Source: Candidatus Latescibacterota bacterium (GTDB lineage: Bacteria > Latescibacterota > UBA2968). Taken from it: a stretch of DNA of 64,000 bases. Shown piece by piece: positions 1 to 64,000 of the stretch. Below the pieces are notes generated by a model, which was not told the origin of the DNA, ran no database searches, and saw nothing but the letters and a program-made list of their open reading frames with translations. A program made the translations under genes and the position numbers. The stretch is from assembly GCA_965207885.1 (NCBI GenBank), contig OZ242311.1, forward strand, positions 3,904,001-3,968,000, in the 5' to 3' direction. Within the stretch, counting starts at the first letter, position 1. The number at the start of each line of letters is the position of its first letter.

Positions 1-104
1 GCCTCGTCGCGCAGTTCATATCTCCGTTGCATATCATACTCCTTGGTTTAGGGCGTATGCTGCAACTAAAATACATACTTTACGACTTTTCAGACACTAC
101 CTAG
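1..104 (-). mobile_element. Left end of a probable IS5-family element, with the transposase N-terminus (ATG at 32) running off the window
   Basis: Minus strand reads AAGGAG RBS, then MQRRYELRDE, like the RRYELTDEQW start of IS5/IS427 transposases. The candidate end GGTAGTGTCTGAAAAGTC abuts CTAG at 101-104. Confidence 0.55.
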
Positions 105-170
105 GCGCATTGCGTCTGAGGGAAGACACAATTTCGAACTAATACAGGTTCGGGGTATTGTTGGGGTCTT

Positions 171-572
171 ATATGACAAGCTATGACAAGTATTACAGAA
201 TCGTGAGAGAATGGGCTGATACATGGGGCGTAATGGGGCACTATTGAGGTCTCATTGGGGTCTCATTGGGGTCTTATTGGGGGTCTTATTGGGGGTCTTA
301 TTTCGTCTTAACCCTCCCAAATAGAGAAAGAAAATCCGTGTAGGAATGGCGCGTTGGAAACGCCTGTGAGGACTGCGGTTGGCTTATTCTGGCTTATTCT
401 GGCTTATTCTGGCTTATTCGACGGCTTCTGGCAAACGATATGTGTTTAATGATGGATAAAACCTGGCTCTGAAGCTATGACAAGGAATCGTGAGAGAATG
501 GGCTGACACATGTTCGGGGGCGTAATGGGGCGCAATAGGAGCGCAATAGGAGCGCAATAGGGGGCGCAATTG
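171..572. repeat. Mosaic of 10-12-mer tandem repeats plus a ~60 bp direct repeat
   Basis: TATGACAAG x2, GGGGTCT(C/T)ATT x5, GGCTTATTCT x4, GCGCAATAGGA x4. AGCTATGACAAG..GAATCGTGAGAGAATGGGCTGA..GGGGCGTAATGGGGC occurs at ~179 and ~474. Confidence 0.9.
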
Positions 573-608
573 ACCTAAAAGATACGCTCAAACTCTGGAA
601 ACCACAAC

Positions 609-3554
609 ATGACCGACCTAAAAATCACAGAGGCTGGCACTGTCCAATTCCCCATGGTTCGCCATGCAGCCGAGATTGGTTGGACCGCGATCTCGCCCAG
701 TGTTGCCAGACAGAGGCGCGGCGATGAAGCGGAGATGCTATTTCGCGACGAACTCGAAACAAAGCTCGCCGAGTTCAATCCGTGGATGTCTGCCGACACC
801 ATACGTCAGATCATTGAGCGGATAGAGGCGATCTCACCGACGATTGAGGGCAATCGTGAGATGCTCAATTGGCTACGCGGAGAGCGGCAATGGTATGATG
901 AATCCGAGAACCGACAGCGGCAGGTCCAGTTCATCGATTTTGAGCATCCAGCCAACAATATTTTTCACGTCACTTGGGAATGGAAGCTCAAGCCTCCGTC
1001 CCGAAAGGGCAACCGGGCAGACGTAATGTTTGTCATCAACGGCATACCAGTCGCCATTGTCGAGCACAAAAACCCGAAGACCGCCAATGCCATTGAACGG
1101 GGTATCACCCAATTGCGACGCTACGAAATGGAGACACCCGAGTTGATGGGAATGGCGCAACTCTTCAACGTCACGCATCTCCTCGAATACTGGTACGGTG
1201 TCACCTGGAACACCTCGCGTCGCTTCATGGCACGCTGGAAGGAACGCCCGGATGAGACCTATCGATTCGCTGTGCAGTCCTTCTTTGAGCCAACAGATTT
1301 TCTACGCACACTGCGAGACTGGATACTTTTCTATGTCGAAGATGGCGAGACGCGGAAATCTGTACTGCGCCAGCATCAACGCCGCGCAATCGACCGCATT
1401 CTCGAACGCTGTGCCGAACCATCCATGCGTCGCGGGCTGATATGGCACACCCAGGGATCCGGCAAAACCTTTACACTACTCACCGCCGCACGCCTGATTC
1501 TGGAACACAAGGAACGGTTCCACACGCCAACCGTGGTGGTAGTCGTAGATCGCAGAGAACTCGAAGGACAGCTCAAGGAATGGGTTGAACGCCTGCTCGG
1601 TGAAATGCAACAACAAGACATCGCGGTATGGCGTGCAAACTCTAAGGAAGACCTCCGGGATATGCTCAAAACCGACAAACGCGGGCTGATCCTGTCTATG
1701 ATCCACAAGTTCGAGGGCATTGAGCGGAATGCCAACACCCGCGACAACATCTATGTTTTCATAGACGAGGCGCATCGCTCAGTCGCCAAAGACCTCGGCA
1801 CGTATCTTATGGCGGCGGTACCAAATGCTACCATCATCGGTTTTACCGGCACACCGATAGCCAGGACAGAGCATGGGGCAGGCACCTTCATGATCTTCGG
1901 TGCCGATGACGAGCAAGGCTATCTCGATAAGTATTCGATCAGTGAGTCTATTGAAGACGAAACAACGCTACCGATCCGCCATACTATGGCACCGAGCGAA
2001 ATGACTGTGCCAACTGAGCAACTCGATAAAGAATTCTTTGAACTTGCTCAAGCCGAAGGCGTTACAGATGTCGATGAACTCAATAAGGTCCTCGATCAGG
2101 CCGTGGGCTTACGTACCTTCCTGACCGCCGATGACCGCATTGAGAAGATCTCCAAATACGTAGCCGAGCACTTTGTGGAAAACGTAGTTCCACTCGGCTA
2201 CAAGGCATTTCTCGTAGGCGTGAACCGCGAAGCCTGCGCCAAATACAAACGCGCACTCGACAAACTCTTGCCATCCGACTGGACAGCACCTGTCTATACA
2301 GAGAATACTTCCGACATCATCGACCGACCGCTCGTTGCAGAACTTCAACTCACTGAGGATCAGGAGGCGGACACGCGCCGCCTGTTCAAAAAGGCGGATG
2401 AGAACCCAAAGATCCTCATCGTGACCGATAAATTATTGACGGGTTACGACGCGCCCCTACTCTATTGCATGTATCTCGACAAGCCAATGCGCGATCATGT
2501 CCTCTTACAAGCTATCGCACGCGTGAACCGCCCGCATGTAGATGCGAATGGCACCCGCAAACCCATCGGCCTCATTGTCGATTTCGTCGGCGTACTCCGT
2601 GAACTGAGAAAAGCATTGCGATTCGACTCGTCTGATGTAAGCGGTGTGATTGAGGACCTCGACCTGCTGTTGGATGCCTTTCTAAACAAGATTGAAAAGG
2701 CGAAAACGGACTACCTCACTGTCCGGGAAAATGGCAGCGCAGACGAGCATCTCGAATGGGTTGTCTATGGACGTTTCTTAGATTTAGAGGTACGCAAAGC
2801 ATTCTGCGAAGCGTACAAAGATATTGAGGCACTCTGGGAGATTTTGTCACCTTCGCCAGACCTGCGCGACCACATCGACACCTATAAGCAACTCGCCAAT
2901 CTTTATTCAGCCGTACGCAATGCCTATACTACCAGCACTACCCCCGTAATAGACTTAGCCAACAAGACGCGCTCCCTGGTCCAGGACAGCGCTACCCAGG
3001 AAGGTCTCGGCTACCTGACAAAAACAGCGACATTCGACGTAAACACGCTCAAAACACTCCAAAACGAGTCTGGCTCACACGAAGCCAAAGTGTTCAACCT
3101 CGTGCGCGGCTTGCGGAAGGAAGTCGAACAGGAATCGGAAATGGCGTCTGTGCTGCTGCCTTTGAAAGAACGCGCTGAACGCATTTTGGAGGATTTGGAG
3201 AATCGCAAAATAACCGCACTCGCGGCGATGGATCAGTTAGATGCCCTTGCAAAAGAAAAAGAGGAAGCTATCGAGGCCGCGCAGAACAGCGGACTTTCGC
3301 CGCGTGCATTTGGCATCCATTTGGCACTAAAAAACGATCCGAATATAGAGACTGTCGGCATATCGACATTGAACGTGGCACAGGAAGTGGAAACGCTTCT
3401 CAATCGCTTTCCCAACGCGGCTGTCAACGCCGACGAACAACGGCGACTACGTGCGGCTCTCTATCTCCCGCTTCTAAAACTGGACAAAGACGAGCGCAGC
3501 CGCGCTGTAGATCGCGTCCTTTCAATTCTTCTGGACACAGACACCGATGTGTAA
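609..3554 (+). CDS. hsdR: Type I restriction enzyme R subunit
   Basis: N-terminal nuclease motif (D..VEHK), Walker [14 protein letters not shown] box, [20 protein letters not shown]. Confidence 0.95.
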
Positions 3555-3840
3555 TGAACGGCGCAAGGTCATCCGCGACCGCGTCGAATACTGGGCGCAG
3601 CGATTGAACGTCCATCCCCGGCATGTTCGCGTTCAACACATGACTCGGAAGTGGGGTTCCTGCTCAACATCCGGAATCATCACACTCGCCATTGATCTGG
3701 CTGATCGGGAAGTAGGATTTCAGGACTTCGTCATCGCGCACGAGTTGTTGCACCTCCGCGTTCCCAACCATGGAAAATTATTTAAGGCGTTAATGACCGT
3801 TCATGTGCCTGAGTGGAAGAAATACAACATTACCAAATAG
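3547..3840 (+). CDS. YgjP/DUF45-like M48 metallopeptidase domain protein
   Basis: KWGSCS and HELLH..NHGK.F motifs; overlaps the hsdR stop, a common pairing. Confidence 0.85.
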
Positions 3841-4124
3841 CGCACTGCTCGTGGTTCAATTTTCCAATCTCATCGCTCGTTGCTGTGTAAAAAAAGCAAC
3901 CGATTAGTGTGCTCTTTGGTGCCATCAATTGGCTACTCAAAGAATGGCCCAATCATATCTTGCTGATCCCAACATCTCGTGCTCTCGCTATGCTGACGGT
4001 ATCATCGCGCAGAGAGAGTATTTGGAGTTGCGAAGGTATTACAGGATTTCAAATGGTCCCTATATCTCCTATATTCGCATACATCAAGAGATAATTATCA
4101 AATCCCGAGAGATGACAAACAACC

Positions 4125-5309
4125 ATGTCCAATATTCTGAAAAAACTCCGGCTTGACTTTAATCCCTTCGAGCCAGCGGCAACAGGTGCGCCCCTACAGG
4201 CCAAATTTCCGCCCCCAAAAGAATTGGAATATCGAGTGAAAGAACTCCTCGACTTACATCAATCAGGAGCCGGCGGTGTAAAGGCCATCGTCATCGTTGG
4301 CGAGTATGGAACCGGAAAGACCTGCTTCCTGCAATGGCTCCATAGCGAGGTCTTTCCAAGCCGTCACATCAAATCGTTCTACTTCAATAACTCTGGAGTG
4401 CAATTTTACGACCTCGCCAATAGGTTGTTGCGTACTATCGGTCGCAAGAACTTCGCCAAATTTATCTGGGAGTTTGCTGGTGCGTATGTGACCGTTCCAT
4501 ATCGGGGAAGACTTTTTCAAAAGGGCTATGAGGAATATTTGGCGACCTGGACGAAACCAGGCCGCCAACAAGACTTGACGATCCCCCTCCAAGAGGCCAT
4601 CAAAAGTGCAAATGTGACCACTAACGAACAGATCGCTCACTGTCTTGCCCGGATTGTTACCGAGATTGTGAAGAAACCATATTTCGAATATCGGGACTTC
4701 ATACCGAGGCAGAGCGGCAGCATGGTTTCGGAAGGAGAGGAGGCACCTTACTTCCGCGCAATATTGAAAACGATCTTACAAGGAACGAGTGCCAAAGCCA
4801 TTGCATTCCTCATTGACGAGTTCGAGGAAATAGGTCTTCAAAAAAGGCTCACCAGACGTGCTGCACATGATTACTTGGCAACGCTGAAACGTTTGATAAA
4901 CCTCGCTCAAAGCGAACAGGTTGACTTCTGGATTGTCTTTTCAATGACACCTGGTGCTTATGAGATCACTAAGGAGCTTGAACCTTCGCTGATTGAACGC
5001 ATTTCTGGGCAAATATTAAATATCGATCTCTTAACGAACTCAGAAGCACTGGCCTTAATGAGATCACGGATAGAAGCTGCTCGGTCAAGCGAGACGGACG
5101 AATCAATAGGAGATATTTTTCCGTTTCCTGATGATATTGGCTTCCGATCCAACACTTACTCGAATCCCAGACGGCTGATAAAGACATGTTTTCGAGTGAT
5201 TGCACAGGCGGATGCAGATGTTCAGCTACCATTTACTGAAGACTATCTTCATAAAATTGAAGACGAACTTTATCCCCGATTGACTAATAGCGCGAATGGG
5301 CAACCATGA
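4125..5309 (+). CDS. P-loop ATPase (AAA+/BREX BrxD-like), probably defence-associated
   Basis: FNPF N-terminus, Walker A GEYGTGKT, Walker B FLIDEFE, NPR motif. Confidence 0.7.
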   Translation: MSNILKKLRLDFNPFEPAATGAPLQAKFPPPKELEYRVKELLDLHQSGAGGVKAIVIVGEYGTGKTCFLQWLHSEVFPSRHIKSFYFNNSGVQFYDLANRLLRTIGRKNFAKFIWEFAGAYVTVPYRGRLFQKGYEEYLATWTKPGRQQDLTIPLQEAIKSANVTTNEQIAHCLARIVTEIVKKPYFEYRDFIPRQSGSMVSEGEEAPYFRAILKTILQGTSAKAIAFLIDEFEEIGLQKRLTRRAAHDYLATLKRLINLAQSEQVDFWIVFSMTPGAYEITKELEPSLIERISGQILNIDLLTNSEALALMRSRIEAARSSETDESIGDIFPFPDDIGFRSNTYSNPRRLIKTCFRVIAQADADVQLPFTEDYLHKIEDELYPRLTNSANGQP

Positions 5310-5335
5310 AAGAGAAACAAAACTTCAGGAAAGTA

Positions 5336-5415
5336 GTGTTCAATGATGGATAGCTTGACTCATGAGCTATGACAAGCTGTGACAAGGAGCTGTGACAACC
5401 CATCATAGAATCGCG
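5336..5415. repeat. Further relative of the GCTATGACAAG repeat element
   Basis: GTGTTCAATGATGGATA..GCTATGACAAG GCTGTGACAAG..GAATCG resembles 442-490 (GTGTTTAATGATGGATA..GCTATGACAAGGAATCG). Confidence 0.75.
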
Positions 5416-5492
5416 AAAAAAAGTGACCCCCCCGACTACTCCGTAATGGAGAGTGCTCGCCTGGAGCACTTGTCATCGGGGGGGAACCTTTT
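5416..5492. terminator. Long GC hairpin, probable (bidirectional) terminator
   Basis: CCCCCCCGA...TCGGGGGGG flanked by A7 and TTTT, between convergent genes. Confidence 0.55.
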
Positions 5493-5524
5493 GTCCATCG
5501 GATGAACCATGACGAAACAAATAT

Positions 5525-6271
5525 CTAAACCGCCATTGCCTCTTCTTTCAGATGCGTCAACCCTTCAAACTCGCGCCAGATATCGGCCATAGCATCCGTG
5601 CTATTTTCTCTCGAGTTGACGTGTCGAGGTCTAAAAATCACGGCATAACGGATATCGGGCGAATGATTTGGTCCTCCATTGTGATACATCTGGTGATGGC
5701 AGATCACGGCATCGCCCGCTTCGCCCATAAACTGAATCGGCCCATGCGGCAAATCGATATCGGGAATCCGGCGATTGGCCTTTGCCGTCTCCACATAATT
5801 GGGATCTTTTTGAAACGCCGCCTCATAAGCGCGATGAGACCCCGGCCAAAAACAGAAATTGCCCATAAATGGTCGCGGAACATCGTGAACCAGAATCACC
5901 ACCAGCAGCGTCATACCGCGACTCAGCAACCCATCCTTCAACTTCCCACCCAAATCCAGATGCCCTCGCGTCAGCGGGCGCTCCTCTGCATCGGGAAAAT
6001 TGAGCTTCACATTGCCTCCCTGCGGCTGGATCAACTTCCCCTCTCCCACAACCGACTCGCACAGACCCCAAAGCGGCGATTTATTAAACAAATCTGTAAT
6101 CACCGGCTCATTGCTCAACCCCGGATTTCGTCCCTGTTGCATCACGCGATAACGCATATGCCGATTAATAGCCTTGCGCGCTTGATCGGCCATCAACTTT
6201 GGCACAGCACCTCGCACAAGCACATATCCTTCTTCAAAAAACTGCTGCTTTTGAGCTTTGGTCATCTGCAT
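5525..6271 (-). CDS. Phytanoyl-CoA dioxygenase (PhyH)-family Fe/2OG oxygenase
   Basis: FFEEGYV, GHLD, PGSH, distal H..N.S..IR. Confidence 0.85.
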   Translation of the reverse strand: MQMTKAQKQQFFEEGYVLVRGAVPKLMADQARKAINRHMRYRVMQQGRNPGLSNEPVITDLFNKSPLWGLCESVVGEGKLIQPQGGNVKLNFPDAEERPLTRGHLDLGGKLKDGLLSRGMTLLVVILVHDVPRPFMGNFCFWPGSHRAYEAAFQKDPNYVETAKANRRIPDIDLPHGPIQFMGEAGDAVICHHQMYHNGGPNHSPDIRYAVIFRPRHVNSRENSTDAMADIWREFEGLTHLKEEAMAV

Positions 6272-6280
6272 GGCAACCTC

Positions 6281-7249
6281 CTATTCATAATCCAGCACAA
6301 CCTTAATCGCCTCATCGCGATGATCGATAAACAATTCAAAACCCTTTTGCACCTCTGTAAACGGCAAATGGTGTGTAATAATCGGCGAAACATCGATGCG
6401 TCCCTGTGCGATCATATCCATAGCCAGGGGATAATCATTCAGCGAATCTGGCCCCACAGAACCGATCAGCGTCACATTCTTACTGAAAAAAGCGCGATAA
6501 TTAAACGCATACACATCGTCATCGGGCACACCAAACGCCAGCACCGTACCCAGACGCTTGGTCAAATTCAGACACAAATTGACCGTATCCTGATTGTGCC
6601 CCACAATTTCCACCGTCAGGTCGGCCATGCGCCCATCCGTAATATTTCTCACAACAGCCACCACATCTTCCCTATCGGGATTTACCACATGGGTTGCCCG
6701 CATCTTTTTTGCCGCCTCGAGACGAAAATCGACCGTATCCACAGCAACAACGGTCTTCGCCCCCAAATTGCTCAACAAATGCGTCATCAACAAACCCATT
6801 GGACCCTGCCCCACCACCACAGCATCCTGATTGAGAATATTACCCAACTTGCGACACGCCCAAATCACCGTTCCCAGAGGCTGTGACATCAACAATTCAT
6901 CGAGCGGTTTATAATCTGCGAGATGCACCCCCACTCTTTCGCTCGAAATATAATACTCAGCCAACCCACCAATACCCGCCGTGGGCCGCGCCTGCACAAA
7001 ATCCCCGGGTTGAAACCGATTCGACGACGACGCAACCACCGTCCCAATACACTCGTGAATTGAAGTCCCAATATTCATCGGATACACTGCGTCCGGCTGT
7101 TTCAATACAAACTTTGGCGAATCCGACCCGCAAATCGCGGTCATATGCGCTTTAACCTTTATCGATCCCTTTGGAAAATCCTCAATATTCGGCTCATCGG
7201 CCTCAAACATCTCAATCTGCCGATGAGCGACAACGTGTGCTGCTTTCAC
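6281..7249 (-). CDS. Zn-dependent alcohol/polyol dehydrogenase (MDR family)
   Basis: ICGSD, IHEC.G, GQGPMG; GTG start after a GGAGG RBS. Confidence 0.9.
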   Translation of the reverse strand: MKAAHVVAHRQIEMFEADEPNIEDFPKGSIKVKAHMTAICGSDSPKFVLKQPDAVYPMNIGTSIHECIGTVVASSSNRFQPGDFVQARPTAGIGGLAEYYISSERVGVHLADYKPLDELLMSQPLGTVIWACRKLGNILNQDAVVVGQGPMGLLMTHLLSNLGAKTVVAVDTVDFRLEAAKKMRATHVVNPDREDVVAVVRNITDGRMADLTVEIVGHNQDTVNLCLNLTKRLGTVLAFGVPDDDVYAFNYRAFFSKNVTLIGSVGPDSLNDYPLAMDMIAQGRIDVSPIITHHLPFTEVQKGFELFIDHRDEAIKVVLDYE

Positions 7250-7264
7250 CAATGCCTCCTTCCA

Positions 7265-7386
7265 AAAGAAGTAAGAAGTGAGAAGTAAGAAGTGAGAAGA
7301 CCCCGCCCAACCGCCCAAAGGCTGGTGCTCCATCACACACTTCCTCCTTCACACTTCCTCCTTCACACTTTCTCCTTCACACTTCC
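7265..7386. repeat. Heptamer-repeat imperfect inverted element
   Basis: (AGAAGTA/G)n, ~35 nt spacer, (CACACTT/CCTCCTT)n; related copy at 62792-62895. Confidence 0.85.
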
Positions 7387-9147
7387 CTAATCCGCCGCCT
7401 CAATCCGCGGAGCCTCCAACTCACTGCGCTTTCCCAACCATATAAACACACCGCCAACGCCCAGCACAAAACCGCCCACAAACAAAATCCCCAGACGTCC
7501 GATCAGTGGATTGGGCAACAAGACGAGCGTACAAATCACCCCACCAATAACCGCAGCAAAACTACCGATAATTTTGAGCTGGCGCAAATCATTTGGTATG
7601 CCGATCTCTTTCTCAAAATCAACCGGTGTCAGCATGCGATCAAAAAAGTCCTGCGCCTGCCTCCTATAAACTTCCGGCGTGCGATTCCAGAACGGCATCG
7701 TCAACAAATAAACCACTATCCCCACGGTGAGATTGACAAACACCTTCTGCTGAAATGACCAGGTCTCGCCAAAGAGTTCCGCGCTGAAAAACCCGAATGC
7801 CGATGGAATCAACGTCACACACACCGTCACAATAGCCGCCCAACTCGGCGACGTGCGAATAAACAGCCCCATCAACGCAGGCACAGCCATCGGCAACGCC
7901 AACAACGCGCCGATATTCAACATATGTTCAAACACCCCTCTGCCCTCTGTATTTGCAAAATACGTGGCAATACTCACAATGCACACCCCAAACACCGCTG
8001 AAAACACCTGTCCCAACCGCATCAGGCTCTTGCCCTTAACAGACGCTCTCCCAAACAACCGGCACAGCGTCGGATAAATATCATTCGTAAAAATCGCCGC
8101 ATTGCGGTTCAACCCCGAATCCATCGAACTCATCGTCGCCGCAAACATCGCCACCACCATCAGCCCCGTCATACCCAGCGGCAACACATTCAAACTCGCA
8201 ATAGCATACGCCGCTTCCGCAGCTTTGGGAATATCGACCGCCATCACCTCCGCGTGAAACAAAAGCCGCGCAGTCATCGGCGGAATAAACCAGATAAAAG
8301 CACCCGCCGTCATCAGCACAAAGCCCAGCCACGCAGCTTTCTGCGCCTCGCGTCCATCCTTCACCAGAAAATACCGCTGTGCCGACGTAAGCGTATTGTA
8401 TCCAATCACATTCTTCAGCAACATCGCTATAGCCCACGCATACGTATAAGCCCGCAGCGGAAACTGGTCAGGTGCGTTAAACACACCATAAGCCGACGAC
8501 AGCCCCATATTCTGAATGCCCTGAAACAAAGCACCCACGCCGCCGAGCTTTACCAGACACAACACCCCCACCAGAATAGTAATGGGAATGAGGATAAGCG
8601 TCTGCAGAAAATCCGTAGCCGTCACCGCCCAGCTACCCCCAATCAACGAATAGATCAAAACCACCGCGCCCACCACCACGATCACCTGCTCAATTTTATA
8701 TCCAAACACCGCCGAACAGAAAATCGCCAACCCCAGAAGATGCAGCGACGAATACAGGGTTTGCATCACAAACGACATCCACGCGTAAAATTGTTGTGTC
8801 GAAATACCAAAGCGCAGGCGGATAACCTCGGGACCCGTAATCGCCCTGATCTGTCGAAACCATTTGGCGAGAAACAAACCGTTAATCGCAAAACCCACTG
8901 AATTTGCCAGATAAATCACCAGCACACTCCAGCCCGCTTCATAAGCCGCACCCGCTGCACCCGAAAAAGTCCACGCACTAAACGCCGTCATAAACGCACT
9001 CGACCCCACCAGCCACCAGGTGCCCTTACAACCGTTTCGAAAATAGTCACTCACATTTTCATTAAAACGGCGAAACACCATCCCCACCCCAACCAGCACG
9101 GCCAAATAACATCCAATCACAACGTATTCAACCGATGTTTCACTCAT
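7387..9147 (-). CDS. Sodium:solute symporter family transporter
   Basis: SAFMTAFSAWTF, TDFLQ, AATMSSMDS; many TM helices. Confidence 0.9.
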   Translation of the reverse strand: MSETSVEYVVIGCYLAVLVGVGMVFRRFNENVSDYFRNGCKGTWWLVGSSAFMTAFSAWTFSGAAGAAYEAGWSVLVIYLANSVGFAINGLFLAKWFRQIRAITGPEVIRLRFGISTQQFYAWMSFVMQTLYSSLHLLGLAIFCSAVFGYKIEQVIVVVGAVVLIYSLIGGSWAVTATDFLQTLILIPITILVGVLCLVKLGGVGALFQGIQNMGLSSAYGVFNAPDQFPLRAYTYAWAIAMLLKNVIGYNTLTSAQRYFLVKDGREAQKAAWLGFVLMTAGAFIWFIPPMTARLLFHAEVMAVDIPKAAEAAYAIASLNVLPLGMTGLMVVAMFAATMSSMDSGLNRNAAIFTNDIYPTLCRLFGRASVKGKSLMRLGQVFSAVFGVCIVSIATYFANTEGRGVFEHMLNIGALLALPMAVPALMGLFIRTSPSWAAIVTVCVTLIPSAFGFFSAELFGETWSFQQKVFVNLTVGIVVYLLTMPFWNRTPEVYRRQAQDFFDRMLTPVDFEKEIGIPNDLRQLKIIGSFAAVIGGVICTLVLLPNPLIGRLGILFVGGFVLGVGGVFIWLGKRSELEAPRIEAAD

Positions 9148-9168
9148 AGAGAAATTCCCCGGTTACCA

Positions 9169-11145
9169 TCACCAGTGATGCACAAGATGCCCTTGCCCAA
9201 AGAAAAACAACACATCCACAATAAAAATCAGCCCAATACCCAGAACATAACCGAGCATCAGCCCCATAAACAAAGGCAGAGATTGGCGATAAAGACCAAT
9301 ACCGCCAATTTTTAACAAAACGGACTTAACCGTCCACGCCACAAAAACCGTAAACACCTGCCGCTGCAAAATACCCGTTGTAAACACCGTCAATCCAATG
9401 GGACTCAACGGCCACCGCAAAAACCGGTAGCGCAAAAAACTACACAAAACGGTGAGACCCGCGCCAATACCAAAAAACATCAGCCTATCCAGACTGATGC
9501 CAAAGGGATTTTGCAATTTCATCACCACATTGCTAAAAATCACCACATTCCCGGAATTAAACGTATAAACATTAAAATTGTATGCGCCATACATATACCC
9601 CAGATACAGCGTGAACACCGCCGAAATAACCATCGACACCACCAGAGCGCACATCGTTGTCCAGAATAGCGACCGGGTCTTGAGCTTGAGCCTCGCCCCC
9701 ATCTGTGCGATATGTGCCAGCGTAGAAGCACCAAAAGTATTGCCCAGACCAAACGTCGAATAAGACAGCGCCAGAGATGCGGCGCTATTGGTATCCATCT
9801 GCCGAATACCAATCGTATAAAACGTGAAACTCTGCGGCGTAATGGGCATCCGCGCATAAGCCAAACCCGACTCGGCCACAAACCGCGTCACACCCACCGT
9901 CATCAAAATCAGCGCAAAAAGAAAAACGCCAGCCACAAGCGCGGACATACCCGAATGCCACAACCAGAAAAACAAAAACGCCGCTCCCACAATAATACCC
10001 CACACCGCCGCCCGATAAGACAACAGTTCATTCGAATCGTCCACAGCATCATCGCCGCGCATTGCCTTGCGCCACACATCCCGCAAATGAGCGCGCGCCA
10101 TCCACATACTCAACGCCGTAAATGCAAAAAAAGCCCCCATCGCCTGCCATCCCATCGCAGCGCCGCCGCGGGAGCCCCAGATATCGGACGCGCCAATAGA
10201 ATATCCCAAACGGTCAAAAACACCGGTTTGCACAATACCCAGCGCGTAGAAAAACCACAAACTGAACAACACATCGAGATTGGTAAAAAACGCGAATCCC
10301 AGAACAAAAAAATTGAACTTGATCGGAATAGCGGGAAACCCGCGCCCAATTGGCAGCGCCCATCTATCCATCAACGGAATAGGTGGAAATGTGTGCCAGA
10401 AATAACCCACGATATTCCACACCACCACAACCACGGGAATAGTCACACCAGCCCAAAACAAACGAGAATACAGAAGCCTGTATTTTCCTGCCTCAACCTC
10501 TTCCAACATCGTCAGCGGTGCTTCAGCCAGGGGAAAAGGCAGACGTTCTCGATCCACCCACTGCCGCCGCAACACAGCCATCAGCGCCACGCTCACCAGC
10601 GCCAGTGCAATGAGAAAAACACCCCACCACACAAGCGGCGTCATCCACGCATCCCAGGGAATATCAACCCCGGGAGGCTTGCCCTCAAAAAAATACGTCA
10701 TCTGATTGGCGTGATTGGGCGGCGCAGCCCATTTGGGCAACCCATCCAGCAAATAATCGCCCCACTGATTCTCGGGCGAGGCGTAATAATAAGGCGCGGC
10801 AATCCCCCCAATAAACAAACCCATAAAATTCGCCGCTGGCACAGCCCCTGCAATCCACCCCATCGAAAAAACCACCACCATCTCGCCCCGCGACAGTGCC
10901 CACTGCGGCTTTACCTGCGCCACCAGAACATTCAACGGCCACGCCAGCACCGTGAAAACCACCATAGTCGCCATCGGCAAATGGGCAAAAACCATGCGCG
11001 ACGAATGCACGATATAGGCCGAATAAGCGGGCAACAGATTCACCAGGAACGTCACCGCAATCCCCACGCAAAAGGCGCGTGTGGTCACGCTCAAATGTTT
11101 GCTCTCCGGGTGCAAATCCCGATCCATCGCTTTCAATTCGGCCAT
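9169..11145 (-). CDS. DUF6785/OPT-like polytopic membrane protein, putative transporter
   Basis: RRQWVDRERLPFPL, RFVAESG, WPLSPIG; many TM helices. Confidence 0.7.
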   Translation of the reverse strand: MAELKAMDRDLHPESKHLSVTTRAFCVGIAVTFLVNLLPAYSAYIVHSSRMVFAHLPMATMVVFTVLAWPLNVLVAQVKPQWALSRGEMVVVFSMGWIAGAVPAANFMGLFIGGIAAPYYYASPENQWGDYLLDGLPKWAAPPNHANQMTYFFEGKPPGVDIPWDAWMTPLVWWGVFLIALALVSVALMAVLRRQWVDRERLPFPLAEAPLTMLEEVEAGKYRLLYSRLFWAGVTIPVVVVVWNIVGYFWHTFPPIPLMDRWALPIGRGFPAIPIKFNFFVLGFAFFTNLDVLFSLWFFYALGIVQTGVFDRLGYSIGASDIWGSRGGAAMGWQAMGAFFAFTALSMWMARAHLRDVWRKAMRGDDAVDDSNELLSYRAAVWGIIVGAAFLFFWLWHSGMSALVAGVFLFALILMTVGVTRFVAESGLAYARMPITPQSFTFYTIGIRQMDTNSAASLALSYSTFGLGNTFGASTLAHIAQMGARLKLKTRSLFWTTMCALVVSMVISAVFTLYLGYMYGAYNFNVYTFNSGNVVIFSNVVMKLQNPFGISLDRLMFFGIGAGLTVLCSFLRYRFLRWPLSPIGLTVFTTGILQRQVFTVFVAWTVKSVLLKIGGIGLYRQSLPLFMGLMLGYVLGIGLIFIVDVLFFFGQGHLVHHW

Positions 11146-11190
11146 CGCAATCTCTCAAAAATGTAGGGGATTTCCCGCGCAATGTACCTC

Positions 11191-11231
11191 AAAAAGAAAG
11201 TGTGTGCAAGGTATCCATCCCCTGCACACAC
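11191..11231 (-). terminator. Rho-independent terminator after the PorV-like gene
   Basis: GTGTGTGCAGG...CCTTGCACACAC followed by TTTCTTTTT on the minus strand. Confidence 0.7.
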
Positions 11232-11276
11232 CGGTTGTGGTTCAGGATCTATCAGCGATCCACTCACAGACCGCTA

Positions 11277-12239
11277 TCAAAACGACCCACTAACAGCCAT
11301 GCGCAACGGCGCATCGAAATACACGCCGCCATCGCTATACGACAGATCCACGCGGATATCGCGCCCGCCAAAATCGTACTTCAGGCCAGCGCCCAAACTG
11401 TAATCCTCCACGTCGTAGTTGACCTTATATCCACCGCGCAATGCGAGCATATTGGAAATCCAAAGCTCACCGCCAAAATTCCACCGCTGACCGTAATCAG
11501 TAGCCATAATGGTCTCGGCCGCAAGCGTCAAATACGTCGGATCGCCCTGTTCCCCATAGACCTCACCTGCCAGGCCAAAATTGAAATTGATCGGCGGTGA
11601 ATACTGCTCGGTTTCCACAGTAATATCGGCACCCACATTGCGCGCGGCAGCGGCAATACGCAAACTGCGATAGCCCGTATATGCCGAAATACCCAGATCA
11701 AACTGAAAGGTACTCGTCGTTTTGAGCACCAGATCTTCCTGCACCCACCGCGCCTGCACACCCCAGGACACTTTATCGGTCATCTGACGCGCAAACATAA
11801 ACCCAATGGCTGTATCGCCGCCCTGGATCATGCGCCCGGTACCTGTGGCTTGAAAAATCGTCGTCTCCTCCACCTCTTCGGGCACAAAGCTCACAATGGA
11901 AACACCAAACGTATTACCGCCCCATTTATAAGCCAATGCCCCCGAATACAATCCCGAATTGACCAGCCAGCGCGTGTACGACAGCGCGTATTCTCCGCCC
12001 GAAACAAATCCCAGTGCGCCGGGATTGTAAAAAGACGCATCAATACCGCCGTTCATCGCGACAAAGGCTTCGCCCATAGCCACGGCACGGGGTGACGCAC
12101 CAATTTTGAGAAATGCCAGCGACGACTGCCCCTTCACCGGCAAAATCGTACCGTATTCGCCAAAATCCGACTGGGCAAAGGCCGGTCCTGTCATCAGCCC
12201 GACCACCAGCATTAGCACCAGTAATATTCGTTTGTTCAT
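11277..12239 (-). CDS. PorV/PorQ (UPF0164)-family outer-membrane beta-barrel
   Basis: Signal peptide, FLKIGASPRAVAMGEAFVA, YNPGAL, terminal Phe. Confidence 0.85.
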   Translation of the reverse strand: MNKRILLVLMLVVGLMTGPAFAQSDFGEYGTILPVKGQSSLAFLKIGASPRAVAMGEAFVAMNGGIDASFYNPGALGFVSGGEYALSYTRWLVNSGLYSGALAYKWGGNTFGVSIVSFVPEEVEETTIFQATGTGRMIQGGDTAIGFMFARQMTDKVSWGVQARWVQEDLVLKTTSTFQFDLGISAYTGYRSLRIAAAARNVGADITVETEQYSPPINFNFGLAGEVYGEQGDPTYLTLAAETIMATDYGQRWNFGGELWISNMLALRGGYKVNYDVEDYSLGAGLKYDFGGRDIRVDLSYSDGGVYFDAPLRMAVSGSF

Positions 12240-12249
12240 GTCAGGCTCC

Positions 12250-14625
12250 TTATCTCAAAATGTAAAACGTCCCCGTCACCGTTTGCCCCATACTTTCGGG
12301 CGTCAGCGATTCAACGACGTAAAAATAAATCCCGCTGGCCACATCAGGCGAAGTCACATTGCGTTCAATTTGGAACCACGATGCTTCGCCAGAACTCGCA
12401 TCGTCGTGCAGGATTTCACCCACAATATCACCCGCCACATTGAAGATTAGCACGCGGCTTTTGGGAGGCAATCCCAGAAAGCGGATCTTTTTTGAACTCT
12501 GGTAATTATAAGCCGCTTCCGACAAACTGAACGGATTGGGCACCACGCGCACGCGCTTTTCCGGCCATGACGGTGCCAGACCCGGCTGAAACGGACTGAG
12601 GTCCAGGTTCACGCGCTGCTCGGGGGCAGAATATCCACCTTCGAGTCCAGCCTGTAAATGACCCTGCACTTCTTCGGGCAAATCGCCCATGCTCGACATG
12701 CCATTGCTCCATGAACTGCGCGGTTTGGCGAAAGCCCGCACATTGTAAAAGTACCGGAACCCGGCAACTGCCGTATTGTCGCGCCACACGTATTGACCGC
12801 CCGAATAGTCCCAGGTAGATCCGGAGGTACCTGCAGTGACAGTACCTACGTCTTCCCATGGACCAAATTCCTGATAGGCGGATCGGAACACGCGATATCC
12901 CACCACATCGGCATCGCCAAAATCGGGATGCACCGACGACTCAGCGGCATCATTCCACGTCAATGTAATCTCGGCATCCTGATTCACCCCAGGCGCAAAC
13001 TTCACATCGGGTGGATAATCGGGCAGATCGTACATATTGTCGTACGCAAATTGTGCGGCCTTCAAATGCGCCACAAGAGCAGCTTCTCCCTTGCTCAACC
13101 GCGCCAATCGTTCTTCTACGGGTAGTGGAATATCTTTCAAACAAAATGCCTGCACATCGATTGCATAAGCAGACTGGCCTTCGCGGGATATCGCCTGTGC
13201 GCCTGTCCCGGCGACATAAGCCACCACGATCTTGGCCTTCTCGCCCACAGCCAGATTATACGGCCCAAAAGTGAGTGCATTGGCCATCGCATTGACGGTG
13301 GTTGGATTGGCATCGGTTGTTCCCGAAAAAGTTTCGTAAATGCCCTGCTCGGAATCGCTCTGCAAATTCGGCAAATCCGTCCTCAACCCCCAGAAATCCC
13401 GCGTTTCCCACCACTTTGACGTCCTGGGTTGTTCGCCTACTGGATTGACGTATTTGCCCTGATCGTCGGCATTAAACACATGCGACGGCCCGCTATCGCG
13501 ATAGGCCAACGGTGCAACGCCCACGTACTGCGGCGATCTCATTTGCCCGTCAAACACACCGCCCGGCAGTCTTTTTGCATTGCCGTGTACGCTTTCAAGA
13601 TAAACGGGCTGCCCGGTATCCTCTTCAGCACGCTGGATACTGTCGCCATCCCACTGATAATTCATCTTCAAATCGACGTATTCAGCAGGTCCGTCGTAAT
13701 TCGGCGCACCCGTATAGCGGTATTGATCGTCTTGTGGCTGATACGATCCGGGCATGCCAGATCCGATGCTATTCCAATTGCCCTCGCCCGACATGCTCAC
13801 CGTAAAGCCCTGAACAAATGAGAAATACGCCCCCGTTAGATTATGTCCTGCACCGCCATTCACATCGGCCACACCATCGCCATCTGAATCACCCGTGTTC
13901 TCAAATTCCACTTCCAATATGAAGAAATCGTCAAACCCCTGATAACTCCAGGCCATGGCTTTGCGCGTGATCGTAACACCGTGTTTGGTCGTCCACCTGC
14001 TAAAAACGATATCTTCTGCGCGGTCATCCTTATCGGCGTCCATATACTGGCCCCACCGATGATTCAAGACTTCATAGGGCACGCCCGTTCTCGGCGCATC
14101 GGTTTGCAATGCAGCACCGGGATACCAGTTGGGCATAATTGCTCCCGCACCCAATCCATGGGGTGGTACTTCGACCTGGTATCCCCAGTTGGCTTCGGGA
14201 CTGTTGGCAATATCGTAATACATTGGCGCGATATCCGCCGAAGGCGTCCACGGTCCCGAATACGACACGCCGTATTCGCCGCCGACATTGGTCAACACCC
14301 ATATACCTTCCCCTCCCGACAAATTCTGTGCCTCATTTTTTTGTTCAGCCCAGCTAAAACCGTTCTTTTTGCCGAAATACTCAATATAGTCCGCACCCGC
14401 CATATTGAGCATAAGGCCATTGCCCATGCCCGGATACGTCAAGCGGGGCGCACCGCGAGAACTTCGGTCATCCCAGACACCGCCCTGAGTACCCTCATTG
14501 CGGAATCCGGTCCAGAGTTGTCCTCGGGTGAGTTGCCTCAAATTCTGCGTGTCCAAAGCATAGGCACCAAACGCCCATCCCAAAACTATCAGAATCAGGA
14601 CAGCAGCTTGAAATTTCCTGTTCAT
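12250..14625 (-). CDS. Secreted protein with FN3-like domain and T9SS/FlgD-like C-terminal domain
   Basis: Signal peptide, DSDGDG Ca-binding motif, GYRVFRS, C-terminal VRVVPNPF..IFNVAGDIV..VASGIYFY..FYILR. Confidence 0.75.
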   Translation of the reverse strand: MNRKFQAAVLILIVLGWAFGAYALDTQNLRQLTRGQLWTGFRNEGTQGGVWDDRSSRGAPRLTYPGMGNGLMLNMAGADYIEYFGKKNGFSWAEQKNEAQNLSGGEGIWVLTNVGGEYGVSYSGPWTPSADIAPMYYDIANSPEANWGYQVEVPPHGLGAGAIMPNWYPGAALQTDAPRTGVPYEVLNHRWGQYMDADKDDRAEDIVFSRWTTKHGVTITRKAMAWSYQGFDDFFILEVEFENTGDSDGDGVADVNGGAGHNLTGAYFSFVQGFTVSMSGEGNWNSIGSGMPGSYQPQDDQYRYTGAPNYDGPAEYVDLKMNYQWDGDSIQRAEEDTGQPVYLESVHGNAKRLPGGVFDGQMRSPQYVGVAPLAYRDSGPSHVFNADDQGKYVNPVGEQPRTSKWWETRDFWGLRTDLPNLQSDSEQGIYETFSGTTDANPTTVNAMANALTFGPYNLAVGEKAKIVVAYVAGTGAQAISREGQSAYAIDVQAFCLKDIPLPVEERLARLSKGEAALVAHLKAAQFAYDNMYDLPDYPPDVKFAPGVNQDAEITLTWNDAAESSVHPDFGDADVVGYRVFRSAYQEFGPWEDVGTVTAGTSGSTWDYSGGQYVWRDNTAVAGFRYFYNVRAFAKPRSSWSNGMSSMGDLPEEVQGHLQAGLEGGYSAPEQRVNLDLSPFQPGLAPSWPEKRVRVVPNPFSLSEAAYNYQSSKKIRFLGLPPKSRVLIFNVAGDIVGEILHDDASSGEASWFQIERNVTSPDVASGIYFYVVESLTPESMGQTVTGTFYILR

Positions 14626-14643
14626 ATCACTATCCTCCAATTC

Positions 14644-17600
14644 TCAAAACTGAATTTCCAGACCGATTTCCACTTCGCGCGGATGATACCTGTAGCGCGT
14701 GGCTTCTCTCGGGTCGCCATATAGCAAAAACTCGGTATCATCTGGCGGGGGTAGCCGCAACCCGTACTGTATATACGTGAAATCCGAATCTCGGCTCTCC
14801 GTACTCCTTTCATTGAACAAATTGCTCACCTCCAAAAATAGCGTGGGACGCAAATTGCCAATGGCTCGAAAATCTTTGGCCGCGTAAAGATCCGTCTTCA
14901 TCACCGTTGCTCCCGTGCGAAATTCGCGCGGGCCAATCGGGGGAACATACTCAAACGGCTCACCGCTGAAAATGCGGTAAATCATACTCACGCGCAGACC
15001 GCCAAATGGATTAATCGCGCCCATTTGGGGTCCATAAGCCATCGGCGTGGCATAATACAACTGAAGCGACAACTGATTCCTGCGCTGTCCGCCGGTAGGT
15101 TCTGCCGAAAAGACTTGCCCATTTGAAGCCGTCCATATCCCGTTATCATTGGTTTTGATGGGAGGCTGCCAGGGACCTGCACCTGGCCCCTGTGACCCGG
15201 CTTGCTCGGTCCAAGACACGATATTTGCCTCGGCTTTAGCGCTAATATCGGCCACTTGCTCAGATGTGAGCGGCACGGGCCTCTCCGAACCATCGGATTG
15301 CACTTCCCAATCGGTCCAGTAGTGTCCGCCCGAAATAAAATCGGCATCGGGAAGCACATACCAGTTCGCAGAGTGTTTGCCGTAGTGAACGCCACCCGGG
15401 TCGCGCACCCATTCGGCGTTGTAGGACAAATTGAACTGGAAATTATTGCTAAACGTCTTCTTCAGCGACAATTCAATCCCGCGCGCTGTCTGCCAGTAGG
15501 TATTGCGTATGGCGTTGACCTGTGAGGACTGGCCTCTGAGGGGATCTACCCAATAGGAAATGTTGTTTCTGGAGTACAATCCCTCATCGCGCCGATAGTG
15601 TGCCGTAATACTCGCCGTATAATCAGCCACAAAATTCCAATCCACCCCCATTTCCATACTCGTCGTGCGCTGGGGTTTCATGCCATCGGACGGCTGCCGC
15701 GCCGTGGTATGCACTTCCATAGCATTCCACTTTTCGGTCTCATCAATAATGCCGTTGCCATTGAGGTCATTGTCCGGCGCCTCACTCGAGAACTGTCTGC
15801 GATGGGTCTCGAGGAGCACGGGAAAGACATTCGCTCGACCAATGAAATAGTGCGCTGCCAGACGGTCTGTAATCGGGTGTGACAGGCCCACGCGAGGACT
15901 CAATGCCGTCATTGTTGGCTTCGAACTATCGAGGTGATCCATTTCATACCGCGCCCGCGTAAACGTGCTGTACATCGGCGATTTGCCCAGCGCCTCTCCC
16001 ATTGAGCCATTGCGCCCAAAATTGTAATAATCCCAGCGCAAACCCAGATTGGCGACCAGACCCCCGTACTCGATCTTGTCCTGCACGTACAGGTTCAGCG
16101 TCCACGGTTTCACATTTTTGCCCAGTTCAAAACCATCTGCCACAAACTCGAGAAAACGACTCTTGGTATTGTCAAAATCTTCTCGCGTGCGGTGATATAA
16201 CCGTTGTGTGAGCACCAATCCCGTCTGAATCAAGTGCGACCGATTGACCTGACTCACAAAATCGTATTTGATGCCGTATCTCGTATCTTCCTCTTCGGTG
16301 TATTCGCGCAACAGCGTGGGCAAATTGAAAAACCCCGCCTTATCTTTGCGCACGGCTTCGGTGGCATCCGGCACATCGAACGCATCACGGTCGTATTTGT
16401 TGTAGAAAAATTTCAGGTCGTAATACGTGTTTTCGCCCAATGTATGTGTCAGCGTCAATACCTGGAGCTGCCGCGACAAGGTGTAAGTTCCCGAAGCTGA
16501 AAAATCCTCGGGAAAGAAAATATTTTGTGCATTATTGCGCGTCGATCCCTGAAATCGATCTGACCGTTGATACATACCCAGTGCTTTAACCTTGATATCT
16601 GCACCGGGCCGATACGTCAATGTCGCCTGCATGCGCGGTGGATCGTCCGATACCTGTTCAGCCGCCGGGAACCTGGCCGGACTGCGGGCATAACTCACAC
16701 TGGCAAAATACGAAAAATCGCGTGAGAGCGGACCGCCCAATGTACCTTCCAGGCGGTGTCCACGCTTGTCCGTATAATCGACGCGTTCGTGCGCCATACG
16801 CTCGACATCGTCAGACGTTCCCAGCGTGCGATCTGGTCCTGGATCCATATACGTTTCATTCACCCAATCGGGATTGTCCCATTGCACATTGTCTTCAAAT
16901 CCGGGACTTTCATAAACATCTCGACCCCAGTGCTTTTTGCCCGCAGGTGTGAACTTATACTCCACCCGACCGGAGAAATTGCCTCGACCTTCTTTTGTCA
17001 CCAGACTCACAATACCCGCCCCCGCATTGCCAAATTCTGCATTCATACCGCCGGTTAGCACACTCAATTCCTGAATAGCCGTGGTATTTACGCCCGTAAG
17101 CATGCTCCGATCAACTTCAATCCCATCGATATAATAGCCCACCTGCGTACCCGTTTGCACCTGCGTTGAACTTCCGCGAATGCGGTTGGTGCCATCCAGC
17201 GCCATACCCGGTTGCAACGCGATCAATTGCGATGTCGATCTCACCTGCGGCACAGCCTGAATATCTGCCGCGGAAACCACGTATTTGCTCGTGGTTTTAT
17301 CTGGCTCCACAGGCGGGCGCTCCGCCACGACAACCAGCTCGGCCAATTCCAGACTGGCTTCTTTCAGTGCAAAATCCACCGTGGATGTATAATCCACAAT
17401 CACCTGCACCGCTTCTTTCTTTTCCGTGCCATAGCCCACCATCGTCGCCGTAAGGGTGTACATGCCGGGATCTACAGCCAGAATTAAATAGCGGCCCTCG
17501 GCATCGGTAGTCGCTCCTTTGCGGGTCCCTTCGAGCGTCACATTAGCGCCCGGTAAGGACTCACCTGTAGCGGCATCTGTGATGACACCCGTAATTTTTC

Positions 17601-17670
17601 CCGCTGTTGTCGCCATGGCCGATGTACCCATCAGCAACAACAAAATAAATCCCAATATTAACTGCTTCAT
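14644..17670 (-). CDS. TonB-dependent receptor with carboxypeptidase-regulatory-like N-domain
   Basis: GKITGVITDAATGESLPGANV, plug GGMNAEFG, YVQDKIE, SPRVG, terminal Phe. Confidence 0.9.
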   Translation of the reverse strand: MKQLILGFILLLLMGTSAMATTAGKITGVITDAATGESLPGANVTLEGTRKGATTDAEGRYLILAVDPGMYTLTATMVGYGTEKKEAVQVIVDYTSTVDFALKEASLELAELVVVAERPPVEPDKTTSKYVVSAADIQAVPQVRSTSQLIALQPGMALDGTNRIRGSSTQVQTGTQVGYYIDGIEVDRSMLTGVNTTAIQELSVLTGGMNAEFGNAGAGIVSLVTKEGRGNFSGRVEYKFTPAGKKHWGRDVYESPGFEDNVQWDNPDWVNETYMDPGPDRTLGTSDDVERMAHERVDYTDKRGHRLEGTLGGPLSRDFSYFASVSYARSPARFPAAEQVSDDPPRMQATLTYRPGADIKVKALGMYQRSDRFQGSTRNNAQNIFFPEDFSASGTYTLSRQLQVLTLTHTLGENTYYDLKFFYNKYDRDAFDVPDATEAVRKDKAGFFNLPTLLREYTEEEDTRYGIKYDFVSQVNRSHLIQTGLVLTQRLYHRTREDFDNTKSRFLEFVADGFELGKNVKPWTLNLYVQDKIEYGGLVANLGLRWDYYNFGRNGSMGEALGKSPMYSTFTRARYEMDHLDSSKPTMTALSPRVGLSHPITDRLAAHYFIGRANVFPVLLETHRRQFSSEAPDNDLNGNGIIDETEKWNAMEVHTTARQPSDGMKPQRTTSMEMGVDWNFVADYTASITAHYRRDEGLYSRNNISYWVDPLRGQSSQVNAIRNTYWQTARGIELSLKKTFSNNFQFNLSYNAEWVRDPGGVHYGKHSANWYVLPDADFISGGHYWTDWEVQSDGSERPVPLTSEQVADISAKAEANIVSWTEQAGSQGPGAGPWQPPIKTNDNGIWTASNGQVFSAEPTGGQRRNQLSLQLYYATPMAYGPQMGAINPFGGLRVSMIYRIFSGEPFEYVPPIGPREFRTGATVMKTDLYAAKDFRAIGNLRPTLFLEVSNLFNERSTESRDSDFTYIQYGLRLPPPDDTEFLLYGDPREATRYRYHPREVEIGLEIQF

Positions 17671-17691
17671 AATCCTCTCCTCGTTTGAGAT

Positions 17692-18384
17692 CTACCAGTA
17701 CAATTTGAACGCCGTCCTGAAATCGAACATCGCAATGGGAAATACTCCGGGCAGATCCCACGCCTCCATCGGACGCAAATCACCCAAAATCATGTGATAA
17801 CGCCCGCGGATATCCAGCCCGAATCGCCCCTGCACCACCGTCATGCCCAACCCCACATTCGCACCCAGAGCCGTATGTTCATCCTCTCGATCATCCAGCA
17901 TCAGATCCGCATTCAAAGGCTCTTCTTTTTGCCCCGGATAAATCAGACCAGTAATCCGATCCTGATAATCGTAGAACCCCGCTCCCACAGCGATATATGG
18001 CAAAAGTTGCAAATCACTGCCGGACTTTCGGGTATTGAGATACGCCAGAGCATTGATCAAAAAGCTGTTGAGATTAAACCGAGAATTTGCATCGGGACTC
18101 AAATATTGTTGCTTGTCAATAGGCCAGGTAAACGCCAGACCTTCGATCTTTCCGTCATCCATTGTCAGATGATGGTATTCAAACTCCATCGTAGCACGCG
18201 AACTGACCTGATAATCCAGCACCGCACCATATACCTGAGAAGCCGAATACCGATCGTGAAATCCCAGCACGGGCACGCTGCGGTTAAAAAACACGCCAGC
18301 ACCGTATCGAGCCTCCTGGGCAGAAACCGGCACCGCGATCAACAATGCCAGCAGCCACATATTCAACATCAAATATCTATTCAT
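17692..18384 (-). CDS. Outer-membrane beta-barrel protein (OmpA/OmpW-like)
   Basis: Signal peptide, PYIAVGAG, GANVGLG, terminal Trp; AAGGAG RBS. Confidence 0.7.
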   Translation of the reverse strand: MNRYLMLNMWLLALLIAVPVSAQEARYGAGVFFNRSVPVLGFHDRYSASQVYGAVLDYQVSSRATMEFEYHHLTMDDGKIEGLAFTWPIDKQQYLSPDANSRFNLNSFLINALAYLNTRKSGSDLQLLPYIAVGAGFYDYQDRITGLIYPGQKEEPLNADLMLDDREDEHTALGANVGLGMTVVQGRFGLDIRGRYHMILGDLRPMEAWDLPGVFPIAMFDFRTAFKLYW

Positions 18385-18398
18385 AGATATGTCTCCTT

Positions 18399-18440
18399 TT
18401 AACAGTACACAGTTGTATAACATGCCACATCTCTTGTCAT
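18399..18440 (-). CDS. Putative 13-aa leader peptide MTRDVACYTTVYC
   Basis: AAAGGAGG RBS just upstream of ATG; the TAA stop abuts the next RBS. Confidence 0.45.
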   Translation of the reverse strand: MTRDVACYTTVYC

Positions 18441-18539
18441 ATTGCCTCCTTTCCAGGGAGCACAAGTATTTATCTCTATTGAAGCGATGTACAACTTCGT
18501 AGAAGTTTAACCGTCGGTATTTTCCTCCTCTCTCAAGTA

Positions 18540-18568
18540 TTGACAAAAACACATAAAATTGTTATGGT
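18540..18568 (+). promoter_or_regulatory. Sigma70-type promoter
   Basis: TTGACA-17 nt-TATGGT. Confidence 0.55.
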
Positions 18569-18574
18569 TTTTGT

Positions 18575-18667
18575 TTTTTGTCGTACGATGGATTTCTAAA
18601 TCCTTTATACGGTCACCTGGTCGTTAGCCCGACCTCGCCAAAGTTCGAAGGCTAACGGCCTTTTTTA
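18575..18667 (+). ncRNA. Candidate ~90 nt small RNA
   Basis: Lies between the promoter and a + strand terminator (GGTCGTTAGCC..GGCTAACGGCC-T6); both flanking genes are on the minus strand. Confidence 0.45.
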
Positions 18668-18704
18668 TATGACCAAACAGAAATTCCGAATGTTCCAACC
18701 CCGC

Positions 18705-19475
18705 TCAAACCCCTAACTTCTTGATAAACGCCAGATTCTTCGCGTGATCGGCATTTGGGTCATCGCCCGAAGGCGTCTCCAGAACAATGTACCCATCGTA
18801 ACCGATCTCGCGCATCGCCGCATCCACCGAATCAAAATCCACGCGCCCGTCTCCCAATGCCTGCCGGTCCGTATCCTTCGCGTGAATCATCCCGACACCC
18901 TCAGGCCCCAGCTTCAAAATTTCCTCAGCCGGATCCTGTCCGCGCGTCATCGTATTGCCCGTATCGTGATAGACCTTCACCGCAGGAGACCCCACGCGAT
19001 CCAAAATCATCACCAGTTGATCCGCGCTAAAGGTCGTCTCCAGATCCAAAATCACGTCGTGTTCTTCCGCAACATCGCCCAGTGCTTTGAACCCATCCAC
19101 CAGTTGATCCCACGTCGAATCCGGCCACTCATCCATATCTCGCGGAAACATCGGCACCAAAATATGCCGCGTATCAACGGCAGCGCACGACCCAATCACA
19201 TGCGTCAAAATCTCAACACCCTCGGCGCGCTTTTCCGCTTCTGGCAATGCGGGATGAAATTGTGAAAACACCCCTGGCGACAGTGAAGAAATCTCAACAC
19301 CCGCCGCATCTGCCAATCCCTTCAGCTTCTCTGCCCCACCATCCTCCCACAAAATATTCTCCCCATAGTCTCGCCCAACGCAAAACTCCACCCCATCAAA
19401 TCCAATATCCTTCGCCACTGAAAATACCGCTTCCAGCGGTGCTTTTAACATATTATCTCGAATACCGTATTTCAC
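18705..19475 (-). CDS. Sugar phosphate isomerase/epimerase (TIM barrel)
   Basis: GFDGVE, LET, HDTGN, IHAKD, GYDGYIVLE. Confidence 0.9.
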   Translation of the reverse strand: MKYGIRDNMLKAPLEAVFSVAKDIGFDGVEFCVGRDYGENILWEDGGAEKLKGLADAAGVEISSLSPGVFSQFHPALPEAEKRAEGVEILTHVIGSCAAVDTRHILVPMFPRDMDEWPDSTWDQLVDGFKALGDVAEEHDVILDLETTFSADQLVMILDRVGSPAVKVYHDTGNTMTRGQDPAEEILKLGPEGVGMIHAKDTDRQALGDGRVDFDSVDAAMREIGYDGYIVLETPSGDDPNADHAKNLAFIKKLGV

Positions 19476-19730
19476 AATAAATCTCCTTTCAGATATTTAA
19501 TTAAAACTTAAAGAACCAATTTATAGAATTTTCTATATTTAATAAATAAAATTTATTACAGGCCTTCATTAAAAAAGACAATAGGGTTCCAAAAGATTCC
19601 ACTCGCATTTTACCTTTTACAACTTTCACCTTGTCCGCCTGCCGTAAATAGCTTATAAATGATAACGCGATGTGCTGCTTTGTGTTTTTTTGTAATACAA
19701 ACATATGTTTCTAATAGAGATGAAACCTTT

Positions 19731-20828
19731 ATGTCTTTGACAGAATCTGCGGACTTACGAACCAGAAGTGCTAATCGACCCGTTATGAATAGACCTGATG
19801 AGCTACCGCCATTTCCCGAGGGGTGGTATTTCGTCGCAAGCCGCGAGTCCATTCTGCGAGAGAAACTGATCGAGAAAACGTGGCTGGGCGAGGAAATCGT
19901 CGCCTGGTGCGACGAGTCAGGCCGTGTCTGCGTGGCCGACGCGGTATGTCCGCACCTGGGCTCGCACCTGGGGCCGGAGGTCGGTGGGAAGATATGCAAT
20001 GGTCGCCTCGTCTGTCCTTTTCACGGATTTGAGTACGATACGACCGGTCAATGCGTTGCGACTCCGAATGCCCCGGCACCCAGAGTTGCGAGACTGAAAG
20101 TATATGAGACGCGAGAGAGCCTCGGCATGGTCTTCGCCTGGTTCGGGAGCGGCGGCCGGCCGCCGCAGTGGGACCTTCCAAACGAGCCAACCACTGGACA
20201 AGAGTGGTGTGAACTGGGATTCAACATACTCCGGTTCCGTGGACATCCCCAGGAAACAACCGAGAATTCCGTGGATCTGGGACATCTGCGCTACGTGCAT
20301 GGTTACGACAATGTGAATCCAGTCGGTTCGGTAACGGTAGATGGTGCCTATTTGAAGAGTTGCTTTGACTTCAAACGCGTTCGCAAAATCCTGGGTGTAA
20401 AGGACCTCGTGTACGAACCCTCGGCCATCACCCACGTCTATGGACTGGGCTACTCCTTCGTCGAAATCCACGAGAAAACTATCGATATGAATGCGAGATT
20501 GTGGGTGCTCGCAACGCCCATTGATGGCACCCTCATCGATCTTGCATTGGTCAGCCAGGCGCGAGAAATCCGCAAGCCCAGGCGATTCATCTCAGGCCTG
20601 GGGTTTCTGCCGATGAAGCTGCGCCACAGGCTGATGAATCGCATTTTGTTGTCACAACAAAAACGGGATGTCCTGCAGGATGTGGTGATCTGGGAACGGA
20701 AACGGTATCGGCCTACCCCCAGGTTGTGCCGCGCCGACGGCCCCATAGGGAAGTACCGCCGGTATTGCCGGCAGTTCTATCCGGATCCGACAATTGCGAC
20801 GGGAAGTGGAGACTCGATCTCCGATTAG
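19731..20828 (+). CDS. Rieske non-heme iron oxygenase, cholesterol 7-desaturase (DAF-36/Neverland)/KshA-like
   Basis: PPFPEGWY, CPHLG..CPFHG, ENSVDLGHLRYVH, C-terminal DVVIWERK..DGPIGKYRRYCRQFY. Confidence 0.85.
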   Translation: MSLTESADLRTRSANRPVMNRPDELPPFPEGWYFVASRESILREKLIEKTWLGEEIVAWCDESGRVCVADAVCPHLGSHLGPEVGGKICNGRLVCPFHGFEYDTTGQCVATPNAPAPRVARLKVYETRESLGMVFAWFGSGGRPPQWDLPNEPTTGQEWCELGFNILRFRGHPQETTENSVDLGHLRYVHGYDNVNPVGSVTVDGAYLKSCFDFKRVRKILGVKDLVYEPSAITHVYGLGYSFVEIHEKTIDMNARLWVLATPIDGTLIDLALVSQAREIRKPRRFISGLGFLPMKLRHRLMNRILLSQQKRDVLQDVVIWERKRYRPTPRLCRADGPIGKYRRYCRQFYPDPTIATGSGDSISD

Positions 20829-20919
20829 GCGGCAGCCGATGAGGGCGCATCATGTACGGCTGGCGGTTCAGGAAGGCACCCTGACTTGAGGGGCCCGCGC
20901 GAAGGCGCGCCAGGCGGGC

Positions 20920-21954
20920 CTAAAGAGGCTTGCGAGCCAAGAAACAGTACAGCGGCGTAAAGATACCCGCCTTGCCGCCCGCGATATAAGCCTCCGCGGT
21001 CCGATCCAGAAGTCGGATGACTTCCGCGGAGCCCTTCGGAAAGAGCCGCAGTACTTCAGCCAGCTTCGATCCTGTGATGACCGCTTTACGGCCCCACGGA
21101 AGCCTGCGCAAGGCGTTTCCGACCGTCCCATGGCGACTCTCCATGGGTTGATACCAAGGTGTGGAGGGTCCTTCCTGGATCGCCCGGTCCATCCCTTCCA
21201 TGACTTGGAATCCCGCGGCTCCGAGCGCGTGATCCACTTCCCCGAAGGTGGCGATGTCCTTCAGCGCAATGCCGCGCATGAGATCCTCCTTGATGGCCCG
21301 ATGCCGGTCATCCTTCGGATCGAACTTGCCCGTCAGACACATTTCCTGCCCCCAGAACAGGGCACCGGGTTTCAGCACGCGGAATACCTCCTCGAAGGCG
21401 CGTTGCTTGTCCGGTGCATGGCACGTTGACTCTATGGCATAACCCCGGTCGAAGGTATCGTCCTCAATGGTGCTCATGTCCATGAAGCTGCACGTCTCGA
21501 AATCGACCATGTGATCAAGCCCCGCCTCGGCGTTCAACCTCTTCGCCTCTTCCAACTGGATCTCATTGATGTTGATTCCTACAACCCTGACACCAGCCTC
21601 ACGGACGACGCGGCGCATGGGGGCGCCGACTCCACAACCAACGTCGACCACCGTCATACCCTGTTGCAATTCCAACTTGGAAATCATCAGCCGCTGATGC
21701 CGGACCTTGGACTCCTCCAGACTCTCATGAGGCGTGAGGGGCGCGAAGTGCAGGGACTGGCCCCAGCCCCACACCATGAACCCGCTACAAAGGTCGTAAT
21801 AGTCTTTCACCGTTTCCGTGTGATCGTACCCGCCCGCGCCACCGGGCTCCAGTACCGCCCGGTCGAGCCAGCCGTCGAAGTGCTGCACTCGACGTGCGAC
21901 GCCCGATCCCCGGTACGCATCTCTCAGTTCTCTTGACAGTTTGCACAGCCGCAT
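20920..21954 (-). CDS. Sterol C24-methyltransferase (SMT/ERG6-like)
   Basis: YYDL..GWGQSLHFAP, DVGCGVGAP, YAIESTCHAP, EVFRVLKPG, GIFTPLYCFLARKP. Confidence 0.9.
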   Translation of the reverse strand: MRLCKLSRELRDAYRGSGVARRVQHFDGWLDRAVLEPGGAGGYDHTETVKDYYDLCSGFMVWGWGQSLHFAPLTPHESLEESKVRHQRLMISKLELQQGMTVVDVGCGVGAPMRRVVREAGVRVVGININEIQLEEAKRLNAEAGLDHMVDFETCSFMDMSTIEDDTFDRGYAIESTCHAPDKQRAFEEVFRVLKPGALFWGQEMCLTGKFDPKDDRHRAIKEDLMRGIALKDIATFGEVDHALGAAGFQVMEGMDRAIQEGPSTPWYQPMESRHGTVGNALRRLPWGRKAVITGSKLAEVLRLFPKGSAEVIRLLDRTAEAYIAGGKAGIFTPLYCFLARKPL

Positions 21955-21996
21955 TTCGTGGTGTTTTCCCCCCTGGCTCTACAAGGAGCCAAGTCG

Positions 21997-24030
21997 TCAG
22001 GTGAACAGCTCCCGTCTCTGCTGGGAGATGTGGAACTTCAGCTTCTTGCTCGGTTTCAGCGACGGGAACGGACTGAAACGGAGCTTGTGCTTGTACTTCG
22101 CCGGCGACACCTCAATAGTGAAGTAGTGCGCCAGCATCAGCAAGTTGGCCGCCAGGTGCAGCTCCATCCACCGGGTGCCGAGACACTTGTGCGTGCCCAG
22201 CCCGTACGGGGCGTACCCGGGGCTTCGGTGTTCATGGCGCAACGGCAGGTAGCGGTCGATGTCGAACTTGTAGGGGTCGGGAAAGACCTCGCTCATGTAA
22301 TGCGTGGCGGTCATGGCGATGTGGATCCGTTCCCCCATGGGCAGCTCGTAGTCCTCGACCACGCACGTATTCATCACGTTCCGAATGGACATGGAGACGA
22401 TCGGGTACATGCGCATGCACTCCATGAGGAAGCGGTGGGTAACGTCAATGTTGGCGGGGGTGAAATCCTCTCTCTCGGGGTCTCCCTTGGCGAACAGGGC
22501 ATCTGCTTCGGCCTGAATTCTGGCGTAGAGGTCGGGCTGCGACGCCATGGCATAGACTACGAGGCTGAACGTATCGCCGAGGTACACGCTGGCAATCAAG
22601 GCCGCGGAAAAGGAGAACAGAAGGTTGGACTCCGGGAGAAACTGCGGGTCGCTCGCGTGCAGGCTGAGATAATCGTCCACCAGGTCCCGCGGGCTGTCCA
22701 CTCGTTGGGCGGGGGTATGGATGTCCTGGACCCGCTGCATCAGTGTGTCCAGGGCTTTCGCCCGGCGTCTCATGCCCGGGGTGTTCAGCGTGAATCTGGG
22801 CAAGAGCTTGGCGACGTGCACGCTGAGGGCCCGTTCCTTGTACGCCATCAGGTCGTCCATGAGGTCCTGGGTATCGACGCCGATGAACAGTGGGGAGAGC
22901 TGGGCGTTCACCATCTCCCGGCACATGGATGTGGCGCGGTATGAGTCCCCAACCGTCAAGCTCGCCATGTACTTGCGCCCCTGATTGTAGAGCTGGTCTA
23001 GCTGCCCTCCCAGCCTCACGGCAGAATAGGCGGGCGACAGGGACTGGCGAAGCCGGAAGTGATCGGCTCCGTCCAGGGCGGGCAGGACGCCGGACGCGCC
23101 GTAGACCTTCTCGAAGTCGCTGAAGTAGTCCCTGGCTCTCAGGTACATGCGCCCGCGCTTGTGCACCCAGCGGTTTGTCTCGAGTCCGGCCAGGAAGATC
23201 ATGGGCTTCGAGAAGGGAGGGCGAATCTGGAACACCGGACCGTACTCCTCCGCAAGGTTCCCGAAGAGCGCGTTCAGGTTGCCGTCTCGACTATGCGGGT
23301 TCAGCAGCAGCTTGGGCAGCGAAACCGTCGGAATTTTCCTGGCAAGGGCAGGACGTCGAAGGGCTGGGCCGGCGAGGTTCTGAGAGACCGCAGAGGCCAG
23401 GGAGCGGCCGATCAGATCCATCTTGCAGATGAACTCGATGCGCTCCTCCGCCTCGTCGTCGAGCTGGAATATGAAACGAAAGACGTCGCAGGTATTGACG
23501 AGGCAGATAATGATGACATCTCTCGGATCGGGAATCTCGTCGGTGAAGATGACCCTGCTGATCCGCGTTTTTATGAACTGGCCTGCAGTGCCCTCTTCCG
23601 ACTTGCTGGACAGTTCCCCACGCCAGACGGTAGGAGCCAGTGTCCAGAATTCACCGTCGTGATATTCCAGGATCTTCAGGTCAACCAGGCGGTCCAGAAC
23701 CGAATCAATGATCGACTCCGCACGGGGAGCGAGCCGTTCGATCCAGTACTGGGCGTTCCGTTGAACAGATTCGGCTGCGATTTCTTTCAGAATGGGGTCC
23801 AGGGTAGGTCTCCCCGTTTCCGACTCGTCCACGAGGAACAGGGATTCCAGGTCCGTGTCGATGCGCGATCTGAGTGAAAGCTCCGCGAGCACGGCACCGA
23901 CCACGGCGCAGTTCAAATGCCAGCCGGGTACCTGGTGAAAGTAGCCAGTCTCCTCGTTGAGGAGCATCAGGATGAGCTCTTCGGTGAGACTTAGCGATTG
24001 GGGCGTCAAACCCTCGGTAGTATTAGCCAT
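21997..24030 (-). CDS. GPP34 (GOLPH3/Vps74-like) domain fused to cytochrome P450
   Basis: N-terminal LSLTEELILMLL..GAVLAELSL..RI; C-terminal ECMR (ExxR), FDIDRY, YGLGTHKCLG heme motif; GGAGG RBS before ATG at 24030. Confidence 0.85.
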   Translation of the reverse strand: MANTTEGLTPQSLSLTEELILMLLNEETGYFHQVPGWHLNCAVVGAVLAELSLRSRIDTDLESLFLVDESETGRPTLDPILKEIAAESVQRNAQYWIERLAPRAESIIDSVLDRLVDLKILEYHDGEFWTLAPTVWRGELSSKSEEGTAGQFIKTRISRVIFTDEIPDPRDVIIICLVNTCDVFRFIFQLDDEAEERIEFICKMDLIGRSLASAVSQNLAGPALRRPALARKIPTVSLPKLLLNPHSRDGNLNALFGNLAEEYGPVFQIRPPFSKPMIFLAGLETNRWVHKRGRMYLRARDYFSDFEKVYGASGVLPALDGADHFRLRQSLSPAYSAVRLGGQLDQLYNQGRKYMASLTVGDSYRATSMCREMVNAQLSPLFIGVDTQDLMDDLMAYKERALSVHVAKLLPRFTLNTPGMRRRAKALDTLMQRVQDIHTPAQRVDSPRDLVDDYLSLHASDPQFLPESNLLFSFSAALIASVYLGDTFSLVVYAMASQPDLYARIQAEADALFAKGDPEREDFTPANIDVTHRFLMECMRMYPIVSMSIRNVMNTCVVEDYELPMGERIHIAMTATHYMSEVFPDPYKFDIDRYLPLRHEHRSPGYAPYGLGTHKCLGTRWMELHLAANLLMLAHYFTIEVSPAKYKHKLRFSPFPSLKPSKKLKFHISQQRRELFT

Positions 24031-24061
24031 CGGTTTCTGCCTCCCTGCATCATAAAGTGCA

Positions 24062-27000
24062 TTACCCGGTACCGGCGCCGGAACGGCCCCGCGAAGCAAT
24101 CAGACGCAGATGGATGGTGTAAAGTGCGGGAACGACCATCATGAGTATAGCCGTAGTAAAGAGAATGCCGCAACCGAGCGAGGCGGCAAAGGGGATCAGG
24201 AACTGGGCTTGGATGGCACGTTCCAGAATAAGGGGAGTGAAGCCGAGGAACGTAGTCACGGAAGTGAGCATGATCGGACGAAAGCGCCCCTTGGCGCCCT
24301 CCACGATCGCCGTCCTTGCCAAGGCGCCTTCCCCGATTCTCTGATCGATGAAATCGATCATGACCAGGGAATCGTTCACGACCACCCCACTCAGGCCGAA
24401 GATACCCATGAAAGATACGGCACTCAGGGCTACTCCCAGGACCCAGTGACCCAGGATCACTCCGATGAACCCGAAGGGGATGACGGCCATGATGATGAAC
24501 GGCTTTGTATAGGATCGGAGGGGGATGGCGAGCAGCGCGAAGATCAGGAGCAGGGCAATCGCAAATCCGCGATACAGCGCATCCAGGGATTCGAGCTGCT
24601 GTTGTTGTTCCCCTCCGAAGCTGTATGTCAGGTCTGGGTGCAGGGCGGTCAGATCCGCGAGGATCGAATTGGTCAGGATGTCGTTGGCTTCGTCGCCTGA
24701 AATCACCGAAGCATCCACGTCCGCAGTGACCGTGACGACGCGCTGGCCGTCCTTCCGTCGAATGGCCGGCGGCGACACCCCTGGGTTCAGGGAGGCCACA
24801 CTCATGACCGGGACCTCGGCCCCGCCCGGCGTACGGAGCAGGTATCCTTCGACATCGGTGATGGATTTTCGTTCATCGGAGGGCAGGCGCACATAGACCC
24901 GGACCTCTTCCCGGTCGCGCTGCACCCGAACGGCCTCTGCGCCGAAGAACGCCGCCCGTGCCTGCCCGGCCAGGTCGTGGAGTGTGAGACCGAGGGTTCG
25001 CGCTTCCGGCCGCAGCTCCAGTTGAACTTCCGGGATGCCCGGGGAGTGGTCCGAACGTATGTCATAGACGCCTCCCACCCCACGGAGTCCATCGACCACG
25101 GAGTCTGCAATCCGGGCAAGGCGCTCCGGGTCCGGATGCGACAACACGGCCTCCACCGGGTTGCCCAAGTCGAAGACCTCGCCGCTGAAGGTGATGCCGC
25201 GTACGTAGGGCAGCACCCCCACCTCCTCCCGCCATGCCTGCACGACCTCTCCGGTGGAGATTTCTCTCTGTTGGGCACCCAGGAGTTTGAACTCAATGGT
25301 GGCGATGTTGGCTTGCGGATTGAGGGTCGGCTCCGGATTGAGCCCGCCCGCGAGTCTCGAGCCCTGTCCGACGGTCACCGTTACGCCGGTCAGCAGCGGT
25401 GGTGCATCCCCGGGCCGCCCGCGCGAGAGTCGTTCGATGACCCGGTGGCCTGCGGCCTCCAGTTCCTGCGCCACTTCGTACGTCCTCGGAGCGGTCGCCC
25501 CATCGGGCATCTCCAGGACGACCGTCGCGATATCCCCTTCCACGTCAGCGGCCAGCGTGGTAGGAACGATCCCCGCGGGCAACAGGGAGATGCTCAGCAC
25601 GAGCATTCCCACAGCCCCCGACATCGTCACCGCGGGCTGGTCGGTGGCAAACTGCAGGGCCCGATCCAGCGGGCCCTGGACGAACCTGTTCAGCAGCGCG
25701 TCAACGCGCCCCTGGAGCCGCGCGAAGAACCGGTCGAAGGCATTGGCCGGCACCCACTCCGGACCGTGCAGGTGGGACAGGTGGTTGGGCAGCACGAACA
25801 GCGATTCGACCAGGGAAACCAGCAGCATGGCGATCATGATGATCGGCAGGGCCCGCCACACCTCACCGACGCCGCCGGGAATGAACAGCAACGGGACGAA
25901 GGCCACCACCGACGTCAGAACTGCGAACGTCAACGGCACCTTGATCCGTCGTACGCCGCGGATCGCGGCCGTGACCCCGGGTGTTCCCCGCTTGCGTTCG
26001 TATTGAATGTGCTCGGCCACGACGATGGCATCGTCGACGATGATTCCTATGGCGAGGACAAAGGAGAACAGGCTGATGGTGTTGATCGCCACGTCGAATG
26101 CCATCATGATGGCGAGGGCACCGATTCCCGAAACGGTGAGGCCCACGGCGACCCAAAGCGCGAGCCGGATTTCGAGAAACAGGCTGAGTGCGATCAGCAC
26201 CAGCAACAGGCCCAGGATCCCGTTCTTGAGGAGAAGATCGGCGCGTTCCTCATAGACCTGGGATTCGTCATTCCACATGGTGACGCCCACACCGTCGGGT
26301 AGGGAAGGGATCACTTCGTTTGCCAGGTGCTGTCGGACGGTCGTGGCGACATCCATCACTTGCTCACCAGCGGCGCGGTAGATCTCCACGAATACCCCGG
26401 GATGGTTCTGGTGCCGGATGATCAGGTCTGCTTCCTGAAAACCGTCGCGAACCTCGGCGATATCTCCAAGGCGCAGGACCGTGCCGTCACGTCCGCTGAG
26501 AAGGACGATCTCCTCGAAGTCCTGTTGGTCGTAGTTCTGGCCGAGGGTGCGGACCCGCACCTGGGATTCCCGGGTATTGATACTGCCGGCAGATAAGTCC
26601 AGGGAACTGCGACGAATGGTGTTGGCTATGTCGGTGAGTGTGAGTCCAAGTGCTCTTAGCCGATGAAGCGGTACCTCGATAGAGATCTCGTATTTCCGAA
26701 TACCACTGACTTCGACCTGGGACACGGAGGGAAGTGTTGTGAGTTCATCTTCGATCTGGTACGCCAATTCTTTCAGCGAGCGCTCAGGTACATCGCCATA
26801 TACAATGAGCCGCATCATGCTCATGCGGTTGGTCATCTCCCTGAAACTGGGACGATCGGCACCGGCCGGGAAAGACTGTATGCGATTGACCGCAGACTCG
26901 ATATCGTTCAGCGCCTGGACCATATCCGTACCGAAATCCATTTGAATCCGTACGGATGCCATACCCGGGGCCGATACGGACTTGACCGCCTTCACGTCAT

Positions 27001-27256
27001 CCAACCCGCTGACCTGGTCTTCGATCTTGACGACGATCGACTCCTCGATCTCCTCCGGTGTGGCGCCGGGATAGGCCATCGACACTTCGATATGGTAGAA
27101 AGGGGTGGTCGGCCACGCTTCCCGGTCGAGTCCGGTCAGCGACACCAGCCCGGCGGCGATAATGGCCCACATCAGTAGATTGGCGGCTATACTGTTACCA
27201 GCCATATAAGCTATGGGACCACGCTGTTCCCGTGCGGAACCTTCTTCCCGGTTCAT
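24062..27256 (-). CDS. RND efflux permease (AcrB/D/F family)
   Basis: GIIVDDAIVVAE, GVVVNDSLV, RFRPIMLTSVTT; 1064 aa. Confidence 0.95.
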   Translation of the reverse strand: MNREEGSAREQRGPIAYMAGNSIAANLLMWAIIAAGLVSLTGLDREAWPTTPFYHIEVSMAYPGATPEEIEESIVVKIEDQVSGLDDVKAVKSVSAPGMASVRIQMDFGTDMVQALNDIESAVNRIQSFPAGADRPSFREMTNRMSMMRLIVYGDVPERSLKELAYQIEDELTTLPSVSQVEVSGIRKYEISIEVPLHRLRALGLTLTDIANTIRRSSLDLSAGSINTRESQVRVRTLGQNYDQQDFEEIVLLSGRDGTVLRLGDIAEVRDGFQEADLIIRHQNHPGVFVEIYRAAGEQVMDVATTVRQHLANEVIPSLPDGVGVTMWNDESQVYEERADLLLKNGILGLLLVLIALSLFLEIRLALWVAVGLTVSGIGALAIMMAFDVAINTISLFSFVLAIGIIVDDAIVVAEHIQYERKRGTPGVTAAIRGVRRIKVPLTFAVLTSVVAFVPLLFIPGGVGEVWRALPIIMIAMLLVSLVESLFVLPNHLSHLHGPEWVPANAFDRFFARLQGRVDALLNRFVQGPLDRALQFATDQPAVTMSGAVGMLVLSISLLPAGIVPTTLAADVEGDIATVVLEMPDGATAPRTYEVAQELEAAGHRVIERLSRGRPGDAPPLLTGVTVTVGQGSRLAGGLNPEPTLNPQANIATIEFKLLGAQQREISTGEVVQAWREEVGVLPYVRGITFSGEVFDLGNPVEAVLSHPDPERLARIADSVVDGLRGVGGVYDIRSDHSPGIPEVQLELRPEARTLGLTLHDLAGQARAAFFGAEAVRVQRDREEVRVYVRLPSDERKSITDVEGYLLRTPGGAEVPVMSVASLNPGVSPPAIRRKDGQRVVTVTADVDASVISGDEANDILTNSILADLTALHPDLTYSFGGEQQQQLESLDALYRGFAIALLLIFALLAIPLRSYTKPFIIMAVIPFGFIGVILGHWVLGVALSAVSFMGIFGLSGVVVNDSLVMIDFIDQRIGEGALARTAIVEGAKGRFRPIMLTSVTTFLGFTPLILERAIQAQFLIPFAASLGCGILFTTAILMMVVPALYTIHLRLIASRGRSGAGTG

Positions 27257-28449
27257 GGATCACCTCCGATCCGCACCACCCTGCCTTCGGTTGCGACCTT
27301 TATCCCGCCTATGACGACCGCCTGACCGGCTTTCAGCGTGCCGGTTACGAACACCTTATCATCGGAACGCTGAAGGACGCGCACTGGGACGATGGTCAAT
27401 AGTGTGTCATCGCGCACTGCCCAGACCTCGTTGCCCGGTCTGAGTGCTGATCGCCGCAGGATGAAGTACTGGTCTGGGATGATTCCCTCAATTCGCACTT
27501 CTGCGAATTTGCCCACGAGAAGGGGCGGGCCAAGATCTGCGCCTGCCCCTTCGACTCGGGTGCCGCTTGTAAAAGGATTCGGGACGCGTACGATGACGTT
27601 GATGGTGCGCGTCTGTTCGTCCAGGGATGCCTCTGCTCGATCTACATAGCCCTCCCAGGCATAGCTCCCGTCGCCGTATTCAGCGATGACACGAGCCTTG
27701 ACCCGCCTATCTCCGTCGCCCGCTTCCAGCCCCCAAAGGCCGGGAATAAGGGCCGCATTGGCATCGGAGAGGGGAACTACCACCTCTACTGCGTCGGTCG
27801 CGTAAAGTCGCCCCACGCTCTGACCGGCTACCACGAACTGCCCCACATCTATCGATTCTGTCTGCACGACACCTCTGAAAGGCGCGCGGACTTTTGTGCG
27901 TGCCAGAGCCAACTCGGCGTCAGCGAGCACAGCACTATCTCTGGCCACCGAGGCGCGGGCTGCCTCGAGTTGAGGCTCCCACAGCGCAAGGGGATTGGCT
28001 TTGGCTATATCCGTTTGGTCACGTCTGAACTGCGCGTACTCAGCGCGTGCGATCTGGGCTTCTTCATTCGCCCTGAGGAGTGCGACATGCTGCGCGGCCA
28101 CGTTGGCACGCGCCTGCTGAACTCTGTTGAGGTAGTCGGCATCATTAATGCGGAAGAGAACCTGCCCTTTTCTGACTCGTCCGCCACTCTGAAACGCCGG
28201 ATCTACCCAAACAACCTTACCATTGATTTCAGCGGCAACATCTATCTCTGCGACGGGCCGAACCGTTCCGGCCCCGTACACGGGAATTGCACCAGCACCG
28301 ATCGCCGCCGGAGCCGTGACTGCGAAAGGCGCCCGGGAAGTAAGAGGCCGGACTTCCTGCTCAGGCTTCAGCCAGACCATAAAGTAGGCAACCGTCAAGG
28401 ATATGAGAAGGATGGCACCTGCCACAAGTAAGCTTCTTCCGCGATTCAT
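27253..28449 (-). CDS. RND periplasmic adaptor (membrane fusion protein)
   Basis: N-terminal TM helix, GTVRP..AEING.V, VRAPF.G lipoyl-like halves. Confidence 0.9.
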   Translation of the reverse strand: MNRGRSLLVAGAILLISLTVAYFMVWLKPEQEVRPLTSRAPFAVTAPAAIGAGAIPVYGAGTVRPVAEIDVAAEINGKVVWVDPAFQSGGRVRKGQVLFRINDADYLNRVQQARANVAAQHVALLRANEEAQIARAEYAQFRRDQTDIAKANPLALWEPQLEAARASVARDSAVLADAELALARTKVRAPFRGVVQTESIDVGQFVVAGQSVGRLYATDAVEVVVPLSDANAALIPGLWGLEAGDGDRRVKARVIAEYGDGSYAWEGYVDRAEASLDEQTRTINVIVRVPNPFTSGTRVEGAGADLGPPLLVGKFAEVRIEGIIPDQYFILRRSALRPGNEVWAVRDDTLLTIVPVRVLQRSDDKVFVTGTLKAGQAVVIGGIKVATEGRVVRIGGDP

Positions 28450-28525
28450 CTCTCTTCTCTTTTCATTAAAGTCCGATAATCACCCGGGGTAACGCCTCTC
28501 TTCCCTACGCCGAGTTCTAACGCTG

Positions 28526-29641
28526 TCAACAGAAGATTTCGTCTCCAATATCTATTTGCGGCAACACCGCACACAACACCTTCGCAAAAGCTTGCCGCTC
28601 GGCGGATAGCCCCACGGTCACGCGAATGCAGCGGTCGAGCGGATCCACGCCTGGCATCCGCACGAAGACCCCGTGCTGCAAAAGCATCTGCATCAGCCGC
28701 CGCGCTCGCTCGCCACTACCCACGTCGAGGGCCACAAAATTAGTCGCCGAAGGCACCGTTTGCAGCCCCAATTCCGCCGCCAGCACCGCGTATTCCCGTC
28801 GGCCTTCCTCTACTTGCCGCACCACCGAGCGCACGAACGCATCGTCGCCCAGCGAAGCAAGTGCCCCAGCTTGGGCGATGCGATTGACGCCAAAGTGATT
28901 GCGCACCTTGTCGAGCGCGGCCACCACATCGCGGTGTGCCAGCGCGTAGCCGACCCTGGCCCCAGCCATGCCGTGCGCCTTGGAAAACGTCCGCAACCGC
29001 ACCACCTGTGCCCGTTCCACTTCCAGCGGCAACAGGGCATCCTCCGGCGCGAAGTCGATATACGCCTCGTCGAGCAGCAACACACAATCCGGCGGCAACC
29101 CCACGATAAAATCCCGCAACTCGTCGGCTCGCTGATAGGTGCCCATGGGGTTGTCGGGATTGGCCACGTAGATCAGCTTGGGGCGCACTTGCCGCGCCTT
29201 GTCCAACAGGGCCGGCAAGTCCTCTCGATCCGCGCGATAGGGCACCTTGTGCAACACCGCCCCGTGCCCCTCGACGTGGTAGTTAAACGTGGGATAGGCC
29301 CCCAGCGACGTCACCACCGCGTCGCCCGGCTCGGCAAAAAGGCGCACCAAAAGCCCCAACAGTTCGTCAATCCCCGCACCCAAGACGACCTCTTCCTGCG
29401 CCACCCCGTGCCGCACCGCCAACGCCGAGCGCAGCTCGTATCCCTCTGGATCGTTGTACCAATGCACTTGCTCCACCGCCTCTACCATGGCCTGCCGCGC
29501 ACGCGGCGAGATACCAAAATTGCTCTCATTAGCACCAACTCGCAGGGCGAGCGGCTGCCCTTGCTCCCGCTCCAATGCCTCGGGCGGCACAAAGGGAACG
29601 GTCGCTGGCAGGGCGCGGACGATGTGCGTAAACGGCAACAC
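28526..29641 (-). CDS. PLP-dependent class I/II aminotransferase (HisC-like)
   Basis: GANES, NPDNPMG, DEAY, RTFSKAHGMAGARVGY. Confidence 0.9.
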   Translation of the reverse strand: MLPFTHIVRALPATVPFVPPEALEREQGQPLALRVGANESNFGISPRARQAMVEAVEQVHWYNDPEGYELRSALAVRHGVAQEEVVLGAGIDELLGLLVRLFAEPGDAVVTSLGAYPTFNYHVEGHGAVLHKVPYRADREDLPALLDKARQVRPKLIYVANPDNPMGTYQRADELRDFIVGLPPDCVLLLDEAYIDFAPEDALLPLEVERAQVVRLRTFSKAHGMAGARVGYALAHRDVVAALDKVRNHFGVNRIAQAGALASLGDDAFVRSVVRQVEEGRREYAVLAAELGLQTVPSATNFVALDVGSGERARRLMQMLLQHGVFVRMPGVDPLDRCIRVTVGLSAERQAFAKVLCAVLPQIDIGDEIFC

Positions 29642-29644
29642 GGG

Positions 29645-30463
29645 TTAAGACCACACGTAGATTTCGTCGTCGTCTTCGGCATAGCCAATGAAGACGGCGA
29701 GCACCACCCGCGGATCGTCCCCCTGTACCGCAGGGACCTCGTGGATGCAGCGCGTATTGAAGAAATACAAATCGCCCGGCTCGAGCGCGACCTCGCAGTG
29801 CGCCACGCCATGCGCGGCCGCATATTCGTGAAAACGGCCCTCGGCGATATACGGCTGTATCTCCTTGGTCCACAGACAGCGATGCAACACAGCCTGCACC
29901 CCAGGTCCTGCGGAATCCGCGTTCTGTACGCACAGCACACCGGCAAATTGGTGGGTAAAGCGCGTCACCTCGTAGTTGAACCGCTTTTCGCGCAGAACGA
30001 CGTGGTCGATGTGCGGACTATAGGCGTGGGTCTCGTAGTGGATGCGAAAGATGGCCGGGCCGTACAAGCACCCGTCGCGCTCGCGCGCCGTCTTAACCTC
30101 CTTATTGGAAGCCAACGCCTGCAAGTGCCTATAGAGCAGTTGCACCGGGTCGAGCAAACCCGCAAAAAGGGTAGCAAAAAGCGCTTGCGTCTCCTCCGCA
30201 TCTGCCAAGAACGCCTCTTGGTCGCCGCCCAAGTTGCCGAGGCTGGTGCCAATGTCGATGCGCGTGCGCTCGTCGCCCGCAGCGCGCAGCAACCCGCGCT
30301 CGGCAAAGCGTTCCATCAGCCGCTGGCAATCGGCTGGCGTACAGACCTGGGGCAACAGAATCGCCGGTATCTCCGCCCGAGCCAAGGCGCCGAGCGGATC
30401 GGCGCACGCGTCCGGCCCCACGGGCCGCCAAGCGGCTCTTGTGTGACCCTGTGGATACTTCAA
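29645..30463 (-). CDS. Fe(II)/2OG dioxygenase-like protein
   Basis: PHID, PGDLYFFN..IHEV..R. Confidence 0.7.
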   Translation of the reverse strand: MKYPQGHTRAAWRPVGPDACADPLGALARAEIPAILLPQVCTPADCQRLMERFAERGLLRAAGDERTRIDIGTSLGNLGGDQEAFLADAEETQALFATLFAGLLDPVQLLYRHLQALASNKEVKTARERDGCLYGPAIFRIHYETHAYSPHIDHVVLREKRFNYEVTRFTHQFAGVLCVQNADSAGPGVQAVLHRCLWTKEIQPYIAEGRFHEYAAAHGVAHCEVALEPGDLYFFNTRCIHEVPAVQGDDPRVVLAVFIGYAEDDDEIYVWS

Positions 30464-30502
30464 TGCGGATCCTTCCTTTTAGCCTTTGCAGATGCCCTAT
30501 GC

Positions 30503-31870
30503 CTAATTCTTCGGCCAGTCAAAATGCGCGTTAATATTTTCCACGTATTTCATCGGCTCATTGGGTTCAATATTAAACAGCGCATCCAGCACCTCCAACC
30601 CGTGCTGGTATGATTTTGTCTCCTTACTTTCGAGCACGCCAAATAGCATCATCGACTTATCGCCCGACAAAACCGCTTCGAGCGTGCGCTCCATATTGAG
30701 CCAATCGGGATAAATGCACTCCAGCATAATTTTCTTTGGCAATGGCGGCACGCGCAAAGGCTGAATGCCCTTCTTATTCACAATCGCGGGAACTTCCACC
30801 GCCACATCGTCGGGAATACCCGGTAGCGCGCCGCAATTGGGCACATTCACCTGAAACTGACCCTCCACATTGTTCACCAGCCCATTCATAATCGGAATAT
30901 GCTGCTCGTGCGTCATCTGATCGCCAAACAAATCAATCGGCCGAATTTTCTCATCATAAGCCGCCGCCTTCATCTGCTCGTATTTTTCTGCCTTACCCTC
31001 CAGCACCGCATCGCGGCCGGCTGGCGTGTCTTTACCCCCATTGGGGTCGTACCAGTATTTCCGCGCATCCAGATCCGTGTGATACCACCAACCGCCCCGC
31101 CGGGGCGTATCGCCAATGGGCATCAAACCATACATCTTGTATTGATGAATCGATGCGCGCGACATCTGCGTGGGAATAGACTTGCCCTCTCGGGTCAACC
31201 GCTCCCAATACGCCTCGCTCTCCTCCGCAATCCACTGATCCAACTTCGGATACATATCCTCATTCTCAAAGATAAAATCCGTCATCCAAATATTGTGATT
31301 CAGTCCCGGTGCCTGCCACGTCACCTCATCCGGATCCAATCCCAATGTGCGCGCCACACCCGCATAGCCATAATGCCCGTGACACAACCCGCACACCTTA
31401 ATCTCCGTCTCCCGCGTCATCAATGTCGTCCCATCAAATACCGGATTACCCGCCAGCAAAATCCACGCATCGGGACACAGCTTCTCCATATCTCTCGCCA
31501 CATCCAGCATCAGTTGCAAATTGTAATACTCGGGCATCCCGGTCTTATCGTAAAAATACCCGAGCTTCGCCGTCATCTTGCGTCGCCGCTGCATAAAATA
31601 CTCATTGTGCGTCACCGTCGCCGTATTGATCACAAAATCGGCATCCTGCAACGCGGCCTCTCTATCAGTCGTTTTCTCAAACGTCATATCCGCGCTCAAA
31701 TCTTCGGCATAACGCCGCCCGAGTTCGTAAATCACATCGAGCACTTCCTCATTGATATCCATAAAACAAACGTGGCTGCCATTCAATTCCTTTGTCAGAC
31801 ACAAATCCTTCACCAGCCCGAGCGAAAACACCACGCTACCCGCACCAAAAATCGTCACCTTATTTGCCAT
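30503..31870 (-). CDS. Glycoside hydrolase family 4 (NAD-dependent alpha-galactosidase/glucosidase)
   Basis: IFGAGSVVF, DADFVI, NP, GLCHG, GLNH. Confidence 0.9.
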   Translation of the reverse strand: MANKVTIFGAGSVVFSLGLVKDLCLTKELNGSHVCFMDINEEVLDVIYELGRRYAEDLSADMTFEKTTDREAALQDADFVINTATVTHNEYFMQRRRKMTAKLGYFYDKTGMPEYYNLQLMLDVARDMEKLCPDAWILLAGNPVFDGTTLMTRETEIKVCGLCHGHYGYAGVARTLGLDPDEVTWQAPGLNHNIWMTDFIFENEDMYPKLDQWIAEESEAYWERLTREGKSIPTQMSRASIHQYKMYGLMPIGDTPRRGGWWYHTDLDARKYWYDPNGGKDTPAGRDAVLEGKAEKYEQMKAAAYDEKIRPIDLFGDQMTHEQHIPIMNGLVNNVEGQFQVNVPNCGALPGIPDDVAVEVPAIVNKKGIQPLRVPPLPKKIMLECIYPDWLNMERTLEAVLSGDKSMMLFGVLESKETKSYQHGLEVLDALFNIEPNEPMKYVENINAHFDWPKN

Positions 31871-31960
31871 TACGCACTCCCTATAAAAACATGAGAAACA
31901 ACACTCTCGCACAATTTACAACAACCCATCCCGTCTCGCCAGTTCTTTCCCCGTATATAC

Positions 31961-32749
31961 TCAACGATTCAGACGCCTTTTCCATTCATCGCCATCAAAT
32001 TGCGGGTGATACACCTCGCTGAAAAACCGACGGTGTTCTGGCGAAAGTGAATTGAGCATCTCATCAGTAAACCCGGGTTTGTGATGGCGCACATTGATGT
32101 GATTATAAGCATAAAACAGAGCCATCCGTGGCTCGTCCTGCGTCCAAACACAAGACGTATGGCGCACAGCCTCGGAAAAAACCAGCAGAGAACCCGGCGG
32201 ACAGCCATACGTATCCCACACCCCCGAATCGGGATCGTCGAACAAAGGCAGCTTTTTCCTGTAATTGGACTTGTGGCTCCCCGGAATAAACGCCGTCCCT
32301 CCTTTTCCCTTCTCCACGCCATTTAATTCCCAAACCACCCTCGTCATCCCGGAATAAATCCGCCCGTCGTGATACTGATAGCTATAATTGGGATTCACGG
32401 ACTTACCCCCGGCATGCGGCGTCCATCCCCTGTGATTATCTCCCTTAAAGCGACAAGACAAAAAAGCGCCTTCCAGACGGATCTTCTCGGTCTCATCGTC
32501 AATAACCGTATGTAACACCCGCATAATCGCCGGATGATCGATCAATTTCGACGCGGGACCACCTGGCAAACAACGCGCCTCGGGCGGCAAAGAATCTCTA
32601 TCGGTACGCAATTTCTCACACTGTTCCACAATCGGCGCCATCTCATCCTCGCTCAAAACAGCCGGAAAGAGAATATACCCCCTCAAGTCAAACATCACGG
32701 TTTCTTTCTCCGTCAAAGTCGGCGACCATTCTTTTCCCGAAATACCCAT
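31961..32749 (-). CDS. PhyH-family Fe/2OG oxygenase, HxG variant
   Basis: FDLRGY, PHAGG, IPGSHK, EAVRH. Confidence 0.8.
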   Translation of the reverse strand: MGISGKEWSPTLTEKETVMFDLRGYILFPAVLSEDEMAPIVEQCEKLRTDRDSLPPEARCLPGGPASKLIDHPAIMRVLHTVIDDETEKIRLEGAFLSCRFKGDNHRGWTPHAGGKSVNPNYSYQYHDGRIYSGMTRVVWELNGVEKGKGGTAFIPGSHKSNYRKKLPLFDDPDSGVWDTYGCPPGSLLVFSEAVRHTSCVWTQDEPRMALFYAYNHINVRHHKPGFTDEMLNSLSPEHRRFFSEVYHPQFDGDEWKRRLNR

Positions 32750-32765
32750 CGCAAAACCTCCCGTT

Positions 32766-34073
32766 TTAATTCCTCTCCACCCACCACATATCCCGATGTT
32801 TTTCAGCCAATGCCTTGAGTTCTTGCGCCACATCGGGATACTCGTCAATCACATTCGTCGTCTCGTAGGGATCGTTTTCCATATCAAAAAGCGACAACTC
32901 GATATGCGCGGTCTTGTATTCCCCTGGCGCTCCATCATTGCCCGCTTCCACAAGCGTGCGATAATCGTGTGGCAAATGCAACTTCCACTTGCCATCTCCA
33001 CTGACCACCCCATCGAAAGTTCGCCCAGTTGAAACCGGATAATACACATGCGAATTCGTCGCATCTGGCTGGCACGTCACAATATCCCAAACATCGACCC
33101 CATCAATCGTATAATCCGGCAAATCCGCCCCCGCCAGCTTCGCAAACGTCGGCAAAAAATCCACCGAACAAAATGCCTGATGCGATACCTCACCCGCTGG
33201 AATGCCATTAGGATAGTGCATCACACACGCCGAGCGCGTACCCCCGTCAAAACCCGTCCCCTTTGCCTCGCGATAAGGCGTCTTCCCCGCGTGATTGCCA
33301 TAAGAAATCCAGGGACCATTATCCGACGTAAAAACCACAACCGTATCATCTGCCACACCCGCTTCTTCAAGCGCATTCATAATCTCACCCACACACCAAT
33401 CAATCTCCATCATCACATCGGCATACAAACCTTCCCCCGATTTTCCGTCGAACTTATCGCTGCAAAACAGCGGCACATGCGGCATATTGTGGGGCACATA
33501 CAGGAAAAACGGCTCATCGGCATGACGCCCGATAAAATCGACCGCATGCTCCGTGTACCACGTCGTCAACATCTTCTGCTGCTCTGGCGACACATCGTCA
33601 ATAACAATCTCGCCATTTTTCCAGAACTGCAATTCCATAGCGTCAAAATTCCTGCTCTGCGGATGGTATTTCCACATATCATTGGAATACATCAAACCCG
33701 ACGACTCATCAAACCCCCGAGCGGGTGGACGCGTATCCTCGTGATCGCCAATATGCCACTTGCCAAACACGCCCGTTGCATAACCCACAGGCTTGAGCAC
33801 CTCGGCAATCGTAGCAAAACTCGGGTCCAAACCTCGCGCCCGGGGCGGAATCGCGCCATAAACCTTATGCCTGCCCGGATAACACCCCGTCAACAATGAC
33901 GCCCGCGACGCCGAACAAACCGCCTGAGGCACATAAAACTGGTGATAACAACACCCGCCTGCAGCCAATTTCTCCACATTGGGCGTCGGATACGCCGTCT
34001 CTCCAAATGGACGAAAATCCGCCCATCCGGAATCATCTAAAAAAATCACTACAAAATTTGGTCTTCGGTTCAA
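32766..34073 (-). CDS. Arylsulfatase (Cys-type)
   Basis: PNFVVIFLDD, CSASRASLLTG, GKWH, SDNG. Confidence 0.95.
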   Translation of the reverse strand: MNRRPNFVVIFLDDSGWADFRPFGETAYPTPNVEKLAAGGCCYHQFYVPQAVCSASRASLLTGCYPGRHKVYGAIPPRARGLDPSFATIAEVLKPVGYATGVFGKWHIGDHEDTRPPARGFDESSGLMYSNDMWKYHPQSRNFDAMELQFWKNGEIVIDDVSPEQQKMLTTWYTEHAVDFIGRHADEPFFLYVPHNMPHVPLFCSDKFDGKSGEGLYADVMMEIDWCVGEIMNALEEAGVADDTVVVFTSDNGPWISYGNHAGKTPYREAKGTGFDGGTRSACVMHYPNGIPAGEVSHQAFCSVDFLPTFAKLAGADLPDYTIDGVDVWDIVTCQPDATNSHVYYPVSTGRTFDGVVSGDGKWKLHLPHDYRTLVEAGNDGAPGEYKTAHIELSLFDMENDPYETTNVIDEYPDVAQELKALAEKHRDMWWVERN

Positions 34074-34190
34074 GATGTAATCCTCCTTAAAAACTGCATT
34101 ACAGTATGCATTGTTCTTGACGACAACGCCCTACTACCCGATTATTATAGAACGAACTTGCTTTATCAGTCAATCTCTCTGGAGCTTTCA

Positions 34191-35093
34191 ATGGCAACCA
34201 TCTCCGAAGAAGCCACCTCCCGCGTCACCGAAGACGACGTGGCTTTTTACCGCGAAAATGGATACCTCGTAATCCCCGATGCACTCACCCCCGAAGAAGT
34301 CGAAATCCTGCGCGGCGAAACCACTGCCCTGTGCCGCGGGGAGCGCGGCGACATAGGCAATTTACCAGCCATCTCGTCCGACGACACCGACGACGACGTG
34401 ATCAAGCGCATCCTGTGTATCCACCACGTACACAGAATCTCGCCCATCATGTACGACGCGCTATCCCATCCCGTCATGGTCGATGGCCTTACGAGCGTCA
34501 TCGGTCCCAATGTCAAATGCATGCAATCCATGCTCTTCATCAAAAGCGCGGGAAAACCCGGACAAGCATGGCATCAGGACGAAATCTACATCCCCACCCG
34601 CGACCAGTCACTCACAGGTGGCTGGTTTGCCCTGGACGATGCCACCACGGAAAACGGCTGCTTGTGGGTCATTCCCGGCTCGCACAAACGCGGCATATTG
34701 TGGCCCCAACACGTACAGCACGACAAGCGCTTTGACTGCGCCCATGAAACCTTCCGATTCCCCTACACAGATGACGACGCCATCCCCGTCGAAGTCAAAA
34801 CAGGCGCGCTCGTCTTCTTTCACGGCTACTTACTCCACCGCTCGTTCCCCAACCGCGCCAAATCAGGCTTCCGTCGCGTACTCGTCAACCACTACATGAG
34901 CGCGGAATCCCTCCTCCCCTGGCGCAATTTGAAACCCGGCGAACGCATGGCAACCGCAGACATGCGAGAAATCATCATGATCGCAGGTGAAGACCCCTAT
35001 GCGTACAAAGGCACCAAAATAACGGGACAACCGCACGTGCGCACGGCAGGCGATGGCGGATGCGGCGACGGCAGGCAAGACGTGCGATCCTGA
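34191..35093 (+). CDS. PhyH-family dioxygenase
   Basis: FYRENGY, WHQD, NGCL.VIPGSH, LLHRS..N. Confidence 0.9.
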   Translation: MATISEEATSRVTEDDVAFYRENGYLVIPDALTPEEVEILRGETTALCRGERGDIGNLPAISSDDTDDDVIKRILCIHHVHRISPIMYDALSHPVMVDGLTSVIGPNVKCMQSMLFIKSAGKPGQAWHQDEIYIPTRDQSLTGGWFALDDATTENGCLWVIPGSHKRGILWPQHVQHDKRFDCAHETFRFPYTDDDAIPVEVKTGALVFFHGYLLHRSFPNRAKSGFRRVLVNHYMSAESLLPWRNLKPGERMATADMREIIMIAGEDPYAYKGTKITGQPHVRTAGDGGCGDGRQDVRS

Positions 35094-35098
35094 AACCC

Positions 35099-36514
35099 TC
35101 ACTGGTACTGATCGCCCGGCGCGGGCAAGTACGTTTTCGCAATCTCCGGGTCGGTCTCTGTATCCTCAATCAATTCCAAAAGCGCCCTGTGCAACCGCCT
35201 TGCTTCTTCGGAATGCTCGGCAATCACATTATTTTCCTGACCGGAATCTTCCGGCATATAAAACAACTCATCCACGCGGCGCTCGGGCATATTGCGACAA
35301 TCGTAGCGCTCAGTGCGAATCGGTTTAGGACCCCTGTATTTTAGATCTTTATTGGGCCAATACACCAGCGTCCACGTACCATCGGTTATGGTAGCAGGCA
35401 CAGTGCCCCAGCTATCATTCAAATTGCGCCCGCTAATTGCAAAATCCCGATGCTCCACCGTCTTACCCGACAAAACATCGGCAAATGACTCTCCCTGCAC
35501 GCCATTGGGCACATCCAATCTCGCCAATTCGCAAAGCGTGGGAAACACATCCACCGGCTGCACCAGACTATCCACCTGATTGCCCGCCATCGCCCCATCC
35601 GGATGATACACCATAAACGGGATATGAACCATCGGATCGTAAAGCTGCCCCCAATCTCCCCAGGGCTTGCCCTGCAATCCGTGATCCCCAAAATAGTGCC
35701 CGTGATCTGCCATCAGCAAAAAAACCGTATTTTCCTTTAAGCCCAGCACATCTATCGTATCCCACAACATCCCCAACCACCGATCCGTCATCGTCACCTC
35801 AGCCGCGTATAATGCGCGCACGTGATTGAGTTCCTCATCCGTCATATAATTGCTGAACCCATAACACGGATAAATAAGCTCATCGCCTTCATAACCCGGA
35901 TCGTACATATCCACATAATACTGCGGCGGATCCCACGGCTCGTGCGGATCCCACGAATCGATCCACAGAAAAAAACCATCCTTCACATAATTCCGCTCCA
36001 GCCAGTGCATCGCCTCGGTAAACACGCGAGGACCCAGATAATCCGATTCAAACAACCGCCCGCGCTGATTCGCCAAGTAGCGAATCACCCCGGATTTCAC
36101 TTTATCCTCACTGGCTGGCCATTTGATCTCCTCCAACGCATCGCTAATCCACGGCTCACCCCCCTGCCCGCGAATCCACGAAATAGAACCAAATCCGCGA
36201 TCCAGAAAATTGCCCTGAGTCATAAACATCGGCGTATCAAAAATCAGCCCGGTTGTATATCCTTCGCGGCGAAAGCGCTCGGCCATCGTGGGCAAATTCT
36301 GTTCCATTTTATCCCATGTATTAAACGGATGTCCCCAACGTCCCGTAAACAAATCGCGCCGACACGGCAGGGTTGGAAACGATCCCGAATACGCCTTAGA
36401 AAACACCAGCGACTCACGCGCGATGCGATCCATATTCGGCGTCCTTGCCCGGTCGCCATAAGCACCCACGTGATCTGCCCGCAACGAATCCAGCATCACA
36501 CAAATAACGTTCAC
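35099..36514 (-). CDS. Sulfatase-like hydrolase with Thr at the nucleophile position
   Basis: DSLRADH, PTLPCRRDLFTG, DPHEPW, ADHG; GTG start after GAGGAG. Confidence 0.85.
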   Translation of the reverse strand: MNVICVMLDSLRADHVGAYGDRARTPNMDRIARESLVFSKAYSGSFPTLPCRRDLFTGRWGHPFNTWDKMEQNLPTMAERFRREGYTTGLIFDTPMFMTQGNFLDRGFGSISWIRGQGGEPWISDALEEIKWPASEDKVKSGVIRYLANQRGRLFESDYLGPRVFTEAMHWLERNYVKDGFFLWIDSWDPHEPWDPPQYYVDMYDPGYEGDELIYPCYGFSNYMTDEELNHVRALYAAEVTMTDRWLGMLWDTIDVLGLKENTVFLLMADHGHYFGDHGLQGKPWGDWGQLYDPMVHIPFMVYHPDGAMAGNQVDSLVQPVDVFPTLCELARLDVPNGVQGESFADVLSGKTVEHRDFAISGRNLNDSWGTVPATITDGTWTLVYWPNKDLKYRGPKPIRTERYDCRNMPERRVDELFYMPEDSGQENNVIAEHSEEARRLHRALLELIEDTETDPEIAKTYLPAPGDQYQ

Positions 36515-36530
36515 AGTTTTCTCCTCATCT

Positions 36531-37514
36531 TTAAAGATGCCCAACGCCCCGCAACACCGCCTCTTGAACCAGCAACTCGTGTTCATAAGATCTATCCGGC
36601 GCACGCGTACCTCGGATAGCCGGTAAAAACGCCTCCAATTCCAAATCGTACAAATCCTGCCGCGATTGTTGTGCCACATCGACAAATTGAACACCCTCTT
36701 CAAACCCATCGCGCGCCTCGTCCAAACACAGACGGATTTTCTCCGTAGGCTCCATCGGCTCCATAATCGCACTCCCCTTTGTGCCATACACCTCAAACCG
36801 ACGCGCGTTGGGCCGCGGCTCCAGCGCCGCGATATCGACAATGGCTATCGCTCGCTCAAATTCAAAAATACCCACCCCATTATCGGTAAAACCCTCGACA
36901 TCGAGCATATCCTCGCGCAAAAATGGCGTCACGCGCTCGGGCCTGCCCAAAAGATGGACAATCTGATCGAGCTGATGCCCACACAAATCGAAAAACACCC
37001 CACCCTGATGCACCGCGACAACTTTTTTCTGCGCTCTACCCAGAAACGTGGACATATGCGCCCGAACCGCAAACACATCGCCCAACAAACCCGAATGCAC
37101 CCACTCTGCGATCTTGCAATACCCATCGTGATACCGAAACATGTATCCCATCTGAATCAGCAAATCCCCCTCCCGTGCCCGTGCGATAATCCGCTGCCAT
37201 TGATCCCAATTTTCCCCAGCGGGTTTATCGTACCACACATGCTTCCCCGCCCGAATAATGGCCTCTGTCTGATCCAGACTCTCGACATTTGCACCCTCTG
37301 ATGCAACAGCCACAATCTCATCATCATCCAGCATTTCCGCTTCCGACTCAAACCAATAAACGCCTTCATAACGGCCCGATTGCGCCATCTCACCACGGCG
37401 TCTCTCATCGGGTTCAAACACACCAACCACCTCCACCTCTGCATTGGTTTGCATCGACTGCAATTTTCCGACTGCGTGACCGTGTTTTGTACCGTATTGC
37501 GCCATTTTAACCAT
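36531..37514 (-). CDS. Gfo/Idh/MocA-family oxidoreductase
   Basis: AGKHVWYDKP, GYMFRY, DLCGH. Confidence 0.9.
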   Translation of the reverse strand: MVKMAQYGTKHGHAVGKLQSMQTNAEVEVVGVFEPDERRRGEMAQSGRYEGVYWFESEAEMLDDDEIVAVASEGANVESLDQTEAIIRAGKHVWYDKPAGENWDQWQRIIARAREGDLLIQMGYMFRYHDGYCKIAEWVHSGLLGDVFAVRAHMSTFLGRAQKKVVAVHQGGVFFDLCGHQLDQIVHLLGRPERVTPFLREDMLDVEGFTDNGVGIFEFERAIAIVDIAALEPRPNARRFEVYGTKGSAIMEPMEPTEKIRLCLDEARDGFEEGVQFVDVAQQSRQDLYDLELEAFLPAIRGTRAPDRSYEHELLVQEAVLRGVGHL

Positions 37515-37525
37515 AGCTCACCCTC

Positions 37526-38392
37526 CTAAATGTCAACAAACTCGCGTTGTGCCCGTTCTTGTTCCGCCACATCCAGAATGCGTCGAATCAGCAAACTTTC
37601 CAGACGTGGAATATTTGCCTCACCACTTTCAAAAAGATCCATAATCGCCCCGGTAGAACGCGGAAAAATCACCGCCCGATCTACCTCCATATACCGCGTT
37701 TCTTCTGTCGTCGTCACAACAGCAGCCTGCGGCGTCCTGTGTTTTTCATTCATATTGATCACCGCGGTTCGGTTGCCCGTAAAATCAATCAAAATCTGAT
37801 TGTACTTTCCCTTACCCCGGCGCATCAGCCTTTTTGCCCTCGTCCCCATACAACTCACCACAATTTCTGTCGGATGAATCCCATACTCATCGAAAGACCG
37901 TCCACTCTGCCAGACAACCAGGTGTTTCACCTTGCGGGGACCGACTTCTCGCACAAAATCCTGCACATTGCTATACCGCAGTGCAGACGAAGTCTGTATT
38001 GGAACGCGATACTTATCTGCAAGCGCGAATATCTGTTGCGCCGTATCGAGATCGGGTGCAAATGTCTTATCCACATAAGTCGCCTTGCCGAATGGAAAAA
38101 TCGCCTCACACATTGCCAGATGTCGCTCCGGAGTCCTCGGCGCCAGAACGAGATAATAATCAACCACATCGTTCAAAGCCTGCACGTCCGAAAAATAGGG
38201 CACCCCATTTTCCTCTGCCCAGGCGAGACTCGACTTCTGGCGAATACCCGTACAACCCGTCACCTCAAATCCCCGGTCCTTCAATTCATTCCTGAACGCA
38301 CTCAAATACACATTTGCGTGAAAATTATTCAGATCGAGATCGTAAAAACCGACGCGTTTCAAGCGGCGAACTCCTTTCAGAATAGGGGTCAA
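37526..38392 (-). CDS. Gfo/Idh/MocA-like oxidoreductase
   Basis: YVDKTFA, SSALRY, YGIH. Confidence 0.75.
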   Translation of the reverse strand: MTPILKGVRRLKRVGFYDLDLNNFHANVYLSAFRNELKDRGFEVTGCTGIRQKSSLAWAEENGVPYFSDVQALNDVVDYYLVLAPRTPERHLAMCEAIFPFGKATYVDKTFAPDLDTAQQIFALADKYRVPIQTSSALRYSNVQDFVREVGPRKVKHLVVWQSGRSFDEYGIHPTEIVVSCMGTRAKRLMRRGKGKYNQILIDFTGNRTAVINMNEKHRTPQAAVVTTTEETRYMEVDRAVIFPRSTGAIMDLFESGEANIPRLESLLIRRILDVAEQERAQREFVDI

Positions 38393-38396
38393 TAGA

Positions 38397-39902
38397 TCAC
38401 CTCAAACCCAGCCGTACATACTGTTCCGGGGGCGCATCACATGCTTCCATCCCCTGAATCAACAGATCCACCATTCGTTTTTCAACCTCCGGATTCTCCA
38501 GCGGATTTTCCTGTTTTGGATCCTGTTCCAGATCGTATAACAAAGTCCCAAAATCATGGATTCTCAACAACCTGGGACTAAACCCCTTGCTATCCCGCCC
38601 AGTGTGAATCTTCAGCACCTCACACCCTTTGGTAAAACTGAGCGGTTCGGAAAGCGCCATCTTGCCCACCAATTCCTCTGGGGCAAAATGAGATCGGATA
38701 TGGGTTGGCATCAACGTATATTCAAACAGTGGCTGATTTTCCCGATCTGCCGATGCCCGCATATACACATACCGCCCATCCGTCACATTGCCCTGATGTC
38801 CGTGCATCCCAAAAACCGCTGCCTCCCGCACCGCCGTATCGTTATCCACCGCATCGCCAAGTGGTTTGCCGAGCATATCCACTGTCGGCTCCAAACCAAA
38901 AAAGTCCAGCAACGTCGGCCCCAGATCAATCGACGGCTGCACCAATGCCTCCCGCCGTTCCCCTTTCTTACCGCACCGCGGATCCCAGATAAAAAACGGT
39001 GTATGAGCCACTTCCTCATAAAATGGCATCCACATCTTTGCCCAGCAATCGTGCTCACTCAGCAAAAACCCGTGATCGGTCCACACCACCAGCAACGTAT
39101 CTTCCCACATCTCTAATTCATCCATCAAATCCAGCACATCGCCCAGCTTGGCATCGCACATCGACAGCAACGAAGCATATTCAAACCGCATATGCTCAAT
39201 TTGCTCTCGCGTCTCTTTCACCGGTTCATAGCTCGGCCAATCGTGCAACGGGCCGTCGTAATCGCGATAATGCTCGGCGTAGAGATCCTTAAACTTGCGC
39301 TGAGAAAAAAACGGCTCGTGGGGATCAAATGTTTCAATCTGCAAAAACCAATTGTCTTCCGTGTAATTCCGCCGAATAAAATCAATCCCCGCCTCAAACG
39401 TCTTCGACTGGGGTTGATCTTCTTCCCGACGCATAAACTGCCGATTGATCAAATCCTGTCGGGACAGGTCATCTTCACCCGAATTTCGCCCATACGTATT
39501 TTCCGTAGAAGGATCTGCCACCTGCCCCTTCCACAGATCCCCTTCCTGTCCCCTGAAAAACTGCCAGGTGCTATACTGGGTGTGATACGTACACCCGCCG
39601 TCTTCCCAATAATGCTGATGATCGCTCACCAGATGGCTCGAAACACCATGCTCTTTTAACATGCGGGGCACCGAATCGTCAAACGGCTCCAGCGGTCCCC
39701 ACGAACGATGCAAAAAATTGGGCCGCCCCGTATGAAAATCCCGCCTGGCCGGCATACACGGCATCGAGCACACATAAGACCTGTCAAACGTCACCGCGCG
39801 CGCTGCCAACCGTTTAAAATTTGGCGTATGCGTCCAGTCACACCCATAGGGCGACAACAGATGTCGATTTAGTGAATCAAACATCACCACAACTGCTTTC
39901 AT
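38397..39902 (-). CDS. Sulfatase (Cys-type)
   Basis: FDSLNR, CMPARRDFHTG, DPHEPF, TDHG. Confidence 0.93.
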   Translation of the reverse strand: MKAVVVMFDSLNRHLLSPYGCDWTHTPNFKRLAARAVTFDRSYVCSMPCMPARRDFHTGRPNFLHRSWGPLEPFDDSVPRMLKEHGVSSHLVSDHQHYWEDGGCTYHTQYSTWQFFRGQEGDLWKGQVADPSTENTYGRNSGEDDLSRQDLINRQFMRREEDQPQSKTFEAGIDFIRRNYTEDNWFLQIETFDPHEPFFSQRKFKDLYAEHYRDYDGPLHDWPSYEPVKETREQIEHMRFEYASLLSMCDAKLGDVLDLMDELEMWEDTLLVVWTDHGFLLSEHDCWAKMWMPFYEEVAHTPFFIWDPRCGKKGERREALVQPSIDLGPTLLDFFGLEPTVDMLGKPLGDAVDNDTAVREAAVFGMHGHQGNVTDGRYVYMRASADRENQPLFEYTLMPTHIRSHFAPEELVGKMALSEPLSFTKGCEVLKIHTGRDSKGFSPRLLRIHDFGTLLYDLEQDPKQENPLENPEVEKRMVDLLIQGMEACDAPPEQYVRLGLR

Positions 39903-39918
39903 ATCTCCTCCTGTTTGA

Positions 39919-40737
39919 TCAAATCCCCACTTCCAACCGATGGGTTGTATCCACAACCGGATCATCTCCCTCAATAAACCGCGCCATCGTATTGTGTGTT
40001 GCCGGTCGAGTTTTGAAATCCGCAATCCACGGCTGCCTGAAATAAGCCTGTTTTTCACGGGGCAAATTTTCCAGCACCACCGGTGGAATATTTAACCGGT
40101 GCCAGTGCGTCGCCAAATGCGAATACGCGTGCAAAATCGTCACCCTGGGCGTATCGCGCTGCCACACAGGACCTGCGTGACACACATTTTCTGTAAAAAA
40201 TAGTGCACTACCCGGCGGGCACTCATACGTCATCAAAAACGGACTGCGCTCCCCCTCCTTCAACGACAAATGCGCCTCGTGCATTGGGAAATTGGCCTTG
40301 TGACTCCCCACAATAAAATGGGTGCCGCCATCCCCTTTATTCACCCCCGACAGTTCAAAAATTACCCGAACCATCCCCGCATGGATGCGCCCAGCCTGAA
40401 CCCGATACCCAAAAATGGGATCTATCTGCCTCGGACCCCCTCCGTGCAATTCGCCATGGGATTGGCCCTTCTTTCTCCAAACACACCCGGCTGCCTCCAG
40501 CCGAATCTCTGGCCCGATAATCTCGTGCAAAACATCGATCACCTTCGGATGATCGATCAACACACTCGCCGGTCCACCGGGAACGGCGCGATGTTCGGGA
40601 GACAAAGATTCGGAATTGTGCTTAATCCGATCAATCTGATCCACAATCGCCGCCACTTCGTCTTTCGATAAAATCGCCGGTCGAACCATAAACCCCGCCA
40701 AATCAAATCTAAATCTCTCCTCTTCGGTCAAGCCCAT
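39919..40737 (-). CDS. PhyH-family Fe/2OG oxygenase, HxG variant
   Basis: FDLAGF, LHGGG, GSHKANF, ENVCH; paralogue of 31961-32749. Confidence 0.8.
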   Translation of the reverse strand: MGLTEEERFRFDLAGFMVRPAILSKDEVAAIVDQIDRIKHNSESLSPEHRAVPGGPASVLIDHPKVIDVLHEIIGPEIRLEAAGCVWRKKGQSHGELHGGGPRQIDPIFGYRVQAGRIHAGMVRVIFELSGVNKGDGGTHFIVGSHKANFPMHEAHLSLKEGERSPFLMTYECPPGSALFFTENVCHAGPVWQRDTPRVTILHAYSHLATHWHRLNIPPVVLENLPREKQAYFRQPWIADFKTRPATHNTMARFIEGDDPVVDTTHRLEVGI

Positions 40738-40832
40738 AGCGAATTCCTCCAATATCTTTGAACGTACACTCCCTTCCAACGCTCTTTAGAATATAACGCC
40801 ATTCACGCTAAGTCAAACGAGATAACTCTGCC

Positions 40833-40861
40833 TTGACTTCCCAATTCCAAATCCCTACCAT
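40833..40861 (+). promoter_or_regulatory. Sigma70-type promoter
   Basis: TTGACT-17 nt-TACCAT upstream of the BHMT operon. Confidence 0.5.
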
Positions 40862-40898
40862 GCAATTGCTTTTGATCCATCATGTTAAAGGACAAGCA

Positions 40899-41951
40899 AT
40901 GGATAAACAAATTCCAAAGCGCGGGCTGTTGCAGCGCCTGAACGAAAGCGGTGTAATATGCGCCGAAGGGTATGTGTTTGAACTCGAACGCAGGGGATAT
41001 CTCCAGGCGGGAGCTTATGTGCCCGAAGTCGTCTTAGAACACCCCGAAGCAGTCGCCGCTTTACACCGCGAATTTTTGCGATCCGGCTCAGATGTTATAG
41101 AAGCCCTCACGTATTATGCCCACCGCGAAAAACTGCGTCTAATCGACAAAGAAGAACTGCTTGAACCCCTTCAAAAAAACGCCTTATCAATCGCCCACGA
41201 CATAGCGCGCGAAGCCGCTGGAGAGCCACCTCTGGTCGCGGGCAATATTTGCAACACAAATATCTGGCATCCCAATGACAAAGCATCCGACGCGCTTGTT
41301 CGCGGCATGTTCGAAGAACAAATTAACTGGGCAGCCGAGGCAAATGTCGATTTTATCATCGCCGAAACCTTCTCTTTTTTTTGCGAAGCGCGAATCGCTC
41401 TCAAAGCCATCAAAGAAACTGGCCTGCCAGCTGTCGTCACCCTCACCCCGCACAGAGAAGACGACCTCAGAGACGGGATTCCCCTCGAAGTCGCTGCCAA
41501 ACAATTAGAGCAAGATGGCGCGACCGTCGTCGGTATTAATTGCGCGCGGGGTCCCCAGACCATGATGCCCGCTGTCGTGCGCATCCGACAAGCTGTATCG
41601 TGCCATGTCGCGGCATTACCCGTCCCCTACCGCACCACCCCTGATCATCCCACCATGCAGTCTCTCCGCGACCCGCGCTTGCCCGAAGACCGCCCCTTTC
41701 CCACTGCGCTTGATCCCTTTACCTGCAATCGGTATGAAATGGCAGAATTTGCCAGAGAAGCATACAGCGCGGATATCCGCTACCTCGGCGTCTGCTGCGG
41801 TGGCGCGCCTCATCATGTTCGCGCTATTGCAGAAGCACTCGGACGCACGCCAGAAGCCAGTCGCTATTCGCCAGACATGTCCAGGCACTATGCCTTTGGC
41901 ACTCACAAAAGCCTGAAAAAATACAATCTGGACAATGCAAAAAATCTCTAA
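40899..41951 (+). CDS. Betaine-homocysteine S-methyltransferase-like protein
   Basis: EGYVFELERRGY, LHREF, GINC, GVCCG Zn ligands. Confidence 0.88.
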   Translation: MDKQIPKRGLLQRLNESGVICAEGYVFELERRGYLQAGAYVPEVVLEHPEAVAALHREFLRSGSDVIEALTYYAHREKLRLIDKEELLEPLQKNALSIAHDIAREAAGEPPLVAGNICNTNIWHPNDKASDALVRGMFEEQINWAAEANVDFIIAETFSFFCEARIALKAIKETGLPAVVTLTPHREDDLRDGIPLEVAAKQLEQDGATVVGINCARGPQTMMPAVVRIRQAVSCHVAALPVPYRTTPDHPTMQSLRDPRLPEDRPFPTALDPFTCNRYEMAEFAREAYSADIRYLGVCCGGAPHHVRAIAEALGRTPEASRYSPDMSRHYAFGTHKSLKKYNLDNAKNL

Positions 41952-41960
41952 TACAAGACC

Positions 41961-43133
41961 ATGAAAACAGATTACGAATACATCGTCCTCGGTTGTGGGG
42001 GCATCGGCAGTGCAACAGCGTATTGGCTCGCGCGCCGAAAAGGCAAAGACGTCCTGGGCATAGAACAATTTGAACACGGTCATCACCACGGCGGCTCCCA
42101 GGATCACTCGCGCATCATCCGCCTGACCTATTACTACCCCCAATACATCCGTCTGGCACCTGCCTCGTACACCGCCTGGCATACACTCGAAGAGGAATCC
42201 GGCGTCCAGATGGTCTTCAAAACGGGCAGCATCCAATTTTCACCCGTCGATCACCCTTACCGATATGAAATCGACAAATACACGGGCGCGATGGATGAAA
42301 CAGGTGTTCCCTACGATCGCGTTGACGCCGATGAAATCGCGAAACGCTTTCCGCAATTCCATCTAAAATACGAAGTCGATGGCATCTACCAGGCCGATAC
42401 CGGATTGGTAGATGCAAGTCGGGGAAATGCCAGCCATGTAGCCATGGCGCGTTATCGCGGTGCCACCATGCTGGACAACTGTGAAGCCACGCACATTCGC
42501 CCGACCAACACCGGTGTCACAATCGAAACCAAACAGGGCAACTTCTCATGCCGCAAACTCATCGTCACAGCCGGTGCCTGGACAGATCGCCTGCTCGCCA
42601 GCGTGAACATCAATCTTTCTCTCACCGTAACCCAGGAACAAGTCACATACTACGCCACGCCAAACCTGCCGGACTTTGCCATTGGGAAATTCCCCATATT
42701 CATCTCTCATGCCGACGAATCCATCTACGGATTCCCCATCTATGGCGAAGTCGCCACCAAAGTCGGCATTGACGCATCCGGTCCAGCAGTGACAACCGAT
42801 ACGCGCACCTATGACCCCGATGCCGAACGCGAACGTTACCAGGAAGCCTGGCTCAAAGAAAACATCCCCGGATTCCTCGGCCCAAAGCTCTATACCAAAA
42901 CCTGTCTTTACACAATGCCCAAAGATCGCCACTTCGTAATCGATACACTCCCCGAGCATCCACAGATCATCGTCTGCGTAGGCGCTGGACACGCGTACAA
43001 ATTCTCTGGCATCCTGGGCAAAATCCTCAGCGAACTCGCCATTGATGGGCACACAGATTATCCGATAGAACCTTTTGCACTACAACGCGACGCCATCACC
43101 GATCCCAATTTTAAACCCGTCTTCCGAATGTGA
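41961..43133 (+). CDS. solA: Monomeric sarcosine / N-methyltryptophan oxidase
   Basis: GCGGIG, GSQDHSRIIR, CLYT flavinylation Cys, GHAYKF. Confidence 0.85.
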   Translation: MKTDYEYIVLGCGGIGSATAYWLARRKGKDVLGIEQFEHGHHHGGSQDHSRIIRLTYYYPQYIRLAPASYTAWHTLEEESGVQMVFKTGSIQFSPVDHPYRYEIDKYTGAMDETGVPYDRVDADEIAKRFPQFHLKYEVDGIYQADTGLVDASRGNASHVAMARYRGATMLDNCEATHIRPTNTGVTIETKQGNFSCRKLIVTAGAWTDRLLASVNINLSLTVTQEQVTYYATPNLPDFAIGKFPIFISHADESIYGFPIYGEVATKVGIDASGPAVTTDTRTYDPDAERERYQEAWLKENIPGFLGPKLYTKTCLYTMPKDRHFVIDTLPEHPQIIVCVGAGHAYKFSGILGKILSELAIDGHTDYPIEPFALQRDAITDPNFKPVFRM

Positions 43134-43134
43134 T

Positions 43135-43866
43135 ATGCCTGCCGATATTCTGCGTCTAAACATGTGGAGCGGTCCTCGCAATGTCTCAACCGCCCTCATG
43201 TACTCATTTGCACAGCGGTCAGACACCCGCGTGATTGACGAACCCCTCTACGGTCACTATATACGCGTATCTGATGCCAAACACCCGGGCGCAAACGAAG
43301 TCATGGCCGCCATGGAATGCAATGGCGAAAAAGTCATTCGCAATATCATACTCGGTCCCTGTGATCGCCCCGTGCTCTTTATGAAACAGATGGCTCATCA
43401 CCTCGTCGAAATCAGCCGCGACTTTTTCGTACACACCCACAATGTCCTGCTCACGCGCGACCCCGTTGACATGCTCCCCTCGCTCGTCAACCAGCTCAAA
43501 AACCCTACCCTGCGCGACACGGGCTACAAAATGCAAGCCCAGCTACTGAGCGAATTTCACGCCATAGATCAAAAATACCCCGTACTCGATTCTCGAGAAC
43601 TCCTCAAAAATCCACGGCATGTCCTCACAAAACTCTGCGACGCCCTGAACATACCCTTTGACCCCGCAATGCTCACGTGGAAAGCCGGACCTCAACCCGA
43701 AGACGGAATATGGGCGCAACACTGGTACCACAACGTCCACAAATCCACCGGATTTCAGCCTTATCGCCCCAAAACCGAACCCTTTCCCCATCATCTGCGA
43801 CCACTCCTCAAAGAATGCCAACCCTATTACGACCAGCTTTATGCCCATGCCATCAAAGCTGAGTAA
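43135..43866 (+). CDS. Sulfotransferase-like P-loop protein
   Basis: WSGPRNVSTALMYSF, DEPLY, WY..V..STGF. Confidence 0.8.
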   Translation: MPADILRLNMWSGPRNVSTALMYSFAQRSDTRVIDEPLYGHYIRVSDAKHPGANEVMAAMECNGEKVIRNIILGPCDRPVLFMKQMAHHLVEISRDFFVHTHNVLLTRDPVDMLPSLVNQLKNPTLRDTGYKMQAQLLSEFHAIDQKYPVLDSRELLKNPRHVLTKLCDALNIPFDPAMLTWKAGPQPEDGIWAQHWYHNVHKSTGFQPYRPKTEPFPHHLRPLLKECQPYYDQLYAHAIKAE

Positions 43867-43877
43867 ACGGAGTCCCC

Positions 43878-44783
43878 GTGTCTATCCAATTACCCGACCC
43901 GCGAAACGAAAACATCCTCATCCACATCGGCGGTGAACTGCTCCCGCGCGAAGACGCCAAAATATCCGTTTTTGATAGCTCGGTCCAGGGTGGCGATGCC
44001 GTGTGGGAGGGCCTGCGCGTGTACAACGGCAAAATCTTCCAACTCGACGCGCACCTCGACCGCCTCTTCGACTCTGCCAAAGCCATGGCTTTTGCGGATA
44101 TCCCCTCTCGCGAAGCGATCAAAACCGCCATCTTTGAAACCCTCAAAGCCAATAACATGCGCGATGAAGTACATATCCGGCTCACGCTCACGCGGGGGGA
44201 AAAAACCTCATCGGGCATGAGTCCGCACTTTAATCAATACGGCTCCTGCCTCATTGTGCTACCAGAATGGAAACCCCCTGTTTATTCCTCTGACGGCATC
44301 CGCCTGATCACCGCCTCTGTTCGCCGCAATCCGCCCATGTGCATCGACTCCAAAATCCATCACAACAATTTGATCAACAACATCCTCGCCAAAATCGAAG
44401 CCAATGTCGCAGGCGTTAATGACGCGATCATGCTCGACATCTTCGGCTATGTATCCGAAACCAATGCCACCAATATCTTCATCATAAAAAAAGGGGCGCT
44501 TATCACGCCCCACGCGGATTCCTGCTTGCCCGGCATTACAAGAGGTGTCGTAATTGACCTCGCACGCGACCTGGGCATCGCAGTTACAGAACGCAACCTA
44601 TCGCTTACCGAAGTCTATACAGCAGATGAAGGCTTCACCACGGGCACCATGGGCGAACTCTCACCCATCCTCGAAGTAGATGGCCGCACCATCGGCAACG
44701 GCGAACCCGGCCCCATCACCAATCACCTGCGCGAACAATACGCCCAACACACCGCCAAATACGGTGACCCCATTCCCTTATAG
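43878..44783 (+). CDS. Class IV (branched-chain/D-amino acid-type) aminotransferase
   Basis: GDAVWEGLR, ETNATNIF, LPGITR, ADE..TGT. Confidence 0.9.
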   Translation: MSIQLPDPRNENILIHIGGELLPREDAKISVFDSSVQGGDAVWEGLRVYNGKIFQLDAHLDRLFDSAKAMAFADIPSREAIKTAIFETLKANNMRDEVHIRLTLTRGEKTSSGMSPHFNQYGSCLIVLPEWKPPVYSSDGIRLITASVRRNPPMCIDSKIHHNNLINNILAKIEANVAGVNDAIMLDIFGYVSETNATNIFIIKKGALITPHADSCLPGITRGVVIDLARDLGIAVTERNLSLTEVYTADEGFTTGTMGELSPILEVDGRTIGNGEPGPITNHLREQYAQHTAKYGDPIPL

Positions 44784-44811
44784 GCTTGAGACCAGGCCGG
44801 ATAAAAAATAC

Positions 44812-44840
44812 AAAGGCCAACGTGCAAACATCGGCCTTTT
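44812..44840. terminator. Terminator hairpin between convergent genes
   Basis: AAAGGCC...GGCCTTTT. Confidence 0.55.
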
Positions 44841-44881
44841 GTGATTTGAGCTATTGGTATTGTTAATTAGATCAAACATCT

Positions 44882-45460
44882 TCAAATCTCCCAGTTCGAG
44901 GTATAAGACCGGTCCTGGAATCGCTCTGCAAGTTCAATCAGCACATCCAGTGATTTATTCAATCTCGCCTTCCTCTTGTCGTCGAGTTCATTTTCCTCAA
45001 CCCAATTGGCATCGTGAACATACACGTTATACGGGCTGGTAATACACTTGAAATCCAGCATAAGGGACGTTGCCAGCGAGGTGAACGCCATATAGCTGTG
45101 CGGCAATCCACCCGCATTGACAAACATGACGATCTTATCGTAGAAAGCTCCTCTGAGGGACCCGCCTGGCGGCGTAGAGCCTATATACTCGACAAATTTC
45201 TTGAGTTCCGAGCAACACGCCCAATTGTACACTGGGCTGGCCAATATCACAGCATCTGCGGCTGCGATGACTCTGTGGCACGATAGGTAAACCTCTGAGG
45301 AATAGATCTCATCGTCGTCGAAATTTGGTGGGTCAAGTTGCCGGAGATCGATAAAGTCAACAGAAATGCCCTTGCCCTCCAGAGCGGTTTGGCACAGGGT
45401 AGCGAGCATCCTACTGCGACTATCGGTATTGAGACTACTGCTGACGACTGAAATTCTCAT
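44882..45460 (-). CDS. NADPH-dependent FMN reductase family protein
   Basis: SSSLNTDSRS, ADAVILASPVYNW. Confidence 0.85.
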   Translation of the reverse strand: MRISVVSSSLNTDSRSRMLATLCQTALEGKGISVDFIDLRQLDPPNFDDDEIYSSEVYLSCHRVIAAADAVILASPVYNWACCSELKKFVEYIGSTPPGGSLRGAFYDKIVMFVNAGGLPHSYMAFTSLATSLMLDFKCITSPYNVYVHDANWVEENELDDKRKARLNKSLDVLIELAERFQDRSYTSNWEI

Positions 45461-45498
45461 CTTACTACCTCTCGACGGATCGCAACGCTCGCTGTGTC

Positions 45499-45861
45499 CT
45501 ACTTATAGACCAAGCGATCAGAAGTACGATCTTGATCTATCTGTACATGTAGCCTTCCCTGCCGATGAGATACCGGTTCCCGAATAACGATTTCTACGTC
45601 ACGCCCAAGTGCTGTCAACAGACGCAAGAGACGCTCCATGGAATACTCACGAAAGTCCCCTCTTAGGAGACGCGAAACATCAGGTTGGGACAGACCGAGC
45701 AATTTCGCTGCCTCGACCTGCTTGAGTCCTCGCTGACGAATGATCTTGTCAATGCGAGTGACGAGTTGTGCCTTTAACAAGTGAGTCTCAGCATCAGGTC
45801 GCCCCAGGTCGGCGAACACGTTACCACTTCCACGTTCGATATTGATCTCTTTTGTCTTCAT
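45499..45861 (-). CDS. XRE/HTH_37 antitoxin (HigA-like)
   Basis: SGNVFADLG, LKQVEAAKLLGLSQPDVSRL. Confidence 0.9.
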   Translation of the reverse strand: MKTKEINIERGSGNVFADLGRPDAETHLLKAQLVTRIDKIIRQRGLKQVEAAKLLGLSQPDVSRLLRGDFREYSMERLLRLLTALGRDVEIVIREPVSHRQGRLHVQIDQDRTSDRLVYK

Positions 45862-45865
45862 TGCT

Positions 45866-46234
45866 CTACCCTTCGCTATAGAAGTCCTTGTAGTGTTGTT
45901 CCGCTGTCCTTAGCCTGCGTTTGATCAGATCAATCTCCTGTTTTGGTGTCTCAATACCTCGCCTCGCTTTCTTCTGGAAGGCATGCAAGACATAGACCGC
46001 CAACTTGAATCGGACTGTATAAACTGCCCGGTAGGTATCGCCGTCGTGACGGGAAACGACCTCTAAAACACGGGGCCCCACCCCCTTGAGCGGTTTGGCA
46101 TCGCGGTGTCTAAGTCCGATCTGGGCCTGATACAGGGCAAAACCGACCCGATCCTGCACGGCAGCCGGAAACTTCTTTAAGTCCCCTTTACTCGATCCGA
46201 CCCATTCGACGGGCTTAAGCATCTCACTGGTCAT
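45866..46234 (-). CDS. RelE/Gp49-family toxin (HigB-like)
   Basis: WVGSSKGDL, GDTYRAVY, VLHAFQKK; toxin-first order. Confidence 0.9.
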   Translation of the reverse strand: MTSEMLKPVEWVGSSKGDLKKFPAAVQDRVGFALYQAQIGLRHRDAKPLKGVGPRVLEVVSRHDGDTYRAVYTVRFKLAVYVLHAFQKKARRGIETPKQEIDLIKRRLRTAEQHYKDFYSEG

Positions 46235-46240
46235 ATCTAA

Positions 46241-46269
46241 ATTATAGTGGTTTCACCATATTTACACAA
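46241..46269 (-). promoter_or_regulatory. TA promoter, probably giving a leaderless mRNA
   Basis: TTGTGT-17 nt-TATAAT ending 6 nt before the toxin ATG. Confidence 0.5.
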
Positions 46270-46312
46270 GCACCTTTTTGTAAACGTCGGCTTTTGTGAT
46301 ACCTTTTTTCCC

Positions 46313-47134
46313 TCAACCATGAAAAACTTGTACCAGATCGGACGCTTTTCCCGACACAGTCGCAGGATTGAGCGCACCCTCTCCAAAGAGACGAGGAAAA
46401 GTCAGACCAGTCTTCAAAGAACGCGTTCGCGCATCCATGTAAGTCGCGCTAAAAGCCCGCCGGGGCGACGGCGTCGAATTGAGAGCCGAGCGGTGGAGCA
46501 AAAAATTGTGTAGCAAAACAGCCTCCCCGGCTTCGGTCTCCAGATCGATCACATCCTCGGGTTGGGCGTACTTCGCCTGATCCTCATCAGAGGTATAGTG
46601 CCGCTCGTTGAGAATACCCAGATTATTGCTACCCGGCACAATCTGCATACAGCCACTGGCAACAGTGGCCGCATCCAACCCCGTCCACACCGTGATAATC
46701 GGATTGGTATCAATCCCCCAACCCACGCCGATATCCTGATGCCAGGGCAAAATCGTGCCGCTCTCAGCGGGTTTATTCATAAACATAGAGCGAAAAACCG
46801 AAACATTTTCGCCGATATAGCGACGGGTAATCTGGCGGATAAGGGGATGCTGCATATAGGTGAGAAAAAGCGGATCTTGTTCCAGATCATCGATACGCCG
46901 ATAATGGAGCGTCTGCTCCTGATTCCCCAGGGTGCGATCCATCCTAACATCCGGCGTTTTGGGATTGAGCTGAAAGCGCATATTCTCGTAGCGGACGCGC
47001 CCCAGCATAATATCGTCAATGCGCTGCTGCAGTACAGCCAGTTCCCCAGGCGACAGGAGATGCCCCAGGCGCAGATATCCCTCAGCCATAAATTGTTCGT
47101 GGTGCGAGTCTTCAAACGAAGTGAGAGGATTCAC
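46313..47134 (-). CDS. PhyH-family dioxygenase
   Basis: FMAEGY, WHQD, GCMQIVPGS, LLHRS. Confidence 0.88.
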   Translation of the reverse strand: MNPLTSFEDSHHEQFMAEGYLRLGHLLSPGELAVLQQRIDDIMLGRVRYENMRFQLNPKTPDVRMDRTLGNQEQTLHYRRIDDLEQDPLFLTYMQHPLIRQITRRYIGENVSVFRSMFMNKPAESGTILPWHQDIGVGWGIDTNPIITVWTGLDAATVASGCMQIVPGSNNLGILNERHYTSDEDQAKYAQPEDVIDLETEAGEAVLLHNFLLHRSALNSTPSPRRAFSATYMDARTRSLKTGLTFPRLFGEGALNPATVSGKASDLVQVFHG

Positions 47135-47247
47135 AGTGTGACCTCCTGGAAAATTGGACAGCTTGCGTGATTAGATTGACTTCCAAACTATCACCGGGCC
47201 TCGCCAGAAGCAACTGAAAAACGCCCAGTCCCGCGAAACTGCCCTGC

Positions 47248-47276
47248 TTGACAGAGCACAATTCTCTATATATGAT
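47248..47276 (+). promoter_or_regulatory. Sigma70-type promoter
   Basis: TTGACA-17 nt-TATGAT. Confidence 0.65.
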
Positions 47277-47319
47277 GCCTGATACTGCAAATCGCCAAAC
47301 ATCAGAAAGGTAGAAAGCC

Positions 47320-48699
47320 ATGAGCAATGTGCGAGATTTCGGAGCCAGAGGGGACGGCATCACCGACGATACGAAAGCAATTGAAGACGCGCTGGCAAAA
47401 GGAGATGGAACGCTGCAATTTCCAAAAGGCGACTATCTCATTACGCATCCTATCAACGTGAAATTGGGCGACAGCGGGCGGATGAGCATAGATGGATCGG
47501 GAGGCGCGGCAAAAATCCTCATGGGAGGTGCAGGACCCGCATTTCACATCACGGGTACACACAGACGCTCGGCCGACCCCAAAACCTTTGAGCCTCACGT
47601 CTGGACCCATGAAAGAATGCCCACAATATCAAACCTGGAGATCGAAGGCAAACACCTCCAAGCAGATGGATTCCTGCTAACAGGCACCATGCAGGCGACC
47701 TTTGAAGGCGTACTCTTGCGAAAGCTAAACCACGCCATCCACATACGCGACCGCGCCCGAAATGTCCTTATCTCCCACTGTCATCTACACGACAATCGCG
47801 GCGCAGGCATCTTCTTCGACCATGTAGATCTGCATCAAATCATCGTAACTGGTTCTCATATAAGCTATTGTAAACGCGGAGGCATCAAAATCATCGGCTC
47901 ACAAATCCGCAACCTGCAGATCACCGGCAACGACATCGAATACAACTTCGACAAAGAAGCGGACCGATCCGCAGATATCTGGATCGACACCAGCGACGGA
48001 TCTGCCACCGTCCGCGAAGGCACCATATCGGGCAATACCATCCAGGCACTACCTTCGCCTGGAGGCGTGAATATATTGATGATCGGTCACTCTCCCCAGG
48101 CGAATAACAAGGTGGGCCTGTTCACCATTGTGGGAAATTTGATCGGCACACAAGAAAATAACATCCACCTCATCGCGGCCAGAGGCGTCACCATCTCGGG
48201 AAACGCGATCTACAATGGATTCAACCGAAATCTCCTGGTAGAACACGCGCAAAATATCGTGGTTGGCGGCAACAGCTTTGACCACAATCCCGATTATGGT
48301 CCCTCGCGTCGTACTGGCATTCAATTTATAAACAGCACAGATTGTATCCTGAACGGAACAACGCTTCACGAGTTCCAAAGCGGACAAGATGAAAACGCGG
48401 ATGATCGCCAGGGCCTTTTGGAAATCATCCGTTGCGCCCGATTCACCGTAAACGGCTGTCAGATACTGGACGGCTATCCCAACGCGATATACGTATCCGA
48501 CTCCGACGACATCAGCATCACCGGATGTACCCTGCTGGAGAGGAGAAAACAAAAAGAAACCGTTTCAACAGTTCGCTGGAACGGCATAGGCAGTGGCAAT
48601 TTGTTGAGCAACAACCGAATCGGAAACGGAACAGCAGGAGCATTATCCATAGACAAAGCCGCTGACGTTCAAATCAACCATAATCGAATGGATAACTGA
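47320..48699 (+). CDS. Right-handed parallel beta-helix (pectin lyase-like) protein
   Basis: NVRDFGARGDGITDDT N-terminus; repeated ITGN/ISGN. Confidence 0.85.
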   Translation: MSNVRDFGARGDGITDDTKAIEDALAKGDGTLQFPKGDYLITHPINVKLGDSGRMSIDGSGGAAKILMGGAGPAFHITGTHRRSADPKTFEPHVWTHERMPTISNLEIEGKHLQADGFLLTGTMQATFEGVLLRKLNHAIHIRDRARNVLISHCHLHDNRGAGIFFDHVDLHQIIVTGSHISYCKRGGIKIIGSQIRNLQITGNDIEYNFDKEADRSADIWIDTSDGSATVREGTISGNTIQALPSPGGVNILMIGHSPQANNKVGLFTIVGNLIGTQENNIHLIAARGVTISGNAIYNGFNRNLLVEHAQNIVVGGNSFDHNPDYGPSRRTGIQFINSTDCILNGTTLHEFQSGQDENADDRQGLLEIIRCARFTVNGCQILDGYPNAIYVSDSDDISITGCTLLERRKQKETVSTVRWNGIGSGNLLSNNRIGNGTAGALSIDKAADVQINHNRMDN

Positions 48700-48709
48700 G
48701 GAGGTAAAT

Positions 48710-49825
48710 TTGTCTTTAAAACCCGACCACTCAAAAGTCCCTGGCGTCGTGATTGATCACAGCCCCGCCAGTACAAAACAATACCTGGGCAGCCCGAGCA
48801 TCGTCATCATGCCCAACGGCGATTATATCGCATCCTATGATCTTTTTGGACCGGGCACAAATTACGACCGCATGGCCGTATTTCGTTCGCGCGACAAAGG
48901 CGAAACCTGGACTCAAATAGTCGAACAGGTTGGCCAGTGGTGGTCCAATCTTTTTTTGCACAAAGGCGACCTCTATCTACTCGGCACAAGCCGCGAATAT
49001 GGCTATGCCGTAATTCGGCGATCTACGGACGGGGGTGAAACATGGACAGTACCAAAAGACAAACACACCGGACAAATCACTACCGAGAATCGCTATCACT
49101 GTGCCCCAATGCCCGTCGTCGCTCACAATGGATATCTCTGGCGCGCATTTGAATTGGCACATGGCCCGCGAGAAGAGTGGAAAGCGCTGGTTCTCTCCAT
49201 ACCCGAAGATGTAGATCTGCTCCAGGCTAAAAATTGGCGATTTAGCGAAGCGTATCAACACCTCTGGTCAAGTTCACAGTGGATTGAAGGCAATATCGTG
49301 ATCACGCCAGATAACAAACTGGTAAACATCTTGCGTTCAAATTTGCGCAATGTCTCGCCCGAAGAGATACAGGCAGAAAGCGATAAAGCGGCTGTTTTGC
49401 ACATCTCAGAAGATGGCAAAACATTGACACACGACCGGGACAGAGACCTGATCGACTTTCCGGGTGGCGGTGTAAAATTCACAATTCGATTTGACGATCA
49501 AACACAGGGCTATTGGTCGTTGGGATGCAAACAAACCAATCCGCCAGCATACCGAAATACACTGGTCTTGACATCGTCTGCAAATTTGCAAACCTGGCGA
49601 ATCGAATCCGTGATCCTACACCATCCCGATCTAGAGAAACACGCATTTCAATACGTTGACTGGCAATTTGAAGAAAACGATATAATCGTGGCATCGCGCA
49701 CAGCTTATGACGATGGCCTGGGCGGCGCGCACAACGCGCATGATGCGAACTATTTGACATTTCACAGAATTGAAAATTTCAGAGATCGAACAATAGACGA
49801 CCCGCCCTTAAATGAGAAAGAGTAG
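48710..49825 (+). CDS. BNR/Asp-box sialidase-like beta-propeller
   Basis: SRDKGETW, STDGGETW, SEDGKT Asp-boxes. Confidence 0.8.
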   Translation: MSLKPDHSKVPGVVIDHSPASTKQYLGSPSIVIMPNGDYIASYDLFGPGTNYDRMAVFRSRDKGETWTQIVEQVGQWWSNLFLHKGDLYLLGTSREYGYAVIRRSTDGGETWTVPKDKHTGQITTENRYHCAPMPVVAHNGYLWRAFELAHGPREEWKALVLSIPEDVDLLQAKNWRFSEAYQHLWSSSQWIEGNIVITPDNKLVNILRSNLRNVSPEEIQAESDKAAVLHISEDGKTLTHDRDRDLIDFPGGGVKFTIRFDDQTQGYWSLGCKQTNPPAYRNTLVLTSSANLQTWRIESVILHHPDLEKHAFQYVDWQFEENDIIVASRTAYDDGLGGAHNAHDANYLTFHRIENFRDRTIDDPPLNEKE

Positions 49826-49842
49826 CTCTCGGAGAGGATATA

Positions 49843-51486
49843 ATGAAAGCAATTCACAACCTGCAGCCAGACAGGGTATTTTACAATGGCAACCTGATCA
49901 CCATGGCCGATCACAAAGGGACTGCGGTTGCCGTGTTGAAAGGATCTATATGTGCTGTGGGATCTGATCAAGCGATTATCGGCCTTGCAGGATCCAACAC
50001 CGAACGCACCGACCTGGCGGGAAAAACTATGCTACCCGGGTTTTACGACACGCATGGACATTTCCCGAGCGCGGGATTCGTGGCTGTTTCTTCGGTGAAT
50101 TGCAATTCTCCGCCAATGGGACCCGTGGAAAAAATCGATGATATTATCCAGCTATTGGCAGAACGCGCCAAAGGAATACCAGAGGACCAGTGGGTATTGG
50201 GTAGAGGCTACGACGATACCCTGCTGGAAGAGAAACGGCACCCGACACGAGCAGATCTGGATCGGGCTTCGCAGAACCACCCGATTTGCATCGTCCACAC
50301 CTCGGGCCATTTTGCATCGGCAAACACATGTGCATTGGAGCGCGCCGGAGTCCATTCCGATACGCCCAATCCAACGGGTGGCGTGATTCGAAAAGACCTC
50401 ATCACGGGAGAGCCGGACGGTGTTTTGGAAGAGACCGCAATGCGCCCCGTGAGAAATTTGATTCCGCCATTGAACGAAGCCCAGTGGTTTGAGGGGTTGG
50501 AGATTGCAGTAAATGAATATGTCCGCGAAGGCGTAACCTCCGTAGTAATCGCTGGCTGTACTCGCCGCGACATTTCCCGACTGCAAACAGCCATTGACAG
50601 CGGCAAGCTACCCCTGCGCATGGTTTGCATGACCGGGAAAAGCAAGCCGGGTCAGCAGTCAATTCTGGAGACGAGTGGATTGAAAACGGGTTTTGGAACA
50701 GACCGCTTGCGGTTGGGCGCAGTAAAAATGTTTCAGGATGGATCAATCCAGGGCTATACGGGTTATCTGAGCAAACCCTATCACCAGCCATTTATGGGCG
50801 ATACCCAGTATTGTGGCTATCCGATGCGAAGCCGAGAAGCGCTGGTAGAGATGGTGGATGAAGCCCATCGGGCGGGCAAGCAGATTGCGATACACGGCAA
50901 TGGAGACGCGGCGATTGACGATATTTTATCTGCCTATGAACAGGCGCAACAAAAAATGCCCCGCACAGATACGCGGCACCGCATTGAACACTGTCAAACC
51001 GTTAGAGAAGATCAGCTCGATAAAATGCAGACACTGGGCGTGACACCCTCTTTCTTTGTTCAACACACCTACTACTGGGGCGACCGCCACGAAGCGATTT
51101 TCTTAGGACCAGAGCGCGCGCATCGAATCAGCCCATTGAAATCGGCGTCTGATCGAGGGATTCGCTTTACCATCCACAACGACTCGCCAGTAACGCCGAC
51201 CAAATCGCTATTTTCCGTCTGGTCCGCAGTGAACCGTCTCTCGCGCAGTGGACAGTGTATGGGCGATGCACAGCGCATTGATTTGGAACTGGCATTTCGG
51301 GCAATCACTATTGACGCCGCCTGGCAAAATTTTGAAGAAGATGCAAAAGGATCGATAGAGGTTGGCAAGCTGGCAGACTTCGTAGTTTTAGAATCAGATC
51401 CATTTGCAGGAGATGTGCTGGCTGTAAAGGACATTGCCGTAAGGGAAACAATTGTGGGAGGCAAAACAGTATATCGAAAAACGTGA
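49843..51486 (+). CDS. Amidohydrolase 3 (YtcJ-like)
   Basis: PGFYDTHGH, IHGNGD, RIEH, GSIEVGKLADF. Confidence 0.92.
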   Translation: MKAIHNLQPDRVFYNGNLITMADHKGTAVAVLKGSICAVGSDQAIIGLAGSNTERTDLAGKTMLPGFYDTHGHFPSAGFVAVSSVNCNSPPMGPVEKIDDIIQLLAERAKGIPEDQWVLGRGYDDTLLEEKRHPTRADLDRASQNHPICIVHTSGHFASANTCALERAGVHSDTPNPTGGVIRKDLITGEPDGVLEETAMRPVRNLIPPLNEAQWFEGLEIAVNEYVREGVTSVVIAGCTRRDISRLQTAIDSGKLPLRMVCMTGKSKPGQQSILETSGLKTGFGTDRLRLGAVKMFQDGSIQGYTGYLSKPYHQPFMGDTQYCGYPMRSREALVEMVDEAHRAGKQIAIHGNGDAAIDDILSAYEQAQQKMPRTDTRHRIEHCQTVREDQLDKMQTLGVTPSFFVQHTYYWGDRHEAIFLGPERAHRISPLKSASDRGIRFTIHNDSPVTPTKSLFSVWSAVNRLSRSGQCMGDAQRIDLELAFRAITIDAAWQNFEEDAKGSIEVGKLADFVVLESDPFAGDVLAVKDIAVRETIVGGKTVYRKT

Positions 51487-51506
51487 AGGTGGCTCCGGAC
51501 TAAAAG

Positions 51507-52265
51507 TCAAAACGCGATCGTCAAACCCATAGGTGCCGGCTCAAAAACCACGCTATCAAATAGATTCAGAACCCAAATCGCACCGAGCACACCGATCAGC
51601 ATATTCACCCGCTTTTCACTGGACTTGACCTCTCGATGACGCGCCTCCCACTCGGTATAGCGCGTCCCATCCTCATTTGTATATCGCTGGTTTACATGTT
51701 GAAATATATTCGTCTGATTGTAGTAATTGAGAGCACTCTGAAAATTCCGATACTGCATCCCCAGCACGACAGACGTACCAACCATTGCACCGAGAAATGC
51801 GTATCCCTTTTTCTTATACCCCCGGTAATACTGCCCCCATCCTGGAAAGACCAAAGACCGCATCGCAGCGGACAAGCGTTTGGTCTTCAGGCGACGTGCC
51901 GCCTCCTCACCGTGCAACAAAGCCCACCAGAATGCGCCCGGATCTGCATTTTCAAAATATCCCCGGTCCAATCGATTATTCAAAGCAAAAGCCTCTCGAA
52001 ATGCCCAATCAGCACGTAGAGAATCCCCCGCCGCGAGATAACAACAGCCCAGATCAAAAAACAGACGCGCGCGTGAATCTCGATTCATCGGCGTCAGCTT
52101 TGGCGAGAGTTGCGCCACACCCGGCACAGCCAACAAATACCCTATCGCACCTCCATAATCACCCTGTTTGTAGCGCACCTCAGCCTCTCGAACATAAAGC
52201 GGAACATCCTGAGCACCTGCAATACCAAAAGCACCGATAAGCGCAACAAAAACAAAAAATCTCAT
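51507..52265 (-). CDS. Exported TPR protein with DUF5683-like C-terminus
   Basis: Signal peptide, TPR-like helices, RSLVFPGWGQYY. Confidence 0.65.
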   Translation of the reverse strand: MRFFVFVALIGAFGIAGAQDVPLYVREAEVRYKQGDYGGAIGYLLAVPGVAQLSPKLTPMNRDSRARLFFDLGCCYLAAGDSLRADWAFREAFALNNRLDRGYFENADPGAFWWALLHGEEAARRLKTKRLSAAMRSLVFPGWGQYYRGYKKKGYAFLGAMVGTSVVLGMQYRNFQSALNYYNQTNIFQHVNQRYTNEDGTRYTEWEARHREVKSSEKRVNMLIGVLGAIWVLNLFDSVVFEPAPMGLTIAF

Positions 52266-52278
52266 CTCTTCTCCCCGA

Positions 52279-53832
52279 TTAATTCGGATCGGCCTGGACA
52301 AAAGGCACCAGAAACGGAGGTGCGCTTTTAAACTGAACAATGCGATTTTGTGCATCCCATACATACACACCGCCATCATGAGAGATAGCCAAACCAGCAG
52401 GATCTAAAACCAGATCATCCAGAACACGCCATCGCAATACAGGCTGTCCGTCAGCATTAAAAACCATAACTCGATCCCGAGTCAGTACAAATACAGCCCT
52501 GGGACCACTGCCAACCCATACGGAAAAAACACCATCGGGCAACACAACTTCTTCCCAAATAGGCTGTGACCCCATGTGGCTTGTATCCGTGCGAAATACC
52601 TCTCCCAATGTCGTCACCATCCAGATATCAGATCCCAAAACCGCAAGACTTCGAATCGCACCTTCAATACCCGTATCATAAGACCCACGTTCAATAATGG
52701 TATTTACATTAAATGAGAATGCCTTTAACCTCTGTCCAACACCCACCCAAATCGTGCCATCTCGCGCAATCGCCATCGCGGTAGGCAACTCAGAATCCGC
52801 AACGCGCCAGTCCTCGTATTGCCAGGGAATCTCAGAGATTCTCAACTGAGTTGACCGAAACGCAGAAAACTGCACCTCTCTGGTCTCTGATAAAATGCCG
52901 CTGAGCAATACAGAGGGAAGAACGCGGATTCCAGCAGAGACCGCGACAACTGAGAGAGATTCCAATCGCAACCCCGCGCGGTTGGGCACAGGCAGTACGC
53001 GCGGGTCACCCTCATATCCCGTATGATCGACCTCGCGTATGGAAATGGCATCGGATGTCGCGAGCAACGCCAGGGCGGGACTTGCAAAAGTAGTAGCGGA
53101 CGTCAAAGCCACAAACACATTCGGTGCCTCGACAATATTGAAATTGAGTCGCCGTTGATACGGGTATATAAACATCTCGCGACTATCGAGCACCACATCG
53201 CGGTCCATCGTATTCCGCAAGCGATACGTATATTTGCGGTTCCCCTCTATGAGCACATCGGTAAAACTCGAAACTGTGGGATCTTCAGACTGAAAAATCA
53301 CCTGCTCTGCCGCATCATCTACAGAACGCAACAACTCGTAGCGACGGGGAACACCTGCCGCCAAATGCCAGTTGACAGTCGCTGTACCCTCTTCGGGCAA
53401 AAATTGGATCGTTTCCAATATCGCCCCGGGAATCTGCACCGAGCCTATGGTTGCTCTTGCTGGTTTCTTTTCGGCGGTTTCCGTATGCAGGCTATAACGG
53501 TGTTGTTCACCAGCCTGGATATCAAAATGCGCTATTGGCATCATCTCCCACACATCCGCACGGCGGTTCACTTCCCGCGAAGGCGCAGGCAAATCACGCC
53601 AGGGAAATCTGCGCCAGCCATCGCGCTCACTGCGCCAAAAACGATAGCGCGCCACAGGTTCAATACCCAGATATTCCCATTCGAGTACAACCGCATTCTG
53701 CTCCCCGTCATATCTCAGATCAAAGGGGACCACAATCCGCGAATTAGCCGGATCAGTAGCGAGATCGCGCCTGGAATCACACCCGGCGAACAACAAAAGA
53801 CCTAATAAAAAATGTGTGACACTATTGCCCAT
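52279..53832 (-). CDS. Lipoprotein with FN3-like and beta-propeller-like regions
   Basis: Lipobox LFAGC; FTD..GNRKYTYRL; DPAGLAIS..VYVWD. Confidence 0.6.
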   Translation of the reverse strand: MGNSVTHFLLGLLLFAGCDSRRDLATDPANSRIVVPFDLRYDGEQNAVVLEWEYLGIEPVARYRFWRSERDGWRRFPWRDLPAPSREVNRRADVWEMMPIAHFDIQAGEQHRYSLHTETAEKKPARATIGSVQIPGAILETIQFLPEEGTATVNWHLAAGVPRRYELLRSVDDAAEQVIFQSEDPTVSSFTDVLIEGNRKYTYRLRNTMDRDVVLDSREMFIYPYQRRLNFNIVEAPNVFVALTSATTFASPALALLATSDAISIREVDHTGYEGDPRVLPVPNRAGLRLESLSVVAVSAGIRVLPSVLLSGILSETREVQFSAFRSTQLRISEIPWQYEDWRVADSELPTAMAIARDGTIWVGVGQRLKAFSFNVNTIIERGSYDTGIEGAIRSLAVLGSDIWMVTTLGEVFRTDTSHMGSQPIWEEVVLPDGVFSVWVGSGPRAVFVLTRDRVMVFNADGQPVLRWRVLDDLVLDPAGLAISHDGGVYVWDAQNRIVQFKSAPPFLVPFVQADPN

Positions 53833-56800
53833 ATCGAAACACAATCTCCTTTGAAACACGACGCTGTGCATTTAAATCTTCTACGATAATTTTCACCCGG
53901 TTGCGCCCCTGTTTCGCCTTTGTCAGATCGACAAACTGATAAACCTGCACGCTCGGCTGTGTATCCACCTGTTCAAACGACATCGACACTTCGGGATTGA
54001 CCTCCTGACCGGTCAGCAGCATTCGCAAACCCTCTACCTGTTCCAGAGCCGCAATCTGAATCGTAACGCGATAGCGCGTCTGCCCAAACTCGTCTGCCAT
54101 TAGATTATAAACCTCAAAATACAACCCCATCTCCTGCCCAATGAGAAACGCGCGCGTAGGCAAAGGCAACACCCGCAAATTCTTTCGGCGAAAAGAATCA
54201 TCTACATCCGTCTCATCAATCTGCGCGGCCAATACTGGATCGCTCATCTGCAATTCCGAATCGCCATAAGACTCAACCGCAAGAACCTGCTGCAACAAAC
54301 TAACGCGATTGGCACTGACATTCTCCGCCTTCACCGTCAAATGATACGTGCCGGGCGGCACGGACAAGGTCAACAAATCGGTCAGCATAGCATTCGAATC
54401 AGATAGCGTGTCTTTCCGCACAACCGTTCGACGCGTGCGAAACGCGCGGTTTGTAACCGAATCATAAAGCGCAATAGATAGTGTCAAATCGCCTCTACCG
54501 GTCTTCTCCACATCTATCGGCAAGCCATAGGCCACATCCACCCGCGTCATGAAATATCCCCCGCGCGCATCGGCCACATCAAAATAAAATTCCAACGCCC
54601 GCGTTTGCCACCACGGTCGATATTGCTCCGGCATCTCGCCTACAGCCTGCATATAAAACGTTTCCGGCGCATTTTCCTGAATCCTGGCAATGGACCGCAT
54701 CCCTATCGGCTGGCGCAGCGGAATCGGCGCAAAATTGAAATGCCCCGATCCCATCTCATCCGTAAATGTAATCTCCATCCCCCCGCCAACCGTCACATAC
54801 ACCCACGATTCCCAGGGCACGAGACTATTATCTTCCCCTGAGGTAACGGGCAAATAACCATCGCCCATCGTGTGAGAATCCGCGTCATTTCTTCCCATCA
54901 GATTAAACGAATCGGCAAACATCGCACGCGAACTCCGCACGGGAAACACCGTGCCCACAAGTGCGCCTCTGGGCGAACGCGTGTACAACTGCGCGTACAA
55001 CTCGTCTTTCACCCGCTGCACCGCAACACTCATTACTCCAGGCGCACGCCCAGACCGCGAGCGATAATCCGGCTCGCCATAGCGCAAATACACCTCACCT
55101 CGCCGATCTCATGGATACGCAGACCCTGCGAAATATTGCCGCGCCATCCACACCCGCTGATAGTGTTCTTGCAAACGCTCATTCACTTCTGTAGTCGGAT
55201 CCAGATCCTTTTGCATCCAGAACCGATCGATAAAATTTTGCTTCTCCCCCTTAGAAAGCGCATTGTAGGTCGCGCGTTGAGCATCTGACAAAATAGGGGT
55301 TGGATCAACGTGCAACGCCAGCGTCTGTGCATCAATCCGCTCCAAAAACCGATCCCAATACTCCGAAGCGCGCTCGTAATCCCCCGCCCGATAAGCCCAC
55401 TGTGCTGCAACGGGCAACAAATCAAGCGCCTCTGGATGGCGTTTCATGAATGGCAAAATCTGTCGCGCGATCGCCTGCTGATCCTCCATACGCAACAACA
55501 CAGCACCCAGCTTTGTCACCGCATCAACATCATCCGGTTCCAGAGACAAATAGTGCGTATAATATGCAGCGGCTGTTGTATTGTCCTGAGACAAAGCGTA
55601 AAAATCATCGCGCGCAAACCAGTCACCCAACAACTGATAGGGCGCGCTATACGTCGAATCAATCGCAATCGCTCGAGACGCCATATCCACGCACTGACTC
55701 GTACCGATATCAAAATACACCGACGCCATCTGATAATACAAATCTGCGCGCGTTGTATCCGCCTCTATAGCGCGATAAAAATACGAAATAGCGCGCTGTC
55801 GCAGGGCTGGACGTCGCGCATAAACCCGCCCCAAGCCCTCATAAGATAGCACCGCACTACCCTCAAAAGACTCTGCCTTTAAAAATGCCTCTTCAGCATC
55901 GCTCAAAAGCCCGCGCTCCAGCGCGACCATCCCCCGATTCACCCAGCCCGGTCCGTCTTGAGGTTCCGGTTGATTTGCCCAGGCATCTGTCTGAGTACCC
56001 GATTTAACCTTTGCCAATCCCGCGACCAGATCTGTGGCAATCGTCTGCGACAAGTCGTCAAACCGATCCTTGCGCCAGACGCGCCGACCATTGGCACTGC
56101 CCGCCCACAAAACACGCCCAGAAGACGTATCAATCAGCCGCAACGCAACCCCCACAGCATTGATCGCATTGTCCTTGCCCGTAGCCATCAAACTACCGCA
56201 TAAAACAGCATCTGCCCTATGCGCCAACAACATCCGCTCAGCAGCACTCAGGCGTGCACCTATGGGCTGTGACATATCCAACCTATCAAATAACCCATCA
56301 CCTATCATACCCTCTCTAATCAACCGCTCATACCCGCCCACCAGTGCTTTTTGCGAAGTGTGCAAAGGCGTGAATACCACCTGCAACGGCCATTCATCTG
56401 AACGCATCATCCTCCCGTGCCGATTGGCTTCCTGAAACCCGAGTTGCGACATTAAATTGCCCAGTGCAATCTCTCCTATATCGCGCTGGGCATAAATCCA
56501 CTGCCATTTGACATCATCTCGCGCCTTGCCCATCCAAATGGGTTCCCCAGTGTCCAAATCCACAATCCGCACATGCAATGTGCGCGTCCCGGCATCAGAA
56601 ACAAATCCGATCAACGCCCGATCTGCGCGAGCCGCTGTTTTCAACAAAAATAAATCATAATCTTTCAACGCCTGTTTTGTCTCCACCATCCCCTTCATCC
56701 TGAGCCGTGGAATCGTATCAGGCTCCACCAGTTCAAACCAGCGCCCCTGATAGGCGGGAATATCCCGATGGCGCATCAACTCATCCACCAATCGGTCAGC

Positions 56801-56959
56801 CATAAAAACCCCGTAATCGGGATCTTTCTCCGAAACCAACGGAAACACCGCCAGACGAGGAACCGCTTCACGCTGCGGCAACACTTCCTCACACTGCACC
56901 GCTGAGGAAAACACGAGCAATAAAATTGAAAAAATATGTCTCATTGTATTTTGCATCAT
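53822..56959 (-). pseudogene. GWxTD-domain/TPR protein interrupted by an in-frame TGA at 55109-55111
   Basis: ORFs 55109-56959 and 53822-55093 are in frame: FW.QKDLDPTTEVNER..AYP*DRRGEVYLRYGEPD. Confidence 0.75.
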
Positions 56960-57168
56960 GGCATCTCGGTCTTAAGTACTAATTGAAAAATTTTCAGTCT
57001 CTCGGGCACTCAATCCCTCTTAATGATGTTATGCGAAATAATTAGCATATAAGTTTCAAAAAAATAGCCAATTAAAAACTCGTTGTCAAGACCAGATCAA
57101 ATTGTTGGTGGATACCGCAAAAGGCGTTGGTGTTGCATTGAGCCGCGCTCTGATGTTTTGCAACCGCT

Positions 57169-58071
57169 TTAAGTAATTGTAATACGCCGCGGACCGATTG
57201 TCCTGCTCGCTGGTAAAACGGGCGCAGATGGAAAAGGTCTTGTGCGATCACTGAGTTCACAGAGCGCGCGAACGCGTTCCTCTGTGGGCGGATGTGTGCG
57301 AAGCCAGCGCGGACCGGTCTTGGCATCAGATGTATAAATAAACCGAAAACGGCGTTGCAAGCGGGAAAGGTAGCGGTTTGACTGTTCCAATTTGATCAGG
57401 GCATTGCCAAGGCCACCGGGATCGCCAGTGAGCATGGCAGCATCGCGATCCGCGAGAAATTCCCGCGTACGCATCAGGGTTGCATGCAGGAAGATAGCAC
57501 CATAAGGTGCGAGGCTGATGAGCAAGATCAAAGGGATCAGGTTGGTGCCAATGCTTAACCACGCGCTAGAGATGAAAAGCAGAAAGACTAGAATGCCAAA
57601 TAAAGTCGAGAGCAAAGATGTGGCTCGCACAAATAATCCCGCGGAAAGATTTAATAGACTATCGCGGTTTTTGAGATGTGCAAATTCGTGTGCGAGAACA
57701 CCTGCGATTTCACGCCTATCGAGCAATCTCAGCAGCCCGGAACTGAGAGCCACAACGCCATTGCCAATGCCGAGCGCAAAGGCATTAGGCATGTCCGAGG
57801 GATATATTGCCAGACTGGGCGTCAAAATATTTGCCCGCGCGGCAAGGGCTTTTGAAATGCGATGCAACTCTGGCATTTCCCATTCTGAAATCGGACGTGC
57901 GCGATGAAAGGAAAGGATCATCCGCGCAGATCCACTCAGAGAAAACAGGTTGAATATGAGACTACCAGCGATAATAAGCACAACGCCAGTCCAGCCAAAA
58001 AGGGAATAAGCCACGAGGGCAAACAGCCCCACGATACCTGCGAGTATTGCGAGGGATTGGAAGCGATACAT
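57169..58071 (-). CDS. htpX: HtpX-like M48 membrane zinc protease
   Basis: PNAFA, VLAHEFAH, RTREFLAD, THPPTEERV. Confidence 0.88.
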   Translation of the reverse strand: MYRFQSLAILAGIVGLFALVAYSLFGWTGVVLIIAGSLIFNLFSLSGSARMILSFHRARPISEWEMPELHRISKALAARANILTPSLAIYPSDMPNAFALGIGNGVVALSSGLLRLLDRREIAGVLAHEFAHLKNRDSLLNLSAGLFVRATSLLSTLFGILVFLLFISSAWLSIGTNLIPLILLISLAPYGAIFLHATLMRTREFLADRDAAMLTGDPGGLGNALIKLEQSNRYLSRLQRRFRFIYTSDAKTGPRWLRTHPPTEERVRALCELSDRTRPFPSAPVLPASRTIGPRRITIT

Positions 58072-58153
58072 TGGAATCTCCAGAGAGTGGTGAATATTCT
58101 GACCCGGCTCTTACCGAAGTGAGAGATCTAACGAGGTCACCACCCCACAATTA

Positions 58154-58198
58154 TGCAAATATCGTACCTGAAACACCAATGCGAATAAGATATTGATA
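58154..58198 (-). promoter_or_regulatory. Sigma54 -24/-12 promoter plus IHF site
   Basis: AGGTACG-ATAT-TTGCA (GG-N10-GC) at 58154-58169; TATCAA-TATC-TTA (WATCAA-N4-TTR) at 58186-58198. Confidence 0.6.
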
Positions 58199-58350
58199 AT
58201 TAAAATTTTATATTCTGAAGTATGAAAGAAAATACAGAGGCGAATGCCAAATTGACGGACCTAAATGGCAAGGGGTAAAAACGGCAGGACGAAATGTCGG
58301 GATTTTGTCTGTACAAAAAAAACGGCGGTGGATCTTATGTCCACTGCCGT

Positions 58351-60159
58351 TTAACGTTCGGGCGGAGACACCAGAGCCATACCCCGGGCATAAGCCCAAT
58401 GTCGAGCGGCTTTGGCGAGTTTGGGATTGCCAGACGCGAGCATCGCGCTGGCCATGCGCTCATTGCCTTCGTGCTCCAGAGCCTGAACAAGAGCAGAAGT
58501 TGCAAACGCAGAATACTCGCGAATAAAAAATGGGTGCGCCGCTGCAATAACATCCAGTTCGCGTTCTCGCAGAGCGCGTTTTAACACCTCGACAACCCGA
58601 TCACCACCTATCTCAGAAAGCTTTATAGCCGCCGCAACGCGTTCCACACCCTTGCCATTCTCAAATACCGAAATCCACGCGTCAATTTTCTCCTGTACAT
58701 CGCGCCTGTTGCGCCAATCTGGCTCAATATCCCGAAGTGCGCTCACCGCCATCTGCACATTCGCCCCCTTGCTCAACATTTCCACCAGCGCGGGCACCAC
58801 ACGCGCATCCCCCAATTTGACAAGTGCCCAAGCCGCAGACCAGCGCACAAAAACCGAACCATCATTTAATGCTTGCGCCAGAGCATCCGCTGCACGCATA
58901 TCGCCTATTTGTCCCAACGATTCTACAGCGGAGCTTCGGACATGTATCCCCGGATGATCCAGCAAGCGGATCAAAGCATCTACTCCTCGCTTGTCATTTA
59001 AGGCACCCAAAGCACGAGCAATTGACTCCATCAATTCCTCTCCAGACCGCCCCTGCAACTGCAAATGCATCTCCCGGTCCACGACTGAGATCAGCATATC
59101 AACCGCACTCGTATCGTGCAATGCACCCAATGCTCGCGCCGCTGCTCCGCGAACATACCTGTCTTCTCCCACAACTACATGCCTCAATACACCTGCCGCG
59201 CGCATATCTCTCATATTACCCAGCGACTGAATGGCTTGCCGACGCACATCGCGGTCTCGATCTTCTATTGCGACAAGCAATGCCTGCACTGCCCGTTGAT
59301 CTTTCAAATCGCCCAAAAAACGCGCAGCGACCTTTCGCTCATCGTCATTGCCCGCTGTCACCCTGCGACACCAGTACATCACCAGTTCTTCTGCCCAATC
59401 TTTCTCTCGCCAGTCGGGAACAACCGCATTGAGACCCTCCAGTGCGCGGAACCGAACGATTGCCTGCTTATCGCCCAACACATCATCGTGCATCAAATCG
59501 CGCCGAAATCTTCCCACAGCCACCTCGACCTCTGGCCGCGCACGCCAATTTTTATCAATCTGTGCCAGAGCAAATAAAACAGTCTGGCGCATCTCTTCAT
59601 CACCCAACAAATTTGCCAGAGGGCCAATCGCCCGGGGCGATCCAATACGTCCCAAAGCCACTGCTGAAACCCATCGCACCTGGGACCTGTCACTTTGCAT
59701 TTGCAAACACAGGACATCCACCGCAGTCGAATCCCCAATTTGACCCAGCGCATCTATCGCCGCCAGCCGCAATACAGGCACCTCCTCTTGCACAACAGCG
59801 ACCAATGCATCCACCGCCGTCGAATCCCCAATCTGACCCAGCGCATCTATCGCCGCCAATGCCAGAACAGCCCGCTTGTCCTGCAAAAAAGAAATGAGCA
59901 CCTCAGTCGCTCGCCTATCTTTCAGCATACCCAGCGCATCAATCGCCGCCAACCGCACCCGAGCTTTTTCATCTTCCAACGCCTGAATCAAATGCGGCAC
60001 AGCATCCAACTGACCACTCTCCCCCAACTTCTCAACCCCATAAACCCGCACATCGACATCCACATGGCGCGACTGACGCACATATTCATCAATACCCCGA
60101 GAGCAACCACCCAACAACAGTGCAAGAATTAGCCAAATATATAACTTTCTCTTTTCCAT
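58351..60159 (-). CDS. HEAT/PBS-lyase repeat lipoprotein
   Basis: Lipobox LLGGC; many VR.AA..ALG repeats; LAAIDALGQIGDSTAVD duplicated. Confidence 0.9.
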   Translation of the reverse strand: MEKRKLYIWLILALLLGGCSRGIDEYVRQSRHVDVDVRVYGVEKLGESGQLDAVPHLIQALEDEKARVRLAAIDALGMLKDRRATEVLISFLQDKRAVLALAAIDALGQIGDSTAVDALVAVVQEEVPVLRLAAIDALGQIGDSTAVDVLCLQMQSDRSQVRWVSAVALGRIGSPRAIGPLANLLGDEEMRQTVLFALAQIDKNWRARPEVEVAVGRFRRDLMHDDVLGDKQAIVRFRALEGLNAVVPDWREKDWAEELVMYWCRRVTAGNDDERKVAARFLGDLKDQRAVQALLVAIEDRDRDVRRQAIQSLGNMRDMRAAGVLRHVVVGEDRYVRGAAARALGALHDTSAVDMLISVVDREMHLQLQGRSGEELMESIARALGALNDKRGVDALIRLLDHPGIHVRSSAVESLGQIGDMRAADALAQALNDGSVFVRWSAAWALVKLGDARVVPALVEMLSKGANVQMAVSALRDIEPDWRNRRDVQEKIDAWISVFENGKGVERVAAAIKLSEIGGDRVVEVLKRALRERELDVIAAAHPFFIREYSAFATSALVQALEHEGNERMASAMLASGNPKLAKAARHWAYARGMALVSPPER

Positions 60160-60256
60160 CTATTATCCCCAATTCAGACCCCCCGAAATACGCATTCCGG
60201 GGGCATTTCTTTTGGACTATTTCGACACATTATTTCTATTTCACCAATGGAGCAAT

Positions 60257-62275
60257 CTATTCCTTTGGCAATCGAAATGAGACCGGCTGGGTCATCCATA
60301 CAGCTACGGGTTCACCATTGTGTTCCGCAGGCTTATATCGAAATTGAGATACCGCATCTATCGCCGCCTGATGAAATTCCTCTGTCCCTCTCAGGACACG
60401 CACATCGCTTACCGAACCATCCACATTGACCATAAACTTCAAAAACACTTTACCTTCCAAACTATCTCTGAATGCCTCCTCCGGATGTACAGGCTTAACA
60501 GCATGCAGGACCTTGGGCTTTACCTCAACCATATAAAATTCGAGAACCCCACTACTGTCAGCATCGCCAGATGCAGGCGGCGCGGTCTGTTGCTTTGGCA
60601 AGCGAAATATGATCGACTGCGTCATCCGCACGGGCACAACTTTGCCGTTGAGTGTCCCCGGCTTGAATCGATATTGCGAGATCGCGTCTATAGCCGCTTG
60701 ATGAAAGGCCTCTAACCCTCTCAGAACACGCACATCGCTCACCGAACCATCCACATTGACCTTGAACTCCAAACGCACAGTAACTCTTGTTGGATACACA
60801 GGTTTAACAGCTTGCAAGAGTTCGGGCTTAGCTTCAACCTCGAAAAATTCGGGGATATCAACCTTATTACCATCAGCATCAATTGGCACAGGCGACGTGA
60901 GTTGGAGATCTGTGTCCGTGGAACCTAATGAAAATTCAATCGGCATAACTATCCACACGGGCACAACTTTACCATTGTGCTCCGCAGGCTTAAACTGAGA
61001 CTGAGATATCGCGTTTATAGCCGCTTGACGAAAGATCTCTAGTCCTTCCAAAACACTCACATCGCTTACCGAACCATCCACATTAACCAGCAATTTCAAA
61101 GACACTTTACCTTCTATCCTCTCCTTTCGCGCCTTTTCGGGATATACAGGTGTAGTAAGATCTAAGGGATGAGGCTTTACTTCGACCTCTTTATATTCGA
61201 AAACTTCACTACTATCAGCATCAACAGACGCGGGCGGTGTGGTCTGTTGCTCTGGTGTGGGTTCGGGCTTTTCCTCATCCTCAACCAATTCCACAACCTC
61301 AAGACCATCTTCATCCTGCGTGTACGCCTCTCGAATTGAAAAAGGCACAATCGCCAGACCAATGAGAATGGGAATTACCAACTGCCATCTGGACCGTTTC
61401 ACATTGTCCTCCTTGAAATTAAGGACATACTCTAACCGTTTCTTGAGCGCAGTTCCACGCTCGTTAAAATACAGCGCACTCATAGCAGGGCGTCTATCGA
61501 CAAATCCGAATAACAGCCGCCCGTATTCAGCAGGCGTCAGATTCGTCTCGCGCAACACTGCCTCATCACAGCGCAACTCTCGCAAAAAATTCAGCCTTCG
61601 GTTCAGCAGCCAGACCAGCGGATTTATGCAAAACAGCATCATTGCAATCGCCTGAAAAATCAGCACCCAGATATCGCGATTATCGCGATGCGCCAACTCG
61701 TGTGCAACAACGCCGCGCAACTCCTCGGGCGACCAGGACGACCAATGCGATGGCAAATACAATCTCGGTTTTACAATACCGACCAGAAGCGGAGAACGCA
61801 GACTGGCTTTGGCATAAACCTTCACATCCTGCGCCTCGTCCAGCGATTCCACCTCCCTCGCCAGATCAACCGGCACTGCTACACTGAGCGCGCGGTGAAA
61901 CGCCGCATTCTTCCACAACGTCACACCCGCCCATACCGCAACCGAAACACCCCACAGGCAAAATAAATAAAACACCAGAGGAAGCGGTGAGACTTGCACA
62001 GGTGCAACAATCCCAACCTCAGAAACCACATTGGCATAAACCGGTCCAATCGGCACATCGTCGGATACCGTCAAAAACTCTGGCAGCGGAATGGCGTAAA
62101 AAGGCGGCACAAACACCTTTGCCAATGCCAACAAATAGAGGACATATCGCAATCGCGTATCCAGCGTCATCCAGCGATCCACTGCCCACACCAGCAAAAT
62201 GAACAGCGACACTTCGACAAAATGCACCGCATAGAGCGGCCACCACACCTCGGCCAAATAGATCAACAAATCCAT
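60257..62275 (-). CDS. BlaR1/M56 peptidase fused to three TonB C-terminal domains
   Basis: SPLLVG..PRLYLP, AHELAH, NPLVW, ELRCD; three VNVDGSVSDV..F.QAAI.A..F/YKP domains. Confidence 0.88.
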   Translation of the reverse strand: MDLLIYLAEVWWPLYAVHFVEVSLFILLVWAVDRWMTLDTRLRYVLYLLALAKVFVPPFYAIPLPEFLTVSDDVPIGPVYANVVSEVGIVAPVQVSPLPLVFYLFCLWGVSVAVWAGVTLWKNAAFHRALSVAVPVDLAREVESLDEAQDVKVYAKASLRSPLLVGIVKPRLYLPSHWSSWSPEELRGVVAHELAHRDNRDIWVLIFQAIAMMLFCINPLVWLLNRRLNFLRELRCDEAVLRETNLTPAEYGRLLFGFVDRRPAMSALYFNERGTALKKRLEYVLNFKEDNVKRSRWQLVIPILIGLAIVPFSIREAYTQDEDGLEVVELVEDEEKPEPTPEQQTTPPASVDADSSEVFEYKEVEVKPHPLDLTTPVYPEKARKERIEGKVSLKLLVNVDGSVSDVSVLEGLEIFRQAAINAISQSQFKPAEHNGKVVPVWIVMPIEFSLGSTDTDLQLTSPVPIDADGNKVDIPEFFEVEAKPELLQAVKPVYPTRVTVRLEFKVNVDGSVSDVRVLRGLEAFHQAAIDAISQYRFKPGTLNGKVVPVRMTQSIIFRLPKQQTAPPASGDADSSGVLEFYMVEVKPKVLHAVKPVHPEEAFRDSLEGKVFLKFMVNVDGSVSDVRVLRGTEEFHQAAIDAVSQFRYKPAEHNGEPVAVWMTQPVSFRLPKE

Positions 62276-62661
62276 TACGCGCCTCCCTTCTCCTTCGCCT
62301 CAATCAGCGCACGCAACTCATCCAGTTCCTTTCGCGAAAGCTCCCCCGAATCCACGAGATATGTTGCCAGTGCCCCAAAAGAACCCTCGAACATGCGCGA
62401 CACCAGCGTGCGCGTCTCGTCCTGCGCCACATCTTCCCGGGATAGAGCCGGCGTGTACACATTCACCGGACCGATCTTCTGCCGATTGAGCACACCTTTT
62501 TTAAATAGAATATTCATAATCGTCTGCACCGTCGTATAAGCCTTCTCACCATTGGAATAAAGGTAATCGACAACATCGCGCACCGTAACCTGACGGCCGA
62601 GATGCCACACGCCATCCATCACTTCCCACTCGGCCTCAGCCAGCCGTTTCTTCGCAGCCAT
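62275..62661 (-). CDS. BlaI/MecI/CopY-family repressor
   Basis: LAEAEWEVM..W, AYTTVQTIM..L..KG, FEGS. Confidence 0.92.
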   Translation of the reverse strand: MAAKKRLAEAEWEVMDGVWHLGRQVTVRDVVDYLYSNGEKAYTTVQTIMNILFKKGVLNRQKIGPVNVYTPALSREDVAQDETRTLVSRMFEGSFGALATYLVDSGELSRKELDELRALIEAKEKGGA

Positions 62662-62689
62662 AAAACGCTCCTTGAAAAATTCATGTGAA

Positions 62690-62733
62690 TACTAATTACT
62701 TAGTAATATACCGAATAGGTTAGTAACAGTCAA
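62690..62733 (-). promoter_or_regulatory. blaI-like promoter with palindromic operator
   Basis: TTGACT-17 nt-TATATT; perfect TACTAA-N4-TTAGTA at 62690-62705 and an imperfect copy in the spacer. Confidence 0.65.
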
Positions 62734-62752
62734 GCAAAAATCTCATTTTTAT

Positions 62753-62791
62753 AAAAAAAAAGAGCGGCAGGTTGCAAAAACCCACCGCTCT

Positions 62792-62792
<1 letters not shown>
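62753..62792 (-). terminator. Rho-independent terminator
   Basis: AGAGCGG...CCGCTCT followed by a T-run on the minus strand. Confidence 0.7.

Positions 62793-64000
<1,208 letters not shown>

Follow-up and report, generated by a model that had tools for sequence, protein, structure and literature searches.

The protein analyzed here joins an N-terminal GPP34 (GOLPH3/Vps74-like) domain to a cytochrome P450 whose I-helix has lost the acid-alcohol pair by deletion of a single residue, leaving Tyr483 at the position of the threonine; an alignment of the family, an alignment with CYP51 and a tree concur on this. The tyrosine-type I-helix is the mark of one derived clade within the GPP34-P450 fusions. 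That clade goes with genes for a sterol-methyltransferase (SMT) relative, a Rieske oxygenase and an efflux pump, while canonical-type paralogues go with a sulfotransferase, and the cassette that carries it has moved horizontally between phyla. The gene lies in a stretch of 64,000 nucleotides (hereafter the window) from the genome of a Candidatus Latescibacterota bacterium, a single contig of 6.23 Mb that is 97% complete. The features are collected in Table 1.

Table 1. Positions in the window of the fusion gene, its domains and motifs, and the genes of the surrounding cassette.
Feature	Position	Strand	Description and basis
GPP34-P450 fusion gene	21997..24030	(-)	677 aa from ATG at 24030; stop codon 21997-21999
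GPP34 (GOLPH3/Vps74-like) domain	23383..23988	(-)	aa 15-216; Pfam PF05719 and N-domain profile against the PDB
Cytochrome P450 domain	22000..23343	(-)	About aa 230-677; Pfam PF00067, AF2 model, Foldseek against the PDB, CYP51 the best PDB sequence match
I-helix	22543..22632	(-)	aa 467-496; DSSP on AF2 model
Atypical motif ASVYLGDT (A480-T487)	22570..22593	(-)	Y483 at Thr position; one residue deleted relative to AGx(D/E)T
Cys616, heme thiolate ligand	22183..22185	(-)	In GLGTHKCLG; invariant in 46/46 aligned fusions
SMT relative	20920..21954	(-)	344 aa, CMAS and Sterol_MT_C; 42 nt downstream of the fusion, same strand
KshA-like Rieske oxygenase	19659..20828	(+)	Pfam Rieske and KshA_C; PDB KshA 4qdc, E 1.2e-23
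RND inner-membrane efflux permease	24062..27256	(-)	1064 aa; Pfam ACR_tran E 2.4e-159, NCBIfam; ends 31 nt upstream of the fusion
RND periplasmic adaptor (membrane-fusion protein, MFP)	27253..28449	(-)	Overlaps the RND gene by 4 nt; Pfam, NCBIfam
Shared cassette extent	19720..28480	(.)	blastn against 11 of the 80 loci; composition

The reading frame of the fusion is open for 700 amino acids from a TTG codon (21997-24099, minus strand). The 677-residue form that begins at the ATG is covered over 97-100% of its length by all 120 homologues among the matches listed. At a threshold of E 1e-30, 372 proteins match the fusion. Both Pfam models score well above their cut-offs in this one protein, GPP34 with E 7.7e-29 (101.6 bits, cut-off 29.1) and p450 with E 3.3e-33 (115.6 bits, cut-off 22.8). 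The p450 match covers residues 423-664, i.e. the C-terminal half of the domain only (profile positions 211-458). The AlphaFold2 model (pLDDT 89.1, pTM 0.85) has the entire P450 fold from about residue 230, and Foldseek matched it to many P450 structures, with target-normalized TM-scores of about 0.8 to CYP184A1, Methylococcus CYP51, BM3 and CYP120A1. The original prediction, made from the nucleotide sequence, that a GPP34-like domain and a complete P450 are encoded in one open reading frame is therefore borne out. All 46 aligned fusions match PF00067. The loop of the cysteine ligand (YGLGTHKCLG) and the ExxR motif (E537 and R540) are both present and invariant among them, as is an ordinary C-helix H/R motif. 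Neither a signal peptide nor a transmembrane segment was found in the fusion protein, and there is no lysine or arginine within its first 30 residues.

In the MAFFT alignment of the 46 fusions the I-helix sequence A-S-V-gap-Y lies opposite A-G-x-(D/E)-T, and in a HMMER alignment with Methylococcus CYP51 the sequence AGHHTS lies opposite ASVYLG. Counting back 16 residues from the proline of QPD also leads to Y483. By two independent alignments the (A/G)Gx(D/E)T pair is absent from the I-helix of the fusion, in agreement with what had been proposed. An Asp-Thr sequence, D486-T487, is present nearby and was considered as a shifted acid-alcohol pair, but both alignments put the position of the pair 2-4 residues upstream of it. 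Moreover, while the aspartate and the tyrosine are fixed in orthologues, the threonine may be A, M or G. Position 487 is T in 112, M in six and A in two of 120 close homologues; across 80 loci it is T in 29, A in 33, M in seven and G in two, with nine falling outside the extraction pattern. Because the threonine varies in this way, D486-T487 is not the acid-alcohol pair.

The deletion is not shared by the whole family. The group to which the window protein belongs reads A-(S/A/G)-x-gap-(Y/N) in the alignment of 46, most of the other fusions keep the canonical motif, and a paralogue in the same genome has a canonical I-helix (AGLDT). In a tree of 59 P450 domains, to which 13 standalone relatives were added (12 of the 13 canonical), the 14 deletion-type rows form a single clade with an SH-aLRT of 100 and a stem of 0.83 changes per column, nested among canonical fusions. 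The replacing tyrosine is conserved in 12 of the 14.

CYP51 is the best match of the P450 domain by sequence in the PDB (E 4.8e-17), the top solved relative being the CYP51-ferredoxin fusion of Methylococcus capsulatus (PDB 6mcw, 7jj1, 7snm). This is also among the best by fold (target-normalized TM-score 0.82-0.83), and is likewise a bacterial sterol P450 within a fusion protein, although its partner is a C-terminal ferredoxin rather than an N-terminal GPP34 domain. The window protein is nevertheless not a CYP51, since the identity is only about 20%, the His-Thr signature of the CYP51 I-helix is absent, and no NCBIfam model (equivalogs included) names the P450 of the fusion. P450s that lack the I-helix acid-alcohol pair include CYP74, CYP8A1/CYP5A1, CYP152, EryF and CYP7/CYP8B. 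The conserved threonine and acid are missing in these as they are in the window P450; set beside them as they are generally described, the window P450 has a one-residue deletion, a conserved tyrosine and a canonical heme-ligand loop.

The N-terminal domain is a true GPP34 homologue. A search of the PDB using the single sequence returned only Vps74 (E 0.08-0.14), while a profile made from 12 N-domains found GOLPH3 (3kn1) with E 1.1e-8 and Vps74 with E of about 2e-7. Homology to GOLPH3/Vps74 (PDB 3kn1, 9qpq, 2zih) extends over about 200 residues, and the predicted domain resembles them in being helical with a β-hairpin at residues 121-131. It differs from them in its bacterial host, in being fused to an enzyme, and at the binding pocket. 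The PI4P pocket of GOLPH3 has been defined by mutagenesis as W81, R90, R171 and R174 (PMC2806290), and in the profile alignment these lie opposite P35, V44, E105 and I108 of the fusion. W37 and R103 of the fusion are two residues away from pocket positions and, because the alignment is at low identity, one of each pair could shift. Judged in this way, the GOLPH3 PI4P pocket does not seem to be conserved in the fusion. It had been suggested that the protein is targeted to membranes or lipids in the manner of GOLPH3 and Vps74; the homology stands, but the route through PI4P is doubtful.

The architecture is already in the literature. A fusion of GPP34 and P450 domains was reported from sponge symbionts under the name "GPP34_L" (Microbiome 2025;13:4, PMC11706023), in a study of comparative genomics only, with no biochemistry; it has been described but not characterized. 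The window protein is a member of this family, sharing its length and its order of domains (N-terminal GPP34 and C-terminal P450), and having sponge-associated relatives. The named relatives of the fusion are Latescibacterota, Gemmatimonadota (Ca. Palauibacter), Chloroflexota and others that appear in Table 1 of that paper. The authors treat the family as one class, report it only from sponge symbionts where it is expressed, and propose that it is a secreted PI4P effector. By contrast, we find that the family splits between a group with canonical I-helix and sulfotransferase, and the derived tyrosine-type clade with SMT, Rieske and pump. The main text of PMC11706023 has no mention of the I-helix or pocket residues, and the words sterol and methyltransferase occur zero times in it, so that the sterol gene context was not weighed there.

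Within the window, nucleotide homology to related loci (blastn, 11 of the 80 loci) is confined to the cassette. Its G+C content is 0.59-0.635, whereas the flanks have about 0.47-0.54. An AT-rich spacer forms the left border, and a search of the borders for terminal repeats, integrase or tRNA found only short, chance-like repeats. Homology of the Rieske gene to other cassettes begins near 19720, and its true start may therefore be the ATG near 19721. Linkage was counted by tblastn of the window proteins on 80 fusion-centered genome loci. The SMT was found in 70 of these (in 67 at ≥69% identity), the Rieske gene in 68, the RND gene in 41 and the MFP gene in 36, while the local window neighbors AT, WelO5, GH4, TIM and OMP were found in none. 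Some of the ten loci without an SMT match are truncated. Starting instead from the SMT in metagenomes, GPP34-P450 was present in 27 of 42 loci having at least 3 kb on both sides.

The linkage follows the type of I-helix. Among listed fusions of <70% identity, all that have an SMT at a distance of up to 6 kb show the deletion with tyrosine, and all that do not show it have their SMT farther away than 6 kb or none nearby. For 126 fusions overall, none of the canonical class lies within 6 kb of an SMT, and 11 in the 'other' class of the pattern do so. Around ten canonical-type fusions in relatives, neither SMT nor Rieske gene occurs within 8 kb (0/10 each), and a sulfotransferase is found in seven.

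Orthologues of the fusion are 70-99% identical across nine named phyla, and dS to copies in Chloroflexota and Nitrospirota is only 0.64-0.78. Homology to other Latescibacterota loci ends at the two cassette borders, 19720 and 28480. Both domains of the fusion are under purifying selection, with dN/dS of 0.10-0.26 overall and 0.09-0.25 for the P450 domain. In RNA-library contigs from two studies the SMT, fusion, RND and MFP genes are covered at ≥95% identity, and the junction between SMT and fusion is spanned by two contigs. Libraries of this kind may also contain DNA, so this is not proof of transcription. The Rieske gene (19659-20540) has no contig cover in four runs, from which neither absence nor level can be deduced. 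Near-identical DNA is found mainly in runs labeled sponge or marine metagenome; those with at least half of the sequence words are sponge metagenome, marine metagenome and coded organisms.

Several neighboring genes are of sterol type. The SMT relative is the only Sterol_MT_C protein of the host genome, and the best solved relative of the Rieske protein is KshA. The Rieske protein is not an SdmA orthologue, as it scores 30.8 bits with NF052579, for which the cut-off is 600. For the RND pump, the NCBIfam matches are all to generic multidrug models. Elsewhere the recurrent neighbors of the fusion include ERG4_ERG24 (11 loci), an MMPL transporter with a sterol-sensing domain (28 loci) and LppX_LprAFG (12 loci). 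ERG4_ERG24 had no match in the host genome, but as there was likewise none anywhere in the control, little weight attaches to this. There was also no match in the host genome to the two Pfam models of squalene/oxidosqualene cyclases, SQHop_cyclase_C and SQHop_cyclase_N, which as controls matched in two genomes and one genome, respectively.

SMTs of sponge symbionts are reported to methylate sterols in vitro (Brown et al. 2023, PMC10070321), and a preprint (10.64898/2025.12.19.695621) reports two regions, GWGxxFHF (Region I) and DxGxGxxGP (Region II), as conserved in all functional SMTs. The window protein has GWGQSLHF and DVGCGVGAP, i.e. F89 to L and G132 to A in yeast numbering, while keeping G84, W85, H90, F91, D125, G127, G129 and P133 that are stated there to be retained by all the SMTs tested. 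Given these two deviations, it may have a different substrate or be inactive. In the clusters described in these two sources a Sterol_MT_C gene adjoins oxidative enzymes as it does in the window, and relatives of the window SMT are on contigs with the prefixes of the Aplysina aerophoba and Sarcotragus foetidus metagenomes of the preprint. Unlike the clusters of Brown et al. as described there, no oxidosqualene cyclase and no sdmA or sdmB orthologue was found in the case of the window. None of the tested SMT contigs (e.g. JGIcombinedJ30088_10000835, LXNI01006544 and LXNI01016685) is among the 80 loci kept from 90 SMT relatives, so that there is no direct link to an assayed enzyme. The term P450 is absent from the main texts of both sources. 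The proposed link of the P450 to sterols is supported by its conserved neighbors (the Sterol_MT_C and KshA-like proteins here, and ERG4/ERG24 reductases and sterol-sensing-domain transporters in other phyla), with the substrate itself inferred from this context.

On balance we lean towards the fusion being an enzyme that works in the cytoplasm, tailoring sterols taken from outside with P450 chemistry of a non-standard kind, as part of a mobile tailoring-and-export cassette. The GPP34-P450 would be the central enzyme of this unit of about 8.8 kb, together with the Rieske oxygenase, the SMT relative, and the RND pump with its adaptor. The cassette would take a sterol or sterol-like lipid of outside origin, which the bacterium, judging by the lack of a cyclase match in its genome, does not produce. 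The lipid would be oxidized by the P450 and Rieske enzymes and C-methylated, perhaps in that order, and the product exported. The GPP34 domain may dock the enzyme on a membrane or lipid in place of the N-terminal anchor of microsomal P450s, and the heme chemistry is likely to depart from the ordinary activation of O2 assisted by threonine and acid. A P450 branch lacking the pair that travels between phyla with genes for sterol modification and export probably reworks host sterols.

The alternatives differ in the chemistry, the substrate or the location of the protein. The P450 could require no redox partner, using a peroxide, hydroperoxide or endoperoxide (such as an oxidized sterol) in place of O2 and electrons and rearranging or cleaving it, like the CYP74 allene oxide synthases, prostacyclin and thromboxane synthases and CYP152 peroxygenases. 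We note that this is a variant of the preferred reading, differing in the heme chemistry. CYP74, the prostacyclin and thromboxane synthases and CYP152 also lack the acid-alcohol pair, which in the long-stemmed clade of the window protein has been removed by a fixed deletion. Pfam found no ferredoxin or reductase domain in any long open reading frame between 17.7 and 31.9 kb, and none of the genome-wide matches (Fer2 seven, Fer4_15 zero, Pyr_redox_2 23) lies inside the window, just as had been claimed; a self-contained cassette moves between phyla with no partner gene. However, little can be read from a missing partner gene, since the Rieske oxygenase next door likewise depends on a reductase that is not linked to it; no linked partner accompanies the canonical-type paralogues either. 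The motifs of the Cys-ligand loop, ExxR and C-helix are ordinary and invariant, and several O2-dependent sterol P450s function without the threonine. We consider this chemistry unlikely. A similarly small chance attaches to a cassette that tailors or detoxifies, and pumps out, some non-sterol hydrophobic compound (another terpenoid, a hopanoid-like lipid, or a host or dietary metabolite), the sterol-type domain names being misleading. This would accommodate the two deviations of the SMT relative, the Rieske protein that is not SdmA, the multidrug models matched by the pump, the distance of the P450 from CYP51, and a genome that by its lack of SQHop_cyclase matches makes no cyclic triterpenoid. 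Yet independent sterol-type families (Sterol_MT_C, KshA_C, ERG4_ERG24 and the sterol-sensing-domain MMPL) recur around the fusion across phyla, and sponge tissue is rich in unusual sterols.

In the published hypothesis the protein leaves the bacterium, binds PI4P on the host phagosome and blocks its maturation, the P450 being accessory. The GPP34 homology is real, sponge symbionts are the sole reported source of the family, which is expressed there (PMC11706023), and near-identical DNA comes mainly from sponge and marine runs. Against this, the pocket positions align with P35, V44, E105 and I108, there is no signal peptide and no basic residue near the N-terminus, and a heme-thiolate enzyme requires cofactor loading in the cytoplasm. 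Furthermore the gene shares its strand with those of the RND permease and the SAM-using SMT relative and is closely spaced between them, the unit being kept from phylum to phylum, and it is this sterol context that was left out of account in the published proposal. For the window protein we regard secretion as quite improbable. Least probable of all is that the P450 domain is no longer an oxygenase, and serves as a heme-based module for binding, sensing or chaperoning a lipid that it passes to the methyltransferase or the pump. Loss of the catalytic pair, the long stem of the clade and the divergent N-terminal half of the P450 that Pfam does not match are in keeping with such a module, but C616, ExxR and the heme-contact motifs are invariant, the tyrosine is kept in most of the clade, and the dN/dS of the domain is that of a constrained enzyme.

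Of the gene signatures published for sponge symbiosis, GPP34-P450 proteins belong to the strongest, and the sole role proposed for them has been that of a secreted phagosome effector. The gene context points instead to lipid chemistry inside the bacterium. What is new here is the tyrosine-type clade and its linkage to SMT, Rieske and pump genes, the sulfotransferase beside canonical paralogues, the PI4P pocket that seems not to be conserved, and the lack of a cyclase match in the genome. The derived I-helix is a natural and widely conserved P450 variant, with one residue deleted and a tyrosine replacing the pair, for which a canonical paralogue in the same genome offers a comparison. If the cassette modifies host sterols it would bring together the sponge-specific GPP34_L fusion, the bacterial SMTs of sponge metagenomes, and the debate over whether the sterane biomarkers of sponges can be bacterial. 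We can tentatively go further, to a reading that we think has a modest chance of being correct. The tyrosine-type clade would then be a new functional class of P450, acting on host sterols at the bacterial membrane with no normal proton relay (e.g. to rearrange or cleave sterol peroxides, or to carry out an unusual desaturation) alongside a divergent SMT and a KshA-like oxygenase. The cassette would make a part of the unusual sterols of sponges and export it back to the host, with GPP34 as a module for docking on lipid or membrane and not a PI4P effector. If that were true, symbionts, besides the sponges themselves, would shape the sterol profiles that are used as animal biomarkers.

On the reverse strand, 21997-24099 is an open reading frame of 700 codons starting from TTG, and an ATG at 24030 gives a fusion protein of 677 aa. 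The 120 homologues listed are 664-686 aa in length and cover 97-100% of the latter form, so that the gene is taken to be 21997-24030. The Pfam match to p450 is restricted to profile positions 211-458; in the AlphaFold2 model (pLDDT 89.1, pTM 0.85, from 46 family members) residues ~230 to 677 form an entire P450 fold. In Foldseek the model has target-normalised TM-scores of ~0.8 with CYP184A1, Methylococcus CYP51, CYP3A4, BM3 and CYP120A1. A profile of 12 N-domains matches human GOLPH3 (3kn1) with E 1.1e-8 and yeast Vps74 with E ~2e-7, while the single N-domain sequence gives E ~0.1 at best. The fusion of a GPP34-like domain with a complete P450 in one ORF, as originally predicted, is thus genuine.

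Components of the cassette and recurrent neighbours of the fusion, with occurrence in 80 fusion-centred loci, one genome per species (first seven rows: tblastn of window proteins; last five: clustering of every ORF of these loci)
Feature	Position	Strand	Loci (of 80)	Remarks
RND adaptor (MFP)	27253-28449		36	Precedes RND permease
RND permease	24062-27256		41	31 nt upstream of fusion
Fusion gene	21997-24030	-	80	From ORF and homologue lengths
GPP34 domain of fusion	aa 15-216			Pfam, E 7.7e-29, far over cut-off
p450 domain of fusion	aa 423-664			Pfam, E 3.3e-33, far over cut-off
Sterol-methyltransferase relative (SMT), 344 aa	20920-21954		70	42 nt downstream of fusion; CMAS and Sterol_MT_C domains; 67 loci at at least 69% identity
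Rieske protein with KshA_C domain	19659-20828		68	Divergently oriented, beyond SMT
FAD amine-oxidase-like protein			37	
MMPL transporter with sterol-sensing domain			28	
Outer-membrane factor			25	
LppX/LprAFG-type lipoprotein			12	
ERG4/ERG24 sterol reductases			11	

The architecture itself is not new, and the novelty attached to the fusion does not hold. It is that of GPP34_L, described in the main text of PMC11706023 (Microbiome 2025) as 656 of 663 long GPP34 proteins and as exclusive to sponge symbionts. In that main text the words sterol and methyltransferase each occur 0 times, and pocket residues and I-helix are undiscussed. Sponge-symbiont SMTs are reported to be active and clustered with sdmA/sdmB in the main text of Brown et al. 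2023 (PMC10070321), where P450 occurs 0 times. A link between the fusion and sterols was not found in literature on GPP34 with P450 or sponge, or on sponge-symbiont sterol P450 or Rieske proteins.

The I-helix contains the string ASVYLGDT (22570-22593). HMMER alignment with Methylococcus CYP51 places ASVYLG-DT opposite AGHHTSSGT, with Y483 and L484 at the acid and alcohol positions. Most of the 46 GPP34-P450 proteins aligned by MAFFT, the second fusion of this genome among them, have AG(L/I)(D/E)T; the group of the window's protein has A-S-V-gap-Y, shorter by one residue. Y483 lies 16 residues before the helix-ending proline, a spacing kept in canonical members of the alignment and presumably also in P450cam and BM3. 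D486 and T487 fall 2-4 residues past the pair position in both alignments. AALIASVYLGD is invariant among orthologues; the following residue varies. Of 120 close homologues, 112 have T, 6 have M and 2 have A at this place; in the 80 genome loci T occurs 29 times, A 33 times, M 7 times and G twice (9 unmatched by the pattern). Because the alignments place the pair elsewhere and the threonine position varies, D486-T487 can be rejected as a conserved catalytic acid-alcohol pair. The atypical I-helix of the original prediction is therefore upheld; as judged by alignment and conservation, the fusion lacks the acid-alcohol pair.

For 59 P450 domains (46 fusions and 13 standalone relatives) a tree was calculated with the quick search of IQ-TREE, its support values being SH-aLRT only and the I-helix columns being included. 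The 14 deletion-type rows form a single clade (support 100, stem 0.83 changes per column) that branches within the canonical fusions. Standalone relatives are canonical in 12 of 13 cases, the remaining one (P0221) lying inside the clade. The threonine position is occupied by Tyr in 11-12 rows of the clade (the window's protein, P0020, P0049, P0075, P0093, P0118, P0122, P0126, P0127, P0128 and P0131), by Asn in two (P0139 and P0155) and by Arg in P0221. A single clade on a long stem nested among canonical fusions indicates that the deletion state is derived, with one origin and with rapid change followed by constraint.

The deletion type tends to accompany the SMT. Among listed fusions of less than 70% identity, all those at most 6 kb from an SMT are of deletion type with Tyr, even where only 40-47% identical to the window's protein; the four lacking it (one AGIET, two QALDP, one AGQ-HTS) have the SMT more than 6 kb away or none nearby. 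Of all 126 fusions no canonical one lies within 6 kb of an SMT, and 11 within that distance fall in the pattern's 'other' class; half of the loci were selected via the SMT, which biases the rate. Ten canonical-type fusions in relatives of this genome had neither SMT nor KshA-like Rieske within 8 kb (0/10 each), and a sulfotransferase adjoins seven of them, although these come from kin genomes and are not independent samples. The same is seen in the window's own genome, where the second fusion (L008:10348-12309; 653 aa, AGLDT, full-length Pfam p450 match) overlaps the start of a sulfotransferase (L008:12234-13457) and is preceded by a PhyH dioxygenase (9263-10207), the region L008:9263-13457 corresponding to about 5691262-5695456 of G000:C1, the genome contig. 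This suggests a separate hydroxylate-then-sulfate lipid module.

The cassette appears to move as a unit. Orthologues of the fusion are 70-99% identical along their full length across nine phyla, and dS against Nitrospirota and Chloroflexota copies is 0.64-0.78, well short of saturation; the closest named relatives are Latescibacterota MAGs. The 80 loci comprise nine named phyla by record label, with 8 unlabelled. Nucleotide homology to the eleven of these loci compared is confined to 19720-28480, even where identity inside is 97-99%, and G+C there is 0.59-0.635, most of the window being at about 0.47-0.54. Neither terminal repeats nor an integrase were found at the borders. Of 42 SMT-centred metagenome loci that extend 3 kb or more to either side, 27 contain a GPP34-P450. 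In Chloroflexota the MMPL transporter (27/31 loci) replaces the RND pump (0/31), which fits a single-membrane cell envelope; such cassettes (L050, L061, L064 and others, e.g. L061:13119-20535) have the sterol-sensing-domain MMPL for the tripartite pump and often gain an MFS transporter, the LppX/LprAFG-type lipoprotein and the FAD amine-oxidase-like gene.

Directly upstream of the cassette (28526-30463) lie a class I/II aminotransferase, just below the NF006014 cut-off (508 bits against 510), and a WelO5-like 2OG/Fe(II) oxygenase that no NCBIfam model matches. G+C is still high (0.61), and these two genes, like the window's GH4, TIM-barrel and OMP genes, were each found by tblastn in 0/80 fusion-centred loci. 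Elsewhere, 31961-43866 encodes three sulfatases, four PhyH-family dioxygenases, GFO/IDH/MocA oxidoreductases, a homocysteine S-methyltransferase-like protein, a DAO oxidoreductase and a Sulfotransfer_5 protein, which look like genes for processing sulfated substrates. A DUF6785/DUF6784 membrane protein lies beside two long ORFs lacking a Pfam match (11277-12239 and 12250-14640) within 9169-17670, followed by a protein of 1008 aa that has CarboxypepD_reg and TonB Plug domains; 609-5309 encodes HsdR, the R subunit of a type I restriction enzyme (981 aa), and after it an AAA_22 ATPase that matches BrxC/BrxD weakly.

Four RNA libraries from two studies, with the labels sponge metagenome or metagenome, yield contigs at least 95% identical to the SMT, fusion, RND and adaptor genes, and two of these contigs bridge the SMT-fusion junction (21908-22130 and 21511-22037); such contigs are no proof of transcription or of a single transcript. 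GPP34 expression is reported for 45 of 107 A. aerophoba genomes in the main text of PMC11706023. Contigs of one study (X17, X18) omit 75 nt within the RND gene (24301-24377), which would be an in-frame difference of 25 codons in a related strain, and one contig has 4 letters for 63 nt of the Rieske-SMT spacer (20824-20888).

Microsomal P450s carry an N-terminal membrane anchor, and in the fusion the GPP34 domain occupies its place. At the junction, canonical members of the family keep an IPxxxGLPxLGN stretch that resembles the Pro-rich hinge of microsomal P450s. No signal peptide or transmembrane segment was found in the fusion protein. The PI4P pocket, shown by mutation to be needed, comprises GOLPH3 W81, R90, R171 and R174 (Vps74 W88, R97, K178 and R181) in the text of Wood et al. 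2009 (PMC2806290). When the fusion is aligned by profile to full-length GOLPH3, its P35, V44, E105 and I108 stand opposite these; W37 and R103 are two residues off, and a small shift is possible at such low identity, while all aligned orthologues have hydrophobic residues in place of R90 and R174. On these grounds GPP34 would be a docking or lipid-handling module and not a PI4P reader. Of the predicted membrane- or lipid-targeted P450 acting on sterols, the sterol-type context stands and GOLPH3-like PI4P targeting is doubtful. A secreted PI4P-binding effector, as proposed for GPP34_L in PMC11706023's main text, is improbable here. A standalone GPP34 protein (L009:8020-8691, G000:C1:4663040-4663741; 223 aa, Pfam E 3.4e-45) has ThuA-like and nitroreductase genes as neighbours and no P450 beside it; its whole-genome match ran on through two TGA codons.

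The reading that we favour, with moderate confidence, is a cytoplasmic enzyme that, as part of a mobile tailoring-and-export cassette, uses non-standard heme chemistry to tailor sterols or sterol-like lipids of exogenous origin. A non-catalytic role is very improbable: the heme-ligand loop GLGTHKCLG (C616), ExxR (E537, R540) and the His/Arg of the C-helix do not vary across 46 aligned fusions, and comparison with eleven orthologues gives an overall dN/dS of 0.10-0.26, alike in the two domains. Partner-independent, peroxide-type chemistry is unlikely. In its favour, and as predicted, no ferredoxin or reductase is nearby, none of the genome's 7 Fer2 and 23 Pyr_redox_2 matches (Fer4_15 has 0) falling in the window. 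A non-sterol substrate seems to us equally unlikely. The SMT has GWGQSLHF and DVGCGVGAP in place of GWGxxFHF and DxGxGxxGP, departing at two conserved residues from the motifs that the text of a 2025 preprint (10.64898/2025.12.19.695621) reports in all functional SMTs, and may act on another substrate or position. The genome (one contig, 6.23 Mb, 97% complete) encodes three P450s, of which two are GPP34 fusions. It has its one Sterol_MT_C and one KshA_C within the cassette, and matched neither squalene/oxidosqualene cyclase domain, so the substrate, if it is a sterol at all, would come from outside the cell.

New here are the I-helix finding at the level of the clade, the difference from the canonical paralogue, and a host genome that matches no cyclase domain. 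The cytoplasmic fusion would modify an exogenous sterol or sterol-like lipid through non-standard heme chemistry, and the mobile cassette would tailor the lipid and then export the product.
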